Virus record (IMG/VR): IMGVR_UViG_3300021514_000002 | Coordinates: 288,001 to 352,000 of that record | Source: a virus | Taxonomy: Duplodnaviria; Caudoviricetes | Length of the DNA stretch: 64,000 nucleotides | Direction: 5' to 3' (one strand) | Shown here: positions 1 to 64,000 of the stretch, piece after piece | Numbering within the stretch: the first letter of the stretch is position 1 | Layout: each line of letters begins with the position of its first letter | Program-made: the position numbers and the translations under genes | The notes under the pieces: generated by a model | Told to the model about the DNA's origin: nothing | Seen by the model: only the letters and a program-made list of their open reading frames with translations | Databases searched by the model: none

Positions 1-631
1 CACTGAATACCATATCTTCCGTATCAATATACTCTGAATCAATTCCAGCAACGGATGAATCTGCCCCACGTGTACGATACTCGAAATTTTTTCTTGGTTC
101 AGATGGGATGCCTGAGCCTGTCGTATCATTTAATCTGGTGAATGCATCTGTTTGTGTATCATATAATGGTTGTATCTGATTTTCCGTAGACGATAATGGT
201 CCAGATGGTTCGTCTTGTAAGTCGTCGGTTTTCTTGTAAGTATATCTACCATGCGGCAATGTATGCACCATAAATTGGTCATGCATCGCGCCTAAATATA
301 TGCGGAATCTTGGATCGCCTTCAATACATGCCACTAAAACATACGATCCAACTTTGGGCGTATTAAACATACCATATGCTACAGGTCCATTCGTTCTATT
401 ATTTTCACGTCCTCTTGTGGTTGTTGAAGAAGATCCTGCTAACGGCGAAATCGGCGATGCCCATGGAATGCTATCAATTATTGTATTTTCAAGATCACCA
501 AAAAACGGACAAGCTACACGAACCCTGCCCATTTGTTGTGGATCGTTTGTATCGACGACTTCACCTAATGTTAATTGGTCGTAATTATCATCAGCATCTA
601 ATAATTTTTTTACGTCATTAAATATAACCAT
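1..631 (-). CDS. gp5: Baseplate hub/tail spike gp5-like protein, N-terminal OB-fold (partial, runs off left edge; absent from ORF track)
   Basis: Manual translation from ATG at 631: MVIFNDVKKLLDADDNYDQLTLGEVVDTNDPQQMGRVRVACPFFGDLE..IPWASP. This matches the gp5/VgrG G.V.D..DP..GRV.V...PWA motif; the frame is open to the window edge. Confidence 0.85.
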   Translation of the reverse strand, partial: MVIFNDVKKLLDADDNYDQLTLGEVVDTNDPQQMGRVRVACPFFGDLENTIIDSIPWASPISPLAGSSSTTTRGRENNRTNGPVAYGMFNTPKVGSYVLVACIEGDPRFRIYLGAMHDQFMVHTLPHGRYTYKKTDDLQDEPSGPLSSTENQIQPLYDTQTDAFTRLNDTTGSGIPSEPRKNFEYRTRGADSSVAGIDSEYIDTEDMVFS

Positions 632-633
632 TA

Positions 634-2607
634 TTATTTACCTCGTTTTCCGCGATTTACCCGTTGGGATTTTTGTTGACCAACTGTTATTTTATCGCCA
701 TCTGTATCACTTGTTAGATTTTCATAAATATCGTATTCTGAATCTTTCATTCCCTGCCATGTAGATCTATCATCTTCTGTTGCATCTACTTTAGTTGTAA
801 GTTTATCTGCCACAGGAATACTCATCATGTCTAATTCTTGTAAAAATTCACCACCTTCAAATAGTTGTTTAACCGCAAATAGTGTATAGTAACCCGTATA
901 CCAAAAATCTTCATATTCAGTATTAACATCATTTGAATCCGTTGGCATTTTAATATTTACCTTTACTAATGTGGGCGTATCAATCCATCTTGGATTTATT
1001 GTTTTATGTTTCTCTGGTTTTTCCGCTTGCCGATTTTTTAAATCGCTTGGTATCATCTGCATTTCACTTAACAACTGCGGGTTTCCAAAAATCAACATTG
1101 TTGCTTCAATGTTTTCTAACGCTGCATGTCTATTTAATAATGCTTGAAATGATGCGCTATCGCCTGGACTTTTAGTGTTTCGAGCAATTGATTGTTTTAT
1201 CTTACTACCAAGAAATAGAGGGGTTTTAGGTCTCTGTTTCTTACCTTTAGATGCAATATAATTTGCGCCTGTTGTTCGTTGCATGGTAGATGTCTTCTCA
1301 CCTGCATTGTTTTGTTGATTAGACAACGTATCCGTTGTTGCGGCGATTTGAAAAAATGACATACCCATTTCCATTTTGATATCAAAATTCTTAATATCTA
1401 TATTTTTACCAGTAAAAATATAATTAAATTCTATAGATTGGCCATCTTTTGGTTTGAATTCTTCGCCATTGAACGCTGCATCATATGGGAGTTGCGCTAC
1501 TTCATATTTATTAACGTAATATTCTACAACAAAGTTGTCATGGGATGATTGTAAACCAGACACAATTTTATAAATATACTTTTTACCTTCGCTACCCTCG
1601 ACGCCATCCTTTATTACACCCGTAGAAGATGCCATTAATTTTTTAATTATATCTTCTATACCAACATTTTTACCAAAGTTAAAACTGCCAACTTCGCGTT
1701 TGTTTGCAATTCTAACACTCTCATTATCGCCTGCTACGTATCGCGCGTCGTCGTAATCAGGAGCGATAATTTTATATGTAACCCCACGATAATTGTTTTT
1801 GAAAAATTGTTTTGCGTCTACTTCTGCTTGTTTGGACGTTAGTGAATTTCCTTCCTTCTTAGCCTCTTCATATAATGATATTGCGAATTCTTTTATTGCT
1901 TGTTCCTCATATCCATCATAGGATGCATTTAACTGTTCTGCCAATCCATCAAAAGTTTTTGCTAACGTATTGCCTTTATTTACAGTAAATGAAAGGCCGT
2001 TGGCGATTTTTTGGGTATGAGGGAGTTTACCTAAACCATTTACCGCACCCACAAATAACATTTTATATTTTGCGCCTGAGCTATCAAATATTGAACTAAT
2101 GTCATAAACAATAAACAATAGTGGTTTTATATTTGATATCATTTCAGTGGTGCCGTCGTCGTTGTGGCCAATAAAGATTGTTTTTAATACAAAAACCAAT
2201 CCAATGGGATCTGATTCTAGTGCATCACATACGTCTGTTAATCTATTAAGAAATTTTGCTCCCAATGGTTCAATGATCTCGAGTTCCCCTTCTAACGACA
2301 TTGATGTTGACTGGGGAGTATCATTATCACCAACATAATTTTCCATTGCGATTATATTTTCCCATGATGCGACGGTTATATAAAACCTCGCATCTGTGGT
2401 ACCATCTATAAGTGTAATGTATTTGCTGTTTGGATTTCTACCGATTTGACGCGGTGAATATCTAACGTTTTCACTTGGATGTTGAAATGTTGTTATTTCG
2501 CTTGTATTTGTTAATTCTTCTGCTGCTTCCGTATTATTACATACCATAAGTATGTGATGGTAGGAATAAGATTTAAACTTTCCAAGAATATTTTGTGGGT
2601 TTGACAT
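634..2607 (-). CDS. Putative baseplate hub protein (gp27-like by synteny)
   Basis: 657 aa ORF between the gp53-like and gp5-like genes; no catalytic motif recognised. Confidence 0.5.
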   Translation of the reverse strand: MSNPQNILGKFKSYSYHHILMVCNNTEAAEELTNTSEITTFQHPSENVRYSPRQIGRNPNSKYITLIDGTTDARFYITVASWENIIAMENYVGDNDTPQSTSMSLEGELEIIEPLGAKFLNRLTDVCDALESDPIGLVFVLKTIFIGHNDDGTTEMISNIKPLLFIVYDISSIFDSSGAKYKMLFVGAVNGLGKLPHTQKIANGLSFTVNKGNTLAKTFDGLAEQLNASYDGYEEQAIKEFAISLYEEAKKEGNSLTSKQAEVDAKQFFKNNYRGVTYKIIAPDYDDARYVAGDNESVRIANKREVGSFNFGKNVGIEDIIKKLMASSTGVIKDGVEGSEGKKYIYKIVSGLQSSHDNFVVEYYVNKYEVAQLPYDAAFNGEEFKPKDGQSIEFNYIFTGKNIDIKNFDIKMEMGMSFFQIAATTDTLSNQQNNAGEKTSTMQRTTGANYIASKGKKQRPKTPLFLGSKIKQSIARNTKSPGDSASFQALLNRHAALENIEATMLIFGNPQLLSEMQMIPSDLKNRQAEKPEKHKTINPRWIDTPTLVKVNIKMPTDSNDVNTEYEDFWYTGYYTLFAVKQLFEGGEFLQELDMMSIPVADKLTTKVDATEDDRSTWQGMKDSEYDIYENLTSDTDGDKITVGQQKSQRVNRGKRGK

Positions 2608-2620
2608 TAATTTCTCTTTA

Positions 2621-2980
2621 TTATGTTATGGGTTTGCCGCCAACTGGTTTAGTAATTATATCTAATACCAATCTCGATTGTGTTGGTAAATAAATTTCCG
2701 CACCCGGAACTAATTCAGTTACAGGATCGACAATATTATTATATTGTAGAACTAACCACGCATATTGGGCTTTTCCATATACACGATACGATATTAAATC
2801 TGGGCGGTTGGCCTCGTATTCTTGGATGGTAATAATGAAATCGTTATCTTGACGTTCAAGAATTCTTTTTTCCCACCAACCAAGACGGTTATTATATCTA
2901 TCAGTCAGACCACCTTGTACCATTCGGGAACTGCGGTTATCTGTTGAATTTTTATTGATATCGGTTATTGTAAATGCCAT
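2621..2980 (-). CDS. gp53: Baseplate wedge protein gp53-like (LysM-type)
   Basis: RPDLISYRVYG...WLVLQYNNIVDP..L.PG..IYLP is the typical gp53 motif. Confidence 0.85.
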   Translation of the reverse strand: MAFTITDINKNSTDNRSSRMVQGGLTDRYNNRLGWWEKRILERQDNDFIITIQEYEANRPDLISYRVYGKAQYAWLVLQYNNIVDPVTELVPGAEIYLPTQSRLVLDIITKPVGGKPIT

Positions 2981-2982
2981 AA

Positions 2983-3706
2983 TTAAAATCCTTGTAATAT
3001 TCCTTGTTTAAACGCATTTAAGTTAAATCCTTCATAACTATTCGGCGAATGTGTTTCTATTAATGTTAAGTCTATATTCATGATTATTGGCATTGGTACA
3101 CCTGTTGACGTAGTAATATAGTCTACATCGTTTGGGTACGGTATCGTAAGTTGTTGTATAACGACAGGGATTCGGTTTATATGTTGCGAGACAGTCCATA
3201 CGTTAGAAACGCCTAAGCGTGTTTCTTTAGTGGCACTAGTAACTTCTTTTGAATATGCGCTTAGATATAATATCGGTGGTGGTGCGCCTAATAGTTCCGC
3301 ACCAAGCGACAAATTTTCGCCTGTGTTGGGATCTTTTTGTACGGGATTCTTAATACCCGCACCTTTCTGTGCATTATAACCAACCCGTGCGTTATATTCT
3401 TCTGTCTCAAGGGTAGTACTGTTTAATCCAAAACGTGGCATACACCATCCACGGAGCATCCATAATTTTTTTAAATTTACATCAGCTTCGGTAATAGTTC
3501 TTGATATAAGACGAATATCAGATATTTGAAAATTTCTAGACGATGTATTTTTATACACCTGTATTTGTCCAGGAGCATGTAACGGGTCTAATGAACCATA
3601 ATTAATATTTCTATTTTCCGATACGGTTGGGGATGCGTCAAACGTAACACGCCCTCCGCCCTTCGATGCAGATGTTAATTTAACTTTATACGGATTTTCT
3701 ATTGCC
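2983..3706 (-). CDS. Tail-tube initiator/baseplate tube-cap protein (gp48/gp54- or P2 GpU-like)
   Basis: Motifs F.ASP.VSE.R..NY, QVY..T.SR.F, GAPPPILYL, VVIQQLTI.YP..VD, plus baseplate synteny. Start moved to ATG 3706 (AAGGA upstream) because 3747-3775 is the divergent gp55 promoter. Confidence 0.55.
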
Positions 3707-3746
3707 ATGTGTATATCCTTGTCTGTGTTATTGATATTTATCATGG

Positions 3747-3775
3747 TTGACATAGTTTAAAAAGTGATATATACT
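3747..3775 (+). promoter_or_regulatory. Host sigma70-type promoter for gp55-47-46 operon
   Basis: TTGACA-17 bp-TATACT. Confidence 0.8.
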
Positions 3776-3795
3776 GTCAATTATTGGAGAATAAA

Positions 3796-4314
3796 ATGGC
3801 AATAAAAAAAGAAGAAAAGCCGCCAGTTAAGAAAAAAGTCAATTATATAAAGAATAAAGACCTCCTTGCAGAAGTAATAGTTTGCAAGGAGGAGGGTAAG
3901 ATGTCCGATAAATTAGCGAACATGCTTATTCTTCTAACTGCAAAATATGGACGTTCATCCCAGTTTGGTGGATACACATTTAATGATGATATGCAGGCAT
4001 ATGCCTTAATGATGTTGTGTAAAACTTGGATTGGATTCAAACCCGAAAGAAGCAGCAACGCATTTGCATATTATACACAAAGTATTAAAAATTCATTTAA
4101 ACAATTCTTAAACCGTGAAAAAGTACAACGAGTTGTGCGTGATGAATTATTAGTAGATAAGGGATTAAATCCGTCATTTACATATACAAACGAACATACA
4201 ACTAGCGATTCACATTATGTTCATGATGAAGAAGACCATGGTCAATCTGTGGAAGATCTGAAGAAAATAAATGAAGATGCTAATTCAGAAGAATTAATAT
4301 CTTACAAAAAATAA
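3796..4314 (+). CDS. gp55: Late-transcription sigma factor gp55
   Basis: NYIKNKDLL..., DDMQAYALM, F.PE.SSNAFAYYTQ....F....N.EK motifs; upstream of gp47/46 as in T4-like phages; GGAG before ATG 3796. Confidence 0.88.
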   Translation: MAIKKEEKPPVKKKVNYIKNKDLLAEVIVCKEEGKMSDKLANMLILLTAKYGRSSQFGGYTFNDDMQAYALMMLCKTWIGFKPERSSNAFAYYTQSIKNSFKQFLNREKVQRVVRDELLVDKGLNPSFTYTNEHTTSDSHYVHDEEDHGQSVEDLKKINEDANSEELISYKK

Positions 4315-4339
4315 TAATAATAATACAGGAAATAACAAG

Positions 4340-5389
4340 ATGGGTAATAGCACCCCCGCATTAAGTAAAGGTGCGTACTTTACTGACTTGCATGTTGGGG
4401 CTAAATCCAATTCACAACAACATAACGAAGATTGTGTCAATTATATTGATTGGTTCTGTGCTAATGTAAAAGCAGACCCTGAAATTGATTACATTTGTTT
4501 TGTAGGTGATTGGCACGAAGTCCGAAGCGCGATTAACGTGTTTACATTAAAATATTCATATGAAATTGCTACAAAAATCAATGACTTAGATCTGCCTGTA
4601 TATTTTATCATTGGCAACCATGATCTATATCATAGAAATAATAGGGACATTTATTCAGTTGTCCCTTTTAATGAGTTTAAAAATTTCAATATAATTGATA
4701 AACCTACGGTAATTGAGAATATTGGGGATGGTGTATTAATGTGCCCATTCCTGTTCCATGAAGAATATACCAAATTATCACAATATAATAAGATTCCTTT
4801 CTGGGTAGGACATTTTGAATTCAAGGGGTTTGTTGTTACTGGTTACAATATTACAATGAAAACCGGCCCAGACCATACGGACTTCGATGGACCAGAAAAT
4901 ATTATATCTGGTCATTTTCACAAAAGACAAACTAGCGGGAACGTAACCTATATTGGGAATACCTTTCCGACTAACTTCAGTGACGCTGGGGATGTTGAAC
5001 GCGGCATGATGATTTTTAACCATACTAATAAAGATATGAAGTTTCTTGATTGGGAAGATTGTCCCAAATATATAACAGGTACCTTATCCGATATAATAGC
5101 TGAAAAAATCAAATTGTATCCAAATTCACGAGTTCGTTGTGTAGCTGATATTCCCATAACATACGAGGAAAGTTTAGAATTGAAGAAAACTTTCATAGAG
5201 GGTTATGATTTGCGGGAATTTGCTATTGAGGAATCTAGTGAAATCCAAGAAGCATTGACCGAGACAGAAACAACCATCAACGAAAGAAATCTTGGTACTG
5301 TTGATGAAATGGTAGTAGAAATGTTAAACGACATCGAATCGGAACATATCGACAATGATTTACTTTCCGAAATCTACCAAAACTTATAA
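4340..5389 (+). CDS. gp47: Recombination nuclease gp47 (Mre11/SbcD-like)
   Basis: Metallophosphoesterase motifs TDLHVG, GDW, GNHD, GHFE, SGHFH; adjacent to gp46. Confidence 0.93.
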   Translation: MGNSTPALSKGAYFTDLHVGAKSNSQQHNEDCVNYIDWFCANVKADPEIDYICFVGDWHEVRSAINVFTLKYSYEIATKINDLDLPVYFIIGNHDLYHRNNRDIYSVVPFNEFKNFNIIDKPTVIENIGDGVLMCPFLFHEEYTKLSQYNKIPFWVGHFEFKGFVVTGYNITMKTGPDHTDFDGPENIISGHFHKRQTSGNVTYIGNTFPTNFSDAGDVERGMMIFNHTNKDMKFLDWEDCPKYITGTLSDIIAEKIKLYPNSRVRCVADIPITYEESLELKKTFIEGYDLREFAIEESSEIQEALTETETTINERNLGTVDEMVVEMLNDIESEHIDNDLLSEIYQNL

Positions 5390-5415
5390 CATAAAAAAAA
5401 TAAAAAAATAGGGTT

Positions 5416-7707
5416 ATGATTAAATTTAAACAACTTTCAATTAAAAATTTTCTGTCATATGGCGAAGTTCCAACAATAATAGACCTTGACGATACGGGCA
5501 CTACGTTGATTGTAGGGGAAGATCTGGATAATACTGCATCTGGAACTGGGGCTAATGGCGTCGGGAAAACTGTATGGATAAATGCGCTTATCTACGGATT
5601 GTATGGCAAACCAATATCTAATATATCATTAGATAATCTCGTCAATAATATTAATAAGAAGAACATGGAAGTTATTATTGAATTTGAAAAAGATGGAAAT
5701 GTGTGTACTGTTAAACGTGCGCGCAAGATAACGGGTTCAGGTAACTATGCTAAAGTCTTTATCCGTCCATCTGGTACAGATTTAGATGAAAATAAGCACG
5801 ACAAGACACCAGATAGTATAAGCAATATAAATGATTTTATTGCCGAGCTACTTGGGATTCCCTATGAACTATTTGTTCGCATTGTTGCTTTTGCGGCAAC
5901 CCATACACCGTTCCTCGATTTACCTGTTAGACATGCGTCACAAGCAAATCAATCTGATATTATGGAAGAACTATTTAGACTAACACAATTGTCTGTTAAA
6001 GCAGAATCCCTTAAAGTTGAAATTAGGGATACTAAACAATCGTTAGAAATTAAAACTTTACATAATGAACATCTCGAAAAAGAACATGAGCGCCATAATA
6101 AACAATTACTATCTGCAAGAAATCGCGTAGATGATTGGGAAGATGACCGCGATGTTGAAGTGATTGCTCTAAAAAAAGTATTAGAAGATTATGAAGCTGT
6201 TCCTATTGAGGAACAAGAAAAACTATATGAGCGCGTTGCAGAATTAAAGATTACGCTTGCAGAAGAAAAAGAAAAACAACAGACCCTTGAAACGATTATT
6301 ACTGAAATTAGTGCAGAATTCACTGTATCAAAATCAAAGTTAGTGGTTATTACAGAAAGTAAAGAAAGAATTATAAAGTGGAAGGAAGAAAATATAAAGA
6401 AGATTGCTGATTATAAAGCAGCAGCTGAGAAACTTCCTACTGCATATGTACTTAGCGAACAACAAAAATTACATCAGAAACTAGATACTTTAACAGAAAA
6501 TTTAAAAACTCTTACGGCTAAAGAAAAAGAAATAGAAGGCGACATTACACTTACCACTAATGAGTTAAATGAAGCCGAAGATGAATTAGTACATCTAGAA
6601 GAAGCAAAATGTCCATATTGTTTACAACAACTTGAAGATGCTGCAGCGAAAATTAATAAATGTAAAGATGATATAAAAATTAAAGAACAAGAGTTGTTTA
6701 ATTTTTCAGTGCTTTTAGATGTTGTTCAAAAAAACATAGTAGTTACATCTAAGGATGTTAAAACAGTTTCCGATGATATTGATTATTCTATAAACGAAAT
6801 AAACAATTATGAATATACGCGCAATGAATACGTTGTAAAATTACAAGAGTTGTTTAATGAACAGTGTCCACATGGTAATGCTAAAACTGTAGGTGATATG
6901 ATTTCAGTTATTTCCGAAATGACCGAAGAAAATATGCACTTAAAAGAAACCCTTGCAAAAGAAGCCGACGGGTTAGTTGCGATTGACGATGTAATTGAAT
7001 TAATCAATAATGAATTAATAGAATGTGAAAGCAACATTACAATTTCATCCTTGAATGAATTATACGAAATAAAGAACAAAATTAAACAACAAAAAGATAA
7101 GATTAAAGAATTAAAATCTGCTATTAATCCATATCTTGCACCATTAAATGAGTTACTAGATATTAAACTGGAACCTATTGATATGGATGCAATTAATAAA
7201 CTAACTAACTTGATAACACATCAGAATTATTTAGTTAAATTATTAACCAAGAAAGATAGTTTCATTCGTAAAACATTGTTGACTAAAAACCTTGTATTTT
7301 TAAATCAACGATTAAAAGAATATCTATTAGCTTTGGGATTGCCACACAAGGTAGAATTTACCCATGAAATGACTGCAAACATATCACAATTTGGTAGAGA
7401 ATTGGATTTTGGGAACTTGTCTAGTGGACAAAAAGCGCGCGTAAATCTCGCGTTGTCTTTCTCGTTTAGGGACGTATTACAAAAATCACACGATAGTATT
7501 AATGTTTGTATGCTTGATGAAGTTCTTGACGTTGGCCTTGATTCGGTTGGCGTACAAAACGCAGCACGAATGCTGAAGCGCAAGGCACGTGATGAAGATT
7601 TGGCACTGTTCATTATTTCACACAGGGACGAAGTTAGTAATATATTCGACCGAAGAATGACAGTCCAAATGGAAAAAGGTTTCAGTTCTGTGAAGGTAGA
7701 AGAATAA
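5416..7707 (+). CDS. gp46: Recombination ATPase gp46 (Rad50/SbcC-like)
   Basis: Walker A NGVGKT, coiled coil with CPYC zinc hook, signature LSSGQ, Walker B MLDEVLD, H-loop ISH. Confidence 0.95.
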   Translation: MIKFKQLSIKNFLSYGEVPTIIDLDDTGTTLIVGEDLDNTASGTGANGVGKTVWINALIYGLYGKPISNISLDNLVNNINKKNMEVIIEFEKDGNVCTVKRARKITGSGNYAKVFIRPSGTDLDENKHDKTPDSISNINDFIAELLGIPYELFVRIVAFAATHTPFLDLPVRHASQANQSDIMEELFRLTQLSVKAESLKVEIRDTKQSLEIKTLHNEHLEKEHERHNKQLLSARNRVDDWEDDRDVEVIALKKVLEDYEAVPIEEQEKLYERVAELKITLAEEKEKQQTLETIITEISAEFTVSKSKLVVITESKERIIKWKEENIKKIADYKAAAEKLPTAYVLSEQQKLHQKLDTLTENLKTLTAKEKEIEGDITLTTNELNEAEDELVHLEEAKCPYCLQQLEDAAAKINKCKDDIKIKEQELFNFSVLLDVVQKNIVVTSKDVKTVSDDIDYSINEINNYEYTRNEYVVKLQELFNEQCPHGNAKTVGDMISVISEMTEENMHLKETLAKEADGLVAIDDVIELINNELIECESNITISSLNELYEIKNKIKQQKDKIKELKSAINPYLAPLNELLDIKLEPIDMDAINKLTNLITHQNYLVKLLTKKDSFIRKTLLTKNLVFLNQRLKEYLLALGLPHKVEFTHEMTANISQFGRELDFGNLSSGQKARVNLALSFSFRDVLQKSHDSINVCMLDEVLDVGLDSVGVQNAARMLKRKARDEDLALFIISHRDEVSNIFDRRMTVQMEKGFSSVKVEE

Positions 7708-7886
7708 TGGGAAACAACAACGAATCATATCGCATTGTGCAGGATTTTCAACTTATCAGTGTATCGCTTGTTGCTAATCCTGAAAAAGGGATGGAAATAC
7801 AAACTCTAATGGAACGCGACGTTAATATTCTCATAGATAAATACGATAGAACTATGAAATTATTGGAGATGTATATAAATGAATAA
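7707..7886 (+). CDS. 59 aa protein resembling a prohead-protease fragment, with YDRTMKLL motif (absent from ORF track)
   Basis: ATG overlaps the gp46 stop (TAATG) and the stop overlaps the next start. MGNNNESYRIVQDFQLISVSLVANPEKG...DKYDRTMKLLEMYINE. Confidence 0.7.
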   Translation: MGNNNESYRIVQDFQLISVSLVANPEKGMEIQTLMERDVNILIDKYDRTMKLLEMYINE

Positions 7887-8244
7887 CGTAGAAGCTGTTG
7901 ATTATATCAACCGTGCAAAACAAGCAATGACAAATGTAATGGAATTTTTTCTATTTGAACCGATAAATGATAATTTAATGGCACGAATGGAAACCGCCCT
8001 TGTTGGCGAATTAATTACCGAAATTGATATTGATTTTGGTGTTGATGTTAAATATGAAGACAATGATGTATGTGTGGTAGTTTCACTCGACGGAATTAAA
8101 GTTGATAAAGGAATTCTAGAAATTGAAGGACGTTATACAAACTGTCCAGCATTATTTGCGGAATTGGAAACGTTAGACGCTGCTATTGAGTTTACAGATA
8201 GTGAAAGTAATATCGCATTTGACAGGGCTATGGAAATAGTTTAA
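7879..8244 (+). CDS. Small protein resembling tail-sheath C-terminal domain, ends AFDRAMEIV
   Basis: YINR..FLFEP..LVGELI versus YIKR..FVFEP..FLGDLI in this phage's gp18; GGAG RBS. Confidence 0.7.
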   Translation: MNNVEAVDYINRAKQAMTNVMEFFLFEPINDNLMARMETALVGELITEIDIDFGVDVKYEDNDVCVVVSLDGIKVDKGILEIEGRYTNCPALFAELETLDAAIEFTDSESNIAFDRAMEIV

Positions 8245-8573
8245 TGAAATATTGGAGAGATTCAGAAGCCGAATATCTTGAATATGAAGAAGCTGGACGA
8301 ATACTACCGTATAAACATCCTGCTGCTATAGCAGCGTCTGAGGACATTCGTACAGAAGTAGAGATAATTCCTAATACTATGGAATTTCGTGACTACCTTG
8401 ATCCAACAACATTCGTTACTAGTTTACGGAAATGTGTTAAGGTAGAACGTAGGTTGTTTCGTTTTGGCAAAGACATGCTTGAACAAATTGCATGGATTCC
8501 ATTAGATATAATGGGTTACAAAGTACCACCTAATAAATTTGCGGCCTTTGAGCGCGCAATGGAGATTATATAA
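8244..8573 (+). CDS. Hypothetical protein, ends AFERAMEII
   Basis: 109 aa, TAATG-coupled to both neighbours; weak similarity to the gp23 C-terminus (DPTTF vs NPTTF). Confidence 0.7.
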   Translation: MKYWRDSEAEYLEYEEAGRILPYKHPAAIAASEDIRTEVEIIPNTMEFRDYLDPTTFVTSLRKCVKVERRLFRFGKDMLEQIAWIPLDIMGYKVPPNKFAAFERAMEII

Positions 8574-8869
8574 TGAACAATGAAATAGAAATTTCAATGT
8601 TAGATTTTACGAATATGTCGAGTGAAGATACGCATGTATTAATTAACGTGAATATTGGGGCAATGCCTCCTAAACGAGCGTACGATTATCTTGTCAATAT
8701 CAAAACAACACTTCCACTATGTAAGATGTTGAATGAAAGAGGTATCACCTATTCCCTGATTGGTTGTAGATCTGATGGGGCTGGTAATATTGTAACAAGT
8801 ATCGAATCTAATGATAATATTGTTGATACAGAAAATACAAAGTTTGATGACGCAATGAATATTGTTTAA
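8573..8869 (+). CDS. Small protein resembling a portal (gp20) fragment, ends KFDDAMNIV
   Basis: INVNIGAMPPKRAYDYLVNIK versus IDVGKMPPQRVKQYLEGIK, and RSDGAG versus RPDGRG, in this phage's portal. Confidence 0.75.
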   Translation: MNNEIEISMLDFTNMSSEDTHVLINVNIGAMPPKRAYDYLVNIKTTLPLCKMLNERGITYSLIGCRSDGAGNIVTSIESNDNIVDTENTKFDDAMNIV

Positions 8870-8969
8870 TTTTAACATATTTTAAGTTATTGATTTTGAT
8901 AATAAAAAATTAATTAAATATTCCTTATAGGTGGTATACTAAATATTACCAATTATAAGGAATATTTCA

Positions 8970-9470
8970 GTGTCATTAAAAATACTTGGTATAGATCAAA
9001 GTTACAATTCGAGTGGACTAGTAGTTTTAAGCGATGATAATATCATACATTCAGAATGCTTTAAATCTAATAAAGAATCAAATCGTTTTGGACAAGCGCA
9101 CGAGGTTGCAATGTATATTGCATCTATAATAGATACATTCAATCCAGATGTTATTGCCATTGAAGGCTTGGCGTTCGGCATGAAAGGTAACGTCACCCGC
9201 GACTTAGGTGGTCTACAGTTTGTGATTATTTCGCACTTACAAGAAGTAAAGAAGCGCGAAGTAGTAATCGTTGCGCCGTTGACCGTAAAGAAACATGCGA
9301 CGGGTAATGGTAGGGCTAAAAAAGAAGAAATGATAGAAAGTTTACCCAAATATGCATCAGATATTTTTCTGGCATTAGGGGTGAAAAAAACAACTGGACT
9401 TGCAGATTTGGCAGATGCGTATTGGATCGCTAAAGTTGCAGAACAACTACATAAAGAAGAAAATAATTAA
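8970..9470 (+). CDS. ruvC: RuvC-like Holliday junction resolvase
   Basis: ILGIDQS, IAIEG, VKK.ATGNGRA.KEEM, DLADA RNase H-fold motifs. Confidence 0.88.
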   Translation: MSLKILGIDQSYNSSGLVVLSDDNIIHSECFKSNKESNRFGQAHEVAMYIASIIDTFNPDVIAIEGLAFGMKGNVTRDLGGLQFVIISHLQEVKKREVVIVAPLTVKKHATGNGRAKKEEMIESLPKYASDIFLALGVKKTTGLADLADAYWIAKVAEQLHKEENN

Positions 9471-9471
9471 T

Positions 9472-9678
9472 ATGGCCACATACGTATATAAATGTACAAA
9501 TAAAGAATGTGAAATACATAACATTGAATGGGAAGTAAAACAAAGTATGAAAGATGATGCTTTAACTACATGCCCAGAATGTGGGAAAGAGAGTTTGATT
9601 AAAGTAATATCCAGTGGTGGCGGATTCCGCATTGGTGGTCTAGGCGTACAAAAACCAACGGCGCACTGGGGCGATTGA
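9472..9678 (+). CDS. FmdB-family zinc-ribbon protein
   Basis: MATYVYKC..C...E..QSMKD..LT.CPECG...L.KVIS. Confidence 0.8.
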   Translation: MATYVYKCTNKECEIHNIEWEVKQSMKDDALTTCPECGKESLIKVISSGGGFRIGGLGVQKPTAHWGD

Positions 9679-9896
9679 TGCGCCATTGGAGCGAAGATAT
9701 TGTAACCATAACTTCCTCCAGTAATATAATATCCTTTTTTAATAAACATAAACACCAATTAGATCTCGAGGATGTAAAATTAATCGTTGACAAGTGCGAA
9801 GAATGTAGATTATACTTGAATGAACATAGTTGTTCGTATATAGAACAACACGAAGTTAATCCAAATATTCGTAAATATTTAGAAAAAATAAAGTAG
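9675..9896 (+). CDS. Hypothetical protein
   Basis: 73 aa ORF overlapping the previous stop (ATGA); contains CEEC. Confidence 0.5.
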   Translation: MMRHWSEDIVTITSSSNIISFFNKHKHQLDLEDVKLIVDKCEECRLYLNEHSCSYIEQHEVNPNIRKYLEKIK

Positions 9897-10182
9897 AAGT
9901 GACATACAAGTCCCATATTAGGACAATCTCATTGCCTGTCACCAATGAGTCGGTGTACGTTGCCCAATTTATCGAAAGACGTTGAGGCTAGTCCATCGTA
10001 AGATGTTAAAAACATTAAAAGGTAGAAGTTAAATACGCTACAGTATTCCAGACATCCCCCGTTATGGCTGTAGGCAGCTAGGTCCGCTTTACCCTTCAGC
10101 GACCGACCTTGGTTATTTTTTGACCTAAATGGGAAGGGACTGTTCTCTCAACTGTGTTGAGACTGTGTTTATATAAACAATA

Positions 10183-10237
10183 AATTATATATTAATAACA
10201 AGGGGGGGTTTATCCCCGAAGTTATTAATATATAATT
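10183..10237. repeat. Perfect 17 bp inverted repeat (long hairpin/cruciform)
   Basis: AATTATATATTAATAAC (10183-10199) / GTTATTAATATATAATT (10221-10237) enclosing GGGG-TTTAT-CCCC. Confidence 0.9.
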
Positions 10238-10274
10238 TCCGTCAAGCGCAGCGATGGCGGCATTATTGTAACTA

Positions 10275-10303
10275 TTGCTTTTTTCATTTTTTTGTGGTAA
10301 ACT
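10275..10303 (+). promoter_or_regulatory. Probable sigma70-type promoter of helicase
   Basis: TTGCTT-17 bp-TAAACT. Confidence 0.5.
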
Positions 10304-10309
10304 TCGTAG

Positions 10310-11908
10310 ATGGATAATAAAAACAACATTTTAAATTACTGGCCAACGCCTGAATTCACACCCCGTACTAATCAAGTCGCTGCACTTGAATGGATTACAA
10401 AACAAGAAGCCAAATACATTATACTTGAATTGCCCGTTGGCTCAGGTAAAAGCATACTTGGTCTTAACTTATCAAAATACCTTTCAAATGGACAAGGTAG
10501 CTCTTTCATATTAACCCCACAGCGTATTTTACAAGATCAATACGAACAAGATTTTCTAAGTAAAGGTAAGAGTTTCTTGGCATCGTTACATGGCAAAGGT
10601 AACTATAAATGCAAAAGCAAAAATACCTCTTGTAATATTGGTTCGTTAGTTAAACCCCGTTGTAACAACTGTCCCTTTGCAGATGCAAAAAAAGAAGCGA
10701 TTGATTCACATAACACCGTACTTAATTACAAATTGGCATTAACTTCTTTTTCATATACAGAAACTTTCAAAAAACGGAATCTAATGATTATGGATGAAGC
10801 CCATACATTAGAACGTCACTTAGTCGACTTCGATTCAGTTGACATATCATATGTCAGATGTAAACGATACGATATAAATTTTCAAGTACATACGTCACTT
10901 GAATCTGCGATGGCGTGGGTTAAAGACGCATATTTACCAAGAATTGAATCTATTTTTAATGACATGGAAGAAGAAAACGAATACCTATATGAAAAGGCGG
11001 GTACTGATATTACGCGCAAAGAACTCAATAAATTGAAAGAACTAGACGAGCTAGGTGATCACGTAAGTGAAGTACTATTGATGTCAGCCCGTACTACTGA
11101 ATACCTAAATGAAAACTTTGTGTTGGTTTGGGATAAAACAATGTTCAAATTTAAACGCCTCAAAGGATCTTATTCATTCAGAAAAATATTAGAACCTATG
11201 GCTAATAAGTTCTTGTTTATGTCTTCAACTATTTTGAATAAGAATACATTTTGTCATGACCTTGGTATTAATCCTAAAGATACAGCTTTCTTATCATTAC
11301 CTTCCGATTTTCCTGTCGAAAACAGACCGATTTATTATATGCCTGTCATGAAAATGAATGCATCGTGGAATAAACCAGAAAATGTCAATAATCGTAAACT
11401 GATGCTTTCACGTATTAAAGATTTATTAGAAATTCATAAAGACGAATCAGGTATTATACATACTGCTAATTATCAAATTGCTATTTGGTTAGTGAAGGAA
11501 CTTACTGGAAAAATCACCCATGATATCCATCACCATAATCCAGATGAAGATATTAATCGCAATAGTGCCATTGGTAATTTTATTGAATCTGATAGACCTT
11601 CAATTTTAATTAGCCCTTCTTCTACAGAAGGACTAGATCTCAAAGATTCTCTTGCAAGATTTGCCATTACGGTAAAAGTACCATTTGGGTACCTTGGTGA
11701 TCAATGGATTAAGCGTCGTATGGAAATGTCAAATGAATGGTATCGCCGCCGAGCCATTACGGATATTATTCAGGGGGGTGGTCGTATTGTTCGTAGCGCA
11801 GAAGATGAAGGTACGGTATACATATTAGATGGTAGTTTTGCATATTTGTACTCCCAATCAATGGCAATGGTACCACAGTGGTGGAAAGACTCATATAACG
11901 TATTGTAA
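10310..11908 (+). CDS. SF2 DinG/XPD-like helicase
   Basis: Q motif RTNQ, PVGSGKS, MDEAH, EGLD, QGGGRIVRS; Cys cluster C..C....C..CP. Confidence 0.88.
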   Translation: MDNKNNILNYWPTPEFTPRTNQVAALEWITKQEAKYIILELPVGSGKSILGLNLSKYLSNGQGSSFILTPQRILQDQYEQDFLSKGKSFLASLHGKGNYKCKSKNTSCNIGSLVKPRCNNCPFADAKKEAIDSHNTVLNYKLALTSFSYTETFKKRNLMIMDEAHTLERHLVDFDSVDISYVRCKRYDINFQVHTSLESAMAWVKDAYLPRIESIFNDMEEENEYLYEKAGTDITRKELNKLKELDELGDHVSEVLLMSARTTEYLNENFVLVWDKTMFKFKRLKGSYSFRKILEPMANKFLFMSSTILNKNTFCHDLGINPKDTAFLSLPSDFPVENRPIYYMPVMKMNASWNKPENVNNRKLMLSRIKDLLEIHKDESGIIHTANYQIAIWLVKELTGKITHDIHHHNPDEDINRNSAIGNFIESDRPSILISPSSTEGLDLKDSLARFAITVKVPFGYLGDQWIKRRMEMSNEWYRRRAITDIIQGGGRIVRSAEDEGTVYILDGSFAYLYSQSMAMVPQWWKDSYNVL

Positions 11909-11947
11909 GTTATTGATTATATTAGTTAAATATTATAACCTAATTGC

Positions 11948-11976
11948 TTGACTTTTGTAACCTAATTTGTTATAGT
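11948..11976 (+). promoter_or_regulatory. sigma70-type promoter
   Basis: TTGACT-17 bp-TATAGT. Confidence 0.75.
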
Positions 11977-12007
11977 AAGTTTAATATATTAATTAAGGAT
12001 ATACACG

Positions 12008-12427
12008 ATGTTAACTAAAATCATGAACCTCATATCATATTGTATAGTTATTGGTTTTGGGTTTATATTACTTAGTCCCTCTATACCATTTTGGGAAACA
12101 TTCATCGGCGCATTAAGATTTGTAGTTTGGGGTTTGCCTTTTGAAATTATAGCAAATCCGTTCGCGATATGGATGGACACGCTTGGAAGTGCACAAAGCA
12201 CCCTTGGTTTGTTTATTTCTTTTGCATTTCTTGCTACATATTATCTTGGCTGTTTTGTTGCTTTCACATCGTGGGTACATGTCCCAGACGCACCACCATC
12301 AGACCCATTTTGGGATAATGAGTTTTATTGGTTATTGGGACTTAAGAGCACGAAAGAATTACAAGATGTAGAAGTTCAAGCGAATGCAATAGTTCACGCA
12401 ATGAACAAACAGAAACGAACACAATAA
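12008..12427 (+). CDS. Hypothetical membrane protein
   Basis: Two to three hydrophobic segments; has its own promoter and terminator. Confidence 0.7.
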   Translation: MLTKIMNLISYCIVIGFGFILLSPSIPFWETFIGALRFVVWGLPFEIIANPFAIWMDTLGSAQSTLGLFISFAFLATYYLGCFVAFTSWVHVPDAPPSDPFWDNEFYWLLGLKSTKELQDVEVQANAIVHAMNKQKRTQ

Positions 12428-12453
12428 AAAAGGGGGCATTGCCCCCTTTTTTT
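12426..12453. terminator. Bidirectional intrinsic terminator
   Basis: AAAAAAGGGGGC-ATT-GCCCCCTTTTTT between convergent genes. Confidence 0.9.
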
Positions 12454-12472
12454 CACCTTATTATCATTAAAA

Positions 12473-12682
12473 TTAGTAGGTAGGATTTGGTGACTTACTT
12501 TCCAAGTCTAGTCTATTTTTTAAGAACTCTGAGACTAATTGACGTTCAGCATATGACATGGTTAAAAGGATACTTTCATACGACATCCCGCCTCGCATAA
12601 AATAAGTCATATCAATGATATTATTAATTAACATTTTTGCTTCATCTTGTAATGTTAAAAACATATGTTGAATATCCTTCAC
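12473..12682 (-). CDS. gp51: Baseplate hub assembly protein gp51-like
   Basis: YFMRGGMSYE...MS..ER......L; follows gp26. Confidence 0.7.
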   Translation of the reverse strand: MKDIQHMFLTLQDEAKMLINNIIDMTYFMRGGMSYESILLTMSYAERQLVSEFLKNRLDLESKSPNPTY

Positions 12683-12699
12683 TGAACCTGATTTTAATG

Positions 12700-13560
12700 T
12701 TACATAAAATAAGATAAGGGATTTATCGGCGCGGTAACTTTCATCTTCTTACCACAATCTTTACACTTTGTTTCGTATACGAAATCAGGACCCCAGTCAC
12801 TTGTTTTTTCTATAGCTTCTGACAATTTAGTCATCCAACCAGCAGAAATAGTAGTCAACCATTCTTTGATCATGTCCTTATTATCAATATTATCTACTGA
12901 ACTAATTACACTCATTATTGTATCAACAATACTCGCGGTTTCTTCTTCTGGGGTAAGATTAGCGCTTGGATCATAGCTTTGCATCATTTTAATAACATCT
13001 TTAAATCTTGGTGGATGCATTTTTATTACTTGATCGTTGGGGAGTTTGGTAGTATACATTTTTCCAATTGTTGTAGGATCTATACGTTTAGTGTTGTTGA
13101 TAAAATAATCAATACTAATACTATATTCTTGTGATTTTGCATCCTTACAATCATGTGTATATATTAATTGAAAAGTATCCCCGTATGTTATTTTTCTCAA
13201 GCACACCATAAGAAAATCTATATCTTTACTAAACAACTCCTTCGGTTTCATAATTTGTGGAATACATCGCTTGAATATTTGCTCAACCGCTTCACCTGAG
13301 AATAATAGATCTGGGGTTTTAAGTAATACTTCATCAAATGCGGTCATCGGATGTATGTGTACTTCACCGTCAACCACTGAAGCATCTAACTCATTATCTG
13401 TATAAAAAATCCCACCAGATGGCAATTTGAACGTAGAACCTGGCATGTGCACGCGCGCCAGAAGGGGATTAACTGTTTTTTGTGCCGTTTCAGGCAATAT
13501 TGTTTTCTTTATTTCATCTACCCTATTGTTTTCAGGTGATGAATTATCCATATTATCCAT
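12700..13560 (-). CDS. gp26: Baseplate hub subunit gp26-like
   Basis: LPSGG..Y, PMTAFDE.LL, DIDFL...LR..TYG, terminal CKDCG. Confidence 0.85.
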   Translation of the reverse strand: MDNMDNSSPENNRVDEIKKTILPETAQKTVNPLLARVHMPGSTFKLPSGGIFYTDNELDASVVDGEVHIHPMTAFDEVLLKTPDLLFSGEAVEQIFKRCIPQIMKPKELFSKDIDFLMVCLRKITYGDTFQLIYTHDCKDAKSQEYSISIDYFINNTKRIDPTTIGKMYTTKLPNDQVIKMHPPRFKDVIKMMQSYDPSANLTPEEETASIVDTIMSVISSVDNIDNKDMIKEWLTTISAGWMTKLSEAIEKTSDWGPDFVYETKCKDCGKKMKVTAPINPLSYFM

Positions 13561-13682
13561 TCTTTTCTCCTATGGTCGTATGTTTTTATATTTAGTTTAT
13601 ATGCATTATATTTATTATGGGGTTTTTCCGTATGGTATATAGGATAAATATAGAATAATAAGTATCTATTTAGGTTAAAATA

Positions 13683-15764
13683 ATGGCATTTAGTTCTGAA
13701 CAAAATGAAATTCTACAAGCATTAGCGGCTATGATTAAGCAATCAGCAGGTGTACGTGAACCCATTGTGGGCGTTGAAGCGCGTGCGGAAAAAGAAAACG
13801 CAGAAGCGAATAAGAAATTACTCGAAGCAAATAAACAATTAATCGCTGCCCTTAAGAAATATAAAAATGTAACAGAGTTATCCAATGATCAATTTGATGA
13901 AATTGCAAAGGCCGCAGATAAGGCAGGTGTTAAATTAGATGACTTAATTGACGCCACCACATTGACAGTTAAAAGTTTTGACGATTTGCAAGAAGAAACT
14001 GACGAACTTGCCGCTGCAATGGACAAGACAACAGATAAAACTAAGAAACACACAAAAACAGTACAGACCGCAATCAACATATGGGATCAACATTCTCAGA
14101 AAATAAAAGATTCATTTGGATTATTTGTTGAAGAAAATCGCATAATGAAAGAACGTGCTGCAAACGACGCAACATATGCTGATGCTGTGATAGGGTTGGG
14201 AATATCAATGAAAGAATGGTCAACTATTCTTGCTGATAATCGTGGCGTGCAACAAGCAATGGCATCTAGTGGTAGGGATTTTACAGAAGAACTATCAGCA
14301 GGTTCTGAACGTATGAGAAGTTTTAGTAAGGATAATGTTCAAGCCGCAAAAACTACGGCAGCACTTATGAAAGGTATTGCAGGATTCGGTGTATCGCAAA
14401 AAAATCTTGATGGCGCGCTTAATGAACAAATAAACATGTATGAAAAAAATTATAGAGTATTTGGAATAACAGCTGAAGCTTTTGCTGAATCCACCGCCGC
14501 TCTCGTTACAGATACTGATATTCGCAACAATCTTTCAATAATGGGCGAAAAGGAAAGAAAAGCATTTATTGTTGGTCTGCAAGCGCGCGAAGCCGAAAGA
14601 CTTGCAATGGGTTATACCGCAGAACAAGCACGTGAATTAACGAAAACTTTTGCGGCGTTGGCAGGCGAAACACCAAAAGAAAGAATGAAAAAGGCAGCTA
14701 AACAAAGAGCATTAGCAGGCGCATTGGGGATGGGCGAAGAAGGTGCTCGTTTGCAACAATTAATGGTTAATATTAATCAGTTACAAGGCAAAGAGCGTAC
14801 CGCAGCTTTAAAAGAAATTGAAGATATTCAACGTGGAATGGCGAATGCGTTACAAGTCAAAAAAGGCCAAGGTATTGCTAGTGAAATGTTCGCAACCGCA
14901 TTTGCAGATAAAGCAGGATTTCTCGAACTTGCCCGTACCCTTGAAACACGTTCAAAGGAAGGTCAAAAAATTGATAAAGCACAAATGGCAGCAACTGCGG
15001 CTGGTCGTGAAGTTCCATGGTTAATAGATAAAGGATTAACCGTTCTTAGTTGGATAGAAGGATATCAAGCAACATCGGTTGCCTTGCTTGGGACTATTGC
15101 CTTTGCACTTACAAAAGGCAAAATATTAAGTCTTATTTCCAATGTATTTAAAGGTGGCGGCGGTAAAGCAGCTGCTGCGGGAGCAGGCAAACTGGCATCA
15201 ATGGCAGGTGGCGCGAAAAGCGTTCTTGGTAGTGTTGTAGCAAAGGTTGCAGCACCTCTTGCAGGTGTTATCGCGGGCTATGAAAAATATGCAGAATTGA
15301 AAGACAAAAAAGAATTAACCGCAGGACAAAAAACTGCTCAAATTGGCACGACAGCAGTCGGTGGAACAGGCGGCGCATTAGCGGGTGCTGCGGCGGGTGC
15401 TGCTATTGGAACACTTGCGGGACCAATTGGCACAATTGTTGGTGGATTAATCGGCGGCGCTGTCGGGGCGTGGGGCGGCTCGGAAGCAGGTGCATCTATT
15501 GGGGAAGGTATTAGTGACTTAATGGCTAAACCTGAAACACAGCAAGCAGCAAAAGAAAAGATCGCCGCTGAACCTGCTGTTACAACAGAAATTTCTAAAA
15601 AAACCACAGACAATGATTCACTAGTTGCAACATTAAAAGAACTTATGAAATATATTAAAACTATCAACGAACAAAATAGCGAACAAGCCGCTGCTATGAG
15701 AGCATTGGCAGAAGTAATAAAAGACAATAAAAGGTTCGCAGTTAATAATAGATCAAGAGTTTAA
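13683..15764 (+). CDS. Tape-measure/baseplate hub gp29-like protein
   Basis: 693 aa, helical and Ala/Lys-rich with glycine-zipper GALAGAAAGAAIG..GGLIGG; divergent from gp26. Confidence 0.6.
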   Translation: MAFSSEQNEILQALAAMIKQSAGVREPIVGVEARAEKENAEANKKLLEANKQLIAALKKYKNVTELSNDQFDEIAKAADKAGVKLDDLIDATTLTVKSFDDLQEETDELAAAMDKTTDKTKKHTKTVQTAINIWDQHSQKIKDSFGLFVEENRIMKERAANDATYADAVIGLGISMKEWSTILADNRGVQQAMASSGRDFTEELSAGSERMRSFSKDNVQAAKTTAALMKGIAGFGVSQKNLDGALNEQINMYEKNYRVFGITAEAFAESTAALVTDTDIRNNLSIMGEKERKAFIVGLQAREAERLAMGYTAEQARELTKTFAALAGETPKERMKKAAKQRALAGALGMGEEGARLQQLMVNINQLQGKERTAALKEIEDIQRGMANALQVKKGQGIASEMFATAFADKAGFLELARTLETRSKEGQKIDKAQMAATAAGREVPWLIDKGLTVLSWIEGYQATSVALLGTIAFALTKGKILSLISNVFKGGGGKAAAAGAGKLASMAGGAKSVLGSVVAKVAAPLAGVIAGYEKYAELKDKKELTAGQKTAQIGTTAVGGTGGALAGAAAGAAIGTLAGPIGTIVGGLIGGAVGAWGGSEAGASIGEGISDLMAKPETQQAAKEKIAAEPAVTTEISKKTTDNDSLVATLKELMKYIKTINEQNSEQAAAMRALAEVIKDNKRFAVNNRSRV

Positions 15765-15843
15765 TTAAACGCAAGGTTTGCTAAAAAATAGTCCTCATAA
15801 ATATAATTATAATAGTAAACATACACTAAGAAGAATTAATTTT

Positions 15844-17472
15844 ATGACAGCAAAATGGACGGGATATTTTAAGGTTGTTTCACCGCAACCCTCTACAACC
15901 AAAATGACAGATAGCCAGGAAATGGCTGACTCTGGCGCGTACAACAACTATACATGGTATCAACGATTAGTACAAGGTTCCGCATCACGTATGACGCGGT
16001 ATCGTGAATATGATCTCATGGATAATGACATTGAAGTCGCGCGTGCACTTGATACTATCGCAGAAGAAATGACAGGGAATAATCCTAAAACAAAAGAACC
16101 TCTTATTCTTGATATTATGACAGAAGATGAAGACAATGTTGAAGGCATTGCGGTTCTTACGTTGAAGGCAGCATTACGACGTTGGGCACATTTGCACAAT
16201 TTTCCAAATCGTTTATATGCCATTGCACGCTTAACAATAAAATATGGCGATGTTTTTTTCCGCAAAGGAAAAAAACTAAATGATAAGTGGCAATTCATTC
16301 ATCCTAAAAATATAATTGCAGCCGTTGTTGATGAACATGATGCAACTAAAGTTTTGGCATGGCAGATGAAAAAAGATATAGAAAAACCAAGAACTGGTGG
16401 TTATGCTATGCCAATCGGCGCTAAAGAAGATTCTGCACATGAAAGTGAAATTGTTTCAACTAATGAACTTATTCGCTTTTCGTTAAACGATGATATGTCA
16501 GATACCCAACCATTTGGTGAATCTGTTCTACGTCCAGTTTATCGTTCACACAAACAAAAAGAATTATTGGAAGATGCTGTTATTATCTATCGTGTACAAC
16601 GTGCACCTGAGCGTCGTGTATTCTATATTGATGTTGGTAAGATGCCTCCACAGCGTGTTAAACAATACCTTGAAGGTATTAAGAATGAAATTAAACAAAA
16701 GAAAATCCCAACACAAAATGGTGGACAATCAGAAGTAGATTCCGTTTATAACCCACATTCAATGAGTGAAGATTTCTTTTTCGCGTCACGACCAGATGGT
16801 CGTGGTTCACGCGTTGAAACATTACCAGGTGGTCAAGGTCTTGGTGAATTATCCGATCTTGAATACTTCCAACGTAAAGTCTGGCGTGGTTTGAAAGTTC
16901 CAGTCTCTTATATGATAGAACAACAAGAAGGTGGCCAAGTCTGGAATGATGGTAAAGTCGGCATCGCATATATTCAGGAATTGCGTTTTTCATTATACGT
17001 AGAACGACTACAAGGTTATCTTGAAAGAACATTAGATGCTGAATTTAAAGAATTCTTACGCAAGACGAATATCCGCATTGATGAATCAATGTATCGTATT
17101 ATGCTTCCAGAACCTTCTAACTTTGGTAAGTACAAACAACTTGAATTAGATAGTCAGTTACTTAGTGCATATACAACTCCAGATGGAATTAGTTATATGT
17201 CTAAACGATTTGCAATGAAACGCTATTTACAAATGTCTGATGAAGAAATGATTACCAATGAACGGTTAAAGCGCGAAGAATTAGGTATTGATGCTGATAG
17301 TACAGATCCTGCCGACTTACAAGCAATCTATGGTGCACCAGAAGAAGGTGCCATGGGCGGCATGACAGGTGGCCTAGGTGGTGGATTTGGTGGTGCAGAA
17401 TTAGGCATGAGCGGTGAACCCGCAACCCCAGAAAGTGGCACTCCACCCGCTGCTGCAACGCCAACAACATAA
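15844..17472 (+). CDS. gp20: Portal vertex protein gp20
   Basis: LEDAVIIYRVQRAPERRVFYIDVGKMPP and EDFFF..R.DGRGSRVETLPGG; probable start MTAKW at 15844. Confidence 0.97.
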   Translation: MTAKWTGYFKVVSPQPSTTKMTDSQEMADSGAYNNYTWYQRLVQGSASRMTRYREYDLMDNDIEVARALDTIAEEMTGNNPKTKEPLILDIMTEDEDNVEGIAVLTLKAALRRWAHLHNFPNRLYAIARLTIKYGDVFFRKGKKLNDKWQFIHPKNIIAAVVDEHDATKVLAWQMKKDIEKPRTGGYAMPIGAKEDSAHESEIVSTNELIRFSLNDDMSDTQPFGESVLRPVYRSHKQKELLEDAVIIYRVQRAPERRVFYIDVGKMPPQRVKQYLEGIKNEIKQKKIPTQNGGQSEVDSVYNPHSMSEDFFFASRPDGRGSRVETLPGGQGLGELSDLEYFQRKVWRGLKVPVSYMIEQQEGGQVWNDGKVGIAYIQELRFSLYVERLQGYLERTLDAEFKEFLRKTNIRIDESMYRIMLPEPSNFGKYKQLELDSQLLSAYTTPDGISYMSKRFAMKRYLQMSDEEMITNERLKREELGIDADSTDPADLQAIYGAPEEGAMGGMTGGLGGGFGGAELGMSGEPATPESGTPPAAATPTT

Positions 17473-17497
17473 AAGTTTACATAAATATAATGAACCG

Positions 17498-17505
17498 TAT
17501 AAATA
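17498..17505 (+). promoter_or_regulatory. T4-type late promoter
   Basis: TATAAATA ahead of head-core genes. Confidence 0.75.
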
Positions 17506-17518
17506 AAAGGAGATAACA

Positions 17519-17683
17519 ATGGCTGATACTGAACAACTTAGTAAAATGCTTGATAATTTAATTAATAAAAAGGATGAACAGGCGCAAGTTCACTTCCATG
17601 ATTATTTGCAAGGAAAAATGCAGGAAGTAATTCATGGTGATGAAGAAGTAAGCGAAGAACCTGATAATTCTATTACCAAATAA
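17519..17683 (+). CDS. Small prohead core protein (gp67-like; absent from ORF track)
   Basis: AGGAG RBS; MADTEQLSKMLDNLINKKDEQAQVHFHDYLQGKMQEVIHGDEEVSEEPDNSITK; position just after portal. Confidence 0.75.
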   Translation: MADTEQLSKMLDNLINKKDEQAQVHFHDYLQGKMQEVIHGDEEVSEEPDNSITK

Positions 17684-17695
17684 GGGGAACACAAC

Positions 17696-18208
17696 ATGAG
17701 CAGCGGCACAAAAAAGGTATTATCTGCCACTAAAATAAAACAACAAGCTATCCAAAAGATGCTTGAATCTTTAATTACAGGTAATCCAGAAGAAGCAAGT
17801 GTGCAACTTCATGAATATCTTCAGTTAAAAACACGCGAATTAATCATTGGTGAATCGTCTGAAAAGGATGAAGATGAAGATGATAAAGAATGTGATGACG
17901 ACAAAGTCGATGACAAAGATGACAAAGATGACGACAAAGATGGTAAGGAAGATGTAAAAGAAACAGTTACACATCATCCTGACGGCGCAATGTCGCGTAC
18001 GATAAGTGGTCTTTTGAATTTTGAAAATGGTGGTAAGAAAACACTTAAGAAGCATGATAATTCTACCAAAGAACTTGATGGTACTAAAGTTGTAAAAACT
18101 AAATTCAAGTCTGGTGGTAAGCAACCTGCTAAAACACTTGAAAAAACCCCAAAACCTGAAAAGTTTAATGATGGTCGCTCTAAAGATTTAGGTACTACTA
18201 AATCTTAA
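17696..18208 (+). CDS. Prohead core protein (gp67/gp68-like)
   Basis: Acidic D/E/K-rich protein between portal and protease; internal IIGE and VKE potential cleavage sites. Confidence 0.65.
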   Translation: MSSGTKKVLSATKIKQQAIQKMLESLITGNPEEASVQLHEYLQLKTRELIIGESSEKDEDEDDKECDDDKVDDKDDKDDDKDGKEDVKETVTHHPDGAMSRTISGLLNFENGGKKTLKKHDNSTKELDGTKVVKTKFKSGGKQPAKTLEKTPKPEKFNDGRSKDLGTTKS

Positions 18209-18330
18209 TGTGGTGGTTTAAGGCACTATCTGTAATCAAAACAACATATACATGGATTGGTACATTACAGATGGTAGCCAAAATGGTTAAATGGTTAAAG
18301 AGATTTAAAAAAGAAGCAAAGGAAAGCTAA
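18208..18330 (+). CDS. 40 aa basic amphipathic peptide (absent from ORF track)
   Basis: TAATG-coupled to the upstream gene and ends 9 nt before gp21; MWWFKALSVIKTTYTWIGTLQMVAKMVKWLKRFKKEAKES. Confidence 0.55.
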   Translation: MWWFKALSVIKTTYTWIGTLQMVAKMVKWLKRFKKEAKES

Positions 18331-18339
18331 GGAAAGATT

Positions 18340-18978
18340 ATGTCACAACAATTATTATTTGAAGAACTAACACCATCGCAGGCAGGTTTGATTAAAGAAT
18401 CATCTCATGATGGTAAAGACACATGGTTAAATGGTATTTTCATGCAAGGTGGTATAAAGAACCGTAATGGGCGTCTTTATCCTATGAATGAAATCCAAGC
18501 CGCAGTATCTTCTGCACAGATGCGAATTAAAGAATCAAATGGTATATTTGGTGAACTTGATCATCCGCAAACACTAACAATTAATCTTGATCGCATTTCG
18601 CATGTTATCACTGAATTAGCAGTTAATGGTAATAATGCAGTCGGTAAGGCTAAATTACTTAATACCCCTATGGGCAATATTGCAAAAGAACTTGCTAACT
18701 CTGGTGTTGCGTTAGGTGTATCTTCGCGTGGTGCAGGTCAAGTGAATGAAAATGGTGGTGTTCAAGGATTCAACTTTGTTACTGTTGATATTGTTGCACA
18801 ACCTTCTGCACCGAATGCTTATCCAACTACGGTCATTGAATCATTGGACATTGCAAAGAATGGTCATAATATTCTTGATCTTTCCGAAGCAGTTCGTTAC
18901 GACCCAGCAGCACAAAAATATTTCAAAAAAGAAATTGAAAAGTGGTTAAATACTGGACTTTTTGCAAAATGCAAATAA
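18340..18978 (+). CDS. gp21: Prohead core protease gp21
   Basis: GIFMQ..IKNRNGRLYP, GELDHP, LGVSSRG, VDIVAQPSAPNAY. Confidence 0.96.
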   Translation: MSQQLLFEELTPSQAGLIKESSHDGKDTWLNGIFMQGGIKNRNGRLYPMNEIQAAVSSAQMRIKESNGIFGELDHPQTLTINLDRISHVITELAVNGNNAVGKAKLLNTPMGNIAKELANSGVALGVSSRGAGQVNENGGVQGFNFVTVDIVAQPSAPNAYPTTVIESLDIAKNGHNILDLSEAVRYDPAAQKYFKKEIEKWLNTGLFAKCK

Positions 18979-19038
18979 ACAAAAATAAAAGTTCAATTAT
19001 TTTAACTTTTTATTGCATCGTAAGTGCATGAAATTATT

Positions 19039-19075
19039 AAGGATTTTGTCTGTTAAAAGACAAGATCCTTTTTTT
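19039..19075 (+). terminator. Intrinsic terminator after gp21
   Basis: AAGGATTTTGTCT-GTTAAA-AGACAAGATCCTT followed by a T run. Confidence 0.6.
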
Positions 19076-19158
19076 GTTGCGTCTTTAATAAATATTTAAC
19101 ATAGAAATATTACTAACTACTTGAAATACAAAACAGTTTTAAACATTAGGAGAAAAAA

Positions 19159-20139
19159 ATGGAAGAACTACTGCAAAAACTATTGGAAGCAGAAGTGCTA
19201 TCTGAAGATACTAAGAAAGAATTAGAAAGCGCTTTCCAACAAAAGTTGGACGAAGCTATAACTGCTGCCAAAGATGATGCAGCTGCCGATGTCCGTGCCG
19301 AGCTTACTGAACAGTGGGTTGTAGAACGTGATCAGCTTATAGAAGCCGTCGATTCCAAAGTAACAGAATTTCTTGGAAAAGAAGTTGAAGAATTAAAAGA
19401 AGATATCGAACGCTTTCGTGATCTCGAAGCTGAATATGCTGAAAAATTAGTTGAATCTAAAGCAGCTATGTCAGATGAGTTGAAAGATGATTTGATGGAA
19501 CTTGTAGAAAAAGTTGATGCGTTCTTAGAAATCCGCCTTGGTGCTGAAATCGAAGAATTACGTGAAGATCTTGAAAGCGTTCGTAAGAATGATTTTGGTC
19601 GTCGTGTATTTGAAGCATTTTCTGATGAGTTCATGGTTAACTACTCTGATGAAGAATCAGCAGAAGTATCATTACGTGAAACTCAAGAACGTCTTCGTGA
19701 CGCAGAAGACGCATTAGTGGAATCTGAATCCAAGCGTGCTGAAACAGATCGTACTATCGCAATGGAAACAATTTTATCATCACTTGCTGGACGCCAGCGC
19801 GAAGTGATGGAAGCAATCCTCCGAAACGTTGACACGGATCATTTGGAAGAAGGCTATAAGACCTTTATTGGTCGCGTAATCCGTGAAACAGATAACTCAG
19901 AGAAGGAAGGTTCAGTACTAGCTGAGAGTGAAGAAAAAGATGACGACAATGACGACAACGATGATAAGAAATCTAAGAAAGCTAAGTCTAAAGAAGGTAA
20001 AGACGAAGACGATAAGAAAGAAAAGATCGAAGAAGGCACAAAAGTCACAGGCAATACCGAAGAAATGATTATTGAGACTGCAGATCCTGCAAATAAAGCT
20101 CAACTTGATTATCTTCGTAAACTCGCAGGCATTAACTAA
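19159..20139 (+). CDS. gp22: Prohead scaffold protein gp22
   Basis: Acidic coiled coil between gp21 and gp23; ends YLRKLAGIN. Confidence 0.88.
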   Translation: MEELLQKLLEAEVLSEDTKKELESAFQQKLDEAITAAKDDAAADVRAELTEQWVVERDQLIEAVDSKVTEFLGKEVEELKEDIERFRDLEAEYAEKLVESKAAMSDELKDDLMELVEKVDAFLEIRLGAEIEELREDLESVRKNDFGRRVFEAFSDEFMVNYSDEESAEVSLRETQERLRDAEDALVESESKRAETDRTIAMETILSSLAGRQREVMEAILRNVDTDHLEEGYKTFIGRVIRETDNSEKEGSVLAESEEKDDDNDDNDDKKSKKAKSKEGKDEDDKKEKIEEGTKVTGNTEEMIIETADPANKAQLDYLRKLAGIN

Positions 20140-20169
20140 AAATTATTTAAACTTCTAGGAGAAGAAAAA

Positions 20170-21651
20170 ATGAACGAATTATTCGAAAACTGGGCAGAAA
20201 CTAAAGCAGCATTGCTTGAAGGTCTTGACGCTCAAAAACAAAAGGTCGTAGCACCGCTGTTAGAAAATCAGAAAAATCATTTGATTGCTGAATCTGCAGC
20301 CGCTGGTTCTACTGCCGCACACGATATCGCTGGTTTCAGAAAGATTTTAATCCCAATGATCCGACGTATCATTCCAGGTACAATTGCTACTGAGCTTGTT
20401 GGTGTTCAACCAATGACTGGTCCAGTTGGACTTGTATACACTTTACGTTACCGTTATACTGAAAGCGTATCTGCTACTTCACATGCTAACCCATTTGGTC
20501 TTCCAGGTGCAATTACAGCTGGTGATGAAGTATTTGGTAACAGTTCACCAATCCGTCAATGGTATTCTGGCGCAGCTGGTCAACCTGTAGGTTCACCGTT
20601 AGTTGCTTCTGATGCACAGCCACAAGCACCTGGTGCCGGCGCTATCGCAGGTACAGACGCAGATGGAACAGTTGGTGCTGAAGCAATTGATACTGCATTG
20701 GCTTCTGGTCAAGCATGGCCTTCAAGCTTAGGTGCTTCTGCTGGTAACATTGGTTACGTTGACGGTCTTGGCCGTACAGTAGCTGGTTCAGTTTGGGGTG
20801 GTTCTGGTAGCTTTATTGAAGGTTCTGGTGGTCGTAAGATGACTATGGACGTTGTTAGTCAATCAGTTGAAGCTGGTTCACGTAAGTTACAAGCTGGTTG
20901 GACTATTGAAGCTATGCAAGATCTTAATGCACAGCACGGTTTAGATCTTGAATCTGAAATGACACAGGCATTGTCTGCTGAAATCGTTCAAGAAATTGAT
21001 CAAGAAATCATTACTGATCTTCTTGCCCTTGCAGGTACAGTAGATACATTTGATGGCGCTGGCGCTGGACAGTACAGCTTTAACAGTACTTCTGGTAACT
21101 ATGCACCTGCATATGTTGGTGATCGTCTTGCTAACCTTGGTGTTATCATCAATCGTGTTGCAAATGAAATCGCACGTAAGACTCGTCGTGGCGCTGGCAA
21201 CTTTATCGTTGTTTCTCCACTTATCGTTTCTGTTCTTCAGTCTGCTGCTAAGTCAGTATTCGCACCAGCTGTTGAAGGTTCATTCAAAGGTCCTAACAAC
21301 TCTATGTTAGTTGGTACTTTAAACGGGACTATCAAAGTATATAGTTACCTTTGGAACCAAGCAGGTGCAAACCTTGATCTTGGTGGTGGTGCTTCACCGC
21401 TTGAAAGTGCAAATGATACAATCCTTGTTGGTTATAAAGGTGGAAACGGAGAAACTGATACTGGTTACTTCTACTGCCCTTACATTCCATTGATGTCTTC
21501 TGGTGTTGTTGTTAATCCAACTACATTCCAACCAGTTGTTAGTTTAATGACTCGCTACGGTAAGTCTGTTTTCACTAACACTGAAACATCCTTGGGCAAT
21601 TCTGCAGATTATTACGGGAAAATAAATGTTGCAAATCTTGACCTTGTATAA
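20170..21651 (+). CDS. gp23: Major capsid protein gp23
   Basis: LLENQ..LIAE cleavage region, VGVQPMTGPVGL, SRKLQAGWTIEAMQDL, EIVQEID, YCPYIPL..FQP...TRYG. Confidence 0.98.
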   Translation: MNELFENWAETKAALLEGLDAQKQKVVAPLLENQKNHLIAESAAAGSTAAHDIAGFRKILIPMIRRIIPGTIATELVGVQPMTGPVGLVYTLRYRYTESVSATSHANPFGLPGAITAGDEVFGNSSPIRQWYSGAAGQPVGSPLVASDAQPQAPGAGAIAGTDADGTVGAEAIDTALASGQAWPSSLGASAGNIGYVDGLGRTVAGSVWGGSGSFIEGSGGRKMTMDVVSQSVEAGSRKLQAGWTIEAMQDLNAQHGLDLESEMTQALSAEIVQEIDQEIITDLLALAGTVDTFDGAGAGQYSFNSTSGNYAPAYVGDRLANLGVIINRVANEIARKTRRGAGNFIVVSPLIVSVLQSAAKSVFAPAVEGSFKGPNNSMLVGTLNGTIKVYSYLWNQAGANLDLGGGASPLESANDTILVGYKGGNGETDTGYFYCPYIPLMSSGVVVNPTTFQPVVSLMTRYGKSVFTNTETSLGNSADYYGKINVANLDLV

Positions 21652-21706
21652 GGTTCTTGATAAACTACATTAAGTTTATTCTATAATATCTACATGTACG
21701 TAGAAC

Positions 21707-21734
21707 AAAAAAGCCACCCAACGGTGGCTTTTTT
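21707..21734 (+). terminator. Intrinsic terminator of head operon
   Basis: AAAAAAGCCACC-CAAC-GGTGGCTTTTTT. Confidence 0.9.
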
Positions 21735-21800
21735 GTTCCTAATTGTGGATTCGCACATACTATTATGGTTGTGATATATAATATCGATAAAGGAAATAAT

Positions 21801-22601
21801 ATGACATATAACTATCCAAAAACTAATGCAAATCTTAATACAACATATCCTGACAAATTGAAAGATATTGGATTAACGTTATTAGAACAATATACTGGTT
21901 CTAAAAAACACCATTTAATGAAATGTAACACATGTGAACATGAATGGTCGGCAACACCAAAATCTAAGATTGCAAACTTCAAGAAATTTGGAAAGGGTGG
22001 ATGTCCAGAATGTACTAAACGACTAAGAGAAGAAAATGATTATATTCCAAAACGCAAAGCATTCATCCAAAAAATTCTGAATAACGGATTTGAAATATTA
22101 TCAGATTATGATGGTAGTCAAGAATTAAATAATAAATTTACTGTTCGTAATATTAAATGTGGTCATGTTTTTGAAACAAGACCAAAGAATATTATATCAA
22201 GAAACGTAAATTGTCCTATCTGTAATACGCAACGCAAACGCGAAGCTTTCCAACAATTCAACATAGAAAGACAAGAAGAATACCAAAAAACAGCATCTGA
22301 CTGGAACATCTATCGTCATTGTGTATATCAACTTACGCGTCAAACTTATAAAGAACACCAATCTACTATAAATCCCACAAACCTTCCACGAGGTAAAGCG
22401 GGAGTTGATGGTGCTTATCATCTTGATCATATCGTACCCGTTCGTTATTGTTTTAACAACAATATACCATCCGATATCTGTGCTCATTCATCAAACCTTC
22501 AAATGCTTAATTGGAACGATAACGTAGGTTCGCGAGATAAATTAAAACTCGACTTACCAATCCCAACCATATTACAAGAATATGTAAATTCAACATCATA
22601 A
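21801..22601 (+). mobile_element. Free-standing HNH homing endonuclease with zinc ribbons
   Basis: Zinc-ribbon Cys motifs (C..C.H.W, GCPEC, KCGH.F, CPIC); C-terminal YHLDHIVP...NLQ...N; AAGGA RBS before ATG 21801. Confidence 0.85.
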
Positions 22602-22655
22602 CGTTCATAAATATAAATATAATAAACAACAAAAACAATATATGGATTTTTTATA

Positions 22656-22994
22656 ATGGGAATCAATTTAACCTTTAAAGAATATCTTGAATCGAAAGAA
22701 AAGTTGCGCGAAGCGATTAAAATCACTCCTCAACAAACCGTCCAGTATACGGTTAATAAGTATTGTAAACTTATCGTCGGTGAATCTAAAGATGAAAAGC
22801 AACAGATAAACTTAAAACCAAATCAATCGATTATAGTTGAATGGCTCTATAATGATATTGATAATCCAACTCCACTAAACATCACATTTGAAGGTGTTTG
22901 TCCTAATATAGATACACTTAAATATAGTAGTTATTGGCAACCACATAAACTACAAAAATGGTTATTAAATAATACCCGCGAACAAAGATCTTAA
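22656..22994 (+). CDS. Hypothetical late protein (possible head-internal)
   Basis: TATAAATA at 22612; N-terminal TFKEYLE motif. Confidence 0.7.
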   Translation: MGINLTFKEYLESKEKLREAIKITPQQTVQYTVNKYCKLIVGESKDEKQQINLKPNQSIIVEWLYNDIDNPTPLNITFEGVCPNIDTLKYSSYWQPHKLQKWLLNNTREQRS

Positions 22995-23045
22995 TTTTTA
23001 ACACCTCACGTATAAATATAATAAAGCCACAAACGGGGATTGGTC

Positions 23046-23222
23046 ATGACTAAATTTAGTACTTTTAGAGAATTTTTACTTACAGAAAAAAAGAAGCCAG
23101 ATGTAGATAGCGATGGTATTCCTGACTGGGCAGACAAAGACAGTAATGGTAAGGAAGAAGAGAAAGCATCAGATGATAATTCTAATAAATCTGATAAAGC
23201 TACGGAAAAGAAAAAAGACTAA
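23046..23222 (+). CDS. Small late protein with DxDxDGIPD Ca-binding-like repeat
   Basis: TATAAATA at 23011; MTKFSTFREFLLTE...PDVDSDGIPDWADKD. Confidence 0.65.
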   Translation: MTKFSTFREFLLTEKKKPDVDSDGIPDWADKDSNGKEEEKASDDNSNKSDKATEKKKD

Positions 23223-23295
23223 TATCTTATTTTATTCTAAATCCTACAAAAGAACAAAAATGTCGTCTTCAAAACAAACTTTCACCTGCCAATAG

Positions 23296-23303
23296 TATAA
23301 ATA
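23296..23303 (+). promoter_or_regulatory. T4-type late promoter
   Basis: TATAAATA upstream of gp13. Confidence 0.8.
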
Positions 23304-23330
23304 CTTTGTAGCATACTACAGGAGTATTAT

Positions 23331-26300
23331 ATGTCCGGATTTGACCCGATTGGCGATTCTGCAAATAGCCTACGAACAGAAGGCCAGGAAATAAAATTAA
23401 AATTCAAACAAGGCGTCCCTGCGACTAGTCAAGGGACGATTGAATGGAATATACCAGTACCCGCACATGGTTGTGTTTCTGGCGAAACAGGCGCATATGC
23501 AGGTATTATATTTCTTCTTAGCACTGAACCCCTTGATGCCACAAATATTCCACAAGATGGGACAGTTTATGTAGCAGATCCAACCGCAGATTTTGATTTA
23601 AGTACAGCAGATATGATTGGCAATGCCATTGTTGTTGGTGCGGTATACGAATGTGAACAGAAAGGCCGTGGTGAAACATTAACAACTTCTCTTGTTATAA
23701 GTAATTTACAACAAGGTATATCATACTACTTGGGCGGTTACGCAGTAGATTGTCAATATCGTTATCATTCCGATGGTATCCGCTCCTATTCTGATTCTTA
23801 TGGTGAAAAGGATGGTACTAGTATACCATCTACCCAAACTATTAGTCTTGGCAACGAGTCAACAGGCGTGTTGCCAACAGATGGCACAGGATTAGTTCCC
23901 AGTGTTAATTATGAGTTTGATTTGATCGTAGATAATTCATTCCCTAATGGGTATGATTATAAGACGATACCGATTACAATTGATGGTATTAACGCAGGCA
24001 CGTATCAAGATTTATTAGACACAATTAAAGCACAGATAAAATTATCCGATAATCCACCACAATCGCCTGTTCCACCACATACTAATGATTTTTATTGGAA
24101 CGCAACAGAAGAAGAATTATATCAATACGATGGTACTAATTATAATTTAATAGACGTTATAAAAGAACTTACTGATCCTGCTAATGTAGTGGTAGGTACA
24201 TATTGGTATAATCCTACTAGTAAAGTTTTACAGAATTATGATAGTCTCGCAGGCTCACCAATACCAGCCGCCACGTGGAACGTTGTTAACTTTTTGGAAA
24301 CTGAATCTGATCCAACAAATCCAGCATGTGATTTATATTGGTACGATAGTACGCTCGCACGTAAATGGGATGGTTCTACTTGGTGCAATCAAGTAACATT
24401 AATATCATCAACAGACCCAAGCGATTACCCTACATTAGATTGTGGTACATATTGGTACGATTCAACTAATACGACATTATTCGGATGGGACAATATATGG
24501 GTAGAAAAATCAGCTATTTATTGGCCAGAGGCTCCCACCGCGTTATCTAATGGTACTTATTGGTTCAACAATACGTCTTCTGAAATGTTCCGTAGGGTTT
24601 CATCTGCGTGGACTGACATTACAATAACCACAAAGATTCAAGAAACCGAGCCAACTGTTCTATTGGATGGTATTGTATGGTATAAACCATCAACAGAAGA
24701 ATTAAAAGTATATTCAACAGGCTCACCTTTTGGATGGATACTAACAGACGTATTAGTTTGGGCAGACGATCCAACAGATATAACATCATGTGATTTATGG
24801 TGGAACCAAACAACAAACGTTTTATCTGTCTGGGATGTTGTTAATAGTGAATGGGATGCGGTTGTCAGTTTTACTATTTCCGTATTAGATCCTGCTTTAC
24901 CTGTAGTAATAGTAACTGATACTGTTTGGTATGAACCTACTAATGGTGTTTTGACGCGCTGGGATGGTAGCGATTGGGTTTCTACTACACATGTAGAGAA
25001 AGCAACCGATCCAACACAACCTAGTGTTGGCGAAGGTTGGTATAAACCATCAACAAACACATGGAATATATGGAATACTCCAGTTGCAGGGTGGAATATA
25101 ATAGATCCTATTGATGCCATTATTGATCCAACTAGTATACCAAATGGAACTTACTGGTTTGATACCACCACCATTGCATTAAATGTTCGCAACGGCATTA
25201 GTTGGATTTCTGTAACATTTTCTACAGTGCCATTCGTTCCAGCAAGAAAAAGTTTATGGTTTGATACTTCAACCTCGGTACTAAATGAATGGAATGGTAC
25301 TATGTGGACTGAAGCCACTCCTACTGTAGAAGTATATTTTAATACGGCAGGTGGTATAACTTTCCGTACAGTAAAAAGAGGAAGTGATACTGCTATTTTA
25401 GTACCAGTACCTCCTGGTTCTCTTTCAGCAACTGATACCGTTGTTAATGGTTTTGCAGATTTTTCTGAATTCGATATAGACCCCGTATCAGGATATACAT
25501 TCGAGCGTGAGACATCTGGACGAATATACACAGCACGAAATATTCCAGCTAATTCGTTTCTATGGAGTAATTTAAAATACGTAGGTAAAATTCAATTTCC
25601 AGGTGCTGGTAATGATGGTAAATCTGGCGTACCTTCTTATGCTGAGCTTGGTGTTGGTGATGACGGAACTCCTGATGAACGTCGTGAATTAATGGATAGT
25701 ATTCGCTCCCAACTTGGTTATCCCGTAGTCGATGTTGAGTTAACCAATTATCAATTAGATACTGCAATCCAAGGTGCACTTGAATCATTCAGAAAACGTT
25801 CTGGCGCTGCTACGCATAGAGGGTTCTTTTTCTTAAATATTGAACCAGGAAAACAACAATATATATTAACAAACAAAGCGTTGGGATACAATAAAATTGT
25901 TACTATTATGGAAGCTAAACGCTTTACATCTGCATTCTTATCATCTGCGCATGGTTCAGGGGTTTATGGTCAAGTAGTATTGCAGCATTTATATAATATG
26001 GGTACTTTTGATTTAACTAGTTTTCATTTGGTGGCACAATATGTTGAACAATTGGAACACTTATTCTCGACTAGGTTAACGTTTACATTCCATGAAAGTG
26101 ATCGTGTTTTTTCATTGTTTAATTCTTTTACCCGCCCTGAAAAGATATTACTTGATTGTATGGTCGAGCGAACAGAACAAGATTTACTTAAAGATAGATA
26201 TATTAAAACATGGATTGAGCGATATGCGTTATCAGAAGCAATGATGATGTTAGCGCATATTCGTGGTAAATTTGCATCATTACCTGGTGCAGGCGGTGGT

Positions 26301-26432
26301 ATTGCATTAAACGCAGGCGAATTAATTTCAATTGCGCAATCTTATCGCGAAGAATTATTAAATCAGATAGATGAATTTATAGTTGATTTACCAGAAGAAG
26401 TTGGAATGTATAGTACGTTTATTTTAGGATAA
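23331..26432 (+). CDS. gp13: Neck protein gp13 with long N-terminal Trp-rich repeat extension
   Basis: C-terminal IRSQLGYPVVDVELT.YQLD.AI..AL and LPGAGGGIALNA..L..STFILG match gp13; preceded by repeated G.YW[YF]......L..WDG..W units. Confidence 0.85.
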   Translation: MSGFDPIGDSANSLRTEGQEIKLKFKQGVPATSQGTIEWNIPVPAHGCVSGETGAYAGIIFLLSTEPLDATNIPQDGTVYVADPTADFDLSTADMIGNAIVVGAVYECEQKGRGETLTTSLVISNLQQGISYYLGGYAVDCQYRYHSDGIRSYSDSYGEKDGTSIPSTQTISLGNESTGVLPTDGTGLVPSVNYEFDLIVDNSFPNGYDYKTIPITIDGINAGTYQDLLDTIKAQIKLSDNPPQSPVPPHTNDFYWNATEEELYQYDGTNYNLIDVIKELTDPANVVVGTYWYNPTSKVLQNYDSLAGSPIPAATWNVVNFLETESDPTNPACDLYWYDSTLARKWDGSTWCNQVTLISSTDPSDYPTLDCGTYWYDSTNTTLFGWDNIWVEKSAIYWPEAPTALSNGTYWFNNTSSEMFRRVSSAWTDITITTKIQETEPTVLLDGIVWYKPSTEELKVYSTGSPFGWILTDVLVWADDPTDITSCDLWWNQTTNVLSVWDVVNSEWDAVVSFTISVLDPALPVVIVTDTVWYEPTNGVLTRWDGSDWVSTTHVEKATDPTQPSVGEGWYKPSTNTWNIWNTPVAGWNIIDPIDAIIDPTSIPNGTYWFDTTTIALNVRNGISWISVTFSTVPFVPARKSLWFDTSTSVLNEWNGTMWTEATPTVEVYFNTAGGITFRTVKRGSDTAILVPVPPGSLSATDTVVNGFADFSEFDIDPVSGYTFERETSGRIYTARNIPANSFLWSNLKYVGKIQFPGAGNDGKSGVPSYAELGVGDDGTPDERRELMDSIRSQLGYPVVDVELTNYQLDTAIQGALESFRKRSGAATHRGFFFLNIEPGKQQYILTNKALGYNKIVTIMEAKRFTSAFLSSAHGSGVYGQVVLQHLYNMGTFDLTSFHLVAQYVEQLEHLFSTRLTFTFHESDRVFSLFNSFTRPEKILLDCMVERTEQDLLKDRYIKTWIERYALSEAMMMLAHIRGKFASLPGAGGGIALNAGELISIAQSYREELLNQIDEFIVDLPEEVGMYSTFILG

Positions 26433-26484
26433 TACACGTAGTACAAAATTATTTTACAAAATATAGGTTAAGGAGAAAAACCAA

Positions 26485-27075
26485 ATGTCAAAACGGTTAG
26501 ATAAAATTATTGAAGAAATGGGAAACTATTCAGATATGGGAATGCCCGATGGACAAGGTGCCATGGGAATGGGTAGCGCAGCATCAATGGGCGGTTTACG
26601 AGGTGGTTCATCAGATGGTCGCCCAAAATTAAAAGCATATAAGCTTAATGATCTTCTTCGTTCACGTAATCGTGCAGAAGAAGAAGAAGGTTTGGATGAT
26701 AACGATAATGGTATGGAAGATACTGGTATGGAAGATACTGGTATGGAAGATATGGACATGGAAGACGAAGGAGGAACAGCAGAATTAACGCAATTCTTTA
26801 CTGACAATCCTGAACCAGCTGATGACGAAATCGCTGCATATGCAGAAGAGCATGGCATGGATCTACAAGAAATGCGTCTGGCTGTTTATCGTTTAATTCA
26901 ATCGTTACTTCCTAGTGATGAAGAAAATATGGATGATGAAGACACTATGGGCGATGAAGACACTATGGGCGATGAAGACACTATGGATTTCTCTGTGTCA
27001 GGTGATACAGGTGAAAAACCAGCATCTAATGAATTAAACATGGGTTCACGTCGGACATCACGCGATAGAATGTAA
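26485..27075 (+). CDS. Acidic low-complexity hypothetical protein
   Basis: AGGAG RBS; D/E/M/G-rich tandem peptides flanking a short helical core. Confidence 0.7.
   Translation: MSKRLDKIIEEMGNYSDMGMPDGQGAMGMGSAASMGGLRGGSSDGRPKLKAYKLNDLLRSRNRAEEEEGLDDNDNGMEDTGMEDTGMEDMDMEDEGGTAELTQFFTDNPEPADDEIAAYAEEHGMDLQEMRLAVYRLIQSLLPSDEENMDDEDTMGDEDTMGDEDTMDFSVSGDTGEKPASNELNMGSRRTSRDRM
26710..26752 (+). repeat. In-frame tandem repeat, 15 bp x about 2.9 (GMEDT)
   Basis: GGTATGGAAGATACT repeated. Confidence 0.9.
26935..26986 (+). repeat. In-frame tandem repeat, 18 bp x about 2.9 (DEDTMG)
   Basis: GATGAAGACACTATGGGC repeated. Confidence 0.9.
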
Positions 27076-27083
27076 ATAGTAAC

Positions 27084-27503
27084 ATGAAGTTATTTGAAGT
27101 AATTGGATTCGAAGACAAAAAAACTGGTATGCCAACATACGATGATATGATGGCAGACCCAGATTATTTTGCACGTGCCAAGCGCAGAAAACATGGGATA
27201 GTGATGATGAGTCCTGATGAATATATTAATAAAGCCGTCAAAGGATTCAAGCAATCTGATCCAGATGCTACAGCTGAAAGCGTTATTAGAACAAGAGATC
27301 CTGACTTAATAAGTAAATATGCTAAGCAGATGCAAACAGGAGCTAAATTTCCTACTATAATGTTAGATTATTCAATTGGTTTTAGTCAAGAAGGATTGCA
27401 TCGTGCTCTTGCAGCTAAACAACTCGGATTAGATGAAATACCTGTTATGATAATTAGTATGACTAGACGTAGTGACAGAGGAACTAAAAGGGCATCGTAT
27501 TAA
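27084..27503 (+). CDS. ParB/Srx-like N-terminal domain protein
   Basis: FPTIML....QEGLHRALAAKQLG...IPV resembles the ParB (D/E)GxHR..A motif. Confidence 0.7.
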   Translation: MKLFEVIGFEDKKTGMPTYDDMMADPDYFARAKRRKHGIVMMSPDEYINKAVKGFKQSDPDATAESVIRTRDPDLISKYAKQMQTGAKFPTIMLDYSIGFSQEGLHRALAAKQLGLDEIPVMIISMTRRSDRGTKRASY

Positions 27504-29222
27504 ATGAATGATTATAAAAAAGTTAGTGACTCGTGTAATGGAACAATTGGTCCAGATTATAATTTAAACCCAGATGGTACTATTAATACTGCCGTGTCTG
27601 GAACACAAGCGTGCCCAACGATTCAAAACGATAGTCGCCGTTTGCCTGATCAAAGCGACGACCTTAGATGTAGACCGTTCCAATTAGAAAATGGAAAAAG
27701 TAATCAATATGTTGATCGTTTAGTCAATGAAGCATTGAACATTGGTGGTGCTACTTTAAACATTTATAAATTATTAGGAGTACATGAACAAGGTAAACTT
27801 GTGGATTGTACTGGTAGAGGTGAACCAATATCAAATGGTGATTTGCCTAATTTCCCTGCTAGTAATGCATTTGATAAGTACGTTACTGAATGGCGATCTA
27901 TTCAACGTGGTACGGGTGTTCTTGTGTCTACTTATATTGGTTATGATTTTGGTAATATTAAAACAACCAATGGCACAGAACGCGCCTATGGTATTAATAC
28001 ATCCATTTATAAACATGTCGCAACAATTGCAATTAAGCAAAGCGCACAACAATTACGTCGTGTAACGCGCGCAAGAATCGAGCGTTCCGATGATGGTATA
28101 AAATGGTATGGTGTTAATATTGTATTATTTCCAGATGATGATTGTTTGAATATTATACAATTTAAACATTCAGTGCCATCACGTTATTGGCGCATTCGTC
28201 CAATGGATTTCAATGGCGTCGATACTAATGATGTATGGGCAGTTCCTGCAATTCAAATGTTTCATAATTATACTGGCACAGACGAATATAATATTCAAGA
28301 TAAGGTGTTGTTGGAAAATAGAGATCGTGATTATTCTACCGATGTGATTTTATTAAAAGGATATTATGATTTAACCGATAACCTAAGCGAACTTACAGCA
28401 CTAGGTTTAGAAGTACCATCTATGACAATATACATAACAGTAAGTTTTTCTGCATGTGTAGCAGTACTTGGTCGCCCTCTTGTCGTAGGCGATATTATGG
28501 AAATTCCAAGTGAAGCACAATATTCAGCAGAAATGAAAAGAATTTTAAAATGGATGGAAGTCACAGACGTTTCTTGGGCAACAGAAGGGTATACTCCTGG
28601 ATGGCAACCAACGCTACTTCGTATAGTAGCACAGCCAGCATTTGTTTCACAAGAAACTCAAGACATATTTGGTGACCTTGGCGAAACGTTACCAGATGGG
28701 GTTGGCACAGTATCTGGTGAAGATGGTAAAAATCCTATCTACCAAGATTATTTTGATGTAAGTCAGACAATTGAAGCAGAAGCACGTGATGCTGTTCCTG
28801 AACGAGGAGCTGAAGGGTCAAGTACTATTAGGGCATGGGAAGAATCAGAGATAGAGGCCGCCACAGACAAAGGCGTAAACAATCTTCAAAAGATTGGACT
28901 AAATCCAACAGGATTATATGTTGAAGATGCGATGCCACCAAACAATTCACCGTTTACGGAAGGTGACGAATATGAGGCAAATCCAACCCATGGTGATTAT
29001 CATAGATTGACTTATTCTGGGTTAGCAGGCGATATACCTGCAAGATTATATCGTTATTCTTCATCTAAAGGACGGTGGATTTATTTAGAAACTGATTTGC
29101 GTGCGCAATATGATCCCGCCAAACCAACAATGAAAGAATTTATAGTAAGTCCTGATGCAGTACCAAATAACCAAATAACCAGAAACAGGGAAACTATCGA
29201 CAAGGATTGTGAGGAAACTTAA
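27504..29222 (+). CDS. gp14: Neck protein gp14-like with inserted discoidin (F5/8-C-like) domain
   Basis: LVNEAL.IGG..L.IYK is a gp14-like N-segment; AFD....W, IGYDFG, IERSDDGIKW, SRYWRI are discoidin-like; lies between gp13 and gp15. Confidence 0.7.
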   Translation: MNDYKKVSDSCNGTIGPDYNLNPDGTINTAVSGTQACPTIQNDSRRLPDQSDDLRCRPFQLENGKSNQYVDRLVNEALNIGGATLNIYKLLGVHEQGKLVDCTGRGEPISNGDLPNFPASNAFDKYVTEWRSIQRGTGVLVSTYIGYDFGNIKTTNGTERAYGINTSIYKHVATIAIKQSAQQLRRVTRARIERSDDGIKWYGVNIVLFPDDDCLNIIQFKHSVPSRYWRIRPMDFNGVDTNDVWAVPAIQMFHNYTGTDEYNIQDKVLLENRDRDYSTDVILLKGYYDLTDNLSELTALGLEVPSMTIYITVSFSACVAVLGRPLVVGDIMEIPSEAQYSAEMKRILKWMEVTDVSWATEGYTPGWQPTLLRIVAQPAFVSQETQDIFGDLGETLPDGVGTVSGEDGKNPIYQDYFDVSQTIEAEARDAVPERGAEGSSTIRAWEESEIEAATDKGVNNLQKIGLNPTGLYVEDAMPPNNSPFTEGDEYEANPTHGDYHRLTYSGLAGDIPARLYRYSSSKGRWIYLETDLRAQYDPAKPTMKEFIVSPDAVPNNQITRNRETIDKDCEET

Positions 29223-29998
29223 TGGCCACATCAGTATTAGATAATTATCATTACGACGCGCAATTGCGTAAGTACATTGTACAGTTTGCGGCAGTATTTG
29301 CTGGCATTCAAGTAGAAGTTGGAAAGCGTGATGATATTGAACCGCATTTAATTAGCGTGCCTATTAAAAATGCCAGCGTGGATCGTGTCGTTGGTCATAT
29401 TAAAAGCGAAAACACCCAAAATAAACCAATTAGATTGCCTATTATGTCATTCCAACTCGTAAATCCTGACCTCGCGCCAGACTTACGCAAAGGAATTGGT
29501 ACGAAACGTCGATCCACATACATGCCCACTGGTGGATTATTTCCAGATGACATGAAAGTAGTAGAACAACGCCAGCCCGTGCCTTATCGTGCCTTATTTG
29601 AATTAACTATATGGGCAAGTAATCAAGATCAACATTATCAGATTGTGGAGCAAATTCTTACACTTTTCGATCCGATACTTCAAATCCAAACCACCGATGA
29701 TATATTTGATTGGTCTAAATTAACATCCATAGAACTGACTGATGTTAGGTTCGATGAGACTGTTCCACAAGGTTCAGATCGTCGAATCATCCAGAGTAGA
29801 CTCGGTTTTTCAGTACCAATATATCTATCTATTCCTGCGAAAGTACACAGTAATTATGTTAAGGATATTTACCTTAGAATTGGAGCGGCGGGCACAGATT
29901 CCGAATCTTCATATGACATAATTGCAGATCTTGATTCTCAAGGCGTTGAATATGAAAAAGTATTCTCTTTAGATGATATCGATATAGATAAAAAATAA
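29222..29998 (+). CDS. gp15: Tail sheath stabiliser/terminator gp15
   Basis: HYDAQLRKYIVQF..VF..I.V, LPIMSF, PVPY...FEL.IW, QI.EQIL..FDP. Confidence 0.9.
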   Translation: MATSVLDNYHYDAQLRKYIVQFAAVFAGIQVEVGKRDDIEPHLISVPIKNASVDRVVGHIKSENTQNKPIRLPIMSFQLVNPDLAPDLRKGIGTKRRSTYMPTGGLFPDDMKVVEQRQPVPYRALFELTIWASNQDQHYQIVEQILTLFDPILQIQTTDDIFDWSKLTSIELTDVRFDETVPQGSDRRIIQSRLGFSVPIYLSIPAKVHSNYVKDIYLRIGAAGTDSESSYDIIADLDSQGVEYEKVFSLDDIDIDKK

Positions 29999-30026
29999 CA
30001 TATTTTATCATTTTTCGGTACGTCCG

Positions 30027-30034
30027 TATAAATA
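30027..30034 (+). promoter_or_regulatory. T4-type late promoter
   Basis: TATAAATA upstream of gp18. Confidence 0.8.
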
Positions 30035-30090
30035 GTAATAGCCACGTTATGTTAGTGAAGAAATAACGTTTAGTTAAGGAGAATCCCGAT

Positions 30091-31923
30091 ATGGCAACTT
30101 TGGTAAGCCCAGGTGTAAGTGTAACAGTAACAGATGAAAGTTTTTTCATCCCTGTATCAGCGCCTACAGTCCCTTTGTTTTTTATTGCGACAGCCGATGA
30201 AAAATTCCGCCCTGATGGTTTAACGCCAGCAGAAGGCACATACGAATATAATGTTGTTCGCACCGTTACATCTTTAAATCAAAGTACACAATTATATGGT
30301 GTTCCAAAGTTTCTTGAAGATGATACATCAGGCAAACCACATCATGGTGATGCCCGTAACGAATACGGATTATTTGCTTTAAACCAATACTTGGGATTAG
30401 GCAATCGCGCATATGTTGTACGCTCAAACGTTAACTTAAATGATAATATTACAGATATCCGCACTATGTGGGATACAAAAATTCTTGAAGCGCAAACAGT
30501 ACTTCAAAACTTAATTCAGAATTTTTTAAATGAAAAGGATGCAATTGGCACACCAGCGCAAGTACCTGATGGTTCACCTGTTGGTTCACCAATAGTATAT
30601 GTAGACGGCTCACCGTTAGTATACGTTCCGAATCTTCCAGGCACATCAACAACCGTAACCGCCGCCGAATTACAAGATCTTGCAAGAACTGCAACTGCAG
30701 AATTGTTTTCTTCATATTCGTTTAATATCGTAGATACTGATTTCTTTGGTGCCGTGGGCGTAGCCTCTGGGCTTCTTGTTTATGCTAATGGATATTCATT
30801 AGCATCAACGGGGGTCTTTGATGGATTTGATTACATGACATCTAATATTGGCTCATATCCATCTTATCCTGGTGGTACAGGTTCACCTCCTGGTGAATTT
30901 ACTGCAGTAGAGGGCGCGGCGTTCTTAGTTGCTGCTGCTGATGATATGAAATTCACGCTTGAATTTTTATCACAAACAAGTCTTGGTGCTAATGATGCCG
31001 CCCGTCGTACAGCGATTGTAACAGCACTTCAAGCATCTATTGTTTCAAATACAGATATTCGTGCTGAAAACTTTGATTATAATTTAATTACATGTCCTGG
31101 TTATCCAGAGGTTGCAGACGAGTTACTTAGTCTTGTTGCAGACATGCAGGATGAAGCATTAGTTATTGCTGATACTCCAATGAATTTAGATCCAGATGGT
31201 ATTACCAATCCATCAACGGGTTGGGCTGGTACTGTTGCTCGTCAACGTTCTACGCACATTGCATATTATTATCCATCAGCCCTTGCCTCAAATCTTGATG
31301 GTAAGAATGTTGTTTGTTCGGCAGCAGGTGTTGCTCTTCGCACATATACTTATAGTGATAATGTATCATTCTTATGGTTTGCACCAGCTGGTATCCGTCG
31401 TGGTCTTATCACAGGAATATCAAATCTTGGTTACGTAACAGGTGAATTAGGTACCCCAACAACATTTGTTGAGGTAAGTTTAAATCCTGGTCAACGCGAT
31501 GCGTTGTATCAATACTTGGCATCTGGTGATATTAATCCATTAGTATTCTTCCCAGGAAATGGCTTCCTTGTTTGGGGACAGAAAACTTCTGCACCTGCTG
31601 CAAGCGCAATGGATCGTGTTAGTGTTTCACGGCTTATGAAATACATTAAACGTCAACTTCGTAGAAATACGTTAAGTTTCGTATTTGAACCAAATGATCA
31701 ATTAACACGTGATAATTTAAAAGCGGTTATAGATGGCTTCCTCGGTGACTTAATTGTTAAACGTGGATTATACGATTACGCTACTATTTGTGATGAAAGT
31801 AATAACACACCGGATAGAATTGATAGAAATGAATTATATGTTGATATTGCATTGAAACCCGTTAAAGCGGCAGAATTTATCTACATACCAATTCGTATAG
31901 TTGCAACTGGTGCAGAAATTTAA
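30091..31923 (+). CDS. gp18: Tail sheath protein gp18
   Basis: LVSPGVSV...DES, WFAPAG.RRG, WGQKT, FEPND..TR, CDESNNT...IDRN..KP..AEFI. Confidence 0.97.
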   Translation: MATLVSPGVSVTVTDESFFIPVSAPTVPLFFIATADEKFRPDGLTPAEGTYEYNVVRTVTSLNQSTQLYGVPKFLEDDTSGKPHHGDARNEYGLFALNQYLGLGNRAYVVRSNVNLNDNITDIRTMWDTKILEAQTVLQNLIQNFLNEKDAIGTPAQVPDGSPVGSPIVYVDGSPLVYVPNLPGTSTTVTAAELQDLARTATAELFSSYSFNIVDTDFFGAVGVASGLLVYANGYSLASTGVFDGFDYMTSNIGSYPSYPGGTGSPPGEFTAVEGAAFLVAAADDMKFTLEFLSQTSLGANDAARRTAIVTALQASIVSNTDIRAENFDYNLITCPGYPEVADELLSLVADMQDEALVIADTPMNLDPDGITNPSTGWAGTVARQRSTHIAYYYPSALASNLDGKNVVCSAAGVALRTYTYSDNVSFLWFAPAGIRRGLITGISNLGYVTGELGTPTTFVEVSLNPGQRDALYQYLASGDINPLVFFPGNGFLVWGQKTSAPAASAMDRVSVSRLMKYIKRQLRRNTLSFVFEPNDQLTRDNLKAVIDGFLGDLIVKRGLYDYATICDESNNTPDRIDRNELYVDIALKPVKAAEFIYIPIRIVATGAEI

Positions 31924-31970
31924 AACTTTATGTAAACACGTAAAGAAGACATAGAGAAGGAAAAAATAAA

Positions 31971-32561
31971 ATGGCTACAATTAATGATCAAGGTATCCCA
32001 GGCGTAGGAACGGGTATCCTCCATCCTAAACAGAAGAATCGTTGGAGAATAACATTCGCTAACCTTGGCGGTGGTACAGACTCACAACCGCTTAGCTTAC
32101 AAGCGATAACTGTTACTCGTCCCGTGTTATCCTTTGAAGAAGTTCAATTGGATCGTTATAATTCTCGTGCGTGGATTGCAGGTAAATATACATTTGAACC
32201 TATAACGCTTAGCTTTGAAGATGATGTTTCTGGTACAGCTACACAGGTTATTCAGGAACAATTACAGAAACAACAATGGTTAATTGGTGCAGAAGGTCAA
32301 TTTCTTGCTGCGGCAGGAGAAGCATCAATTTATAAATTCGTTACGTATCTGGATATGTTAGATGGTAATGATCAAGTAACGGAAAGATGGACAATTGAAG
32401 GGTGCTGGTTCCAACAGGTTGATTATACTGATTTGGATTATGCTGCATCTGATGTTGTTATGTTAACTACTACAATTCGTTATGATCATGCACGTCAGAA
32501 CATCGGCGGCTATAGCCAAGGCAACGGCGTAGCAACTGGTGGTGCTGGTAAGATAGGATAA
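31971..32561 (+). CDS. gp19: Tail tube protein gp19
   Basis: Follows the sheath gene; NRWRITF, RP.LSFEEV, FEPITLSF.DD, IEGCW...LDY, TIRYD. Confidence 0.9.
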   Translation: MATINDQGIPGVGTGILHPKQKNRWRITFANLGGGTDSQPLSLQAITVTRPVLSFEEVQLDRYNSRAWIAGKYTFEPITLSFEDDVSGTATQVIQEQLQKQQWLIGAEGQFLAAAGEASIYKFVTYLDMLDGNDQVTERWTIEGCWFQQVDYTDLDYAASDVVMLTTTIRYDHARQNIGGYSQGNGVATGGAGKIG

Positions 32562-32610
32562 CATTATAAGATATCATGGACGATAATTTCACAGGGATGT
32601 GAATATTTGT

Positions 32611-32635
32611 AAAGGGGGACTTGTCCCCCTTTTTT
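32611..32635 (+). terminator. Intrinsic terminator after gp19
   Basis: AAAGGGGGAC-TT-GTCCCCCTTTTT. Confidence 0.85.
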
Positions 32636-32677
32636 GTCTGTGTGTTTTATATAAATATATTATTATAGGAGTTCAAT

Positions 32678-34051
32678 ATGGCACAAGATCCAAGAAGATT
32701 TACAGTTAAAAACTGTCAAGCTGCGAAAAATAGCGTAGCTTCTGCTGATCAAAAAAGGAAAGATTTTTTTGGTAGTTTGGGAAAAATGGGCGATATTGAA
32801 ATACTAAACAGATTCGGTGGAAGTAAGATAACTGCTGGATTGCGTGCATTAGCAAAAACTTCTGATTCAATAAGAACAGGCGCAACGAATTCTGTCATAA
32901 TTCCTAATGATAGGGGTTACGTTCTTGATGCAGTTGGGATAAATCCAACTGCCGCAGTAAAGGCTGGCGAATTCAACCCAGGTGTATTTAACAGAGGAGT
33001 TGCTCAAGCAGAATCAGTGCTTGACAGCGTTAAGGGTGGGGATTTTAAACTTAACGATATCCCCGGTGCATTAACAGATCTTCAAAATTTGGGATCATTA
33101 GTAGACGGAATATACACGGATGATTCAGGACAAAGTAGTACGAAAAGTATTGAGGTTTGTGGTGCATCACCATATGCTGTCGATCTTGTTCAATATGCAC
33201 CAAAATATAAATTTCTATTCATTGTACAAGTTACCGTTAAAGAACAATATTTAACAGCATTGTCGGAAAATGCAAGACAATTGGCTTTCGTAGTTAAAAC
33301 GAGCACCCGACCAAATGTTAATATAGAACATGAAGAAGTCAACGTATATAATTTCTGGACTCGGGTTCCAAAAAGAGTCGCATATGAACCAATAACTATG
33401 CGTTTTTATGATGACAATAAAGGATTAGCTCATCAATTCTATACATCATATTTAAGATATATTAGTCCGATTAGTAGAATCGGTGGAAAAGAAAGCGGAT
33501 ATATGAGTACTAAATGGCTCGAAGAAAACGGCATGAATTTTAATAAATATAGTGAAAAAAGTTCCGCGTCATTGGGAGCGCTAGAAGGTGATATTACTAC
33601 TGTCATAGATGAAATAAAACTTTTTCATATTTACGACTATGGTAAAAAAATGACCGCCTATCATTTTCATCATCCAAAAATTCTTACTATGAATCTTGAT
33701 GATTTAGACATGGCCGATAATGGCAATGGTAGTGAAATAGAATTACAATTTGCCTATGATGCATTGCACATAACCCCTGCCATTTCTATTGTTGGAAACC
33801 CTAAAGGCGTTGCCGAATTAACAGGTGATAAATTAGGCGCACTTTATCCTATTAGACCAAACATTAAAGCGGATGAACCTGATGCATATCCAGAAGGTAG
33901 TGATGACGAAGACGGAATACCAGAGCCAAACGAAGAAAATATTCTTCAAACTGCAACTTCTGCTGTTTCGTCGGGAATTTCCTCTGCTACAGGATTAGTA
34001 AGTAGTGCCTTTAATAGCGTTTCTGATTATGCAGGATCATTATTCAAATAA
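32678..34051 (+). CDS. Tail-tube-fold baseplate/tube initiator protein (gp54/gp48-like)
   Basis: Central region resembles gp19 (RPNVNIEHEEVNVYN..YEPITMRFYDD..IELQFAYD); TATAAATA at 32650. Confidence 0.65.
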   Translation: MAQDPRRFTVKNCQAAKNSVASADQKRKDFFGSLGKMGDIEILNRFGGSKITAGLRALAKTSDSIRTGATNSVIIPNDRGYVLDAVGINPTAAVKAGEFNPGVFNRGVAQAESVLDSVKGGDFKLNDIPGALTDLQNLGSLVDGIYTDDSGQSSTKSIEVCGASPYAVDLVQYAPKYKFLFIVQVTVKEQYLTALSENARQLAFVVKTSTRPNVNIEHEEVNVYNFWTRVPKRVAYEPITMRFYDDNKGLAHQFYTSYLRYISPISRIGGKESGYMSTKWLEENGMNFNKYSEKSSASLGALEGDITTVIDEIKLFHIYDYGKKMTAYHFHHPKILTMNLDDLDMADNGNGSEIELQFAYDALHITPAISIVGNPKGVAELTGDKLGALYPIRPNIKADEPDAYPEGSDDEDGIPEPNEENILQTATSAVSSGISSATGLVSSAFNSVSDYAGSLFK

Positions 34052-34066
34052 TTAATGGATTAGAAC

Positions 34067-34513
34067 ATGGCAAGGAAAGGTATAAGAAAAGGATTATTCA
34101 CTCCAAGGCATCCTGGAAAGTATGTTGGTAATGTAAACAATATTGTTTACCGTTCTTCTTGGGAACTTTCCTTTATGAATTTTTTAGACAACAATACTAA
34201 CATAGAAAAATGGGGCTCTGAAATTATTGCTATTCCTTATCGCAAACCAACTACAGGCAGAATACACAAATACTATCCAGATTTTTGGATAAAATATAAA
34301 AGTAAGAACGGTAACGTAGTTCAAGAAGTTATTGAAGTTAAACCAGAGAAAGAAACCCGCCAACCTACCACTGTAGGTAAAACTAAAAAAACACAATTAT
34401 ATGAAGCTATTACATGGTCAATAAATAAAGCAAAGTTTAAATCGGCGGCTCTTTTTTGTACTAAGTATGGGATGAAGTTTAGAGTGTTAACCGAAAAACA
34501 TCTTTTTCATTAA
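34067..34513 (+). CDS. gp4: Head completion nuclease gp4 (TnsA-like)
   Basis: F.PRHPGKY.G....I.YRSSWE..FM..LD......W.SE...IPY......H.YYPDF....EVKP. Confidence 0.93.
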   Translation: MARKGIRKGLFTPRHPGKYVGNVNNIVYRSSWELSFMNFLDNNTNIEKWGSEIIAIPYRKPTTGRIHKYYPDFWIKYKSKNGNVVQEVIEVKPEKETRQPTTVGKTKKTQLYEAITWSINKAKFKSAALFCTKYGMKFRVLTEKHLFH

Positions 34514-34578
34514 CCGAAAGAACCATCCTAATAATTATTGATAAATAGTTACATTGCCGTATTATAGGAATTATTTAA

Positions 34579-35019
34579 ATGACTACTGACACTACTGAAG
34601 TTGAAATGATTATTGAACATCCATTAGAAGAAATATTTGATATTGAATCAGGTACGACGCTAATACCTCGTACGGAGAAAACTACAGAATTAGTAGCGGG
34701 AGAAGAATATGATGATAAAGATAAAGAAATTGAAGATCAGTTTCAAGAAGTATATGACCATGCCCTTTCCGCATTCGAAGATCAAGTAGCAGAAGCAGAA
34801 GTTATTGAAGGAAAATATAAAGCACGCAACATGGAAGTTGGTGTTCAGTTATTAAATACCGCCCTTGCCGCAGCAAAAGAAAAATCATCACTGAAACAAC
34901 ATAAAGATAAGACAGCACTCGCCAAAGGAAAACTTACAGGGAAAACGGTCAACCACAATAACCTCATTATAGCTGACCGCAACGAGTTATTAAAAACGTT
35001 GATGAATAAAAAAGATTAA
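34579..35019 (+). CDS. gp16: Terminase small subunit gp16 (putative)
   Basis: Helical; AR.MEV..QLLNT, NHNNLII..R.ELLK; upstream of the large terminase. Confidence 0.7.
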   Translation: MTTDTTEVEMIIEHPLEEIFDIESGTTLIPRTEKTTELVAGEEYDDKDKEIEDQFQEVYDHALSAFEDQVAEAEVIEGKYKARNMEVGVQLLNTALAAAKEKSSLKQHKDKTALAKGKLTGKTVNHNNLIIADRNELLKTLMNKKD

Positions 35020-36137
35020 TCTAATATTTTCATCGCAGATTCAAAAGCATCAGATATTAGTTCATCAACTTCAGTCATACTTTCAATATTATCCGATTCT
35101 TTTTTTTCTTCAATCTTAAATGTTATATCTTTTAGTTTCGGTAAGTTATCCAATGTTAATTCGTAATAATAGTTACATGGTTCTTTTGTGATTGTAGTTG
35201 TCGCACCATCTTCCGTAGTAATTGTTTCTGTCGGCTGATTAACGTATTTACCGTAGCGTGACATAAATGTTGCAAAAGGTGCAAAAGTATCAGGATCTAC
35301 TACAATCTGAGCCATTGTTGGAATATATGGTGCGTAAATGTAACCAGTATCAGTTTCACCATTACCGCCTTTATATCCAATAATAGTTTTACCATGTTCA
35401 AGTCCGAAATCACAATATACTTTTATAGAACCATACAATGTTCCAATGTATTCGATGTAGCCATAATCGTATTCATTAAGTGCTTGTGGTATAAAGTTGT
35501 TACTATTTTTTAGGATTTCTGCAACGGCTTCAGACGCGATTACAAAATTACCACAACCTCGACGTGATTTCCTTGCAATTGAATTTGCGCATGAACTTAT
35601 AGATATCCCAATCTTCACAATTTTATTTTGATCAATATCCTTACCATCCCCTACGATTTTTTCAACGTCAAGTGACGCTTTATGTGCAATCCCAGAAATA
35701 TCATTTCTAATTTCTTCGTATATTTCTTTGGCGATTTCTGTACAAGGATTTACTTTATCATCAAATACCCCTGCGTTTATATCTTCTAAGGCTTCAAGTG
35801 ATAAACGTGTTTCTAATTTTCGCGCCCCTGCTTCTACTGCTTGCGAATTTATAGTTAGACTAATTCTGGTACCTACGTTGTTTTCTTCGTCTATAGGTTC
35901 TTCGTCTGTTATTTCATATTCTAATGAAAATATTAATCCAACAGGCGCTGTCATTGGTTGCACCCCAACAAAATGTCTGACAGCTAGACTATCAATCACT
36001 TCTGATGTAATATTTCTAATCATGTCTGCGCTTGAACTTGCACCCATGCCCGCAACGCTTTCAAGATAATCGTCTGTATTTTTAAGCAATGTATCCTTAA
36101 TTATGTCTTTTGTCTGCTCTGTATCTACTACGTTCAT
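35016..36137 (-). CDS. Second gp23-like capsid protein paralogue, ends DAFESAMKILD
   Basis: VGVQPMT.PVGL, VEAG.RKL, IARK.RRG.GNF and GYKGGNGETDTGY are shared with gp23; start moved to ATG 36137 (GAGG RBS). Confidence 0.88.
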   Translation of the reverse strand: MNVVDTEQTKDIIKDTLLKNTDDYLESVAGMGASSSADMIRNITSEVIDSLAVRHFVGVQPMTAPVGLIFSLEYEITDEEPIDEENNVGTRISLTINSQAVEAGARKLETRLSLEALEDINAGVFDDKVNPCTEIAKEIYEEIRNDISGIAHKASLDVEKIVGDGKDIDQNKIVKIGISISSCANSIARKSRRGCGNFVIASEAVAEILKNSNNFIPQALNEYDYGYIEYIGTLYGSIKVYCDFGLEHGKTIIGYKGGNGETDTGYIYAPYIPTMAQIVVDPDTFAPFATFMSRYGKYVNQPTETITTEDGATTTITKEPCNYYYELTLDNLPKLKDITFKIEEKKESDNIESMTEVDELISDAFESAMKILD

Positions 36138-36153
36138 AATTCTATCCTCTTTC

Positions 36154-36227
36154 TCTTTATTTACTACTTTAAAAATTAGACATCCCAATAGATTGGTAAC
36201 CCAAAAATGTGTGGTAGTAAATAAAGA
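36154..36227. promoter_or_regulatory. Divergent promoter pair forming a perfect 14 bp inverted repeat
   Basis: GTAGTAAATAAAGA on both strands (36154-36167 minus, 36214-36227 plus), each with a late-promoter-like TAAATA core. Confidence 0.65.
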
Positions 36228-36228
36228 T

Positions 36229-37017
36229 ATGAAAAAAGAAATATTAAACGAATTACATGAACGACAGAACTTGCTAAATCTTGTGATAAATTCTGCAAGA
36301 GATCCGTCTTATTTTATAGAACACTATGCGAAGATACAACATCCAACAAAAGGTGCTGTTCCTTTTAAACCATATAAAAAACAAGAACAGTTGTTATATT
36401 CGTATCAGGAAAATCGTTGGAATATAACATTGGGTTCTAGGCAGACAGGAATCACTATAACTAATGCACTATACGCCTTCTGGTTTGCTATGTTTAAATC
36501 AGATAAAACTATAATGATTGCGGGTGAAAAGTTGCGACATTCTAAAGATATTTTACATAGTATTAGATTTGCGTATGAAAATTTACCCAAGTGGCTACAA
36601 GCCCGCAATAAATTAGTGATCAATAATAAATGTATGATGCAATTTGAAAATGGTACAAGGATTTTGGCGATAGCGCCGACTATATATGCAGTTAGAGGAT
36701 TTTCGGTCGATCTTATGATATTAGATTGTTTTGCATATATGTCACCAAATAAACAAGAAGAATTTTATACGTCACTATATCCTGCAACAATGGGTTCAAA
36801 AAATAGTGTAATGATTATGAGTTCGACTGGCGGCGGATATGACGGGGTATTTACCTCCATTTGGGATGATGCTTTGGCGAAAAAGAATAAATTCGTGGCA
36901 AACTTTATTAAATGGAATGATGTACCTGAACGGGATGATGGGTTCAAGGATTCAATGGTTTCCATGCTTGGAGAAACACGATGGAAAGTGGAGTATGAAT
37001 GCTCTTTTGATAATTAA
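36229..37017 (+). CDS. Terminase ATPase-domain paralogue with degenerate Walker motifs
   Basis: Collinear with the N-terminal half of gp17; SRQTGIT (vs ARQTGKS) and MILDCFA (vs LFLDEFA); stops right after EYEC, so it has no nuclease domain. Confidence 0.85.
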   Translation: MKKEILNELHERQNLLNLVINSARDPSYFIEHYAKIQHPTKGAVPFKPYKKQEQLLYSYQENRWNITLGSRQTGITITNALYAFWFAMFKSDKTIMIAGEKLRHSKDILHSIRFAYENLPKWLQARNKLVINNKCMMQFENGTRILAIAPTIYAVRGFSVDLMILDCFAYMSPNKQEEFYTSLYPATMGSKNSVMIMSSTGGGYDGVFTSIWDDALAKKNKFVANFIKWNDVPERDDGFKDSMVSMLGETRWKVEYECSFDN

Positions 37018-37028
37018 GGAAGATTATA

Positions 37029-38585
37029 ATGGCGCGCGCAAAGAATGATAAGTTAAAAACCCCCGATCAGGAAGTTGAATTTACATATGAACAGGTACAA
37101 GAGCTAAAGCGTTGTGTTCAAGATCCTATTTACTTTATAGAAAATTACGTTCAAATACAACATCCCGTTAAGGGTGCCGTTCCCTTTCGGTTATATCCAT
37201 ATCAAAAAAATATGATTCGTGCATATCAAGATAACCGTTACACTGTAGTACTTTCTGCACGTCAAACTGGTAAATCTATAACATCCGCCGCCTACCTTCT
37301 TTGGTATGCAATGTTCCAGTTTGATAAAACCGTCCTGATTGCAGCCAATAAAAACGCAAATGCAATGGAAATGATTTTACGTATTCGTTTTGCATATGAA
37401 AATCTTCCAATGTGGTTGAAAGCTGGCGTTAAAGACGATGGTTGGAATAAACATGAAATTGGCTTTGATAATGGTTCCCGTATCGTGTCAACCGCAACAT
37501 CGGAAGATTCTGGTCGTGGTATGGCTATTTCACTTTTGTTCCTTGACGAATTTGCATTTGTAAAACCTAATATCCAAGATGAATTTTGGACATCAATAGC
37601 ACCTACATTATCAACTGGTGGTTCGTGTATAATGACATCAACGCCTAATGGTGACATGAATATTTATGCTCAGGTTTGGCGCGGTTCGCAAATGGGTACT
37701 AATGGATTTTTCCCTATACATGTTAAATGGGACGAACCCCCAGGCAGAGATGGTAAGTTTAAAGAGGAGGAAACTGGAAGGATTGGTGTCCGTCGTTGGC
37801 AACAAGAATATGAATGTGTCTTTTTGTCATCAGATTCATTGCTTATTGATTCGTTATTTCTTACGAACCTAACGCCGTTAATTGAAGCAATCGTTCCTAA
37901 GCTTACTGTAAACGATGTTGTTTTGTTTGATGAAATAAAACCAGCAAATACATATTTACTGGGTGTCGATCCTGCTACTGGCAGTGGTGAAGATTATAGT
38001 GTTATCACTATATTTGAATTTCCGTCAATGACTCAGGTTGGTGAATATCGTAGTAATACAATGTCCACAAATGATTTATATGGTGTTATGAAAAATATAT
38101 TAAAACATATAGAATCAAAAGGAGCGATGGTATATTTCTCAATAGAAAATAACGGCGTTGGTCAGGGATTAATTGCATTATATGAAGCTGATGAAGAGCC
38201 ATTAAAACTTGCTGAGTTTGTTTCAGAAGACGGCAAGAATAAATTAGGATTCACAACAACAGCACGTAGTAAAATGCGCTCGTGTGTTAACCTGAAAGAA
38301 ATGCTTGAAAAAGAAAATATGCATATTACTTCAAGAATCCTTTTATCTGAATTAAAGTCTTATGTTCGTTCACGTGGTGCATATGCAGCGCAAGCAGGTG
38401 CAACAGATGATTGTATAGCTGCAACGCTTATTGTACTTAGATTAGTAGAAGAGATCGCGGCGTATGAGCAGGCGGCGTTTGATAAACTATATGCAGGCGA
38501 TTATGATGAATGGAAGCAATCAGACTGGGATGGATATGAAGAAGGATACGATGAAAACGACGAGGGATTGCCTAGTATATTTTAA
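37029..38585 (+). CDS. gp17: Terminase large subunit gp17
   Basis: ARQTGKS, LFLDEFAF, TSTPNG, LGVDPATG.G.DYS, DDC..A. Confidence 0.97.
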   Translation: MARAKNDKLKTPDQEVEFTYEQVQELKRCVQDPIYFIENYVQIQHPVKGAVPFRLYPYQKNMIRAYQDNRYTVVLSARQTGKSITSAAYLLWYAMFQFDKTVLIAANKNANAMEMILRIRFAYENLPMWLKAGVKDDGWNKHEIGFDNGSRIVSTATSEDSGRGMAISLLFLDEFAFVKPNIQDEFWTSIAPTLSTGGSCIMTSTPNGDMNIYAQVWRGSQMGTNGFFPIHVKWDEPPGRDGKFKEEETGRIGVRRWQQEYECVFLSSDSLLIDSLFLTNLTPLIEAIVPKLTVNDVVLFDEIKPANTYLLGVDPATGSGEDYSVITIFEFPSMTQVGEYRSNTMSTNDLYGVMKNILKHIESKGAMVYFSIENNGVGQGLIALYEADEEPLKLAEFVSEDGKNKLGFTTTARSKMRSCVNLKEMLEKENMHITSRILLSELKSYVRSRGAYAAQAGATDDCIAATLIVLRLVEEIAAYEQAAFDKLYAGDYDEWKQSDWDGYEEGYDENDEGLPSIF

Positions 38586-38614
38586 ACAACATTATCATGA
38601 ATAATGTTGTTTAA
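38582..38614. terminator. Inverted repeat between convergent genes (putative terminator)
   Basis: TTAAACAACATTAT-CATGA-ATAATGTTGTTTAA; AT-rich stem. Confidence 0.5.
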
Positions 38615-39233
38615 TAATCTCAGTGCTTGCCCCAACATCAATAATAACGGGTTGGTTTTTATATATGCCCCAATTTGCTAATCGCGTAAAATCGGCTGGC
38701 TCGATATCATAATTACCAACTAGATCTACAAGACTATTAAGAGTTTCGTTTTCTTCATAGATCTCTTCATATCTTGCTTGGGTTTCTTCATCAACACGAA
38801 TATTCCATTTACCTGTCATAAATTTTACAAGGTGAATTGCTTCATCTGGCGTTAAACCATTAAAAAATTGTTTGAACTGCGTTGGTTTCATTTTTTCAGC
38901 TTTTTCAACATGAATCCATGTAGGTGGATTGTTTTCTTCATCGAAATCAATCATAGGAATTGTAATACCCATATCAGTAAGATAGTAATCGCCAAACATT
39001 TGGGATTCGTATTCATTCTGGGCAATACCTTTTTTATTTTTGGCAATTTTTAATATCGTTGCACGTCCTTCGTATTCAATTTCAAAGGCGATTCGGGATG
39101 AACCTGTTCCAATTTTTGCCGCCCGTTCTTGAGCGTAACGAACGCGTTGTGCAAACGGAACATTCTGTTTGTATTTTGATTTATCCCAATCATCGGGTAA
39201 TGGCGCTTCTTTTAATAATTCTTTGATTTTCAT
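38595..39233 (-). CDS. Protein-kinase-fold protein (putative)
   Basis: IGTGSSR (Gly loop), LKIAK, NEYE, DFTRLAN (catalytic D..N), IIDVG (DFG equivalent). Confidence 0.65.
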   Translation of the reverse strand: MKIKELLKEAPLPDDWDKSKYKQNVPFAQRVRYAQERAAKIGTGSSRIAFEIEYEGRATILKIAKNKKGIAQNEYESQMFGDYYLTDMGITIPMIDFDEENNPPTWIHVEKAEKMKPTQFKQFFNGLTPDEAIHLVKFMTGKWNIRVDEETQARYEEIYEENETLNSLVDLVGNYDIEPADFTRLANWGIYKNQPVIIDVGASTEIIKQHYS

Positions 39234-39249
39234 GATATAGTATTTATCC

Positions 39250-39278
39250 TTGACATTTAAAAATAGTCATGATAAGCT
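39250..39278 (+). promoter_or_regulatory. sigma70-type promoter
   Basis: TTGACA-17 bp-TAAGCT; implies the gene starts at 39292 or 39307 rather than TTG 39250. Confidence 0.65.
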
Positions 39279-39306
39279 ATATAAAATTATTATGACTGGT
39301 AGAAAG

Positions 39307-40473
39307 ATGAGAGATTTAAAAACATTATTTATTAGATGGTATTTCAACGAATTCGCAGATCTTGATCCGCTACACGTTGAAATGTCTAAATTATCCGAAG
39401 ATTCTCCATGGCACAGGGAACGAACTATTGCTGTCCATACCAACATGGTAGTTGGGGAGTATTTGTCCCGTGTGTGTGCTAAATATGGCGAAAATGAATG
39501 GTCTGCTGCTGATCTTTATGGGGCTTTTGCCTGCGCTTTTCACGATGTTGGGAAGCCCGCAGCACGAACAGAAGCATATACACCAGCGCGCGGCACATAC
39601 TACCGCTACGGTGGACATGAACTGATTTCTGCACGCTTGTGGGAAGATTGGGCTGTTCGTAACTGGAAATTCTTGGAAGAAGAATTTGGCCTGACATCAC
39701 ATGGAATTTATGCGACAGGTTGGTTAATTGAAAACCATCTTCCTTGGGATGTGAAGAAGCCAGAAAAGCGCCGTCAATTAGCACTTGGTGTGAAGCACGC
39801 TGTGCGCGATCCTGAACGTTTCATTAATGTGGTGCAAGCGGATACTTGGGGTCGTATTTCTGATGATGCCACGGAAAAGCGACAAAAAACCGAGGATTGG
39901 TGCAATGATTTCCTCCGCCTTTTTAAAGAGGTTAAGGAAGAATATAAAACACGATACGTGAATCCAGATGCGCCTATTATGTATATGCCAATCGCCGCTT
40001 CGGGTTCAGGGAAATCTACGTTGCTTAATAGTGAAAGTATGGATTGTGTGCTGGACTGTGATAATGTTGAAGGTGAATTATTGCACTTCTCATTAGATAC
40101 GTTACGCCATGATTGGTATGATCCTGACGATTACCGAAATGCATTCGCCTTGGCGTGTGATGATAAAGATTTTGCAAACAAAGCTAATAAAGTTTTTGCA
40201 GACATGGTGAAGACAGGTAATAGTATTTATCTTGATAATATCAACATTTCCAAGAAGCGTCGTGCTAACTATATACGTGAAGCACGTAAGTATGGGTACG
40301 TGGTTTATGCTATTTTGCTTCCTATCGAATTGCAGACAGTCATGGATAGACAGGCTACGCGTAGTGATAAAATGGTACCAATTGATGTGGTGAAGAACCA
40401 TTATATGGGACTTAGCTTGCCTTCCTTGGGTGAAGTTGATCGGATTATTGTATATAGCGGTAATCTACCTTAA
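39307..40473 (+). CDS. HD-domain / polynucleotide-kinase-like P-loop fusion
   Basis: H...HT..V and AFHDVGK (HD), D..GR; ASGSGKST and YLDNIN....R (Pnk-type kinase). Confidence 0.8.
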   Translation: MRDLKTLFIRWYFNEFADLDPLHVEMSKLSEDSPWHRERTIAVHTNMVVGEYLSRVCAKYGENEWSAADLYGAFACAFHDVGKPAARTEAYTPARGTYYRYGGHELISARLWEDWAVRNWKFLEEEFGLTSHGIYATGWLIENHLPWDVKKPEKRRQLALGVKHAVRDPERFINVVQADTWGRISDDATEKRQKTEDWCNDFLRLFKEVKEEYKTRYVNPDAPIMYMPIAASGSGKSTLLNSESMDCVLDCDNVEGELLHFSLDTLRHDWYDPDDYRNAFALACDDKDFANKANKVFADMVKTGNSIYLDNINISKKRRANYIREARKYGYVVYAILLPIELQTVMDRQATRSDKMVPIDVVKNHYMGLSLPSLGEVDRIIVYSGNLP

Positions 40474-40501
40474 AAAATCCCCGCTTCGGCGGGGATTTTT
40501 T
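40472..40501 (+). terminator. Intrinsic terminator
   Basis: AAAAAATCCCCGC-TTCG-GCGGGGATTTTT. Confidence 0.92.
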
Positions 40502-40521
40502 CATCTACGATAAATAGATAC

Positions 40522-41091
40522 ATGGAAAATAAATATGAAATTATTCGCGGAAAACGCATTGAAGATCAATTAGATGGCTATGAATTATTTGAACAATCTA
40601 CATACAATGATTTAGAACGGAATGTACTAAATTTCACTCCTGTTTCTACTAAGCGCCAAAATGCGGTCGATCCTGTTAGGGTAACTAGTATGGCATTGCT
40701 TCCCTTTATCGGTACAAAAAATCTTAATGTTGATACTATCGCGAGTAGTGATGGTACAAATTATAGTCCTAAAATTATCTTTAATAATGTTGAATTTGAA
40801 GAAGAAGACTTGCCAGAGAATGTGACGTTTAAAGGTAAAGATGGTAATGATTATCATATTAAACCAATTAACTTGGCTCAGAATACATTACGCGTTAGAT
40901 GCGATTGTCTTGATTTTTATTGGAGATTTGCCGCGTTTAATGCAAAAGATAAAAGCTTAATCGGAGCACCGCCTAGAGCATATCAACGTAAAACCAATCG
41001 TGGTCCAGTAAACCCACAAGAAGTTCCGGGTGTATGTAAACATCTTATTGCCGCAATGAAAGCATTAAAACATTCAGGCATTGTGCGTTAA
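40522..41091 (+). CDS. SWIM-type zinc-finger protein
   Basis: RCDC.DF......GVCKHL; GATAAATA upstream. Confidence 0.7.
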   Translation: MENKYEIIRGKRIEDQLDGYELFEQSTYNDLERNVLNFTPVSTKRQNAVDPVRVTSMALLPFIGTKNLNVDTIASSDGTNYSPKIIFNNVEFEEEDLPENVTFKGKDGNDYHIKPINLAQNTLRVRCDCLDFYWRFAAFNAKDKSLIGAPPRAYQRKTNRGPVNPQEVPGVCKHLIAAMKALKHSGIVR

Positions 41092-42089
41092 TCAGATTCT
41101 GGATCTTTCCAAAAAGTTTTCAAGATATCTTTTATATTTTGTTCTTTTGACTCGTCAAAGGATATAATTTTTTTATCATTTGTAATTTTCTTAATCGCGC
41201 CAGCTTCTTTAATTTCAGCCTTTTTATATGGTGTATTGTTTCTTGCCGCAATAGTTTCTTCCTTGATAATATCTTTAATCTTATCATCGTTAGACTTTTC
41301 TTTAATCACGTCAACTTCTTTATTACCACCTAAACCAGTAACTGTTTCAATGATTTTTTCCGCTATACTCTTTGTGGCTGTTTTTTTATCTTCTGTTTTT
41401 TCTTTGGCTTTTTTAACAGGTTCACTTTTCTTAGATTCCTTCTTAGGTTTCTTGATTTCATTTTTCGCTTCTTTTTTCGGTTCTTCCTTCGCAGCATTAG
41501 TTACTGCCACTTTATCTTCTTTGGCCTTTTTCATAATGTTTAAGATTTGATCATCCAACTTATCGTTGGTTTTTCTTTCAACCTTTGGTACACTCATTAA
41601 ATCATTGAATAGTTCTTTACCGTCTTTAACTTTAACTGGTTGCATCTTAAACGTACTCTCAGGTTTATTAAGTGGAATTTTCTCAGGTTTAATAGTTTCT
41701 GTTTTCGGTGGTATTTCTTTCCCCTTAGTAGTTTTAATAATATCTTCAAGTTTTGGTTTACCAGGTGATAGTGTAATATTTTCAGGTTTTGATGCATAAA
41801 CAGTATGTTCACCGACAACATTTACTGAACCACACAATGGTTCAAAATAGTATCCATCAACGATTATGTCAATATGAAAAGGATATGATGTTTTTTCAAG
41901 AATAGCAAGCGCAGGTATTTCAACAGACCATTTAGTCTTATCGCCTTTTTTAGAATCAAATCCCAATTCCATGCTACTAGCTTCAATTATGAAACGCACA
42001 GCCATATCAGCCGTATCAACACCATTGATTTCAACATCGAATTCTAATATATTCGCTTTTGTATTTGATATTGTTATTAAATTATCCAT
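41088..42089 (-). CDS. Hypothetical late protein with Lys/Glu-rich C-terminal region
   Basis: 333 aa; TATAAATA on the minus strand at 42111-42118. Confidence 0.7.
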   Translation of the reverse strand: MDNLITISNTKANILEFDVEINGVDTADMAVRFIIEASSMELGFDSKKGDKTKWSVEIPALAILEKTSYPFHIDIIVDGYYFEPLCGSVNVVGEHTVYASKPENITLSPGKPKLEDIIKTTKGKEIPPKTETIKPEKIPLNKPESTFKMQPVKVKDGKELFNDLMSVPKVERKTNDKLDDQILNIMKKAKEDKVAVTNAAKEEPKKEAKNEIKKPKKESKKSEPVKKAKEKTEDKKTATKSIAEKIIETVTGLGGNKEVDVIKEKSNDDKIKDIIKEETIAARNNTPYKKAEIKEAGAIKKITNDKKIISFDESKEQNIKDILKTFWKDPESD

Positions 42090-42118
42090 TTAAAATCCCT
42101 AAGTATCTTGTATTTATA

Positions 42119-42556
42119 TTATTTCTTTCTTTTTAAATTACGGACAGAAACTTTGATATTGTGTAAAACTCTACGTAGATTATTCACGCTAACATTGATT
42201 TTTTCTTTCGCCGCTTCTACGATATTTAATACGGATACAATCGTGTCTGCCCGTTGTATTGGAACCAAGTAGACTTTCTCAACATGTATATCACCAATAT
42301 CAATCTTAACTGTAACCTGTTTTTTAACCTTGAATGTTTTCGTTGGATCATAGAAATCTTGAACCGGTTGGAAAAAGTTCTGAATATCATTAATTTTATT
42401 CCATGCTGGTCCAGGATACGGACCGCCACCGCCACCAGCGGGTGGCTTAACTTCTTCAACTTCAACGGTAACAAACCCGAGTTGATATTGCGCTATTAGG
42501 AATTGATTAGCCGATCCAGTTAGGCCGTTAACAAGTATTGTTGGAATACCAGACAT
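42119..42556 (-). CDS. Hypothetical protein
   Basis: AGGAG RBS; last part of the minus-strand structural operon. Confidence 0.65.
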   Translation of the reverse strand: MSGIPTILVNGLTGSANQFLIAQYQLGFVTVEVEEVKPPAGGGGGPYPGPAWNKINDIQNFFQPVQDFYDPTKTFKVKKQVTVKIDIGDIHVEKVYLVPIQRADTIVSVLNIVEAAKEKINVSVNNLRRVLHNIKVSVRNLKRKK

Positions 42557-42573
42557 AATGGCTCCTTATCCAA

Positions 42574-43422
42574 TTAAGGAGAACCAGAAACAGGAACTTT
42601 ATCGAATATTTCAAGAATACTTGCGACGTTATCTCTATTTTTCAAATTATAGCGTTGTAATTCAGTTACGCCGTCATTTTCGTAAATAATCATTTGATAG
42701 TTTACAGGATCAATGCGTGATCTATTTTTCCCATATTTTAGAACTTCTTCTGTTATAGATAATATATTATTAATTGTGACATCAATTGTATCAACTTTAC
42801 CGTCAATGCTCGTAACTGTAGTGTCTACGTTGTTAACTACAAGTGTAAGTGTATCGGTCTTACCATCTATCGTAGTAACATCTGTTTGAATATCGTCGAC
42901 AGAAGTCTGTGTTGCACGTGAAGATATTGAGGTATCTACGAGTGTTAATTCTGGAGTTAATTCTGTTCTGACAGCCGTAGCGTTATCACCAGCAGATGGT
43001 ATCAATAAGCCTGATAATGACGGCTGTACAGCCAATACTAAATTCGATGCTTCCGCAGGATATACGGGTAAGGTTGTATTTAAAAAATATAACCAAGCAG
43101 TATCATAGTCATCTGAATATATAACACCCGTTACTTTAACATGTGTTGGATCATATACAATACGATAACCATTAATCATAAAGTAAATATCGCCAGCAAA
43201 TTTATCACCGGGCGTCGGATCGCCGCCGATTGTTCGTATGGGAAAAGCATATCGTGAATTATCTAATATTGAATACCAAGTTTTCAATCCTTTATAGATA
43301 TCCGCTTTAATATCTAATGTTGTAACATCAGGATCAATAATAATATATCTATTTGCAGTATCGACAGTGAATTTTAAATCCGCTGTCATATAATCCCACA
43401 TTGTTTCAGCGTAGAAATTCAT
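42574..43422 (-). CDS. Putative virion structural protein
   Basis: Heptad-like T/V/D-rich segment; N-domain similar to a region of 47408..49642. Confidence 0.55.
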   Translation of the reverse strand: MNFYAETMWDYMTADLKFTVDTANRYIIIDPDVTTLDIKADIYKGLKTWYSILDNSRYAFPIRTIGGDPTPGDKFAGDIYFMINGYRIVYDPTHVKVTGVIYSDDYDTAWLYFLNTTLPVYPAEASNLVLAVQPSLSGLLIPSAGDNATAVRTELTPELTLVDTSISSRATQTSVDDIQTDVTTIDGKTDTLTLVVNNVDTTVTSIDGKVDTIDVTINNILSITEEVLKYGKNRSRIDPVNYQMIIYENDGVTELQRYNLKNRDNVASILEIFDKVPVSGSP

Positions 43423-45359
43423 TACCAGATTTCTTCTATATTTAAACTACCAAAGAAATTACTTTTAGTTCCGGCTTGCAATGTCACTACGTCACTTGTT
43501 GAACCAGTAAAAGTTGTTATTGATCCATCAATATTCTTTACGGTAATAGTTGCAGCAGTTACTGCCACTATAATGTAATAACCATCATCAGAATCTGAAT
43601 TGCGAATTTTCAACATCATGCCAGCGGCAAATGCTACACCTTCAGGGGAATTAGGATTTACAGCATTAAAATCCCCATTACCTCCTGTTTTAGTAATCGT
43701 TGCTATCAAAGGACTACCAACATTACTAAAGTTACAAGTATACGTACCTGCATCCTCACCCCCTGCAATAGGTGACATATTCCAACAAGTAAACGTGTAC
43801 TTGAAGGTGTCTTGGTTATCATCTGCGGTGAGTAATATCTTTTCCTTACGATAATCAAATACATCTTTTAAATCTATATTCTCAGTCGAATTGGGTGGTA
43901 TTGCCCACATGCCAACTTGTACACCCCCATTATCTTGATCAATATCAACATCTTCACAATATTCCATAGCAGATGCAGGATGAAAAGCTACCCATGTAGG
44001 AGTACCTAATAAATCAGCACCACGTCTTACCTGAATCCACATACTTTCAAAACCAGTATTAGTTACTGATAAGCGAACGGGATACGCCACTGTACGATTT
44101 GATAAGCCATTGATAGTTAATGCTGGACGAATACTAAATAGAGCTTTACCAGGATGCCAATTAGTGATGGCCGCCATATAAGCACCACCATTTTGTTTTT
44201 CTTGTGCTTCAATGTGACGATGATGTTCAATAAGATTAGGGTTGAACTCACCATGTGTTTTGATTGTAGTACCCCATATGCGCATCTCTGAGCTTGATCC
44301 TGCTGTCGCTAAATTATCCATACTAATATGAACAGGCAAAGAACCCGTACGTATATAAGGCTGAGTATATAAATTAGCATGGTACATTTCATGACAGACG
44401 ATACGAACACCTTCAAGCATAACACCAAATCTAACGCGCCCGGCTCCTAGCCATTGGAAATCGAGCCAGTAAATATTATCTTTTGATACATCTAAAGTTC
44501 GTCCAGAAGGATTAAATACGTCTCCGCTTCCGTCTAGTCTATCTTTGTTCCATGTTGCTTGTGGCACAGTATGGTCGCCTATAGTAGAGCTGCGAATATA
44601 GGTTTGAAGAACAAGTTCTTCCATACGGAAAAATAATCCATCAGCATCGTCTCCATAGCCCCATATTCGTCGAACATCAGCCTTACCTGTATCGCCTAAT
44701 GCTACTGTCATTTCAAGTGATTGTCCAACTCCCAGTTGATAATTGTGATACAAATGTGTAGTTGCAGCAGCTTTCGCACCAGATGTTAAAGGGATTGTAA
44801 ATAAAGTACCTTGATTACCAGTAATATGAGTTACTGTACCAGATAATAATTCTTCATACCACCAATCTTTTTCATTACGTTCATAAGTATTAATATACTT
44901 GCCTAAAACCTCACCCGAAGAAACTTCCAATTTACCAAATGCGTCAAATTGATGCGATCCTTCATCAAAACGCATTTTAACAGCGCCTTTCTTATCAATA
45001 TCCGCATGGTTAACCATATCCTTGCCAACCATAACATTTTGTTGAAAATAATATAGTCCACCAGCAAGGTCGGCTACTTCGGCATATTTAATCGCATTAA
45101 CATGTATTTCTTCGGTTGCTGTCATTAACAAGAACGGTGAAGGAATAGGTTCCTCAACCCTTACGTGAAGTTCACCTGATGTGGTTGTACCCCCAACTGC
45201 AATAACAGTTCCAGTCCATGTAGATGTACTAAATGTAATAACGTCGTCTTCTTTAAAATCAATCGTACCATTATTATAATTAATTTCTTGCATTACGGAT
45301 TGCGGTATCTGTTCACCTGTTGGTAATTTAATTGCGCCGTGCGTTCCTGTTATAGCCAT
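43422..45359 (-). CDS. Putative virion structural protein (lectin/beta-sandwich-like)
   Basis: 645 aa; central Y..DFQWLGAGRVRFG segment; T/G-rich. Confidence 0.5.
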   Translation of the reverse strand: MAITGTHGAIKLPTGEQIPQSVMQEINYNNGTIDFKEDDVITFSTSTWTGTVIAVGGTTTSGELHVRVEEPIPSPFLLMTATEEIHVNAIKYAEVADLAGGLYYFQQNVMVGKDMVNHADIDKKGAVKMRFDEGSHQFDAFGKLEVSSGEVLGKYINTYERNEKDWWYEELLSGTVTHITGNQGTLFTIPLTSGAKAAATTHLYHNYQLGVGQSLEMTVALGDTGKADVRRIWGYGDDADGLFFRMEELVLQTYIRSSTIGDHTVPQATWNKDRLDGSGDVFNPSGRTLDVSKDNIYWLDFQWLGAGRVRFGVMLEGVRIVCHEMYHANLYTQPYIRTGSLPVHISMDNLATAGSSSEMRIWGTTIKTHGEFNPNLIEHHRHIEAQEKQNGGAYMAAITNWHPGKALFSIRPALTINGLSNRTVAYPVRLSVTNTGFESMWIQVRRGADLLGTPTWVAFHPASAMEYCEDVDIDQDNGGVQVGMWAIPPNSTENIDLKDVFDYRKEKILLTADDNQDTFKYTFTCWNMSPIAGGEDAGTYTCNFSNVGSPLIATITKTGGNGDFNAVNPNSPEGVAFAAGMMLKIRNSDSDDGYYIIVAVTAATITVKNIDGSITTFTGSTSDVVTLQAGTKSNFFGSLNIEEIW

Positions 45360-45372
45360 TATTTGTTATTCC

Positions 45373-46998
45373 TTAATAATTCAAATCATATTGTTGTTGG
45401 ATATCAATTGATGTATCTGTTGCAGGTACTTCATATCCTTCTACTCGTAGAATCTTATACTGTTTATTTATTAATTGATAATCCACGAGAGTTGTAGCTG
45501 GTTGTGCCCAACTAAAGCTACGATTGTCTAATGTTCCTGCGGTAGCATCTTCAATCCCTGCTATTTCGGTCGTCGTGCCTGCAAGAAATATACGAACTTC
45601 TGTATTTTCTTTTAGTTTATTAAAGGTAATTGTAACATCAGCTGAAACTGTTATTACGCAACCAGCCGTTCTTACATGACTTGCCGCCGTTACGCCAGTT
45701 CCACCTGATATGTTAATAGTCATTGACCCTGTTGCAATGTTTACGAATATTGCTTTATCGGCATCAACTGTTAAAGAATACCCAGTAAAGTCATCTCCAG
45801 ATAATGTGATATCTGCTGCTGTTCCAGTAATTTCTAGCCCATTACCAGTTCCTCCAGATATTAACTGGGTATCACTTATCTTTGCTGCGTTGGCTGGACT
45901 TGATGTAGTAACGGCAATAGCATTAACTGAATCATCAATTGTACATCCTGATAATGTTGCTCCACCTGTTGTTATTTTATCGCAACGTCTAAATGTGGTA
46001 CCAGTAAGAGTATTAGGATTAGTACCATCATTAAAAATGAATGTGCCCATATCAGTAAAACTGCATGTAATAAAAACTACTGTAGCATTATCAACTACTT
46101 CAAAATTGCCACGACTTGCTGTTGCTGCTACAACATTTTCAACACCATCTTGTGCTGATATACTAATTGAAGTCCATTCAACATTAGAATCAACATGGTT
46201 AATTTCTATTCTATTGAAATTAGTACTAACTTGAGGTGTATTATCAACAAAAATATTTGCATTAGAATTTCTAAAATCTACTGCTGTTGCAGTAATACCC
46301 AAAGACATCAAACCTTTCCATTTATATCCACCAAATATCTTTTGAAATAATGCATATCTTTGATCTGTGCTGGTATCAAAAGTACCCATACCAGTAAATG
46401 TGCCGTAATCTCCTGCCTGTCCGTCTATGACTTCTAATGAGCATCGACCAACTCGAATAACATCAACAGCAAATGGATTACCACGAGACTGTGCTGTTGC
46501 ATTTATAGCAATACCTACAATACTCCAAGTATTATCAGGAGTACCTACTGTTGCATCTGATATAGCTGTATTTGGGTCAATAGCGTAATTAGCCCAACCA
46601 CCAATTGGATTGGGGTCAAAATCACTACCCGATGCTAAAAATGTATAAAAGTCGCCAGTCGTATTGCCAACTATTGTTCTAATACCACCATTAGCATATG
46701 TTGTTAAAGATGTAGGTGATGCCCAAAAAGCCCATATTAAAATAGCTCCATCAGTATCAACAGTAAAAGCACCAGCAAATTGATTAACATCATTGAGAAG
46801 TGTACCAACACCAGTTTTTGTAAACTGTGCTGATATACAATCTGAACCTTGAATATAGAAGTTACTTTCCGCTACTTCTGTACCACCATCAGCCCAAGCA
46901 GATACAGAAGATTCATCCCAATTATCTAAAGTAAGGGCTTCGTCCACTAAACCATTATTGGCAGAAGTTAAATCACTGTCATATGCTGCTATTGCCAT
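45373..46998 (-). CDS. Putative virion structural protein (beta-helix-like region)
   Basis: 541 aa; T/G/S/N-rich repetitive beta pattern. Confidence 0.5.
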   Translation of the reverse strand: MAIAAYDSDLTSANNGLVDEALTLDNWDESSVSAWADGGTEVAESNFYIQGSDCISAQFTKTGVGTLLNDVNQFAGAFTVDTDGAILIWAFWASPTSLTTYANGGIRTIVGNTTGDFYTFLASGSDFDPNPIGGWANYAIDPNTAISDATVGTPDNTWSIVGIAINATAQSRGNPFAVDVIRVGRCSLEVIDGQAGDYGTFTGMGTFDTSTDQRYALFQKIFGGYKWKGLMSLGITATAVDFRNSNANIFVDNTPQVSTNFNRIEINHVDSNVEWTSISISAQDGVENVVAATASRGNFEVVDNATVVFITCSFTDMGTFIFNDGTNPNTLTGTTFRRCDKITTGGATLSGCTIDDSVNAIAVTTSSPANAAKISDTQLISGGTGNGLEITGTAADITLSGDDFTGYSLTVDADKAIFVNIATGSMTINISGGTGVTAASHVRTAGCVITVSADVTITFNKLKENTEVRIFLAGTTTEIAGIEDATAGTLDNRSFSWAQPATTLVDYQLINKQYKILRVEGYEVPATDTSIDIQQQYDLNY

Positions 46999-47408
46999 TA
47001 TCTACTCGCTATCTTATGAACACGTTTTAATAAAGATTCTGGGGTTACGTTATTAGTATGAAATACAACTGGTATACCACTTTTAGATAAGACGGTATTA
47101 ATACCTTCTTCTAAAAATGCGTTTATTTGTCCATTCATATACTTAAAATCTTTATGTTTTGGGTTGACTGTACCAAACATCAAATCATCATTTAACTTTT
47201 CAAATATCACCCCAAAATTATCAGGGCGCATTTGCTCAGAAACATTACTCATTTGTGTATAGGCACAATCAAACTCTCTACATCTATCATCTTTAGTATC
47301 TTGTATAATACAACCTTTGTCACAGTACTTACATGTATCCCCAGCTTGACTATTCATCCATGGGATATTAAGTAATGTGCAACAAAGAGTGCATGAACCA
47401 CATTCCAT
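46998..47408 (-). CDS. YkgJ-like CxxCxxCC metal-binding protein
   Basis: MECGSCTLCC...C..C..GC.I...K...CR.FDCAY. Confidence 0.75.
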   Translation of the reverse strand: MECGSCTLCCTLLNIPWMNSQAGDTCKYCDKGCIIQDTKDDRCREFDCAYTQMSNVSEQMRPDNFGVIFEKLNDDLMFGTVNPKHKDFKYMNGQINAFLEEGINTVLSKSGIPVVFHTNNVTPESLLKRVHKIASR

Positions 47409-49642
47409 TATGCAGGTACGTTAAGTTCGTTAGAAGCAGTTAACACGATAGTTAATGGTGTACCAGTCACGATTGATTGTACAGAAGACTGAACAAACTG
47501 TGCTGTGGTAATACCTAATGCACGTGCAACAACAAAAGTTGTTGTTGATACAACTCTACCACCTTGGATATTTCCGTCAAAATCGTATGAGAAGGCATAA
47601 TCGCCAGCGGATGTTAATCCAGATACTGCTGCTGGGCTACCATTACTATCTACAATAATCGCATCAGGTGTATCAATTGCATGTTCATCAATAGGGAAAC
47701 TGCCTGTTGTGGTTGTAACGATTGTTGTATTATCCCACCGACGGACAGCCCATTGTGAAGTAGAAGTAAGAGCAGTCACTTGATAAACACCATTCATTGC
47801 ACCATCCACTCCTGTCATACCAGAGACACGAACGTAAGCGCCAACGCCTGCATCTAAAGCCGCAGGGAAATTAGCACCAACCGAATCAAATGTACCAACA
47901 GCACCTGTGCCCGCTGTGATAATTAAATCACCAATCGTATTACGAATTGTTCTATCGTAATATAAGTCATAAGTTGCTACTGAGTCACCAATTAATGCAG
48001 TATTGAAATCCAATGTTACGGCAATTGTTTCTGGAAATGCTCTTTGTGTTGCTGTGTTATCAAAGTTTTTAACATTGTTGGCGTCAACAGCATTAATGCC
48101 TGTAATATAAACACCAGAACCACCACCATCAGGATTTGTTGGAATACCTTTACCAGAGATAAGGGTGTCGCCTTCGAATACTAACAAGTCATCCATTGCA
48201 CGACCGATTGCAATATCTGCATCAGAATCAATATCACCTGTGCCGTTACCACCGGTTGAACAAAGCGACCATTGAACAAATTCGTAAACTTGTTGAGCAG
48301 TACCATCATTTGCTGTAATCTGGATACCGAAGTTATATGAACCACCTACATAACCAGGAACTGATTGTGGAGTTGCGTAATAAGTTATTGACATACCATT
48401 ATAGGGTGCAATATCAGCAGCACCATCGGAGTTAGCGTCTATTTCAATATCTGCTACTGAAATTTTAAGATCGATAACATTAGATAATGGAAATTTGAAT
48501 AAACGGTTACCAAGTGTGGTTTCACCAGCCGCCGCTAAGTTAGACGAGTTAAATGTTCTTGCAGCAGTTTCGCCTGATGTAGAACGAATACGAATAGCCG
48601 TGCTAAATGCTGTTCTGTTATCAACTGCAACTTGGGCTAATGGATCAGCTCCAGCAGTATCAAACGCACCACCCGCAAATGTCATCGTTAATGCAGATAC
48701 GGATAAAATTAGATATGTTGCATCATTTGCAGAGGTTGTCGATGCACGCGTTGCCATTGAACCACCAACTTTAAATCCATCATCAATAAATGAACCAGTA
48801 TCACGGGTAACAGAATCAATGAGCGGAGAACCACCAATTACATATGTAAATGTTGAAGGATTGCCAATTTCTTCATAGCAAAGTATAGCTTCATTAACCG
48901 GTCCTGTGAAATCAAAATCGACTGTATCATCAACCGTTGTATCAGTACCAAAACGATAATATGCTTTATCGCCCGTTACTGCCGTTTGGTCAACGAATGT
49001 TCCCAACGTAACAATACCAGCCCACTGAGACAGCACGATGCCATTTGCATCTTGTTCTTCCCAACCAGCTGAACGAATCAACTTACGGGTATTGATTGCA
49101 GGAGAAGTAACATCTCTCCAAGTCCAACCATTTTTATTCTGACCGTCAGTACCAATCTGGTACTTACCAGCATCCGAGTCGATGTCGAACATTGGGAATG
49201 GGAAGGCGTTAAGATAATTATCATCTTTCCACTCTTCTTTTGCGAATTTGTATTTAGCACTAAGTAATGCACCATCGTCAGATAATGCACCTTGTTTGAT
49301 AAGATAAATGTCACGCGCTGCGGTATCATACATGACATTTTTAGCTGCGGTATTTGAATCACCAAGCCATGTTACTGCTTCTGATGCTTGGTTACTTGGA
49401 TTCGCACCACTAATTTTAGTTGCAGTTACGCTTGTAGTTAATGGTGTTCCACCTGTTTCATAATATAAGCCATTATTTTCAGCTTGCGAATGATCGCGGA
49501 TTTCAAAGTATTCGCCCGCTGCGATTGCAGGAAGTCCAGTACCCGTTAAAGTTGTTACTGCACCTGCTGATGCTGTCCATGCTAACGTTTCGGCACTAGG
49601 TGTACCTTGGTTAAGCTCTGATGATAGGGTTACTAATGCCAT
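47408..49642 (-). CDS. Putative virion structural/fibre protein
   Basis: 744 aa, T/G/A/S/D-rich; GAGG RBS; GATAAATA upstream on the minus strand (about 49725-49732). Confidence 0.55.
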   Translation of the reverse strand: MALVTLSSELNQGTPSAETLAWTASAGAVTTLTGTGLPAIAAGEYFEIRDHSQAENNGLYYETGGTPLTTSVTATKISGANPSNQASEAVTWLGDSNTAAKNVMYDTAARDIYLIKQGALSDDGALLSAKYKFAKEEWKDDNYLNAFPFPMFDIDSDAGKYQIGTDGQNKNGWTWRDVTSPAINTRKLIRSAGWEEQDANGIVLSQWAGIVTLGTFVDQTAVTGDKAYYRFGTDTTVDDTVDFDFTGPVNEAILCYEEIGNPSTFTYVIGGSPLIDSVTRDTGSFIDDGFKVGGSMATRASTTSANDATYLILSVSALTMTFAGGAFDTAGADPLAQVAVDNRTAFSTAIRIRSTSGETAARTFNSSNLAAAGETTLGNRLFKFPLSNVIDLKISVADIEIDANSDGAADIAPYNGMSITYYATPQSVPGYVGGSYNFGIQITANDGTAQQVYEFVQWSLCSTGGNGTGDIDSDADIAIGRAMDDLLVFEGDTLISGKGIPTNPDGGGSGVYITGINAVDANNVKNFDNTATQRAFPETIAVTLDFNTALIGDSVATYDLYYDRTIRNTIGDLIITAGTGAVGTFDSVGANFPAALDAGVGAYVRVSGMTGVDGAMNGVYQVTALTSTSQWAVRRWDNTTIVTTTTGSFPIDEHAIDTPDAIIVDSNGSPAAVSGLTSAGDYAFSYDFDGNIQGGRVVSTTTFVVARALGITTAQFVQSSVQSIVTGTPLTIVLTASNELNVPA

Positions 49643-49788
49643 TTGTTTAATTCCTCATTATTGTTTTAATTTTTAACTTATTTATGGGTTTGTCCGCAAT
49701 ATGCACGATATCCATTTAATACTGTATTTATCATAATAAATATCCAACAAGACTAAATATAAAAGATATGTTAAGAGGTTATCGCGAT

Positions 49789-50040
49789 ATGAAAGATTTT
49801 TCACTAATACAACGATTGAATAAAAAAGATGATGTCAAATCTTCGCCGTTGGCGGAAGGCGTTTCTTACCAAAAATACGAATTGGAAGTGGACGGGAAGG
49901 TTCAAGTTGTTAATATTCCTGTAAGGGAAACAGACGCATTTGAAAATACGATAGTTGAAGTAAAAGAACCATTAACACGTAAAACACTAAAACAGATTCT
50001 TAGAGAACATCGCGGCATCCGCGATTATGGAGAAAAATAA
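49789..50040 (+). CDS. Hypothetical late protein
   Basis: GAGG RBS before ATG 49789; TAATG-coupled to the endolysin. Confidence 0.6.
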   Translation: MKDFSLIQRLNKKDDVKSSPLAEGVSYQKYELEVDGKVQVVNIPVRETDAFENTIVEVKEPLTRKTLKQILREHRGIRDYGEK

Positions 50041-50435
50041 TGCCATCATTTGGAAAATCAAGTACAGCGCGCTTAGCAACCTGCCACCCAGACTTACAAA
50101 GACTTTTTAACGAAGTTGTAAAAAACTATGATTGTTCTATTTTACAAGGAATCCGCTCAAAAGAAGAACAAGATGAATATTTCTTTGGTACGCCACAACG
50201 AAGCAAAGTACAATATCCAAACAGTAAACACAATAAAACACCGTCAATGGCAGTGGATGTAGCGCCATACCCTATTGATTGGGACAATACTAATCGTTTT
50301 TATCATTTTGCGGGTTACGTTTTAGCAACCGCCGATCAAATGGGTATTAAAATAAGATTTGGTGGTGATTGGGATTCGGACAAAGATTTTAGCGATCAGA
50401 CGTTTAACGATCTCCCTCATTTTGAATTGGTCTAA
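50040..50435 (+). CDS. Endolysin, L-alanyl-D-glutamate peptidase (M15 family)
   Basis: CHPDL, G.RS.EEQ, SKH...AVD, GGDW, D.PHFEL. Confidence 0.92.
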   Translation: MPSFGKSSTARLATCHPDLQRLFNEVVKNYDCSILQGIRSKEEQDEYFFGTPQRSKVQYPNSKHNKTPSMAVDVAPYPIDWDNTNRFYHFAGYVLATADQMGIKIRFGGDWDSDKDFSDQTFNDLPHFELV

Positions 50436-50515
50436 CATAATATAATAATAAATCCTTTTCGTAAAACAGCCCCCCTAATAAATACAATAAATCTATTATT
50501 TGTTAGGGGTATTAA

Positions 50516-53323
50516 ATGAGAATCAACTTCCGTCAAGGTGTGGCAAGTCATCAAGTAGGTGGCTTTTTACAGGTATCTGGCTCAGACGTAAATATTTTAG
50601 CAGCAGACCGTCCAGTTACTGTCACTCTCGCACACAAAACTACTAATTATACGCATTCGGAAGATAGTTCTGTTACTTCTGCATGGGTTGGTCCATTCAC
50701 GGAAACTAATTATTGGTTATATTGGGATTTTAACTCCCTTACATTTGTTAGAACCTTCGCACATACTATAATTGAACCGATTGCCCAATCAGTAGAACCA
50801 GGTAATGGCAATGCTGCTATAGTGGGTGTTATTCCTGGTGATGCTGGAATTGGAGGATTTACTGTAGATGGATATTTTACGCGACCACAGTATAAACCTT
50901 TTGCTATTGTAGGTTCAACAGGAAACGATGGTAACTATACCGTAAAGAGTATCTCTTACAATCCTTCATTAGGTGAAACTACCATCTACGTATACGAAGA
51001 AGTAACCGATGACACAGTAGATGGTACTGCAACATTAGATATTGATTCATATGGTGTAGCTCTCTATACTGAAGGTCGCCATTGGTTTAATACTACAACA
51101 AATGTACATTCTGTTTTACAAAGTGGTGTGTGGGTGCCTATTATACGTGTATTTGCAGCACAATTAATAAATGCGACAACACTAATTAGCGTAAGCAATG
51201 ATAGTCACGTAGGAATCTTCACAGGTACCCAAATTGGCAATAATGAAAGTGCTGTCTCTGGTCGCGTTTTAATTGACGAATCGACTAATCCTATTCGTAA
51301 AGACGATGGTATATTTTTTACCACAGAAGATCAATTTTTCTCCAATCAATCAAGAGTTGATGCCCTTCGTTTAGAATCTAATGTTACGAAAGCACAATGT
51401 TTAGTAGCTTCACTTTCAGCATTTAGTGTAGTAGCATGGACAGATGATGGTATAGTAGATGCAGCACAATATAGTGACGTAGGAAGTACTGTTATCGGAT
51501 TGCTTGTAGAAAATTTAACCTACCTTGATGTAGGTGCTATTATCGTACAAGGAACAATTACCAATCCACTTTGGGATTGGATAACTGGTGCTACACCAAC
51601 GCCAGTCGGTTCAGCGTTATGGGTTGATAATGGTCTATTAGTTACCATAGATCCGCACAAAAGTGATCCTGTTACGTATCCAATAAAACACGTTCCTGTG
51701 GCTCGTGTTTTAGACAAAGATACTATCATATTTGAACAGGGGCTTGGCGGCGTTGGCCCACAAGGACCAATTGGTAGCCTTTCCAATTTTCCAGTAGCAG
51801 ACACGACAGATATTGGTGGTGTTACACTTCTTACCCCTTCTTCTGATCCATTGCGTGGTTTTGTTATTAGTGATACAGACTCAAGATTGACAAACGCACG
51901 GACACCATTATCACATACGCATAATGCGACAGATATTACTGTACAACCAGGCGGAGGTGTAGTATCAAACAACGTACAAAGTGCCATCGTTGAACTTGGA
52001 AGTGGTAAACTATCGTTAAGTGGTGGTATTATGACAGGTGGTTTAACATTAAGTGGTGCACCAACAGCACAAGGCCATGCAACAACAAAATCATATGTAG
52101 ATAATCTTGTTAATGGTCTTTTATGGTTAGAAGCCATTCATATAGTTAATTTGATTTCCGATACCGTTACGACACCACCCGTATCACCAATAAAAGGCGA
52201 TGCTTATATTATACCAGCTGGTGCAACAGGTGCATGGGCTGGAATAACTGAAGGAAATCTCGTACATTGGATTGAAGGTTCACCTGAATGGATTGATTTA
52301 GGACCAATATCAGCAATTCATCAAACAGAAGAATCTGTTCGGCTTGGTATTGCAATGCGCTCAACAACAACACCAAGTGGTTCCTTTTTAGGAAAGAAAA
52401 ATCAAATAGCAGAATTTGATGGCGATACTGGAGCGTTTATTGGTTTTGAAATTCCTATTGAAAATAATGCAGTTTACGTTGAATCACATGCGTCGGTGTT
52501 CTCATTTGATCAATATGCCTTTGATGGTACAAATTGGATCAGATTCGGTGGTTCTAACCAACCAATCGTTGGTGATGGTACAACTATTGATGTTATAGGT
52601 GGATTGATTGGTGTTATTCCTACAACGTCGGGTGGTCAAACTGACGCATTATATTTAAGCGGAAATGATTTAACCGCATTAGATTTACGATGGTCAGCTA
52701 TTACTCATGCCCATACTGCTTCAGCAATCATCAATGTTCCAGCAGGAACAATCTCAGCCACAAACGTACAAGCTGCAATTAACGAATTAGCTACAGAACA
52801 TGGTGTTGGTATTACAGATAATGCTACTGGTTCTGTTTTAACATTAAGTGATACAACGTCAACGTTTAGTACGTCATTAATAGTTTCCAGTGGTTCACCT
52901 ATATTAGCAGACTTGGGTCCTGGTACAATCAGCGCAGAAGGAATTTATGTAAATGGTGTTGTTGAAGCTATAGTGTTTACTGAAACCCAATTATCAGCCT
53001 CACCAACAACATCTTATGTAGCAGATTTTGCAGCAGGCGCAGTGTTCGAACTTACGATGGGTGGCGACACAACAATAACATTTACGAACGTACCAACAAC
53101 AACTAAAACGTTAACTGCTACCTTCATACTTAAACAAGATGCAATCGCAAGCCCGCTTACGGGTGGTAATCGTGTACCAAGTTTCCCTGCATCTGTAAAA
53201 TGGGATAACGGCACTCTTCCAACATGGGGTACTGCTGCAGGTGATGAAGATATTGTTACTATGTTTACGTACGATGGTGGCACGACTTGGCGCGCAAACT
53301 TAGCAGGACAAAATTATGCTTAA
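50516..53323 (+). CDS. Tail fibre/virion structural protein
   Basis: 935 aa; fibre-like repeats H.H.A..I...P.G.....NVQ.AI.EL (twice), AT..YVD, and a PP.SP..GD.YI..GATGAWAG domain. Confidence 0.7.
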   Translation: MRINFRQGVASHQVGGFLQVSGSDVNILAADRPVTVTLAHKTTNYTHSEDSSVTSAWVGPFTETNYWLYWDFNSLTFVRTFAHTIIEPIAQSVEPGNGNAAIVGVIPGDAGIGGFTVDGYFTRPQYKPFAIVGSTGNDGNYTVKSISYNPSLGETTIYVYEEVTDDTVDGTATLDIDSYGVALYTEGRHWFNTTTNVHSVLQSGVWVPIIRVFAAQLINATTLISVSNDSHVGIFTGTQIGNNESAVSGRVLIDESTNPIRKDDGIFFTTEDQFFSNQSRVDALRLESNVTKAQCLVASLSAFSVVAWTDDGIVDAAQYSDVGSTVIGLLVENLTYLDVGAIIVQGTITNPLWDWITGATPTPVGSALWVDNGLLVTIDPHKSDPVTYPIKHVPVARVLDKDTIIFEQGLGGVGPQGPIGSLSNFPVADTTDIGGVTLLTPSSDPLRGFVISDTDSRLTNARTPLSHTHNATDITVQPGGGVVSNNVQSAIVELGSGKLSLSGGIMTGGLTLSGAPTAQGHATTKSYVDNLVNGLLWLEAIHIVNLISDTVTTPPVSPIKGDAYIIPAGATGAWAGITEGNLVHWIEGSPEWIDLGPISAIHQTEESVRLGIAMRSTTTPSGSFLGKKNQIAEFDGDTGAFIGFEIPIENNAVYVESHASVFSFDQYAFDGTNWIRFGGSNQPIVGDGTTIDVIGGLIGVIPTTSGGQTDALYLSGNDLTALDLRWSAITHAHTASAIINVPAGTISATNVQAAINELATEHGVGITDNATGSVLTLSDTTSTFSTSLIVSSGSPILADLGPGTISAEGIYVNGVVEAIVFTETQLSASPTTSYVADFAAGAVFELTMGGDTTITFTNVPTTTKTLTATFILKQDAIASPLTGGNRVPSFPASVKWDNGTLPTWGTAAGDEDIVTMFTYDGGTTWRANLAGQNYA

Positions 53324-54449
53324 TATTTTACGGTTTGTAGCAGGACATAGAAGAATACAGGGTGCTGAAGTATACGGATTGTGGTTATGGGGGTTAAATA
53401 ATTATGGTCAACTTGGCGATGAAACAATAGTTGATAAAACAACTCCGGTAGAAACAGTCGCAGGCGGAACAGATTGGTCTCAGATTGCTTGTGGATATTA
53501 CCACTCTGGAGCTACTAAGGACGATGGAACGTTATGGGTGTGGGGTCGAGATACACATGGCCAACTTGGTGATAATACTGTCGTATCTAAATCATCACCG
53601 ATTCAAACTGTAGCAGGTGGAACAGATTGGAGTTCTATTTCATGTGGCCAGTTCCATACGGGAGCAATCAAGTCCGATGGTACATTGTGGATGTGGGGAG
53701 ATAATAATGCTGGGATACTTGGTGTGTCGGGTGATGATAGATCATCACCGATTCAAACTGTAGCAGGTGGAACAGATTGGGTACAAGTATCTGCAGGAAC
53801 AGGGCATACTGCCGCAATTAAAACTGATGGAACATTGTGGTCATGGGGACAAAACGGAAAAGGTCAGCTTGGTACAGGTACAACTGGACCTGGTAGTTCA
53901 TCCCCAGTTCAAACAATATCAGGTGGAACAGATTGGGTACATGTATCTTGTGGATCATTTACCACAGGGGCAATCAAAACTGATGGTACATTGTGGTTAT
54001 GGGGCGATGCCTCCGACGGACAATTAGGTGACAACTCAACAGCATCTAAGTCATCCCCAGTTCAAACTGTAGCAGGTGGAACTAATTGGTCTCAAATTGT
54101 TTGCGGATATTACCACACACTCGCAATTAAAACTGATGGAACATTGTGGTCATGGGGAGCAGATTGGTATGGCGCACTTGGTGACAACTCAACAGTATCT
54201 AAGTCATCCCCAGTCCAAACAATATCAGGTGGAACAGATTGGGCAAAGGCTGCGTGTGGATATTCTATTACCGCAGCAATTAAAACCGATGGAACATTAT
54301 GGACATGGGGAGCAGATTGGTACGGACAATTAGGCGATGGTGGCGAAATGGTACATAAATCATCCCCAGTTCAAACTGTAGCAGGTGGAACTAATTGGTT
54401 AGAAGTCGCAGCTGGTGGACAACGGGTTAAGGCAATTGCTGGTATATAG
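53316..54449 (+). CDS. RCC1-repeat beta-propeller protein
   Basis: Seven repeats of the form AIK.DGTLW.WG....GQLG......SSPVQT..GGT.W..V.CG. Confidence 0.93.
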   Translation: MLNILRFVAGHRRIQGAEVYGLWLWGLNNYGQLGDETIVDKTTPVETVAGGTDWSQIACGYYHSGATKDDGTLWVWGRDTHGQLGDNTVVSKSSPIQTVAGGTDWSSISCGQFHTGAIKSDGTLWMWGDNNAGILGVSGDDRSSPIQTVAGGTDWVQVSAGTGHTAAIKTDGTLWSWGQNGKGQLGTGTTGPGSSSPVQTISGGTDWVHVSCGSFTTGAIKTDGTLWLWGDASDGQLGDNSTASKSSPVQTVAGGTNWSQIVCGYYHTLAIKTDGTLWSWGADWYGALGDNSTVSKSSPVQTISGGTDWAKAACGYSITAAIKTDGTLWTWGADWYGQLGDGGEMVHKSSPVQTVAGGTNWLEVAAGGQRVKAIAGI

Positions 54450-54613
54450 ATGGAAATATTTAATGGCATATTGTGGACTGGAATAACGTAGGTACATTAG
54501 GCGGCGAAACAACAATTAATAAATCTGCGCCTGTTCACACAGTAGCTGATGGAACAAATAGGACACAAATCAAATGCGGTCAATATTCCCATATGTCCAC
54601 TATTAAATCATAG
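54450..54613 (+). pseudogene. Degenerate RCC1 repeat remnant
   Basis: GILWT, then frameshift to WNNVGTLGGETTINKSAPVHTVADGTNRTQIKCGQYSHMSTIKS*. Confidence 0.65.
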
Positions 54614-54690
54614 ATTTGTTGATATATTAACAAACCATTTCATATTTTACGATAATAAATACTCTCATACTATAAACATATGAGGATATT

Positions 54691-55464
54691 ATGAAACAAT
54701 ATTATTTTATTTCAGGCTTACCACGTTCTGGTACCACTCTTCTTTCAACAATACTAAACCAAAACCCAAAATTCCAAGCATCTATATCTGGACCGCTTGC
54801 AAGATTTTCACGTGCGATTATTGATCAATCATCTGCTATGTCAGGTTATCGCCACCAATGCCCCGCAGAAAAACGGGAAAATATAATCAAAGGAATATTT
54901 GATAATTACTATGATGACCCTAAAAAGGAAGTATTCTTTGATACAAACAGAGGATGGGGGTTACTTCTTCCATTATTAAAACAATTATATCCTTATACGA
55001 AAATTATAATGTGCGTACGAGATATTAATTGGGTACTTGATTCGTTTGAAAACTTATACAGAAAAAATCCACTTGATAAAAATTTAATGATACCAGACGA
55101 GTATGCGACATCTGTTTATTCCCGTTGCGATTATTTAATGGGCGAGGATAAGACTATTGGGTTTGCTTACCTTGCGTTAAAACAAGCGATTACTTCTAAA
55201 GAGAAGAATATGATCATGCTTGTTGAATATGAGCAGCTTTGTAAAAATCCAGAAGGAATGATGTCAGCAATTTACAATTTTATTGATCAACCACAATATG
55301 AGCACGATTTCAACAACGTGGAATCATCTTATGATGAGTTTGATGCCGATGTTAATGTTAAAGGATTGCATACTACAAGAAAGAAAGTAGAATGGATTGA
55401 ACGAGAAATGATCTTACCACCTGATATCCAGAACAAGTTTGCGAATATGGAAGTATGGCGGTAA
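54691..55464 (+). CDS. Sulfotransferase-family protein
   Basis: SGLPRSGTTLL (5'-PSB loop), KII..VRD (3'-PB), VEYEQL..NP. Confidence 0.85.
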   Translation: MKQYYFISGLPRSGTTLLSTILNQNPKFQASISGPLARFSRAIIDQSSAMSGYRHQCPAEKRENIIKGIFDNYYDDPKKEVFFDTNRGWGLLLPLLKQLYPYTKIIMCVRDINWVLDSFENLYRKNPLDKNLMIPDEYATSVYSRCDYLMGEDKTIGFAYLALKQAITSKEKNMIMLVEYEQLCKNPEGMMSAIYNFIDQPQYEHDFNNVESSYDEFDADVNVKGLHTTRKKVEWIEREMILPPDIQNKFANMEVWR

Positions 55465-55823
55465 CATTTAAACCCTGTGGTGAATGTACGGCTTGTTGTA
55501 CAGGAATATTAGCTGGCAATATATATGGCAATATTTTTAATAAAAATAAACAATGCGTATTTTTAGTTGAACAGGAATGTGCAATATACGAAACAAGGCC
55601 AGATACTTGTAGAAACTATCAATGTGCTTGGTCACAGGGATTATTCCCAGACTGGATGAAGCCAACAGAATGCAATGTAATCATATCTGTTGAAAATAAA
55701 AATAAAAAACAATACTTAAAAGCTGTATCTCTAACAAACGAAAAAATTAGTACAGAAATTACAACATTCTTAGATGAATGGACAAAAGAAAATAATACAT
55801 ATTATACGGTGGTAGAAAAATGA
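55455..55823 (+). CDS. YkgJ-like CxxCxxCC metal-binding protein
   Basis: CGECTACC...C.FL....C.IYETRPDTCRNYQCAW. Confidence 0.8.
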   Translation: MAVTFKPCGECTACCTGILAGNIYGNIFNKNKQCVFLVEQECAIYETRPDTCRNYQCAWSQGLFPDWMKPTECNVIISVENKNKKQYLKAVSLTNEKISTEITTFLDEWTKENNTYYTVVEK

Positions 55824-55845
55824 AAATTAATATTGGTGGCGGTTA

Positions 55846-56553
55846 ATGATTGCTTCATATGTATATAAGATTATTAATAATCACACAGGCGAATTTTATA
55901 TTGGATCAAGGTACCAAAACGTAAAATTTAACAGATCTCCTGAAGAGGATCTTCTTGTACATTATTGTACATCTGGTAAATTATCTAAAAATATAAAAGA
56001 AAACGTGTCTGATTATATTGGACTTGTATTATTTAACATGAATGACAATGATGTAGTGTTTTGGTATGAACAACTTTTAATTAAAGAGAATATTAAAAAT
56101 CCTCTTTGTAAAAACGAAAATTACATAGATCCAGATAAAAATATCAAAGTGTTTTCATCGACAGGAGTAAAAAGATCTGAAAGCACAAAACAAAAAATGA
56201 GAAAACCCAAATCCGAAGCGCATAAAAGAAATATGTCTGCTGCTAGGACAGGAACTACTAGAACCCAAGAAACAAAAGATAAATTATCTAAATTCCATAT
56301 GGGGTTAAAAGCTAGTGCTGAAACAAGAAAGAAAATGTCCGATACACGAAAAGGTATACCACAACACCCCAATACAAGAATAGCTCTAGCAAAAGTTCAC
56401 AACGGGCGAAAAAATACAGAATCATCTAAAGAACGAATGTCGTTGGCAGCAAAAAATAAACCAAAAGTAATGTGTCCATACTGCGTGAAAATGGGAAATA
56501 TTAGTATAATGAAGAGATGGCATTTTGATAATTGTAAGAGGAAAAATAAATGA
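55846..56553 (+). mobile_element. Free-standing GIY-YIG homing endonuclease with NUMOD3-type repeats
   Basis: YVYKIIN..TGEFYIGSR; repeated SE.TK.KMS, HK..MS motifs; C-terminal CPYC..WHFDNC. Confidence 0.88.
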
Positions 56554-57101
56554 GTAAATTAAAATTAAACATTGGGTCTGGGTATAAACGATATGAAGGG
56601 TTTTTAAATGTAGATTTTGATACAATGACAAACCCCGATTATGTGGTTGAATTGGGAGTTGACAAATTTCCTTTTGAAGATTCAACCGTTAGCGAGGTTC
56701 GTGCCTATCATATTTTAGAACACATCGGGGAACCATTTTTTGCATTGATGCAAGAGTTATATCGTATATGTGATAATGGAGCAATTCTTGATATTCAAGT
56801 TCCTCATCATCGTCATGAAATATTCTTTGGCGATGCTTCTCATATTAGACCAATTACTGTTGAAATGATGAGACAGTTCAGCAAGAAGTATAATGAGTAT
56901 CACATTGAGCAGTTCAATTCAAGTTCTGGATTTGGGTTGCGATTAGAGGTTGATTTTGAAATTATTGAATTTAATTTTATACCAGATGATATTTGGAAAA
57001 AGAGATTTGAAACTATGTCACAAGAAGAGATTCAAGAAGTATCAATGAATTTTAATAATGTATATGGTGAAACCCATATTAAATTAGCAGCTATTAAATG
57101 A
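56550..57101 (+). CDS. Class I SAM-dependent methyltransferase-like protein
   Basis: LNIGSG, NVD, FPFED.TV, HILEH..E..R, VP. Confidence 0.85.
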   Translation: MSKLKLNIGSGYKRYEGFLNVDFDTMTNPDYVVELGVDKFPFEDSTVSEVRAYHILEHIGEPFFALMQELYRICDNGAILDIQVPHHRHEIFFGDASHIRPITVEMMRQFSKKYNEYHIEQFNSSSGFGLRLEVDFEIIEFNFIPDDIWKKRFETMSQEEIQEVSMNFNNVYGETHIKLAAIK

Positions 57102-58441
57102 ATAGTGCATTAGAACATATAACCAAATTTCTTCATGGGCATGAAGAAGATGACCAAGTAGTTAGTTTACTACATACGTTTGCTAAGTATGCTTGGCAAT
57201 TTGAAGAGTATGATGATATTGCAAAATGCTTTTTTAAGATTAAAGATTATAAAGAAGCGATGAAGTTTGGTGAACTAACTTTAACTACTGCATATACGAA
57301 CGAGAAAATGTGGACATCAAGAACAAATTTAATTAATATATTCAACCATGCTAATTATCCAGAAAAGGCAATGGATTTAATTAAAATTCAGGAACGACTC
57401 ATTCCTGATGACCAAGATACAAGACTTGAAAAAGCATTTTCTTATTTCTTAATGAATGATAGGGATAGTGCAGAAGCTATTTTATTAAAAGAATTAGAAC
57501 GCGATGATTTAAAAGAAGAGACAAAAACTAAACTTGAATTCAATCTTGGGACATATAATTTATGGCGGGATGAATTTCAAAAAGGATTAAGACGGTTCTT
57601 ACTTGAAGGCGAGAAGTTAGATTACTGGCGCAAAACAAAATTACCATTCAAGTTTTGGGATGGTGGAATAATGCCAGGTAGGAATATTATTCTTTATGCG
57701 GAAGCAGGTATCGGCGATGAGATAATTAATGTTCGTTTTATGAAACATTTTGAAGATGTTGGTATGAAGCCCATCTGGTTTTCGGATAGGAAAGACTTGG
57801 TTGAAATTTTCAATGCGTGTGGATTTAATGCAACTTCTGATAAGAGTAAAATTATGGGATTGGAAAATCCTGTCTGGACATATCCAATGTCTGTACCAAT
57901 CTATCTTGGATTAGAATATAAAGATTTGTGGAATGGACAATATATTAAATCATTACCAGAATATGATGAAAAGTGGGATTGGTTGAAAAGCGACAAGTTA
58001 AAGATCGGCATCAGATGGGAAGGAAACCCAGATTATGATCAAGACTTACACAGGTCAGTTCCACTTGATGGAATAATGAATGCACTTGATGGTGTAGATG
58101 CAGAATTTATTTCTTTACAACGCGATACAGGATTAGAACAATTAGAACAATTCCCTGACATTCTTAATCTTTCGGAACGGTTGGAAACATTCAAAGATAC
58201 ATTATCCGTAATACATAATCTTGATGTTGTGATAACATCTTGTACATCTATCGTTCATGCTGCCGCCGCTATGGGCAAAAAGACAATTTTATTAACACCA
58301 ATATCAGCGTATTATACTTGGTCACATTCAACGGAATTTAGTCCTTGGTATAATGATAATGTAACAATATTAAGACAACAAAGTCCAAGAGTATGGGATG
58401 AGCCATTGGAACAATTAAAACAACTTAGTGTGGATTTATAA
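57098..58441 (+). CDS. TPR-like + GT-B (GT9-like) glycosyltransferase
   Basis: Helical N-terminus; EAGIGDEI..VRF, GIRW.GNP, ISLQ, LDVVITSCTS..H.AAAMGK. Confidence 0.8.
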   Translation: MNSALEHITKFLHGHEEDDQVVSLLHTFAKYAWQFEEYDDIAKCFFKIKDYKEAMKFGELTLTTAYTNEKMWTSRTNLINIFNHANYPEKAMDLIKIQERLIPDDQDTRLEKAFSYFLMNDRDSAEAILLKELERDDLKEETKTKLEFNLGTYNLWRDEFQKGLRRFLLEGEKLDYWRKTKLPFKFWDGGIMPGRNIILYAEAGIGDEIINVRFMKHFEDVGMKPIWFSDRKDLVEIFNACGFNATSDKSKIMGLENPVWTYPMSVPIYLGLEYKDLWNGQYIKSLPEYDEKWDWLKSDKLKIGIRWEGNPDYDQDLHRSVPLDGIMNALDGVDAEFISLQRDTGLEQLEQFPDILNLSERLETFKDTLSVIHNLDVVITSCTSIVHAAAAMGKKTILLTPISAYYTWSHSTEFSPWYNDNVTILRQQSPRVWDEPLEQLKQLSVDL

Positions 58442-58482
58442 CCTATTTTAATAGCAACTTAATATTTAATCGTAATAAATAA

Positions 58483-58511
58483 TTGACAAGGGGTTTACAA
58501 TAGTGTAAGCT
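58483..58511 (+). promoter_or_regulatory. sigma70-type promoter for gp32-uvsX
   Basis: TTGACA-17 bp-TAAGCT. Confidence 0.65.
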
Positions 58512-58610
58512 TCTTTCCATTGATGGGCAATGGATAAAAATAACCCATTTATATAACCATTAGAAGCGAAAGCATAATAATAATAATAAGAAATGAAGGA
58601 GATGCGAATA

Positions 58611-59480
58611 ATGGCATTATCATTAGAGCAGCTAACGGCTGCATTCAAAAAACAAGATACAACAGAAAGTCGACCAAACAACTATTACCGTTTTTGGGAT
58701 ATGAAAACGGACGAACGCGCAGTTGTAAGATTCCTACCAGATACAAACAAAGACAACCCACTTGGTTTTATGGTTGAAAAACTAATGCACACATTGGAAA
58801 TCAATGGTGAAACCAAATCAATACCTTGCTTAAAAATGTTCGGCGAAGAATGTCCGATTTGTAAAGTTTCGTCTGCGTATTACAAAGATGAAGGTAAAGG
58901 TAGTGTTAACGGTAAGAAGTACTGGAGAAATAAGCAACATATTGTTCAGGTACTTATCGTAGAAGATCCACTTGCACCCGATCCAGAAACTGGTGAAAAT
59001 AATGAAGGTAAAGTTAAGTTTCTTAACATGGGCTACCAATTATATAGCGTAATCAAAGAAGCATTTGAAAGTGGCGAATTAGATAACATTCCATACCTTT
59101 ATGAAGGTGGTTGTGATTTCATTATCAAGAAATCTGATCTTGGTGGTCGCGCAAAATATGACGTTGGTTCTAAATTTGCACGTCGTAGTTCCGATCTTAC
59201 GGAAGATGAAGTAGCAGCAGCAGAAGATGAAATGGTAGATTTATCTACACTTCTTCCTGCAAGTCCAGGTTTAGAAAAAGTAGAATCTATGCTTGAAGCG
59301 GCATTAACAGGTGCTTCATATGAAGACGATTCTGCTGGTGAATCTACACCTGCAACACCTGCTGCTGAGTCAAAGGCCACCCCTGTACCTGAGTCAAAAG
59401 CAGCTTCTGCTGAATATGATGAAGATTCGGATGATATTCTTGCAATAATCCGCAATCGTAAAAATAAAGCCGCTGAATAA
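58611..59480 (+). CDS. gp32: Single-stranded DNA-binding protein gp32
   Basis: RFLP, PC......CPIC, VEDP...EN.GKV, G.DF.IK, acidic C-terminus. Confidence 0.9.
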   Translation: MALSLEQLTAAFKKQDTTESRPNNYYRFWDMKTDERAVVRFLPDTNKDNPLGFMVEKLMHTLEINGETKSIPCLKMFGEECPICKVSSAYYKDEGKGSVNGKKYWRNKQHIVQVLIVEDPLAPDPETGENNEGKVKFLNMGYQLYSVIKEAFESGELDNIPYLYEGGCDFIIKKSDLGGRAKYDVGSKFARRSSDLTEDEVAAAEDEMVDLSTLLPASPGLEKVESMLEAALTGASYEDDSAGESTPATPAAESKATPVPESKAASAEYDEDSDDILAIIRNRKNKAAE

Positions 59481-59485
59481 GACTG

Positions 59486-60412
59486 ATGAGCAAGAAAATC
59501 AGCCACGCTGATTTTGTTAAAAGAGCCAAGGTGGAACATGGAAGTAGATATAATTATAATGAATCATATCATTCTATGTCCACCAAACTTTCTATTATAT
59601 GCAAACATCATGGTGTCTTTAAACAAACGCCGAATAATCATCTACGTGGACAAGGATGTCCGGTATGTGGCGGCTCGATAAAAAGAACTATATCTGATTT
59701 TATTCGTCGCGCTATTGATGTACATGGGGACAGATATGATTATTCACATTCAAGATACACAAATTCGCATTCAAAAATCAATATTAATTGTAATGTGCAC
59801 GGTATTTTTAGTCAAAACGTATTTGATCATTTGAACGGTTCTGGTTGCCCAAAATGTGCAAACAAGCATAAATATACCACAGCAGAATTTATAGAAAAAT
59901 CTAATAATATCCATAGATGTAAATATGATTACTTAAAAACAGTTTATAAAAATTGGAATACAAAGATATCTATTAAATGTCCTATACATGGTTACTTTAT
60001 GCAAGTCCCAAATAATCATTTGCGTGGCCATGGTTGTCCTCGTTGTGCTATAGTAAAATCAAAGAATTATTCATTGAAAGCGATTAAATGGTTAGATTCG
60101 CTTGCGACCGATTCTGATATCAATATTCGTCACGCTCTCAATGGTGGTGAATATATAATACCCCATACTAATCTTAAAGTTGACGGATTTTATGAAAAAT
60201 CTAACACTGTATATGAATTTTATGGCGATGCGTTTCATGGGAATTTGAATATATTTGGCGGTAATTATAAATGTCATCCATATGATAAAAATATTACGGC
60301 CAAAGAACTTTTTGAAAAAACACAATGCCGCGAACTAAAAATTAAAGATATGGGCTACAATATAGTAACCATTTGGGAAAATGAATGGGATAAAATAAAA
60401 GGTAATATATGA
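59486..60412 (+). mobile_element. Putative homing endonuclease: zinc-finger repeats + Vsr/PD-(D/E)XK-like nuclease
   Basis: Three repeats YDY...Y......I.I.C..HG.F.Q....HL.G.GCP.C; C-terminal KVDGF...YEFYGDAFHG; inserted between gp32 and uvsX. Confidence 0.75.
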
Positions 60413-61500
60413 TGGAATTTTTAAAAAATATAACAAAAGATTTAAAAAAATCTGGTTTTGATGTAGGTGCTTCTGAGCCTCCTAGATATTGGTTCAGTAC
60501 GGGCAACTACGTAGTTAACAAAACCCTTGGTGGTAGTTACATGCGCGGTATTCCACAAGGTCGAGTATTGGGATTCGTTGGTGCATCTGGCTCTGGTAAG
60601 TCTTTCATGGTTTGTAATGCAATCCGTGAAGTACAGGAAGAAGGTGCAATTGTTGTAGTATTAGATTCTGAACATGCATTAGATGATGACTTCGTTAGAA
60701 GCGTCGGAGCTAATCCAGATGCAGAAGATTATATCTATATTGATATTGACACCATTCCACAGTGTAAAAAAGTTGTCAGTAAATTTACCACAGATTATAA
60801 AAAACAATATGGGTGTTCACATGATGCTCCTAAAATTGTCATTTTTATTGATAGTCTTGGTATGTTGATGACTGAAACAGAAACCGTTAATTATGACAAG
60901 GGTGTTTCAAAAGGCGATCAAGGTCAACGTAGTAAACAAACCAAACAAATGTTACGTGAATTCGTACAAGCCATTAAACATTTGAATATCTCAATTGTTG
61001 TAACCAGCGACGTTTACAAGAACCAAGATGTTATGAATGGTGAAGGTGTTTGGATTGTGAATGATGCTACTAAGTATTCCTTGTCACATATTGCCTTGTT
61101 AAGTAAACTGAAACTGAAAGACAAAGATGACAAGAAACACGTTCTTGGAATTAACATGAAAGTTGAGGGATATAAGACGAGATTTACGCAACCCTACCAA
61201 ACCGTAACAATTGAAGTTCCATATTTAACAGGAATGGACCCGTATAACGGATTAATAGACGTTGCTAAAAACTTGAATATTTTGACACAAAGAGGCGCGT
61301 ATTATTACCTTGAAGGCCATGAAACAGGTTGGATGAAAAAAGATGGTTGGGACATTCATAAGGTTGCAATCTTGGCACTTTGCGAAGCCCAATGTGATAA
61401 GTTCTTGGATGCGGAAGTGGATGATGCGGATATTAATACCAGTGATGTTAAGTCGGCTAAATCTAAGCGCGTAGCAAAAGGAATGCCAGACGAAGAGTAA
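60409..61500 (+). CDS. uvsX: RecA-like recombinase UvsX
   Basis: STG..VN..LGG, GASGSGKS, LDSEHALD, FIDSLGML. Confidence 0.93.
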   Translation: MMEFLKNITKDLKKSGFDVGASEPPRYWFSTGNYVVNKTLGGSYMRGIPQGRVLGFVGASGSGKSFMVCNAIREVQEEGAIVVVLDSEHALDDDFVRSVGANPDAEDYIYIDIDTIPQCKKVVSKFTTDYKKQYGCSHDAPKIVIFIDSLGMLMTETETVNYDKGVSKGDQGQRSKQTKQMLREFVQAIKHLNISIVVTSDVYKNQDVMNGEGVWIVNDATKYSLSHIALLSKLKLKDKDDKKHVLGINMKVEGYKTRFTQPYQTVTIEVPYLTGMDPYNGLIDVAKNLNILTQRGAYYYLEGHETGWMKKDGWDIHKVAILALCEAQCDKFLDAEVDDADINTSDVKSAKSKRVAKGMPDEE

Positions 61501-61516
61501 CCTCCGAATTAGGGTA

Positions 61517-61545
61517 TTGACTTTAGTAGCCATATATCGTATAAT
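61517..61545 (+). promoter_or_regulatory. sigma70-type promoter overlapped by a 12 bp inverted repeat
   Basis: TTGACT-17 bp-TATAAT. Confidence 0.8.
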
Positions 61546-61566
61546 GTGATATATGGCTATTTTTTT
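61527..61566 (+). terminator. Intrinsic terminator after uvsX
   Basis: TAGCCATATATC-9 nt-GATATATGGCTA followed by a T run. Confidence 0.7.
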
Positions 61567-61577
61567 ATGGAAATCAA

Positions 61578-62654
61578 ATGTTTACACATCAAATTAAAAC
61601 TTTAAGAACAGCACAAGAGCTGATGTCCGACAACATGTTGGTTAAACACTATGCGGGTTCTATTTCATATGGAACAAATTTACCTACATCTGATGTGGAT
61701 TTTCGTGGTGTATTCTGTGCCGATCCTGTTAATATTCGTACACCGTTTTACACTGTGCGTGAATGTGAAGACGTGGCTGAAGAAGATACTAAACTGTATG
61801 AACTTTCCCACTTTATGAAATTATGTTTAGAATGCAATCCTAATATTATAGAAACCCTTTGGGTTGATGATGAAGATATTGTATTCAGAACACCCGCATA
61901 TGATTTGCTTCGCGAACATCGTCATAAATTATTATCTTCTAAAATTGCCTTCACCACATCAGGATATGCAATCTCACAGTTGAAGCGTATTAAGGGGCAT
62001 AATAAATGGATCAATAGTCCACAGCCTTTTGATGCACCAAAACCTAAAGATTATGTTTCGTTGATTCAATATTTTGGCGAAGACAAGATGTTGAAACTTA
62101 ATATTGTTGATTGGAATGAAAATCATCGGTTGATCCCATATGGTGGCGATGTTTTTGGTGTGTATGCTGAACAAGGTCGTCAGATTTTTGATCATGTTGG
62201 TAAATTAAATACCAATTATGAAGGTGACCGTTCTGAATATGAAAAGAAAGTACCGATGATGATTATTAAATTCAATAAAGATGTTTATAAGGAATTTAAA
62301 GTTAAACATGAGATGTATTGGAGTTGGAAAAACAATCGCAATGAATCACGTGCGGAGTTGGAAGAGTCCCATGGATTTGATACGAAACACGCTATGCACC
62401 TTGTAAGATTGTTGCGTATGGGCGTTGAAGCACTTCGTGACGAAGAAATTATTGTTAAGCGTCCCGATGCGGAAGAATTGCTTTCTATTCGTAATGGCGC
62501 ATGGACATATGAAGAAATTGTCGCGTATGCAGAAAAGATGGACAAAGAAGTCCGTGATGTTTGGTATAAGAAAACTAATCTTCCAAAGCGTCCCGATCTT
62601 AAATTTGCTGCTGCATTGTTGATGGACGTACAGGATTCAATTTGGAATGGTTAG
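61578..62654 (+). CDS. Pol-beta-superfamily nucleotidyltransferase (RlaP/COG3541-like)
   Basis: GS.SYGTN..TSDVDFRGVF, NPNIIE.L, K.AMHLVRLL. Confidence 0.85.
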   Translation: MFTHQIKTLRTAQELMSDNMLVKHYAGSISYGTNLPTSDVDFRGVFCADPVNIRTPFYTVRECEDVAEEDTKLYELSHFMKLCLECNPNIIETLWVDDEDIVFRTPAYDLLREHRHKLLSSKIAFTTSGYAISQLKRIKGHNKWINSPQPFDAPKPKDYVSLIQYFGEDKMLKLNIVDWNENHRLIPYGGDVFGVYAEQGRQIFDHVGKLNTNYEGDRSEYEKKVPMMIIKFNKDVYKEFKVKHEMYWSWKNNRNESRAELEESHGFDTKHAMHLVRLLRMGVEALRDEEIIVKRPDAEELLSIRNGAWTYEEIVAYAEKMDKEVRDVWYKKTNLPKRPDLKFAAALLMDVQDSIWNG

Positions 62655-63060
62655 AAAAAAATCAAACGATGGTCTTTTAACATTTGATGAAGATTCGCCA
62701 CTTTACGCTAAAAAGAAATTTAAGCGTAAAGTAAAACCAAAGTCAATAGACATTGTTACGATGAGTGATGAACTTTTACCAAGAAGAACATCTACAATAA
62801 AAAAATCTGTGAATCTTAAAGCGCCAAAATACGCGATTAATTCACCTGCTGATTGTAAACATATATTGCCTGCGTTTAATAAAATGCTTAACAATAAATG
62901 GAAGATACTTGAAACGGGTAATAGTATGAAATCTGCAGAGGTGCCTAATTATATTAGAGGAGCGGCTGTGATCGCAAAAGCAAAACATCCACTTGAATAT
63001 GAAGAACTTATGGTTCTAGTGGCAGTAGCCAAACGACGAATAGTTGAAAAAGTAAATTAA
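62647..63060 (+). CDS. Hypothetical basic protein
   Basis: 137 aa ORF overlapping the previous stop. Confidence 0.6.
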   Translation: MVRKKSNDGLLTFDEDSPLYAKKKFKRKVKPKSIDIVTMSDELLPRRTSTIKKSVNLKAPKYAINSPADCKHILPAFNKMLNNKWKILETGNSMKSAEVPNYIRGAAVIAKAKHPLEYEELMVLVAVAKRRIVEKVN

Positions 63061-63062
63061 AA

Positions 63063-63782
63063 ATGATCAATGAGCAAAAAAATACAGAATTAAAATGGTT
63101 GCGCCAATTATATATTGAAGACCTTAGTAAGATTGTTACTTACAACAAGAACCCTCGTCCGCGTGTTACTCATCCAGGAAAATGGGCAAAGCTTGAAAGC
63201 GTCGTGGCATTGAATGAAAGTGTTAACGAACCATTAATGGTTCCGCCAACAGATACAGATAGGAAAGTTTGGATCTGGAGCGATCAACATTTCTTCCATA
63301 AAAATATTATTGAATTTAGTGAACGTCCATACGATAATGTGGAACAAATGAATGAACATCTAATCGCCAACCATAATGATTATGTCGGTGAAAATGATAT
63401 TAGTATTTGGGTTGGCGATGTCGGGTTTAAAGGTAATACTATCATTAATGAAATGTTAGACCGTTGTAATGGATATAAAATTCTTATTATTGGTAATCAT
63501 GATTTTAATGGCAAAAAATTGCGTGCATTAGCTTTTGATGAAACACATTTGATTTACACTGTTGATTATCCAGACGTAAGTTTGGTACTTACACATTATC
63601 CGATGTATAATGTTCCTAGTCCATGGGTAAACATCCATGGACATCTACATGCATACCCTAATCCAGATTCAGGCCATGCTTTACATATTAATGTGAATTG
63701 TGAAGTGCAAGGATATAAACCAAGGCTATTAGATGATGTTGTTGAACAAGCAAAAATGCGCCTTATTTCATCAAATATATAA
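63063..63782 (+). CDS. Calcineurin-like metallophosphoesterase
   Basis: SDQHFFH.NII, GDV, GNHD, LTHYP, HGHLH. Confidence 0.92.
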   Translation: MINEQKNTELKWLRQLYIEDLSKIVTYNKNPRPRVTHPGKWAKLESVVALNESVNEPLMVPPTDTDRKVWIWSDQHFFHKNIIEFSERPYDNVEQMNEHLIANHNDYVGENDISIWVGDVGFKGNTIINEMLDRCNGYKILIIGNHDFNGKKLRALAFDETHLIYTVDYPDVSLVLTHYPMYNVPSPWVNIHGHLHAYPNPDSGHALHINVNCEVQGYKPRLLDDVVEQAKMRLISSNI

Positions 63783-63798
63783 AATATGAGGGGGGATT

Positions 63799-64000
63799 GT
63801 GCAATCAAATGAAAATGTTAATAATGTAAAGTATAAAGTGTATCTGGATCTTGATGGGGTCTTTGCAGATTTTGTTAAAGGTGTTAAAAAGTTAATACCC
63901 GACTACGATGATACCAAATACCAAAAAGATCCCCAATATCGTAAAAAGATGTGGGATGTTATTGGGGATTATACTACAAGTGGTGGTAAACATTGGACAG
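63799..64000 (+). CDS. HAD-family 5'(3')-deoxyribonucleotidase-like protein (partial)
   Basis: GAGGGGG RBS, GTG start; KVYLDLDGVFADF (HAD motif I); runs off right edge. Confidence 0.8.
   Translation, partial: MQSNENVNNVKYKVYLDLDGVFADFVKGVKKLIPDYDDTKYQKDPQYRKKMWDVIGDYTTSGGKHWT

Follow-up and report, generated by a model that had tools for sequence, protein, structure and literature searches.

A 59-residue gp21-like gene in the recombination operon of an uncultured deep-sea phage: a possible non-catalytic mimic of the prohead protease

Introduction

What could a fragment of a prohead protease be doing at the end of a recombination gene? The question is raised by a 59-residue open reading frame (ORF), referred to here as mini-gp21, of an uncultured, 363-kb, deep-sea phage, located in the stretch of 64,000 nucleotides that was analysed (the window) and described in an initial annotation as resembling the last strands of the prohead protease gp21. 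To our knowledge, the answers of phages to the sensing of their virion proteins by bacterial immunity, beyond point mutation, remain largely unknown. Among the phage features that bacterial immunity is now known to sense are conserved virion proteins and even prohead protease activity (PMC12991175).

Location and Conservation of the Gene

The ORF opens a cassette of small genes that follows gp46:

5416..7707, + strand: gp46 (Rad50/SbcC-like), the translationally coupled upstream gene (Pfam AAA_23 and SMC_N; synteny in relatives)
7693-7696: AAGG, Shine-Dalgarno-like site of the 59-residue ORF
7707..7886, + strand: mini-gp21 ORF, 59 residues, stop included
7879..8244, + strand: 121-residue tailed protein, fused to mini-gp21 in P0007/L003, P0011 and P0013
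8244..8573, + strand: 109-residue tailed protein, product of the third cassette gene
8573..8869, + strand: 98-residue tailed protein with a portal (gp20) fragment

The ATG of the ORF and the TAA stop of gp46 have one A in common (TAATG), and 8 nt of the ORF overlap the next one, which starts at 7879, so that the overlaps at both ends are as initially described. The gp46/mini-gp21 TAATG junction is identical in the relative L002, with respect to which the dN/dS of the ORF is about 0.36, and a cold-seep contig covers the ORF with 94.7% identity and no gaps. At least 13 relatives have been recovered, in synteny with gp46 wherever the context is readable; loss of conservation, designated beforehand as an outcome that would refute the gene, is not what was found. 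Owing to the conserved stop/start overlap, the relatives and their synteny, the dN/dS value and the gap-free cold-seep contig, the ORF is considered, on sequence grounds, a genuine, fast-evolving accessory gene, as first proposed, with no evidence so far of translation or protein production.

A tblastn search of cultured phages with the ORF returned a single chance match (E 3), so that the gene has no known carrier among cultured relatives. The ORFs occurring 3' of gp46 in XacN1, RAS14 and T4 are unrelated to it, and so is the translation of T4 gp45.2, the small gene that follows gene 46. P0016, a 623-residue repeat protein, was discarded as a false match of the family profile.

The 8-gene block of the cassette is devoid of TATAAATA, which occurs at 56 sites in the genome, 36 of them located at most 80 nt upstream of a gene, and no late promoter accompanies the recombination operon in which the 59-residue gene lies. 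It is probably expressed along with the gp47 and gp46 recombination proteins, before the late genes, this early expression being inferred.

Relationship to the Prohead Protease gp21

The comparison with gp21 involves the following features:

7731..7781, + strand: gp21-like strand segment, residues 9-25 (RIVQDFQLISVSLVANP), register given by hhalign and the gp21 HMM
18340..18978, + strand: gp21 prohead protease (Pfam Peptidase_S77, 6.7e-26; alignment; match to PDB 5jbl)
18421-18498 and 18754-18810, + strand: residues 28-53 and 139-157 of gp21, source of the copied segments
64255-64758 of the genome: inactive gp21 paralogue, 167 residues

In gp21, the counterpart of residues 9-25 is the β-strand segment bearing the third catalytic residue, an Asp which is replaced by Ser in the ORF. 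The 7 identities out of 15 initially reported between residues 11-25 and gp21 141-155 (about 18760-18804 in the window) were reproduced, in register and with the same replacement. A direct BLASTP of the ORF against gp21 yielded zero alignments, a word-2 BLASTP gave the 15-mer likeness an E-value of 1.9, which is weak alone, and Pfam (E<=1) and PHROGs searches with the ORF returned no match. These negative results indicate only that the likeness to gp21 falls below the reach of single-sequence methods.

At the profile level, aligning the small family with 20 gp21 sequences in hhalign retrieved the same register, with residues 9-27 facing gp21 139-157 (P 8e-4). Among 2085 six-frame ORFs of the genome, the gp21 HMM ranked the 59-residue ORF third (E 0.064, 9.8 bits, profile positions 133-157 aligned to residues 2-27), outranked only by gp21 and its dead paralogue, while the best of 300 shuffled sequences reached 7.4 bits. 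Reciprocally, the mini-gp21 family HMM placed gp21 on top of the non-self ORFs of the genome (E 0.042) and, in T4, the gp21 of T4 first of 830 ORFs. Both E-values are borderline, as is the hhalign probability of the single-segment matches (24-46%). The strand segment shows the same gp21 register in 7 relatives, and the positions conserved in the family coincide with those conserved in gp21 (F-x-hydrophobic-x-x-V-x-hydrophobic-V-x-x-P). A language-model search, considered as a lead only, assigned 47 of the 100 nearest clusters to the Peptidase_S77 set (best score 0.90).

A gp21-derived fragment was required to match locally, reciprocally, in register and above shuffles, and all of this is satisfied by the ORF. 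On the strength of the profile ranks, the hhalign comparison, the shuffles and a second gp21 motif found in relatives, the resemblance to the last gp21 strands goes beyond chance; lack of significance against a gp21 profile had been fixed in advance as grounds for refutation, and the ORF is the best non-protease match genome-wide. As far as sequence comparison can tell, the ORF derives from gp21. The 167-residue paralogue, for which a search found no relatives, was rejected as the direct source, ranking 28 with the family HMM vs rank 2 for gp21.

The Second gp21 Motif and the Variability of the Mimic Segment

Two short regions follow the strand segment:

7788..7799, + strand: GMEI, residues 28-31, shared by 11 of the 13 members of the family
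7800..7835, + strand: linker, residues 32-43, slot of the second gp21 motif in five relatives

No counterpart of GMEI was found in gp21. The second motif of the five relatives, IFMQ..K..GRxY(P), is equivalent to gp21 33-48 and is not adjacent to the strand segment in gp21; the order of the segments is permuted in these relatives, the strand segment coming first and IFMQ...GRxYP next. It is recovered by hhalign against gp21 (P 2e-4), and in P0017 two domains, at gp21 140-157 and 28-51, together yield 15.3 bits (E 1.3e-3), against 4.8 for the highest-scoring of 300 shuffles. The copy of mini-gp21 in the window is without this second motif, which has been lost from it.

A near-identical genome carries 154 nt in place of 7711-7828, a replacement that is 36 nt longer and keeps the frame. 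The flanks in the X5 contig, which has the gene layout of the 1126-nt contig of P0006, are 92-95% identical to those in the window. Between the window and P0006, the mimic segment shows only 40% protein identity and is 12 codons longer in P0006, whereas the tail is identical at 18 of 18 positions. Identity to L002 is 39-52% for the cassette proteins, compared with 71-91% for the flanking genes. By these comparisons, the mimic segment is hypervariable amid genomes otherwise 92-95% identical, and its contrast with the conserved tail and flanks is suggestive of an arms-race signature. In P0007/L003, P0011 and P0013, mini-gp21 is fused to the 121-residue protein, and one base missing at 7875 in a low-depth contig would give the same fusion.

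The C-Terminal Tail

The tail ends both the ORF and a series of unrelated proteins:

7836..7868, + strand: tail motif, residues 44-54 (DKYDRTMKLLE)
35016..36188, - strand: gp24-like capsid protein paralogue (Pfam Gp23, 2.7e-53), with a C-terminal extension ending in FESAMKILD

The tag-like YDRTMKLL noticed at the outset turned out to be one instance of a motif, [FY][DEN]x[AST]Mxx[ILV], present on 12 ORFs of the genome, with all 12 core occurrences C-terminal. Located 6 residues from the end, it satisfies the definition of the tailed set ([FY][DEN]x[AST]Mx[ILV][ILV] at no more than 6 residues from the C-terminus). The tail also occurs in the relatives L002, L013, L015, L016 and L024. Within the mini-gp21 subfamily it always ends with [LI]LE, which fits the L/I-x-E cleavage logo of T4-type gp21 (PMC9026906).

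Besides mini-gp21 with its gp21 segment, the tail bearers carrying virion or assembly fragments include the 98-residue protein, whose top BLASTP match is gp20 residues 284-315 (E 0.012) and whose DVGKMPPQRV stretch is exact in relatives, and a 435-residue chimera of sheath, capsid, portal and GVSSRG pieces. The gp24-like vertex protein also bears the tail, and a degenerate tail-like end occurs on the 167-residue dead gp21 paralogue. No source protein was recovered for the 121- and 109-residue tailed members, and the profile of the 121-residue family recovered neither a tail sheath nor any other virion protein.

Two explanations of the tail were considered and set aside. As a general gp21 cleavage site (A-M-E) it is ruled out by the variable residue after Met, and its origin from the C-terminal helix of gp21 (...LAEAMKKAL in T4) is unsupported by a PSSM built from 23 tails, with which the C-terminus of T4 gp21 came 9th of 565 ORF ends through a stretch other than LAEAMKKAL. 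Applied to T4, the PSSM picked out no head protein and no protein with the tail.

Absence of Protease Activity and Predicted Structure

The 59-residue ORF lacks GELDHP and GVSSRG, and Ser occupies the Asp position (VDIV in gp21), all as the initial annotation had stated. It fails the gathering score of Pfam PF03420 for Peptidase S77 membership, gp21 itself reaching 91 bits, and the complete Peptidase S77 fold of about 180 residues is absent from a chain of 59 residues of which only residues 2-27 align. Because the catalytic motifs are missing, the product, judged from its sequence, is not a protease and is unable to cleave.

AlphaFold monomers of the 59-residue protein and of a 71-residue relative have a mean pLDDT of 61-62 and are confident only for the C-terminal helix (residues 34-57 in the 59-residue protein), the gp21-like part being predicted as disordered in isolation; mimicry of a folded surface is therefore not demonstrated. 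The predicted complex of gp21 with the 59-residue protein scored 0.02, which counts neither for nor against binding.

Possible Functions of Mini-gp21

The interpretation that we favour, tentatively, is that the 59-residue product acts as a non-catalytic mimic of gp21, a decoy or competitor; it is unproven, both binding and role being inferred. The N-terminal part represents a short copy of the gp21 β-strand with the position of the third catalytic residue, followed in longer relatives by the second, non-adjacent gp21 segment (IFMQ..NGRxYP), and the C-terminal part an amphipathic helix with the tail motif common to a dozen phage proteins. Such a mimic would occupy a molecule or site by which gp21 is normally recognised, either a host sensor of the protease or gp21's own partner or oligomerisation site, in which case protease action outside the prohead may be limited. 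Through the tail, mini-gp21 would share a partner or an assembly with its sibling mimics, those of portal, sheath and capsid. Interference with gp21 or with protease-triggered CBASS, as suggested at the outset, likewise stays at the level of an idea. The idea of a decoy in counter-defence comes from the activation of CBASS CD-NTases by gp21 protease activity (PMC12991175), and the mimic theme from the same tail on the portal-fragment protein and on the 435-residue chimera of virion fragments.

The presence of the tail on the gp24-like protein and on the dead paralogue is no less compatible with a role inside the prohead than with a cytoplasmic decoy. Mini-gp21 might thus be an accessory protein targeted to the prohead, or regulate gp21 there, its tail serving as a capsid- or core-targeting signal, an explanation that we regard as rather doubtful. 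The tail would direct to the prohead core not only the small proteins but also the dead paralogue and the gp24-like vertex protein; mini-gp21 would co-assemble with vertex gp21 pentamers or time their activation, and might be trimmed at LLE and perhaps injected like the T4 internal proteins, which are likewise small and hypervariable and rely on a short targeting peptide. It is supported by the presence of the tail on a full-length Gp23-family protein and of its tail-like version on the inactive paralogue, by the [LI]LE ends compatible with the L/I-x-E logo, the LLE being kept at the natural fusion junctions, and by the invariant L6 and E8 of the gp21 of this clade, as in the LIE-9 self-cleavage site of T4. 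The vertices of T4 are believed to hold gp21 pentamers which become active once gp24 arrives (PMC9958956), and T4 requires a shortened gp21 from an internal start (PMC9026906). However, mini-gp21 is coupled to recombination genes, in a block where no late promoter occurs, a C-terminal tail would survive cleavage after LLE, the variable residue after the conserved Met disqualifies the general tail as a cleavage site, and the tail PSSM finds neither the C-terminus of T4 gp21 nor the T4 head proteins.

The tail could also build a hetero-oligomer with the 121-residue and other cassette products, with a function unrelated to gp21 and the strand as a mere vestige of a duplication. The repeated fusion to the 121-residue family, the same fusion expected from the base loss at 7875 and, upon inspection of the sequence, tail hydrophobics at positions 1-4-5-8 that together with a small, invariant Ala are typical of packing between helices, all point in this direction, as does the decay of the internal tail in fusions that keep the terminal one, implying that what counts is a single C-terminal tail on each chain. 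This remains improbable, the conserved positions of the strand being exactly those of gp21, the second gp21 motif being kept in five members, which is unexpected for a vestige, and other virion fragments occurring on sibling proteins. A chance likeness between hydrophobic β-strands, or an untranslated ORF, is hardly credible: the BLASTP result was null, the single-segment statistics are borderline and no expression data exist, but the matches are reciprocally best in two genomes, keep a consistent register in 7 relatives joined by an independent second motif and score above all 300 shuffles, and the ORF is conserved together with its junction and its frame, the latter even across the 36-nt length difference.

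Extending the preferred mimic hypothesis, the clade may possess an undescribed class of counter-defence or assembly-control proteins, with the 59-residue gene as its protease-specific member, blinding host sensors or suppressing a cytoplasmic protease that triggers CBASS; this we consider a speculation, more doubtful than not. Its members would be small, hypervariable chains stitched from the most conserved, non-adjacent segments of the phage's virion proteins (protease, portal, sheath, capsid), united by the C-terminal helix and made ahead of the real virion proteins. Fast-evolving miniature copies of sensed segments, with a common tail and early-type gene surroundings, represent a testable candidate for a phage answer to immunity. 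If they control head assembly instead, they offer a natural case of proteins assembled out of non-contiguous parts of another one, and a C-terminal address tag common to a dozen phage proteins.

Comparison with Known Systems

Mini-gp21 resembles T4 gp21 (MEROPS S77, PF03420, PDB 5jbl) by its strand, corresponding to gp21 139-157, by the IFMQ..GRxY motif of its relatives, corresponding to 33-48, and by the coincidence of the conserved positions. It differs by its size (59 vs 212 residues), the lack of the His/Ser/Asp catalytic motifs and of any Pfam match, the permuted segments and the foreign C-terminal tail. T4 also possesses Inh, a minor head protein of 226 residues which inhibits the gp21 protease; should the mini-protein restrain gp21, the two would be functional analogues, but Inh has no sequence relation to the mini-protein and is not among the top T4 matches of the family profile.

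Non-canonical derivatives of a prohead protease encoded beside the active enzyme have been described as gp21s of T4, which starts internally at Met45 and is essential for head assembly (PMC9026906), and as gp117 of SPN3US, a diverged paralogue without the catalytic His (PMC5694885). The source genome of mini-gp21 also has such a paralogue, the 167-residue ORF at 64255-64758. Mini-gp21 belongs with these derivatives, but gp21s and gp117 keep most of the fold whereas mini-gp21, much the more variable, has only one or two short segments and belongs to a recombination operon.

With the T4 CTS and the C-terminal targeting region of prohead proteases (PMC9026906, PMC5694885), the tail has in common a short amphipathic peptide on unrelated, hypervariable small proteins, followed by L/I-x-E; the CTS, however, is N-terminal and cleaved off, while the tail of mini-gp21 is C-terminal, of another sequence, and without demonstrated targeting. 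For a prohead role, the functional parallel would be the T4 CTS or the C-terminal targeting tail of HK97-type proteases. Finally, T4 Srd and Srh are early proteins postulated as decoys of host sigma-70 and sigma-32 (NC_000866 annotation). Like mini-gp21, whose early expression is inferred, they are small phage proteins with a fragment likeness as sole recognisable feature and a proposed decoy role; they imitate host proteins, whereas mini-gp21 would imitate the phage's own virion-assembly enzyme.

Genomic context and conservation of mini-gp21

The window covers bases 288001-352000 of a 363,531-bp virus record. The virus is a jumbo phage whose core is of the T4 type; it is detected in public hydrothermal-vent, cold-seep and marine-sediment metagenome runs, and its closest cultured phages by gp21 are RsoM2USA, XacN1 and PA5oct (51-55% identity). 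Mini-gp21, a 59-aa ORF with a segment resembling the prohead protease gp21, opens a cassette of four genes located directly after gp46. The relevant features are as follows:

4340-5389, gp47
5416-7707, gp46
7707-7886 (+), mini-gp21, 59 aa; its ATG and the gp46 stop share one base (TAATG)
7879-8244, 8244-8573 and 8573-8869, cassette genes of 121, 109 and 98 aa
15778-17472, portal gp20
18340-18978, gp21
19159-20139, scaffold gp22
20170-21651, gp23
35016-36188 (-), gp24-like Gp23-family protein; its C-terminal extension of about 50 aa ends in the shared tail (FESAMKILD)

An AAGG occurs 11-14 nt 5' of the mini-gp21 ATG and the 3' end overlaps the following gene by 8 nt, so that the overlaps with the gp46 stop and the next start reported in the initial annotation are both found. 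The three other cassette genes are connected by ATGA overlaps.

On a Logan contig, a word search identified a 56-aa protein that is 82% identical to mini-gp21 and occupies the same position after a 763-aa gp46. A scan of loci encoding gp46 relatives revealed a 48-aa homologue with the same TAATG junction in the related locus L002, whereas in L003 and L004 the homologue forms part of a 308-aa fused ORF. The family profile, searched against 1.84 billion representatives, gave 14 matches at E<=1e-3, 13 of them true members (30-307 aa) and one judged false. Synteny held in every relative whose context could be read. Between mini-gp21 and its L002 homologue, dN/dS is 0.36 over 45 codons (dS 0.93), and a cold-seep contig covers the ORF gap-free at 94.7% identity. 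From these relatives, the synteny, the dN/dS and the gap-free contig we conclude, on sequence comparison and without translation data, that the ORF singled out in the initial annotation is a conserved coding gene. One low-depth marine-sediment contig (depth 3.3) lacks one base at window 7875, possibly by assembly error; the in-frame fusion to the 121-aa gene that would result is that of L003 and of the family members P0011 and P0013.

Identity between the window and the related locus L002
Mini-gp21: 52%
121-aa protein: 39%
109-aa protein: 47%
98-aa protein: 44%
gp46: 71%
RuvC-like protein: 72%
Helicase: 77%
gp22: 82%
gp21: 91%

A contig from the marine-metagenome run X5 has the same 1126 nt and gene layout as the contig of the relative P0006. 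Its flanks are 95% and 92% identical to the window, and 154 unalignable bases take the place of window 7711-7828 (+36 nt, in frame). The window and P0006 proteins share 40% identity in the replaced segment and 18/18 residues in the tail. Since flanks and tail are conserved, the hypervariable part is the presumed mimic segment itself. The gp46 match in L002 (4001-7357) is 3357 nt long and that in the window 2289 nt, a difference that points to an insertion within gp46, be it an intein, an intron or a mobile gene. L003 has an inserted ORF of 222 aa (7663-8331) that separates the tailed-gene cassette from the RuvC-like gene; its N-terminus is GIY-YIG-like, making it a candidate homing endonuclease.

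Relationship with the prohead protease gp21

Mini-gp21 residues 11-25 are identical to gp21 residues 141-155 at 7/15 positions and no catalytic motif is present, as the initial annotation had stated. Single-sequence methods (Pfam, PHROGs, pairwise BLASTP) reveal no likeness between the two proteins. Alignment by hhalign of a 4-member family alignment with 20 gp21 sequences matches residues 9-27 to 139-157 (P 8e-4), in the register originally proposed. Among all 2085 six-frame genome ORFs of at least 40 aa, the gp21 HMM ranks gp21 first, a 167-aa ORF second (E 3.4e-7) and mini-gp21 third (E 0.064). Reciprocally, the family HMM returns gp21 as top non-self ORF (E 0.042), and the match thus withstands comparison with a gp21 profile. 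In the independent T4 genome, the family HMM also places gp21 first among 830 ORFs.

The family HMM matches gp21 at two separate places, 28-53 and 140-156. In P0006, P0007, P0012, P0015 and P0017, a second motif, IFMQA.K..H.GRIY, located between the strand segment (residues 9-27) and the tail, mirrors the nearly invariant gp21 motif IFMQ..KNRNGRxYP (hhalign P 2e-4). Against the gp21 HMM, P0017 scores 15.3 bits with both segments matched (best of 300 shuffles, 4.8) and the window copy 9.8 bits (best shuffle, 7.4). Because the two segments stand in reverse order relative to gp21, mini-gp21 is stitched rather than simply truncated. The P0006 genome is almost identical to that of the window and the tails are identical, and the window copy is therefore a shorter form without the second motif. 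In a language-model neighbour search, which serves as a lead only, 47/100 nearest clusters belonged to the Peptidase_S77 set, with a best score of 0.90, and an S78 cluster was also found. Mini-gp21 meets none of the tested criteria for Peptidase S77 membership. Mini-gp21 is firmly considered a non-catalytic mini-protein derived from gp21.

The 167-aa ORF (genome 64255-64758 (-), outside the window; also L046:2259-2759, (-) strand) is a diverged gp21 paralogue, catalytically dead, with FGNYPPL replacing GELDHP. Its tblastn matches are exclusively prohead proteases (25-28% identity), its C-terminus IEETMNIVEIDE is similar to the shared tail, and it adjoins two tailed Cys-rich small genes (genome 65412-65905).

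The shared C-terminal tail

The tail, [FY][DEN]x[AST]Mxx[ILV], reads YDRTMKLL in mini-gp21. Genome ORFs contain 12 instances of its core, [FY][DEN]x[AST]M, all (12/12) within 6 residues of the C-terminus, a placement far from chance since C-terminal windows of equal size hold only about 14% of ORF residues. This core is carried by the four genes that follow gp46, six more small ORFs elsewhere in the genome, the gp24-like capsid paralogue, and a 435-aa protein in which the C-terminal domain of a sheath protein (E 2e-21 when compared with the phage's own sheath) is combined with pieces of portal (8e-16) and capsid (2e-3) and with the stretch ISLGVSSRG. The 98-aa cassette protein bears a portal motif, DVGKMPPQRV, kept exactly in relatives. 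The sheath and gp23 readings initially suggested for the 121-aa and 109-aa proteins could not be confirmed: no source virion protein was found for the former by family HMM and word-2 BLASTP (best weak family match, a 278-aa gene after gp23, E 0.16), nor for the latter by phmmer and word-2 BLASTP.

Tailed small genes also follow gp46 in L002, L013, L015, L016 and L024. In natural fusions of mini-gp21 with the 121-aa family, LLE and the terminal tail persist, but the internal tail has decayed. The tail of the mini-gp21 subfamily always ends in [LI]LE, consistent with the T4-type gp21 cleavage logo L/I-x-E (PMC9026906); in gp21 of the phage clade, L6 and E8 are invariant, as at the LIE-9 site of T4. 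Mini-gp21 firmly belongs to a set of tailed proteins specific to the clade, and several members of this set are made of virion-protein fragments.

Other tail-like sequences were observed. Residues about 200-225 of gp22 contain a strongly conserved GR.REVMEAIL.NV, plus RTIAMETIL, tail-like and shifted by one residue. Two ORFs (genome 134575-134775 (-) and 24225-25121 (-)) start with MKFDEALTLV and MYKETLDVLME, which recall the N-terminal T4 capsid-targeting sequence, possibly by chance. The gp24-like gene lies on the opposite strand, flanked by a tail-chaperone-like gene and the terminase gene.

Expression and possible function

The sequence TATAAATA behaves as the late promoter of the phage: 36 of its 56 genome sites lie within 80 nt 5' of a gene, the sheath gene among these. 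It is absent from the 8-gene block that includes gp47, gp46 and the cassette, and from this absence, together with the coupling to gp46, early or middle expression of mini-gp21 is inferred. AlphaFold confidence is limited to the C-terminal helix, and the gp21-like part may need a partner in order to fold.

The favoured reading, still tentative, is that mini-gp21 acts as a gp21 mimic, decoy or competitor, a mechanism inferred in the absence of binding data. It is favoured because two non-adjacent segments of gp21 are conserved at their structural positions, the protein is hypervariable and sits among early-type genes, sibling proteins copy further virion parts that are sensed or that interact, and phage protease activity is known to trigger bacterial immunity (PMC12991175). 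Its main rival, a possible but rather doubtful one, places mini-gp21 inside the prohead, where the tail would serve as an address, in keeping with the occurrence of the tail on a vertex protein and on the dead gp21 paralogue, and with the assumed activation of T4 gp21 pentamers at gp24 vertices (PMC9958956). A complex mediated by the tail, the likeness to gp21 being merely vestigial, seems unlikely, and a likeness due to pure chance can hardly be entertained.

Comparison with known systems

None of the literature searched was found to describe a phage carrying stitched copies of its own virion proteins that share a tail. The nearest precedents for extra products derived from gp21 are T4 gp21s (PMC9026906) and SPN3US gp117 (PMC5694885). 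T4 Srd and Srh represent the closest precedents for fragment-like decoys, and the T4 CTS the closest analogue of an address peptide common to several proteins.

Follow-up and report, generated by a model that had tools for sequence, protein, structure and literature searches.

At least 14 open reading frames (ORFs) of an uncultured T4-like jumbo phage from a hydrothermal vent metagenome (G000, genome of 363,531 bp) end in one shared short peptide. This tag, [FY]-[DEN]-x-[AST]-M-x-[ILV]-[ILVM] followed by 0–7 residues and the stop codon, exists, is modular and terminal, and is under purifying selection. It appears to be a short amphipathic peptide, selected as a peptide, which serves as a portable module on unrelated proteins, and it looks like a portable address label because several of its carriers are cut-down copies of the phage’s own portal, sheath and capsid proteins. 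We infer that the tag docks on a single partner, and our guess at that partner is the prohead scaffolding core.

Five of the carriers lie in the window, the 64,000-nt stretch of DNA analysed as a whole (positions 288001–352000 of the G000 genome), to which coordinates refer unless the genome is named. The tag-bearing relatives used for comparison were the phage G001, two Logan contigs and 12 retrieved relatives of one carrier, here called the collage protein. A search of the phage collection for DNA nearly identical to the region gave 0 matches, and single-protein scans of IMG/VR found no relatives of the collage protein or of the tagged capsid paralogue.

Definition and Statistics of the Tag

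The original prediction read five termini in the window, namely KYDRTMKLL followed by EMYINE, and AFDRAMEIV, AFERAMEII, KFDDAMNIV and AFESAMKILD directly before their stop codons. All five are present in the sequence, and in a six-frame translation the proposed consensus matches these five places only, as expected from the claim that no other protein of the window ends in this way. Its window view missed both the genome-wide spread of the tag and the virion-protein ancestry of many carriers. In the whole genome, a slightly relaxed pattern matched 13 ORFs, with 13 of 13 matches no more than 8 residues from the stop codon, and the set of 572 predicted genes contained no internal match; 300 shuffles of the proteome yielded means of 0.023 C-terminal matches and 0.53 matches anywhere. 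A position-weight scan gave 14 C-termini with scores of at least 13.5 and a next-best C-terminus of 7.2 across the genome, while the best internal positions in the 572-gene set reached about 11 (in gp22) and 10.6. A blind gapped-triplet search of the last 12 residues likewise placed pieces of the tag at the top, with 20- to 46-fold enrichment, and found no comparable N-terminal motif, including T4-type ones, to be enriched in the genome.

The residues after the tag number 0, 1, 2, 6 or 7 and are of varying kind. The carrier bodies include a capsid paralogue of the Gp23 fold, a portal fragment, a probable sheath-C/gp25-like domain, a DUF6794 protein (a family on which we found no literature) and small Cys-rich proteins. 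The description of the carriers as otherwise unrelated stands for the carriers compared with each other, but several of them are related to the phage’s own virion proteins. Carriers are acidic, with a median pI of 4.5 vs 6.0 for the small proteins of the genome (p = 4e-4). In a pattern scan of metagenomes, most matches outside the clade were ordinary enzymes that end so by chance; inspection by eye suggested a FAD-dependent oxidase and glycosyltransferases among them. A tube-like paralogue in L101 ending YDHAMIY was considered as a carrier and rejected, the true tube protein having the homologous RYDHAR.

The Four-Gene Cassette

Four tagged genes, c1 to c4, stand together on the forward strand in a tightly packed string. 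Its upstream part (3747–7707, +) contains a sigma-70-like promoter (TTGACA, 17 bp, TATACT; about 3747–3775, +), then a 176-aa ORF (+) and two recombination genes, one gp47/SbcD-like (4340–5389, +) and one gp46/SbcC-like (5416–7707, +), the stop codon of the latter overlapping the start of c1. From sbcC through c4, start and stop codons overlap by 1–8 nt throughout. The late-promoter box TATAAATA is present at the sheath gene and at a 1033-aa gene, whereas the 120 bp ahead of each tagged gene are free of it.

The first gene, c1 (59 aa; 7707–7886, +), bears the tag YDRTMKLL at 7842–7865, with 6 residues behind it. Residues 11–25 weakly resemble residues 141–155 of the prohead protease gp21: the window copy and the G001 copy both align locally to the same gp21 segment (z ~3), and a profile comparison matches three gp21 proteins there as well, with E-values of 2.8–7.6. 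The G001 orthologue is 56% identical and ends KYDKAMKLLET. In c2 (121 aa; 7879–8244, +; tag FDRAMEIV at 8218–8241), the body is probably a tail-sheath C-terminal or gp25-like “handshake” domain. Its FxFEP block aligns to residues 514–557 of the tail sheath gp18 (30091–31923, +), with z values of 4.3 for the G001 copy and 1.0 for the window copy, and weak profile matches to three sheath proteins cover the same region. In G001, the orthologue ends AFERAMEIV and has 37% identity.

No Pfam or PHROG match was obtained for c3 (109 aa; 8244–8573, +; tag FERAMEII at 8547–8570), and pairwise alignment and profile comparison gave no significant match to gp23 or other phage proteins. Its four orthologues are 46–85% identical, and 4/4 end F[DE]xAM[EK]II. 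Two origins proposed for c3 were discarded: a gp23 fragment found no support in pairwise alignment, profile or fold search, and a weak likeness to a 657-aa tail-region protein of the phages XacN1 and RAS14 is absent with the phage’s own copy. The body of c4 (98 aa; 8573–8869, +; tag FDDAMNIV at 8843–8866) is a diverged portal fragment that covers about portal residues 283–315 (by eye to ~345). It aligns to the portal gp20 (15778–17472, +) with z values of 6.2 for the window copy and 8.3 for the G001 copy, the profile matches both portals (E = 2e-3), and the G001 copy, 44% identical and ending AFDEAMEIV, carries DVGKMPPQRV exactly as in the portal. Neither c2 nor c4 has a Pfam match.

The AlphaFold model of c2 comprises two helices, three strands, a disordered linker and a tag helix at residues 109–119; that of c3 has a five-strand sheet (pLDDT ~77) and a tag helix at 98–108 with pLDDT below 50. 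Structure matches of c2 to the sheath C-terminal parts of phi-kp24 and phi812 and to gp25-like, TssE-like and IraD proteins have Z values of 6–7.5, which is the usual noise level, and Foldseek searches of the PDB with the c2 and c3 models returned nothing significant. The original prediction of a short amphipathic helix that docks on one common partner, as a degron, adaptor or localisation signal, is partly supported: in the two models the tag is a low-confidence terminal helix behind a disordered acidic linker, and no partner was found. A co-fold of gp22 with the collage C-terminus scored 0.00, which by the tool’s rule is no evidence either way.

The Capsid Paralogue and the Collage Protein

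The fifth carrier of the window is a gp24-like capsid paralogue of 390 aa (35016–36188, −; start codon uncertain), in which the tag FESAMKIL at 35022–35045 is followed by D and the stop. It matches Pfam Gp23 PF07068 (2.7e-53; 182 bits vs a cut-off of 24.4), is 35% identical to the phage’s own gp23, and has an acidic C-terminal extension. The orthologue in G001, which ends AFEVAMEILD, shares 48% identity with it, as against 86% for gp23 itself between the two phages. By eye, a cleavage-like site, YLE|S, can be read at the position of IAE|S in gp23.

The collage protein (435 aa) is composed of pieces of sheath-C, capsid and portal, with the tag at its C-terminus. Its sheath-C module is 41% identical to its parent gp18, which is probably also the parent of c2, and matches Phage_sheath_1C PF17482 with 38.2 bits vs a cut-off of 26.9 (model 2–103 of 104). 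The portal module, whose parent, as for c4, is gp20, matches Portal_T4 PF07230 with 45.4 bits vs a cut-off of 22.9; since the match is limited to model 254–308 of 433, this piece is a fragment and not a portal. The family is modular, its N-terminus resembles that of gp22, and it stands directly after the clamp loader gp44 on 4/4 contigs with readable context. Compared with XacN1 and RAS14, the gene is inserted between gp44 and a conserved 105–111-aa gene; an assignment of the collage N-terminus to the clamp-loader subunit gp62 was rejected, the gene being an insertion after gp44. The tag region of the family aligns with the portal stretch ELRFSLYVERLQ. In one variant (L117), the tag follows straight after the sheath module without any portal piece, and the tag is therefore independent of the module that precedes it. 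We found no described counterpart of the collage gene in the literature.

Conservation of the Tag While the Bodies Diverge

Core virion proteins of G000 and G001 are 80–91% identical. The bodies of the carrier orthologues are 37–56% identical between the two phages, whereas the tag is kept in all of them; it is also kept in the two Logan contigs and the 12 collage relatives, with bodies across these relatives down to 37–66%. The named relatives XacN1 and RAS14 have no tags, no virion-protein fragments and no collage gene. A degenerate form of the pattern has no match in XacN1, Xoo-sp13, RsoM2USA or Vibrio phage 2.275.O, and in RAS14 it matches at two internal chance positions only.

Such conservation might act on the nucleic acid, the motif being a DNA repeat, a terminator or the ribosome-binding site of a downstream gene that overlaps, and the M-E codons (ATG GAR) in the cassette do contain GGA or GGAG 8–10 nt before the next start codon. 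However, synonymous positions differ between the copies, as had been claimed for them, and also between orthologues, which refutes this explanation and argues for selection on the peptide. The motif occurs on both strands and is always in frame at the C-terminus, and blastn revealed no DNA repeat family beyond short chance-level matches. Several carriers, among them c4 and the capsid paralogue, are not immediately followed by another gene; because this holds for c4 in the cassette, a ribosome-binding-site constraint cannot explain the motif. The chance that the conservation lies at this level is practically nil.

Another explanation dispenses with a common partner and takes the shared ending as a remnant of common descent among diverged tandem paralogues, or as an intrinsic structural cap. 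Some carriers do form paralogous pairs (65412/65699 and 135927/147455), and several stand in tandem. But the carriers are of clearly different folds (Gp23, portal fragment, sheath-C-like, DUF6794), a linker separates body from tag, and the tag is conserved between G000 and G001 while the bodies diverge. This explanation is largely refuted and very improbable.

Candidate Partners of the Tag

In T-even phages, the internal proteins connected with defence are highly diverse and have in common only a short terminal sequence, which targets them to the scaffolding core for loading (PMC3012670). By analogy, the tag may direct its carriers to the capsid core, as a C-terminal equivalent of the capsid targeting sequence (CTS) at the N-terminus of T4 internal proteins, a reading that we hold tentatively. 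It would be an acidic-hydrophobic docking peptide of about 8 residues on a flexible acidic linker, probably helical once bound. One clade of marine T4-like jumbo phages would have equipped a shifting repertoire of small accessory proteins, most of them very acidic, with this peptide, and the cut-down portal, sheath and capsid copies and the collage protein would reach one shared partner through it. With the prohead scaffolding core as the likeliest partner, the tagged proteins would be loaded into the head and perhaps ejected into the next host.

Several observations favour the head core. One carrier is a full-length gp23-family paralogue with a cleavage-like site aligned to that of gp23. Residues ~106–114 of gp22, the probable scaffold protein (19159–20139, +), read DDLMELVEK, close to the collage tag DDAMELVK; in an alignment of four gp22 proteins this stretch is present in the tag-bearing G000 and G001 and missing from the tag-less XacN1 and RAS14. 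The likeness between the collage and gp22 N-termini points the same way, and no other terminal motif is enriched in the genome. On the other hand, the carriers are strongly acidic, whereas T4 internal proteins are mostly basic, and a head offers no evident role for pieces derived from the sheath. A sigma-70-type promoter serves the cassette together with recombination genes and there is no nearby late box at tagged genes, although the genes of T4 internal proteins are transcribed early too. No (L/I)xE protease site is regularly placed before the tag in the carriers of the genome, and the gp22 likeness was noticed only after the fact and hardly exceeds the noise of the weight-matrix scan.

It is unlikely that the tag instead tethers its carriers, as a degron or adaptor tail, to an ATP-dependent unfoldase or protease of the phage or host; in the adaptor case, the virion-like bodies would be bait, and the targets they bind would be delivered to the machine. 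Two tagged loci are one gene downstream of AAA ATPases, one BCS1-like (458 aa, with a membrane anchor) and the other related to it (324 aa), and for both the similarity found in XacN1 and RAS14 is confined to the AAA core. The genome also encodes a ClpP-like peptidase, and the tail A-M-E-I-L-K resembles A-L-R-V-V-K, the C-terminal peptide by which SspB binds ClpX. Among structural neighbours of c2, the gp25-like IraD, bound to the adaptor RssB, ranks best, a lead only at a noise-level Z of 7.5. PF00004 matches adjoin tagged genes in 3/4 cases, but one of the three is the clamp loader gp44, so that the neighbourhood link is weaker than it first looked, and most tagged loci have no ATPase nearby. 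The ClpP-like gene is present in tag-less relatives too, and the 0 to 7 extra residues after the motif are unlike degrons that need an exact free C-terminus.

We consider it improbable, too, that the tag docks on another hub, such as the portal, a host protein or a component of the replisome or recombination machinery, in the last case by imitating the acidic tail of the phage single-strand-binding protein. Tagged genes do belong to operons for replication and recombination, where they follow gp46/47 or gp45/gp44 or adjoin DprA-like and primase genes; the gp32 tail contains the loosely tag-like DSDDILAII; and the collage tag region aligns to the portal stretch. Yet the gp32 stretch is below threshold in the weight-matrix scan, and the L117 variant carries the tag without a portal piece. 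The tag is not the clamp motif, because the phage has a separate clamp-type tail, DS[IL]LDF, already on its DNA polymerase and the neighbour of that gene. The positions of tagged genes may only reflect insertion hot spots, a possibility raised by the collage gene being an insertion relative to XacN1 and RAS14.

A distinctly unlikely reading of the bodies is that the tagged fragments and the collage protein are baits or decoys meant for host sensors (Avs-type and similar) of core phage proteins, or for proteins with which rival phages assemble. Bacteria are known to possess sensors for core proteins of phages, among them the portal, the capsid and the tail tube (PMC11364771). As decoys, the carriers would expose those parts of the portal, capsid, sheath and protease that are most conserved, and the tag would couple every bait to one fate, either packaging in the capsid for delivery alongside the DNA or transfer to an unfoldase or protease.

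Comparison with Known Systems and Implications

The closest comparison is with the CTS of T4 IPI, IPII, IPIII and Alt, which is likewise an amphipathic acidic-hydrophobic terminal peptide, of ~10 residues, and the only shared feature of fast-evolving small proteins (PMC3012670). Here, too, unrelated small proteins (14 carriers) share only a short terminal peptide; unlike the CTS, it is C-terminal and of other sequence, and its carriers are acidic. The CTS stands at the N-terminus, where the prohead protease removes it by cleavage after (L/I)xE, an arrangement of peptide and site that is not found with the tag. Encapsulin cargo-loading peptides and HK97-type protease or scaffold tails are C-terminal and bring unrelated cargo, on a flexible linker, into an HK97-fold shell; the tag is similarly a short C-terminal peptide on a linker, but bears no sequence resemblance to them.

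The T4-type clamp-binding tails (gp43, gp33, gp55) offer another parallel, one hydrophobic-acidic C-terminal tail that takes unrelated proteins to one hub. The clamp-type tail of this phage, however, is on its DNA polymerase (genome 259945–262587, ending SLLTDSLLDF) and two other proteins, and the tag is a distinct motif on a distinct set. The SspB tail (for ClpX), the ssrA tag and MIM helices (for the MIT domain of Vps4) are short C-terminal peptides or helices that recruit many proteins to one ATPase. Here, however, the number of residues after the tag varies, against the fixed distance to the free C-terminus on which ssrA-like recognition depends, and only two tagged loci adjoin non-replicative AAA genes. 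Mimics of virion proteins, such as capsid-redirecting proteins of satellites and tail-assembly interference, resemble the carriers in that, in the conflicts of mobile elements and hosts, lookalikes or binders of structural proteins serve as weapons or shields. Here, by contrast, the diverged pieces derive from the portal, sheath and capsid of the very phage that encodes them; all share one tag, and some are strung into a single polypeptide. For a phage that encodes tagged pieces of its own virion proteins, we found no described counterpart in the literature.

T4 loads anti-restriction proteins into its head by means of short terminal address peptides. If the head-core reading is true, a second, unrelated tag, at the C-terminus and in a distant T4-like jumbo phage, would mean that this strategy evolved more than once, and the cargo or client proteins of the phage could be listed in one step from sequence alone. 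The tag is short, sharply defined and easily tried on a reporter protein. Its carriers are unusual in being diverged pieces of the phage’s own virion, including a rapidly reshuffled collage gene, and if they were baits for host sensors or rival phages, they would represent a new principle of counter-defence.

Phage and gene neighbourhood

The 363,531-bp record is estimated to be complete, and the window is T4-like in content: it carries SbcCD of the gp46/gp47 type, a RuvC-like resolvase and a helicase, head genes for portal, prohead protease, scaffold and major capsid protein gp23, and tail and packaging genes for tail sheath, tail tube and the small and large terminase. By capsid protein, the nearest named phages are Xanthomonas phage XacN1 (61% identity), Xoo-sp13, Stenotrophomonas RAS14/CM1 and Ralstonia RsoM2USA. 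The full stretch is present in only one sequencing run, a hydrothermal vent metagenome, with small shares of it turning up in runs of vent, marine-sediment, marine and cold-seep origin.

A promoter close to the sigma-70 consensus (TTGACA, 17 bp, TATACT; window about 3747-3775, + strand) heads a string of genes comprising a 176-aa ORF, sbcD, sbcC and four cassette genes, c1-c4 (window 7707-8869, +), while TATAAATA late-type boxes precede the sheath gene and a 1033-aa gene. Between c4 and the RuvC-like gene (window 8880-8969) lie an AT-rich stretch and the inverted repeat TTCCTTATA ... TATAAGGAA.

A C-terminal peptide under selection

The original prediction had proposed that c1-c4 and a 390-aa protein (window 35016-36188, -) share a short C-terminal peptide, and all five termini were found exactly as described. 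The motif [FY]-[DEN]-x-[AST]-M-x-[ILV]-[ILVM] occurs 13 times genome-wide, always at most 8 residues from a stop; none of the 572 predicted genes has it internally. Enrichment over a shuffled proteome, a check set in advance, is clearly present (300 shuffles: mean 0.53 matches anywhere, 0.023 at C-termini). With a weight matrix, 14 C-termini score at least 13.5 and the next one 7.2; internal positions across the 572 genes all stay below 11. A blind search for gapped triplets enriched in the last 12 residues returned tag pieces only, at 20-46-fold, and the same search found no comparable N-terminal motif.

Scanning IMG/VR with the back-translated tag plus stop yielded a 61.6-kb fragment from a related phage, G001, in synteny with the window. 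Its orthologues of c1-c4 and of the 390-aa protein all keep the tag, as do two more c3 orthologues in Logan assemblies. The bodies of the tagged orthologues are 37-56% identical between the two phages, whereas portal, protease, capsid, terminase and sheath proteins are 80-91% identical, so that fast-evolving bodies are combined with a stable tag. The earlier claim that selection acts on the peptide rather than on a DNA repeat is borne out, since codons vary at synonymous sites and the tag persists in diverged orthologues; blastn revealed no DNA repeat family behind the tags. Varying codons and the missing repeat family rule out a nucleic-acid signal, and the joint alternative of such a signal, or of tags that have no common partner, is highly improbable. 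The tag is very probably a portable docking peptide under selection, with a putative partner. Two AlphaFold models place a moderately confident body before a stretch with pLDDT below 50 and a low-confidence terminal helix over the tag; on these models, built from very shallow alignments, the disordered stretch and helix would have the look of a peptide that folds on binding.

A clamp-binding tail was considered and ruled out, for DS[IL]LDF, the ending of the DNA polymerase and of its neighbour, belongs to a separate motif class. The polymerase ends in DSLLDF and the next, 138-aa gene in DSILDF (genome 259945-263004, outside the window), and a 293-aa protein ends in NGLIDF (genome 190296-191177, outside the window); from their sequences, these endings look like the T4-type sliding-clamp-binding tail.

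Carriers of the tag

The 390-aa carrier is a capsid paralogue of the gp23 family (Pfam 2.7e-53) whose C-terminus is extended by an acidic stretch; as read by eye, it has YLE|S in place of the gp23 IAE|S. Judged from sequence, c4 is a diverged portal fragment: its alignment to the portal gives z of 6-8 and a profile E of 2e-3, and the portal's exact DVGKMPPQRV is found in the G001 copy. This assignment is upheld, and those of c2 to sheath and c1 to protease more weakly. The c2 body is probably a sheath C-terminal or gp25-like domain. It has an FxFEP block in common with sheath, and weak profile matches recur at a single site of three sheath proteins. Its structural neighbours, among them the C-terminal sheath domains of two phages and proteins like gp25/TssE, reach Z 6-7.5, which lies in the tool's noise band. 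The resemblance of c1 to protease gp21 is weak and concerns one gp21 strand region. For c3, alignment, profile and fold searches gave no assignable relative, and its assignment as a gp23 piece was not upheld. Carriers outside the window include a DUF6794 protein, two Cys-rich paralogues, two mutually similar small paralogues and three singletons. Because the folds differ, the tag is not a remnant of common descent. The carriers are markedly acidic, their median pI being 4.5, whereas the genome's small proteins have a median of 6.0 (p = 4e-4).

Untagged copies of virion proteins also occur. An extra terminase large-subunit ATPase-domain copy (window 36229-37017, +), ending in EYECSFDN and absent from G001, immediately precedes the complete terminase gene (37029-38585); two tandem 106-aa proteins are similar to the last part of the sheath C-terminal domain (genome 236003-236649, -), and a third gp23-like protein has 298 aa (genome 24225-25121, -).

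A tagged collage protein

One further carrier, of 435 aa (genome 223295-224602), joins pieces of several virion proteins, and Pfam places both Phage_sheath_1C and Portal_T4 on it. A protease-like GVSSRG block near residue 80 is followed by a complete sheath C-terminal domain (residues 188-289, 41% identical to gp18 through gp18's last residue), a piece of capsid protein (295-330) and a portal piece (336-432, 43% identical). Records in the phage collection cover 39% of it at most. When 1.84 billion representative proteins were scanned in full with HMMER, a family (P0006-P0015, P0017, P0074) of 115-530 aa was recovered. Its members have an N-terminal peptide in common; the GVSSRG block is usually present, and the portal piece and a helix-loop-helix at the C-terminus, ending in FDDAMEL[VLI]K, are present in nearly all. 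Sheath and capsid modules come and go among members. In one member the portal piece precedes the sheath piece, in another the gp23 piece is a different one, with 96% identity to gp23 of this phage, and a variant on the 178-kb contig L117 consists of N-terminus, sheath module and tag only.

Wherever the context is readable, the gene directly follows clamp loader gp44, and it is an insertion relative to XacN1 and RAS14, which are without tags, mini-fragments and collage gene. In L117 (1747-3783, -) the gp44 ORF has 678 aa versus 310 aa, the matched part being 82% identical; an inserted element, for instance an intein, may account for the longer form.

The small gene that comes next likewise bears a tag in relatives, where it ends in DFDDSMELVK (contig L089, 1795-2028) or DFDAAMEIIK (L090, 11548-11781). 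Its counterpart here (genome 223101-223298, -) has the degenerate ending VVSEELIK, which suggests, from this comparison, that tags can decay. A relative's 77-aa protein (L101, 1885-2118, -) combines a gp22-like N-terminal peptide with the capsid-protein piece GFFYCPYIPVM, and its ending, GVAMAIGA, resembles a decayed tag.

Candidate partners and possible role

As partner we tentatively propose the head core, a putative docking site that is possible rather than probable. The T4 capsid targeting sequence has the same pattern as the tag, one carrier is a capsid paralogue, the collage N-terminus is similar to that of scaffold gp22, and gp22 of tag-bearing phages has DDLMELVEK, close to the collage tag and absent in XacN1 and RAS14. 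Against it, the parallel with gp22 was recognised post hoc, the tagged proteins are acidic, a head would be an odd place for sheath pieces, the cassette stands under a sigma-70-type promoter with no late promoter box nearby, and no regular protease site adjoining the tag was found.

An AAA+ machine or protease seems an unlikely partner: BCS1-like AAA genes precede two tagged loci and the genome has a ClpP-like gene, but the third such neighbour turned out to be the clamp loader, and tag-less relatives also have a ClpP-like gene. The membrane-anchored BCS1-like ATPase (BCS1_N and AAA domains; genome 136703-138079, -) and a related 324-aa AAA protein (genome 84834-85808, -) each lie one gene upstream of a tagged gene, and have only AAA-core similarity in XacN1 and RAS14. 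Docking on another hub is likewise doubtful.

Whichever the partner, three traits would fit a bait or decoy role: the virion-like tagged proteins evolve fast, retain their parents' most conserved motifs and carry a common tag. Bacteria are known to have sensors of core phage proteins, capsid, portal and tail tube among them, and interference with assembly is an established weapon (PMC11364771). Because such sensors and weapons are known, that role is conceivable for these proteins.

Follow-up and report, generated by a model that had tools for sequence, protein, structure and literature searches.

The stretch of DNA analysed here (64,000 nucleotides, hereafter the window) corresponds to bases 288,001-352,000 of one contig, 363,531 bp long and with a G+C content of 36%. 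It belongs to an uncultured deep-sea jumbo myophage with T4-type core genes (portal, gp23-type capsid protein, sheath, tube, gp15 and large terminase TerL), whose nearest cultured phages were the Xanthomonas phages Xoo-sp13 and XacN1 (portal identity 52-53%). The contig DNA was present in a hydrothermal-vent metagenome, and partial matches occurred in vent, cold-seep and marine-sediment samples; a look for RNA runs gave none.

The window includes a cassette of four small genes, the last of which (P0001, 98 aa) had been singled out as a mini-portal in a sequence-only reading of this DNA. Its open reading frame was found to be real: a GGAG at 8561-8564 stands eight bases before the ATG, and the latter overlaps the upstream gene's stop codon by a single nucleotide (TAATG). 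P0001 is translationally coupled to the preceding genes, and coupling by overlap runs through the Rad50-like gene and all four small genes (Table 1). Behind the sigma-70-like promoter, the operon extends from position 3784 through an Mre11-like and the Rad50-like gene to the four mini genes. A motif search between 3.6 and 10 kb revealed no T4-type late-promoter motif (TATAAATA), whereas this motif occurred just upstream of several virion genes (17498, 22612, 23296, 30027 and 32650). From these promoter motifs we infer early or middle expression of the cassette, probably before that of the late virion proteins.

The portal gene likely starts at ATG 15844 (542 aa, as in its database entry). Portal residue numbers used here run from the TTG at 15778 and not from this ATG.

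Table 1. Features of the mini-portal, its operon and the related genes (window coordinates unless stated otherwise)
Feature	Position	Strand	Basis
Sigma-70-like promoter, TTGACA-17 nt-TATACT, 11/12 consensus positions	3747..3775	+	Motif
Upstream tagged gene, 59 aa; overlaps Rad50-like gene (ends 7707) and next gene	7707-7886	+	
Upstream tagged gene, 121 aa, weakly like sheath C-terminal domain; overlaps next gene	7879-8244	+	
Upstream tagged gene, 109 aa; overlaps P0001 ORF	8244-8573	+	
ORF P0001, 98-aa mini-portal, stop included	8573..8869	+	ATG start; homologues found
P0001 residues 1-20, family-specific N-terminal strand, consensus M-x-K-x-I-E-V-E-x-L-D-L	8573..8632	+	Family alignment; AlphaFold strand E5-10 (second model)
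P0001 residues 23-48, segment of portal origin: strand, tip loop with G-x-M-P-P-x-R, helix alpha-6	8639..8716	+	hhalign, HMM, T4 mapping, conservation
P0001 residues 27-50, equivalent of T4 gp20 288-311; overlaps the segment of residues 23-48	8651-8722	+	T4 alignment
P0001 residues 49-78, helix extension (LCKMLNE) and beta-hairpin with CRSDG	8717..8806	+	Via P0034, equals portal hairpin 309-333
P0001 residues 79-90, acidic/polar linker, low predicted order	8807..8842	+	pLDDT <50 at 82-90; gap-rich columns
P0001 residues 91-98, C-terminal tag F-D-D-A-M-N-I-V	8843..8866	+	Tag HMM
Portal gene, T4 gp20 family	15844..17472	+	Pfam PF07230 E 7.7e-91; PDB alignment
Portal source segment of the copy	16618-16695	+	Portal residues 281-306
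gp23 capsid-protein paralogue with added tagged C-terminal extension	35016..36137	-	Sequence comparison, tag
Large terminase TerL, 518 aa, candidate clip-tip partner	37029..38585	+	Pfam Terminase_6N, Terminase_6C
P0008, 435-aa chimera with tag	genome 223295-224602	-	Sequence comparison

Relationship of the mini-portal to the portal clip

At the level of sequence, our comparisons identified P0001 as a soluble, stand-alone version of the initial portion of the portal clip, comprising strand, exposed tip loop, helix alpha-6 and hairpin. The sequence-only reading had described two separated portal motifs joined in a tiny protein. Both portal positions that it gave (16611-16683 and 16789-16824) were correct, and the first motif turned out to reflect true homology to the clip, beyond chance, as judged from BLASTP, reciprocal hits, HMM, hhalign and Pfam. 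Pairwise BLASTP aligned P0001 residues 26-57 with portal residues 284-315 (11/32 identical, E 5e-5). In six-frame searches of the whole 363-kb genome, P0001 and the portal were reciprocal best non-self matches (E 0.011 and 0.18), and the portal was the sole other match of a family HMM built from 41 members (E 2.5e-6 among the 3,415 six-frame ORFs of the genome). Comparison of the family with an alignment of 26 portals by hhalign yielded a probability of 96.5% and an E-value of 9.5e-10 over 26 columns, placing P0001 residues 23-48 on portal residues 281-306. Such an HHpred-type comparison had been set in advance as a way of refuting the homology, and a gp20-family match was what it returned. 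Portal_T4 was also the only Pfam family matched by more than one member (7/41, local matches, best E 7.3e-6). Residues G29, M31, P32, P33, R35, Y39 and L40 of the mini-protein occupy invariant or near-invariant portal columns, and the clip-tip motif V-G-K-M-P-P-x-R-V-x-x-Y-L is present together with helix alpha-6. One family member, P0044, had 16 of 25 residues in common with the portal of this phage. The longer member P0034 was colinear with portal residues 281-377 (E 3e-12); searched against 50,697 GenBank phage records, it matched 74 of them (best E 4e-8), and each of the 30 matches listed among these 74 records fell on a portal gene or on an unannotated gene occupying its position.

The second motif (CRSDGAGNIVTSI versus SRPDGRGSRVETL) did not withstand comparison, being reported neither by BLASTP nor by hhalign. 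P0034 holds both a VGVRSD stretch and, later, a true KVETLPGG stretch. The former, which reads I-G-C-R-S-D-G in P0001, aligns with portal residues 309-321, the hairpin after helix alpha-6. P0034 has the inner clip loop and the channel loop (K-V-E-T-L-P-G-G) further along its sequence, and the 98-aa P0001 lacks both. Since P0034 thus places the CRSDG-type stretch on the hairpin and not on the inner clip loop, the second motif is a chance resemblance, and P0001 displays, instead of two joined motifs, a single uninterrupted copy of the beginning of the clip, with the inner loop missing. For the same protein a "stem/clip region" had been proposed; the clip part of this description stands (first strand, tip, helix and hairpin), whereas nothing of the stem is present. 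No portal counterpart was detected for residues 1-20.

P0001 is not a T4-like portal protein (PF07230, PHROG 213), since it stays below the Pfam threshold (no Pfam match at E <=1, PF07230 gathering score not reached) and is devoid of the wing, stem and crown of the channel-forming dodecamer, its 98 aa comprising 26 portal columns and, in the AlphaFold model, one small alpha/beta domain. A 72-position profile with no assigned function, phrog_23805, matched P0001 (E 0.016) and four family members (E <=0.01, best 1.1e-4), all below the safe threshold; portal residues 277-309 matched it with an E-value of 0.18.

Alignment with the solved T4 gp20, in which T4 numbers equal those of the present portal plus 3, recovered residues N291, M292, R295, K296, R338, K342 and T349 of reference PMC4493910. 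In T4, the gp20 clip spans residues 279-358 and is made of three strands and helix alpha-6; N291, M292, R295 and K296 face gp17 at the tip, packaging is lost in the double mutants N291A-M292A and R295A-K296A, and the M292I mutant shows cold sensitivity (PMC4493910). The anatomical claim, that the copied region is the terminase-contacting one, was borne out by this mapping, in which P0001 residues 27-50 correspond to T4 gp20 288-311, i.e. the clip tip and helix alpha-6 facing gp17. A synthetic 24-residue peptide of exactly this segment is reported, in PMC4493910 (citing Lin, Rao and Black 1999), to bind gp17 and to inhibit packaging. The neck adaptor gp13 of T4 docks with its C-terminal arm on the same clip surface (PMC12929587); candidate neck proteins of the present phage are encoded at 27504-29222 and 27084-27503. 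For SPbeta, a model with mutant support has the defence protein SpbK binding the clip helix (PMC12847820). The two best-kept exposed residues of the family were M31 (equivalent to T4 M292, 38/41) and R35 (equivalent to T4 K296, 24/41), next to conserved columns G29 (36/41), P32 (32/41), P33 (31/41) and Y39 (33/41). The smallest recognition element conserved in the T4-type clip, G-K-M-P-P-x-R ... Y-L, is marked out by the family.

Compared with the T4 clip and its 288-311 peptide, P0001 retains the succession of strand, tip and helix alpha-6 and the counterparts of M292 and K296, and its predicted strand-helix-hairpin arrangement fits the clip. It differs in being a natural 98-aa protein encoded by its own gene, whereas the T4 clip belongs to a 524-aa subunit of a dodecamer and the peptide is synthetic. 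P0001 has no inner clip loop, channel loop, stem, wing or crown; its helix is longer, and it has gained a strand at the N-terminus and a tag at the C-terminus.

Two AlphaFold models of the mini-protein were obtained (pLDDT 65.6 and 73.0); with AlphaFold2 and 41 sequences, pLDDT was 73 overall and 87-89 in the core. The modelled order was strand, strand, kinked helix and hairpin, forming one small alpha/beta domain, followed by a disordered linker. The added N-terminal strand may replace the strand of a neighbouring subunit. The predicted fold, whose superposition on the portal had been proposed as a check, gave no portal match: Foldseek against the PDB returned nothing at E <=0.001 for either model and no portal among the matches listed, and VIA-align against 48,161 chains likewise returned no portal, the best scores (Z 5.0 and 5.5) belonging to generic two-layer alpha/beta domains. 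Because the clip in the ring is an intertwined piece and not a free domain, this mismatch neither supports nor excludes descent from the portal.

Family distribution and the common C-terminal tag

The family was composed of about 40 sequence clusters, all from metagenomes. A word-indexed search uncovered two 103-aa homologues (50-51% identical), both with the same gene order, i.e. Mre11, Rad50, small genes, RuvC, Zn-ribbon and helicase. A profile search of 1.84 billion representatives yielded 43 proteins at E <=0.001, of which 38 were small (95-212 aa). Four parts could be distinguished in the family alignment: the N-terminal strand, a core (h-V-h-I-x-V-x-V-G-K-M-P-P-x-R-h-x-x-Y-L ... L-C-x-x-L-x-x-x-G-I-x-Y), a linker whose length differs from member to member, and a conserved C-terminal peptide. 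NCBIfam gave no matches and no Pfam family covers the family; among GenBank phages, P0001 and P0023 (tblastn) and the locus (blastn) found no match, and a pattern scan of IMG/VR for the mini-protein found none. In the whole XacN1 and Xoo-sp13 records, the family profile matched the portal genes only, indicating that the family is absent there. Neither the family nor its tag seems to have been described before. Between two relatives, the cassette genes were 38-54% identical, against 66-80% for the flanking Rad50, RuvC and helicase genes, and the gene content of the cassette differed. On this sequence evidence, the mini genes behave like fast-evolving accessory genes.

The C-terminal tag ([FY]-[DEA]-x-[AS]-M-[EK]-h-h) was found in 28 of the 41 family members, P0001 included, and beyond the family. 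Eleven six-frame matches to [FY]-[DEN]-x-[AS]-M-[EKN]-h-h were recorded in the genome, ten of them at the very end of ORFs. With a tag HMM, the 14 top-scoring ORFs of the genome all had the tag at most 9 residues from the stop codon, while scores and positions below them were random. These ORFs, at least 14 in this phage, display a short terminal peptide common to unrelated proteins and set off by a flexible linker. Carriers were the four cassette genes, small cysteine-rich proteins, the gp23 paralogue and the chimera P0008. The latter consists of a C-terminal domain of the phage's own sheath (E 3.3e-21), a capsid fragment (E 0.0032), portal residues 332-383 (E 1.3e-15) and the tag. Comparable arrangements were observed in relatives: a 178-kb relative carries five tagged mini genes consecutively, one of which copies portal stem helix alpha-7 in a protein of its own (78 aa), and another displays a gene for a C-terminal capsid fragment directly upstream of the mini-portal. 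Among the other cassette genes, P0003 and P0005 gave no BLASTP alignment with capsid and protease, respectively, and P0004 matched the sheath C-terminal domain at E 0.55 only.

Several origins of the tag were considered. A by-product of the Shine-Dalgarno sequence of the next gene (ATG-GAG within A-M-E) was rejected, since the last cassette gene (AMNIV) and its homologues keep the tag with no gene directly downstream, and since the tag reaches upstream to F-D and is present on unlinked genes and in other phages. A sliding-clamp or neck-arm motif of authentic proteins was likewise rejected: no replication protein in the genome and no virion protein in the window bears the tag. The 0-9 variable residues found after the tag make a carboxy-terminal degron unlikely. 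In combining a short terminal peptide with a flexible linker, the tag resembles capsid-targeting and cargo-loading peptides (T4 CTS, encapsulin). Unlike the tag, the T4 CTS is N-terminal and cleaved off. The partner of the tag can be sought directly.

Possible roles of the clip copy

Among the roles considered, we rank highest that of a trigger decoy for host sensors of the portal, to which we assign a probability of roughly one in three (0.35). According to this proposal, P0001 would compete with the portal for a clip-binding protein by molecular mimicry. Probably made early, before the late virion proteins, the monomer would display the recognition surface of the portal and occupy clip-binding proteins, the likeliest of which would be host defence sensors that detect the portal. 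A monomeric decoy could bind such a sensor without the twelve-fold ring or the full fold required for activation. For other virion proteins, the same role would fall to the neighbouring tagged genes and to the chimera of sheath, capsid and portal, and the common tail would serve all of them as a peptide for docking to a single partner.

Consistent with a decoy, the copied segment is an exposed recognition site (for gp17 and the gp13 arm in T4, for SpbK in SPbeta), and portal, capsid and many other core virion proteins are described as triggers of the sensors Avs (10.64898/2026.01.04.697583), RAZR (PMC13017515) and SpbK (PMC12847820). The four coupled tagged mini genes, the five-gene array of one relative, the capsid fragment gene of another and P0008 together point to a set of mimics rather than to a packaging factor. 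A decoy role would further explain why buried portal, capsid and sheath parts exist as tagged copies, why there is a chimera, why the genes evolve fast and why the promoter looks early. On the other hand, Avs-type sensors are described in 10.64898/2026.01.04.697583 as having extended, shape-complementary target interfaces, so that a 26-residue copy may not bind them, and a mimic that does bind a sensor could trigger rather than block it. A decoy offers no explanation for the tag, and for the other three cassette genes sequence comparison detected a weak likeness to virion proteins or none. Also counting against this reading, the predicted folds matched no portal structure.

As a more tentative extension, an array of small, presumably early, tagged partial copies of virion proteins may constitute a previously unrecognised counter-defence or assembly-control system. 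Its members would copy the portal clip, the portal stem helix, the sheath C-terminal domain and capsid fragments, sometimes in one chimera, and would bind whatever recognises virion proteins; the common peptide would pass these complexes to a partner, leading to sequestration or destruction. The 98-aa clip copy would be the portal-specific member of the array.

The main rival is a competitor or regulator of terminase, which we regard as a possible but less probable role. On this reading, it would occupy the surface with which TerL docks on the portal, be it the TerL of the phage itself or that of a co-infecting relative, and thereby delay, tune or block motor docking in the way reported in vitro for the synthetic T4 gp20 288-311 peptide. 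This is the sole reading with experimental precedent, residues 27-50 corresponding exactly to the T4 peptide reported to inhibit packaging, and T4 mutants at the positions of M31 and R35 lose packaging or turn cold-sensitive. However, TerL and the portal clip are strongly conserved among related phages, yet the mini-proteins diverge fast and their outward-facing helix positions vary across the family. Blocking its own packaging would moreover require an extra control step, and tagged copies of the buried stem helix, the capsid and the sheath cannot act on TerL, which leaves the other mimics unexplained. Co-folding of TerL with the mini-protein gave a score of 0.00, which counts neither for nor against binding. 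Rather unlikely in our view is a role linked to assembly or carriage in the virion, whereby the tail would target the head or portal vertex and the mini-proteins would be loaded into proheads or cap surfaces against premature polymerisation. Such a role would suit the build of domain, linker and tail common to 14 otherwise unrelated proteins, a capsid-protein paralogue among them, and reminiscent of encapsulin cargo peptides, as well as the origin of every detectable mimic piece from self-assembling virion proteins. It fits poorly with an operon that looks early and not late, with a tag found on no authentic virion protein in the window, and with the fast evolution and variable content of the genes.

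A partnership with a RuvC-type resolvase, which the clip copy might by analogy bind, hold off or deliver to the packaging site, is improbable. Golz and Kemper are said to have reported in 1999 that T4 endonuclease VII associates with gp20. A RuvC-like gene occurs within a few genes of the mini-portal in 5 of 7 contexts (in one of them reversed, with RuvC upstream), but all contexts are from related phages, so that the adjacency may be inherited synteny. Besides, in L015/L016 the gene directly downstream is the Zn-ribbon gene and no RuvC was called (the upstream gene is incomplete at the contig end), in L017 the downstream 159-aa gene has no RuvC Pfam match, and neither the tag nor the other mimics would be explained. 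Least probable of all, by a wide measure disfavoured, is a functionless, decaying partial duplicate of the portal, or a chance resemblance. It could be invoked because only 26 columns align at the profile level and because the predicted fold is a generic alpha/beta sandwich. Against it stand the 43 proteins at E <=0.001, whose 38 small members amount to a family with a conserved core and tail, intact ORFs and conserved synteny, the profile E-values of 1e-6 to 1e-10, and the retention of the methionine matching T4 M292 in nearly all aligned members (38/41).

Returning to the decoy reading, several known systems offer points of comparison. In the SpbK-YonE pair of B. subtilis SPbeta, the clip helix copied by P0001 is the sensor-bound surface of the mutant-supported model (PMC12847820). 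SpbK (PMC12847820) and RAZR (PMC13017515) see assembled rings, whereas a free-standing copy of the clip tip is at hand here. Avs4 and Avs11 are portal sensors, and Avs4 is described as seeing portal "folds" by direct binding (10.64898/2026.01.04.697583). The Avs, RAZR and SpbK papers (10.64898/2026.01.04.697583, PMC13017515 and PMC12847820) describe no phage-encoded copy of a trigger. Similarly, a term search of the EVADES catalogue (268 anti-defence proteins, 10.1101/2025.06.06.658234) found no protein mimic of a virion trigger; there, "decoy" is used only for the Panoptes defence system and "mimic", in the passages listed, denotes DNA mimics. The proposed logic is that of DSAD1 against DSR2 (PMC11087589), in which a small phage protein counteracts a sensor of a virion protein. 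The present candidate differs from it in being homologous to the trigger itself and in bearing a common tag. DSAD1 is not known to copy the tail tube protein. The closest functional analogues of P0001 would be the T4 clip peptide or anti-defence proteins that act by competition, DSAD1 being an example.

Portal, capsid, sheath and terminase are the main molecular patterns detected by bacterial immune sensors, and the mini-portal touches the question of how phages escape detection without altering essential proteins. If the decoy reading is true, tagged partial copies of a phage's own triggers would represent a new principle of escape, comparable to eukaryotic viral pseudosubstrates, and would provide ready natural probes for the binding surfaces of the sensors. 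If the target is instead terminase, P0001 would be the first case of a natural protein acting as inhibitor or regulator through a copy of the portal docking site.

A shared C-terminal tag

At least 14 ORFs of the whole genome ended in a common peptide, [FY]-[DEA]-x-[AS]-M-[EK]-h-h, situated no more than 9 residues from the stop codon. Besides those within the window, tag-bearing ORFs were scattered over seven other regions of the genome (see table). The tag was absent from every recognised replication or virion protein encoded in the whole genome of this phage.

Coordinates of tagged ORFs, virion-protein copies and neighbouring genes
Feature	Location	Strand	Size	Match
Tag-bearing ORFs (cassette)	window 7707-8869	+
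Tag-bearing ORFs elsewhere	genome ~65.4-65.9, 83.5-84.3, 124.7, 134.1, 135.9, 147.5 and 223.3 kb
121-aa cassette protein	window 7879-8244	+	121 aa	sheath 518-585, E 0.55
TnsA-like/endonuclease I-type nuclease gene	window 34067-34513	+		PF08722, E 8e-20
Tagged gp23 capsid-protein paralogue	window 35016-36137	-	373 aa	Pfam Gp23, E 2.3e-53
Product of the gene immediately before TerL	window 36103-37017	+	304 aa	Terminase_6N, weak, E 7e-4, below cut-off
Further gp23-like ORF	genome 24228-25139	-
P0008, chimera (outside window)	L002:5299-6603 = genome 223295-224602	-	435 aa
Five tagged mini genes of a relative	L018:5598-7197
Capsid-fragment gene adjoining P0034, and split RuvC-like gene	L007:1-231 and 1391-1890

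Partial copies of virion proteins

The gp23 capsid-protein paralogue within the window lacked part of the fold and displayed a C-terminal extension of 38 residues with the tag at its very end; a further gp23-like ORF is located elsewhere in the genome. The TnsA-like nuclease gene, flanked by tail genes and by this tagged paralogue, may represent a mobile or homing-type insertion.

The chimera P0008 is composed of the sheath C-terminal domain (residues 185-288), a gp23 capsid fragment (residues 309-332) and the portal inner-clip/channel-loop/stem helix (residues 336-390), and it also bears the shared tag at its C-terminus. The same sheath domain was weakly matched by the 121-aa cassette protein; the aligned segment includes an F-E-P-x-N-D stretch that was kept in the L001 and L018 homologues.

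Mini-gene arrays in related phages

In the 178-kb contig of a relative (L018), five consecutive tagged mini genes were located between Rad50 on one side and RuvC on the other. One of the five, immediately behind the clip copy, encodes a 78-aa protein that duplicates stem helix alpha-7 of the portal and displayed a weak Pfam Portal_T4 match. In another relative (L007), a gene coding for a capsid-protein C-terminal fragment, containing the stretch G-Y-F-Y-A-P-Y-I-P-L-M, adjoins the longer mini-portal P0034 on its upstream side. The RuvC-like gene of this locus occurred as two ORFs (124 and 42 aa), possibly due to a frameshift or an assembly error.

Portal and packaging genes

The portal ORF was listed with a TTG start at window position 15778 (564 aa), but in the database and among close homologues the protein measures 542-550 aa, in keeping with a start at ATG 15844. 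The 304-aa protein encoded just before TerL, whose weak match is to the terminase ATPase domain, may be a TerL ATPase paralogue at the place where a small terminase is expected. Neither portal nor TerL of this phage contained an intein, in contrast to several related phages, whose portal genes (700-980 aa) carried intein domains (PF14890) and whose TerL genes (850-885 aa) carried LAGLIDADG/intein domains (PF14528).

Follow-up and report, generated by a model that had tools for sequence, protein, structure and literature searches.

Locus and gene neighbourhood

The window analysed here is a stretch of 64,000 nucleotides, corresponding to positions 288001-352000 of an IMG/VR virus record. The record is that of a deep-sea phage with T4-like genes (363,531 bp, 36% GC). 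At 9897-10309 it contains a 413-bp interval without an ORF of 60 aa or more, in agreement with the original prediction (about 410 bp). The longest ORFs in the interval are of 28-34 aa, and none of them is conserved. Three parts can be distinguished: a conserved core, a set of variable hairpins, and the promoter of the following helicase gene (Table 1). GC content is 0.42-0.51 in 9900-10149 and 0.31-0.33 in 10100-10249, compared with 0.36 for the genome; the composition shift that had been described is thus present.

The gene downstream encodes a DinG/XPD (Rad3)-like SF2 helicase, which matches the Pfam families Helicase_C_2, ResIII, DEAD, and DEAD_2 as well as phrog_2488 (8.5e-112). The interval had been described as flanked by RuvC and helicase genes. 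This is correct for the helicase; on the other side, a Zn-ribbon ORF and a 72-aa ORF lie between the RuvC gene and the interval. The 72-aa protein is conserved together with the RNA described below, down to distant relatives. It belongs to no family and has no informative match, and an ESM Atlas look-up gave generic helical matches. An SbcC/Rad50-like gene and a baseplate hub gene are also found in the neighbourhood.

Table 1. Features in and around the ORF-free interval (positions in the window)
Feature	Position	Strand	Remarks
SbcC/Rad50-like gene	5416-7707		Neighbourhood of the interval
RuvC-like resolvase gene	8970-9470		166 aa; matches phrog_159
Zn-ribbon protein ORF	9400-9678		Between RuvC gene and interval
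72-aa ORF	9678-9896		Immediately 5' of the interval; stop TAG 9894-9896
Candidate promoter of the RNA	9787-9816	+	TTGACA-18-TATACT, sigma-70-type; 11/12 consensus positions
Structured ncRNA core	9893-10145	+	About 250 nt; covariance models, covariation
Core, 5' domain	9893-10059	+	Part of the ncRNA core
5' pseudoknot	9899-9942	+	GTGAC 9899-9903 with P3 loop GTCAC 9938-9942
Hairpin P2	9910-9913 with 9921-9924	+	Inside the 5' pseudoknot; one compensatory pair in L043
Hairpin P3	9928-9934 with 9943-9949	+	6/7 pairs changed on both sides
Central helices	9951-10056	+	Covariation
Long central arm	9951-9955 with 9994-9998	+	CGGTG/CATCG; has inner helices
Central hairpin	10002-10006 with 10012-10016	+	GATGT/ACATT
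Central hairpin	10032-10036 with 10043-10047	+	AATAC/GTATT; extended by 10025-10029 with 10052-10056
Core, 3' domain	10060-10145	+	Part common to the most distant relatives
3' domain helices	10066-10138	+	Hairpin A, H-type pseudoknot, inserted hairpin
Hairpin A	10066-10070 with 10075-10079	+	GGCTG/CAGCT; 100% paired, 16 sequences
H-type pseudoknot, S1	10080-10084 with 10105-10109	+	AGGTC/GACCT; 86% paired, 4/5 changed on both sides
H-type pseudoknot, S2	10092-10097 with 10133-10138	+	CCCTTC/GAAGGG; 92% paired, 5/5 changed on both sides
Inserted hairpin	10111-10114 with 10122-10125	+	GGTT/GACC; 100% paired, 3/3 changed on both sides
Small hairpin	10146-10162	+	TCTCAAC/GTTGAGA; specific to this phage
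Palindrome	10166-10179	+	TGTTTATATAAACA; specific to this phage
Long hairpin	10182-10238	+	Largest inverted repeat; 25-nt arms, 88% complementary
Second, short GC hairpin	10239-10260	+	CCGTCA ... TGGCGG; read from the sequence, directly before the helicase promoter
Helicase promoter	10275-10303	+	TTGCTT, 17 nt, TAAACT; TG before the -10 box; conserved in relatives
DinG/XPD (Rad3)-like SF2 helicase gene	10310-11908	+	Constant downstream neighbour of the RNA
Canonical terminator	12426-12452		AAAAAAGGGGGCAATGCCCCCTTTTTT; for comparison with the long hairpin
Baseplate hub gene		opposite	Neighbourhood of the interval

Conservation of the core among uncultured phages

Related loci were collected from IMG/VR, JGI and NCBI metagenomes, and GTDB genomes with the helicase as anchor. 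The core recurs just upstream of the same helicase in at least nine close and about ten more distant uncultured phage contigs, and these loci (about 20) come from many different metagenome samples. Among 50,697 GenBank phage records, blastn found nothing similar. A scan of bacterial and archaeal genomes (GTDB) for the helicase returned only two short mis-binned MAG contigs and gave no clue to the host.

In close relatives, whose helicases are 66-78% identical, the upstream stretch aligns in three blocks: a conserved one corresponding to 9893-10145 of the window, a poorly conserved one, and a -35/-10 pair adjoining the ATG. Nucleotide identity to the relatives is 66-77% in the core and 66-76% in the helicase gene, compared with 48-64% in the spacer after the core. 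Whatever the upstream sequence, the start of the conserved block is abrupt, at AGAAGTGA, and the conserved sequence always begins at AGAAGUGA. For example, in L003 and L004 a homologous upstream ORF in another frame runs 55 nt (17 codons) into the block, and this tail is not conserved as protein. L006 has an insertion between the upstream ORF and the block, and in L017 the upstream ORF is gone and the block is kept. Since indels of 1 and 2 nt occur within the block among relatives, it contains no conserved reading frame.

A covariance model (R1) was built from a four-sequence RNAalifold alignment. The core of the window scores 280.9 bits with R1. The model matches nine other distinct loci with 100-293 bits, except for L036 (27 bits), where the contig ends. 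Within that range R1 matches the full length in L003, L004, L006, L017, L043, L039, and L035; in L037 (116 bits) and L036/L019 (27 bits) the match is truncated by the end of the contig. L060, L046, L050, L045, L053, and L049 are matched more weakly, in the 3' domain alone. In the whole 363-kb phage genome R1 finds a single copy. In all matching loci the element is on the helicase (+) strand, just upstream of the helicase.

In the distant loci (helicase about 50-59% identical), an element of 245-310 nt exists at the same place. Its 3' half is recognisably homologous; the 5' half has diverged and has a conserved hairpin, CUGGCUAUUAAAUUAGCAG. A second model (R2) was built from six distant loci, without any close relative. 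It matches the window at 9992-10132 with 26.4 bits (E = 8e-7 against all loci, 1e-9 against 9700-10400). In this match the hairpin, the pseudoknot stem, and the inserted hairpin all fall on their counterparts in the window. This reciprocal match is independent evidence of homology. Other R2 matches are in L047, L056, L022/L110, and L060. The window shares the features that define the family: the 3'-domain hairpin GG..GUAG..CUAGG, followed by the H-type pseudoknot with an inserted hairpin, located upstream of a DinG/XPD-like helicase on the same strand.

The same place is often occupied in still other relatives. In L018, whose helicase is 69% identical, about 550 nt there are GC-rich and free of ORFs and are matched by neither R1 nor R2, and a gap of 230-800 nt is found in about 30 of 49 more distant helicase loci. 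The locus upstream of the helicase may hold further diverged or different RNAs in distant relatives. Additional loci found with loose DNA patterns in IMG/VR (L011-L016 and L025-L030) were rejected as chance matches in coding sequence.

Fold of the core

The conserved core keeps about 14 helices and two pseudoknots through compensatory changes. The first RNAalifold run, on four sequences, gave 64 pairs, of which 19 had compensatory changes. An alignment of 16 sequences was then fitted to the nested structure of R1. It includes eight full-length close members, which are mutually related; about 35 further helicase relatives (65-82% identity) were left out. When the pseudoknotted structure is imposed on this alignment, 92% of the cells are paired, compared with 34-42% when the partners are slid. 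Because the sequences are related, the covariation counts include shared ancestry: 40 of 69 pairs have changed on both sides, compared with 6-14 with partners slid, and none of 500 shuffles reached the observed covariation score. The structural conservation across relatives that the original prediction proposed to look for is therefore found in the core.

The strand of the fold can be read from its wobble pairs. On the + strand there are 60 G·U and 11 A·C cells, a count to be read with the fact that the structure itself was derived by RNA folding of the + strand. This asymmetry is as expected for a + strand RNA rather than a double-stranded DNA element and favours the former. The folding z-score of the whole interval is -3.85 on the + strand and -2.35 on the - strand; that of the core alone, for the nested fold, is an unexceptional -1.47. 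Folding energy, which had been named as a check, is by itself only suggestive for the interval. The case for a structured RNA is made by covariation, not by folding energy.

The fold consists of two domains, locked by a pseudoknot at the 5' end and an H-type pseudoknot at the 3' end, as the covariation shows. A scan of column pairs revealed that GTGAC near the 5' end pairs with the loop of hairpin P3. This stem is 100% paired in eight sequences, and one of its pairs is U-A in five of them and C-G in three. RNAalifold had instead closed the 5' domain with a helix GTGAC/GTTAT. This helix was dropped, since the pairing with the P3 loop covaries and fits better. Of the central helices, numbers 4, 8, 9, and 10 are 92-96% paired, with two to four pairs each changed on both sides; the inner helices 5-7 of the long central arm are weaker (76-86% paired). 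In the 3' domain, the column-pair scan showed that stem S1 crosses the CCCTTC/GAAGGG helix, forming the H-type pseudoknot.

Several of these hairpins had been named before any relatives were compared. GTCC/GGAC (9910-9913 and 9921-9924) and CTCATTG/CAATGAG (9928-9934 and 9943-9949) are present and show compensatory changes in relatives. The third, GGTCCGCT/AGCGACC at 10081-10104, is also present in the sequence, but covariation favours a shifted register, AGGTC/GACCT plus CGC with GCG, in which it forms one stem of the pseudoknot. The idea that the GC-balanced 5' part looks RNA-like is borne out by about 20 loci, at least 14 covarying helices, two pseudoknots, and the G·U bias of the + strand. 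Thus the prediction of an ncRNA here is strongly supported for this GC-balanced part, which is without a conserved reading frame.

Hairpins 3' of the core

The region after the core (10146-10261) contains hairpins of variable sequence, among which a long AU-rich, GC-capped stem is kept in shape in every relative. The small hairpin TCTCAAC/GTTGAGA (10146-10162) and the palindrome (10166-10179) exist as originally described. Both are peculiar to this phage and are absent at the aligned positions of relatives. The weak terminator-like site at 10146-10162 is likewise not conserved.

In the long hairpin, an inverted repeat that the original prediction did not name, the lower stem is AU-only and 18 bp long, the internal loop is AAG/GAA, and the cap is GGGG(G)/CCCC. 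The same shape with another sequence is found in 14 of 14 relatives folded, the AU-rich stem measuring 13-18 bp and the GC cap 3-4 bp, with an internal loop of GA type. In relatives it is usually followed by a second GC hairpin, which is shorter and whose counterparts in L003 and L017 have GCGAAGC-type caps. In 10 of 14 loci the + strand gives the more stable fold of the downstream hairpins; the summed energies are -549 vs -448 kcal/mol. The motif of a hairpin cap flanked by inverted repeats is not repeated elsewhere in the whole 363-kb genome.

The long hairpin does not fit a canonical intrinsic terminator, since its GC pairs are at the top and no U-tract follows (compare the canonical terminator in Table 1). 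For lack of a U-tract, the downstream hairpins are read as a terminal stem, a processing site, or non-canonical terminators, and it is probable that the long hairpin serves as one of these at the 3' end of the RNA. The missing U-tract also makes the 3' end uncertain, and transcription may run on into the helicase region.

Predicted promoters of the RNA and of the helicase

The candidate promoter of the RNA lies within the 3' portion of the 72-aa ORF, and transcription from it is predicted to start near 9823. Only two sites with 11 of 12 consensus positions exist in 1-20000 of the window, this one at 9787-9816 and another at 3747-3775, at a strand switch. TTGACA and TATACT are both kept in L006 and L017, and the -10 box only in L003 and L004. 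In L017, L043, and distant members, -10 boxes are found a few bases before the conserved 5' end. The RNA is probably transcribed from 9787-9816.

The helicase has a promoter of its own, located 3' of the RNA and 5' of the ATG. This promoter is conserved in L003, L004, L006, and L017, and distant relatives have the same layout (TTGnnn-17-TAnnnT, 6-9 nt, ATG). In the window the -10 box and the ATG at 10310 are 6 nt apart, and no Shine-Dalgarno sequence precedes this ATG, compared with a clear one in 25 of 48 other + strand genes. For these two reasons the helicase mRNA is probably leaderless, and the RNA should therefore not be its 5' leader or a riboswitch. A riboswitch or other 5'-leader regulator of the helicase was accordingly rejected: a conserved -35/-10 pair separates the RNA from the ATG, and the Shine-Dalgarno sequence is missing.

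Comparison with known RNAs

The Rfam scan that had been suggested was run on the window and on 12 relatives, and the core matches no catalogued family. Among the 4227 models of Rfam 15, none matched 9893-10145 even at E up to 10, and there was no core match at the homologous place in the 12 relatives. Srn266 reached 28.9 bits in the interval against a threshold of 63, a shape match to the AT hairpin. The psbA-3'UTR-type and miRNA models gave matches to the AT hairpin (10147-10239) that are also shape matches, far below threshold. ARAGORN found no tRNA or tmRNA gene in the whole window. In an informal comparison, group I introns, RNase P RNA, and HDV-like ribozymes were unfit in element order or core motifs, and their Rfam models gave no match; 6S RNA, the put/EAR antitermination RNAs, and omega or guide RNAs, compared in the same informal way, did not fit either. 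The RuvC and Zn-ribbon genes nearby brought up a TnpB/IscB-like guide RNA. This was rejected: the RuvC is an ordinary Holliday-junction resolvase (phrog_159), and in L022 it is the helicase, and not RuvC, that the RNA accompanies.

[quoted passage not shown] The text of that paper, whose catalogue lists more than 10,000 candidate viral structured RNAs, mentions no helicase-associated motifs. The RNA is thus probably a new phage ncRNA family, absent from Rfam 15, although it may be listed as an unnamed candidate in the PMC10690425 catalogue.

Among better known phage RNAs, the T4 species 1/2 RNAs (rnaC and rnaD) and GOLLD are also phage-encoded and stably folded, and a candidate promoter is found here. 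Unlike rnaC and rnaD, which lie in a tRNA cluster, the present RNA is of 250-310 nt with a double pseudoknot, is not tRNA-shaped, and is fixed before a helicase gene. The T4 gene 32 pseudoknot and the gene 43 operator are RNA elements 5' of a replication or repair gene, as is the pseudoknotted RNA here. However, they lie within the mRNA leader and overlap the ribosome-binding site, whereas here the RNA and the ATG are separated by a conserved promoter and the helicase mRNA probably has no leader.

T4-like phages also have PeSLs, cassettes of a stem-loop and an early promoter (PMC2839356, PMC4122927). The hairpins 10182-10238 and 10239-10260 followed by the sigma-70-like TTGCTT-17-TAAACT (10275-10303) have this arrangement. 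A PeSL has a Shine-Dalgarno sequence and a start codon at its 3' end, and PeSLs recur at many intergenic sites of a genome (PMC2839356, PMC4122927). The present interval lacks the Shine-Dalgarno sequence, has 6 nt from the end of the -10 box to the ATG, and has a cap motif that is unrepeated. The hairpin here is also much longer, and PeSLs leave the 250-nt core unexplained.

Proposed nature of the RNA

Upstream of the helicase, always the same one, lies a conserved, strand-specific, non-coding, pseudoknotted structure in single copy. Between it and the helicase lie hairpins conserved in shape and a conserved promoter. On balance we favour the reading that 9893-10145 (+) is a gene for a stable, structured, trans-acting ncRNA of an uncatalogued family, linked to an RNA-protein complex, with the helicase expressed separately.

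From the sequence we infer the following about promoter use, the RNA ends, and action in trans. The RNA would be transcribed rightward from the sigma-70-type promoter at 9787-9816; some relatives have a promoter nearer to the RNA, and in others the RNA may be processed from an upstream operon transcript. It probably ends at the GC-capped hairpin 10182-10238 or is trimmed back to it. The helicase would be expressed from its own promoter at 10275-10303 as a leaderless mRNA. With the helicase expressed separately, the RNA would therefore be neither a helicase leader nor a DNA origin structure. It would act in trans, probably as the RNA part of an RNA-protein complex, and such a predicted complex may be tied to the replication/recombination module formed by SbcCD, RuvC, the small conserved ORF, and the helicase.

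Alternative explanations

The strict linkage of the RNA to the helicase could mean a role in cis rather than in trans. The RNA might act on its own polymerase or on the hairpins that follow, by processive antitermination, attenuation, or insulation, and so set how much of the early transcription, whether begun in the upstream operon or at the 9787 promoter, gets past the hairpins into the helicase and later genes. The order of promoter or operon, RNA, one or two strong hairpins, and helicase is invariant, the downstream hairpins are not canonical terminators, and stem-loop and early-promoter cassettes are known in T4-like genomes as PeSLs (PMC4122927). However, the helicase has its own conserved promoter, and in a read-through RNA the AUG would be internal and would lack a ribosome site. 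Alternative pairings of a terminator/antiterminator kind were not observed. The 250-nt core with its two pseudoknots is also far more elaborate than known antitermination RNAs. HK022 put, for example, is of about 70 nt and EAR of about 120 nt. Control of transcription in cis is thus unlikely.

A somewhat speculative and rather improbable reading is that the RNA is a working part of the replication/recombination machinery, as a folded primer, an origin-specifying RNA, or a cofactor or regulator of the helicase. In a variant of it, the abrupt, context-independent, and pseudoknot-locked 5' boundary at AGAAGUGA would be a self-processing (ribozyme) site.

The original prediction also offered the interval as a replication origin and its AT-rich 3' part as an unwinding element, and neither proposal is supported. 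There are no iterons: 9500-10600 contains no tandem repeats of an iteron-type origin, only two-copy short direct repeats. The AT-rich palindromes are unconserved, and in place of the AT-rich sequence it is the hairpin shape of a + strand RNA that is kept. The GC skew of the whole genome, proposed as a check, has its cumulative minimum at about 2394, at the divergent strand switch 3753/3784 and 7.5 kb from the element. In phages, GC skew follows the direction of transcription.

An origin could also be primed by the RNA. The transcript from 9787-9816 would stay hybridised in the AT-rich 10163-10238 and prime the leading strand, its fold would guide formation of the hybrid, and the neighbouring helicase would load or act there, as likened to T4 oriF/oriG or ColE1 RNA II. 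ColE1 RNA II is a folded RNA of several hundred nucleotides. What the locus has in common with these origins is a promoter-derived RNA by an AT-rich region, in a replication neighbourhood and near a strand switch. The element is inside a block of replication and recombination genes, with a strong early-type promoter upstream and a hairpin-prone AT-rich segment downstream, and the GC-skew minimum and main strand switch are only about 6-7.5 kb off in a 363-kb genome. The origins of T4, too, are found close to such strand switches, and they employ promoter-derived RNA (PMC3016281).

However, the skew minimum coincides with the strand switch 3753/3784 and the equally strong promoter at 3747-3775, not with the element; by position, this promoter would be the better candidate for a T4-like origin. 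T4 oriF/oriG consist of about 100 bp, a middle promoter with an adjacent AT-rich unwinding element (PMC3016281). They need only this length, while here about 350 nt of conserved, folded RNA is found between the promoter and the AT-rich part. The interval does not have the layout of an R-loop origin of the oriF/oriG type, as the AT-rich 10163-10238 starts about 350 nt after the promoter, with the GC-balanced core between. The minimal T4 origins have no conserved RNA fold, whereas here the fold is conserved and the AT-rich part is variable, with only the hairpin shape of the + strand RNA kept. Neither an antisense regulator nor a hybrid-forming tract was found. The case for an origin in this interval is weak, and an RNA-primed one, for which the sequence offers no specific support, is quite improbable.

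A function at the DNA level, with the transcript incidental, would involve cruciform or hairpin extrusion at an origin, or a packaging or protein-binding site. The stems are long, perfect, AT-rich inverted repeats, and relatives have GCGAAGC-type caps, which are very stable DNA mini-hairpins. Such a function is nevertheless highly improbable, given the 60 to 11 ratio of G·U to A·C that favours a + strand RNA fold, the stronger folding of that strand, the two pseudoknots conserved by covariation, and a core that is GC-balanced and not palindromic overall. That the core codes for a small protein or a recoded or frameshifted gene, conserved at the protein level, is hardly credible: there is a 28-codon GTG frame (9899-9985), and in L003 and L004 the upstream ORF extends 17 codons into the core, but the frames are broken by 1- and 2-nt indels among relatives and their stops differ, the L003/L004 extension is not conserved as protein, and substitutions track base-pairing rather than codon positions.

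Implications

Large phages are proving rich in elaborate RNAs with unassigned functions, and the RNA before the helicase is a clearly real example. It forms an RNA family with two covariance models (R1 and R2), so it can enter the RNA catalogues. The leaderless helicase promoter, conserved to about 50% protein identity, is in itself a useful point for annotation. The RNA has a single fixed position in a replication/recombination block, with a small conserved ORF on one side and the probably leaderless DinG/XPD-like helicase gene on the other. If it were indeed a working part of the replication/recombination machinery, the DNA metabolism of T4-like jumbo phages would include a novel step that depends on RNA. 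The RNA is also a concrete candidate with which to ask if structured RNAs are employed by phage replication modules.

Probable leaderless helicase mRNA and intein-type insert

Most other genes of this phage have strong Shine-Dalgarno sequences, unlike the DinG/XPD (Rad3)-like helicase gene, whose ATG is preceded by none. A -10 box ends 6-9 nt upstream of this ATG and is kept in relatives down to ~52% protein identity, as found by comparing the window with the helicase starts of related uncultured phage loci (L003, L004, L017, L045, L046, L049, L050, and L053). As predicted from these start regions, the helicase mRNA is a conserved leaderless mRNA in a T4-like phage.

Several helicase relatives have an insert of ~350 aa after about residue 44, in which Pfam recognises domains of inteins and homing endonucleases (PF05203, PF05204, and PF14528). 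It is carried in loci L017 and L060 and by proteins P0010, P0011, P0071, and P0120. The helicase copy of the window is without this insert.

Features associated with the helicase gene and the strand switch
Feature	Locus	Position	Remark
Shine-Dalgarno absent before helicase ATG	window	10275-10312	
Small helical protein ORF	window	9678-9896	
Small helical protein ORF	L003	2342-2650	
Small helical protein ORF	L006	2211-2510	
Small helical protein ORF	L050		upstream ORF
Helicase insert carrier	L017	1807-4467	
GC-rich ORF-free stretch	L018	2396-2994	starts with ACAGAAGG
Region of cumulative GC-skew minimum and strand switch	window	3747-3784 and ~2394-3700	divergent strand switch
Near-consensus promoter	window	3747-3775	TTGACA-17-TATACT, at divergent strand switch
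Conserved hairpin CUGGCUAUUAAAUUAGCAG	L040, L045, L046, L049, L050, L055, L056, L057, L110	~350-420 nt upstream of helicase	

Small protein and possible alternative origin site

Directly upstream of the structured non-coding RNA that precedes the helicase gene, close and distant relatives alike keep a small helical protein (72-102 aa), which has no match in Pfam or PHROG. It is lost in L017. The candidate promoter of the RNA sits within the 3' end of this ORF.

The cumulative GC skew reaches its genome-wide minimum at a divergent strand switch, and the promoter found there ends 8 nt upstream of the first + strand ORF. By analogy with T4, this strand-switch region would be a better origin candidate than the ORF-free interval upstream of the helicase gene, which the original prediction had proposed.

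Non-coding elements upstream of the helicase

In L018, whose helicase is 69% identical to that of the window, a stretch of ~550 nt preceded by a TATAAT box exists at the same position upstream of the helicase. It is matched neither by the two covariance models of the RNA nor by Rfam, and could represent either a strongly diverged version of the RNA or another RNA in the same slot.

In its distant form, the RNA is marked in the 5' half by a sharply conserved hairpin, which is the sole part of this form detected in L055 and L057. The survey took in 49 helicase loci within L032-L110, with helicases 42-59% identical; in about 30 of them a gap of 230-800 nt without any ORF precedes the helicase. 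These gaps suggest that many loci outside the RNA family recognised in this analysis also carry non-coding elements in this place.
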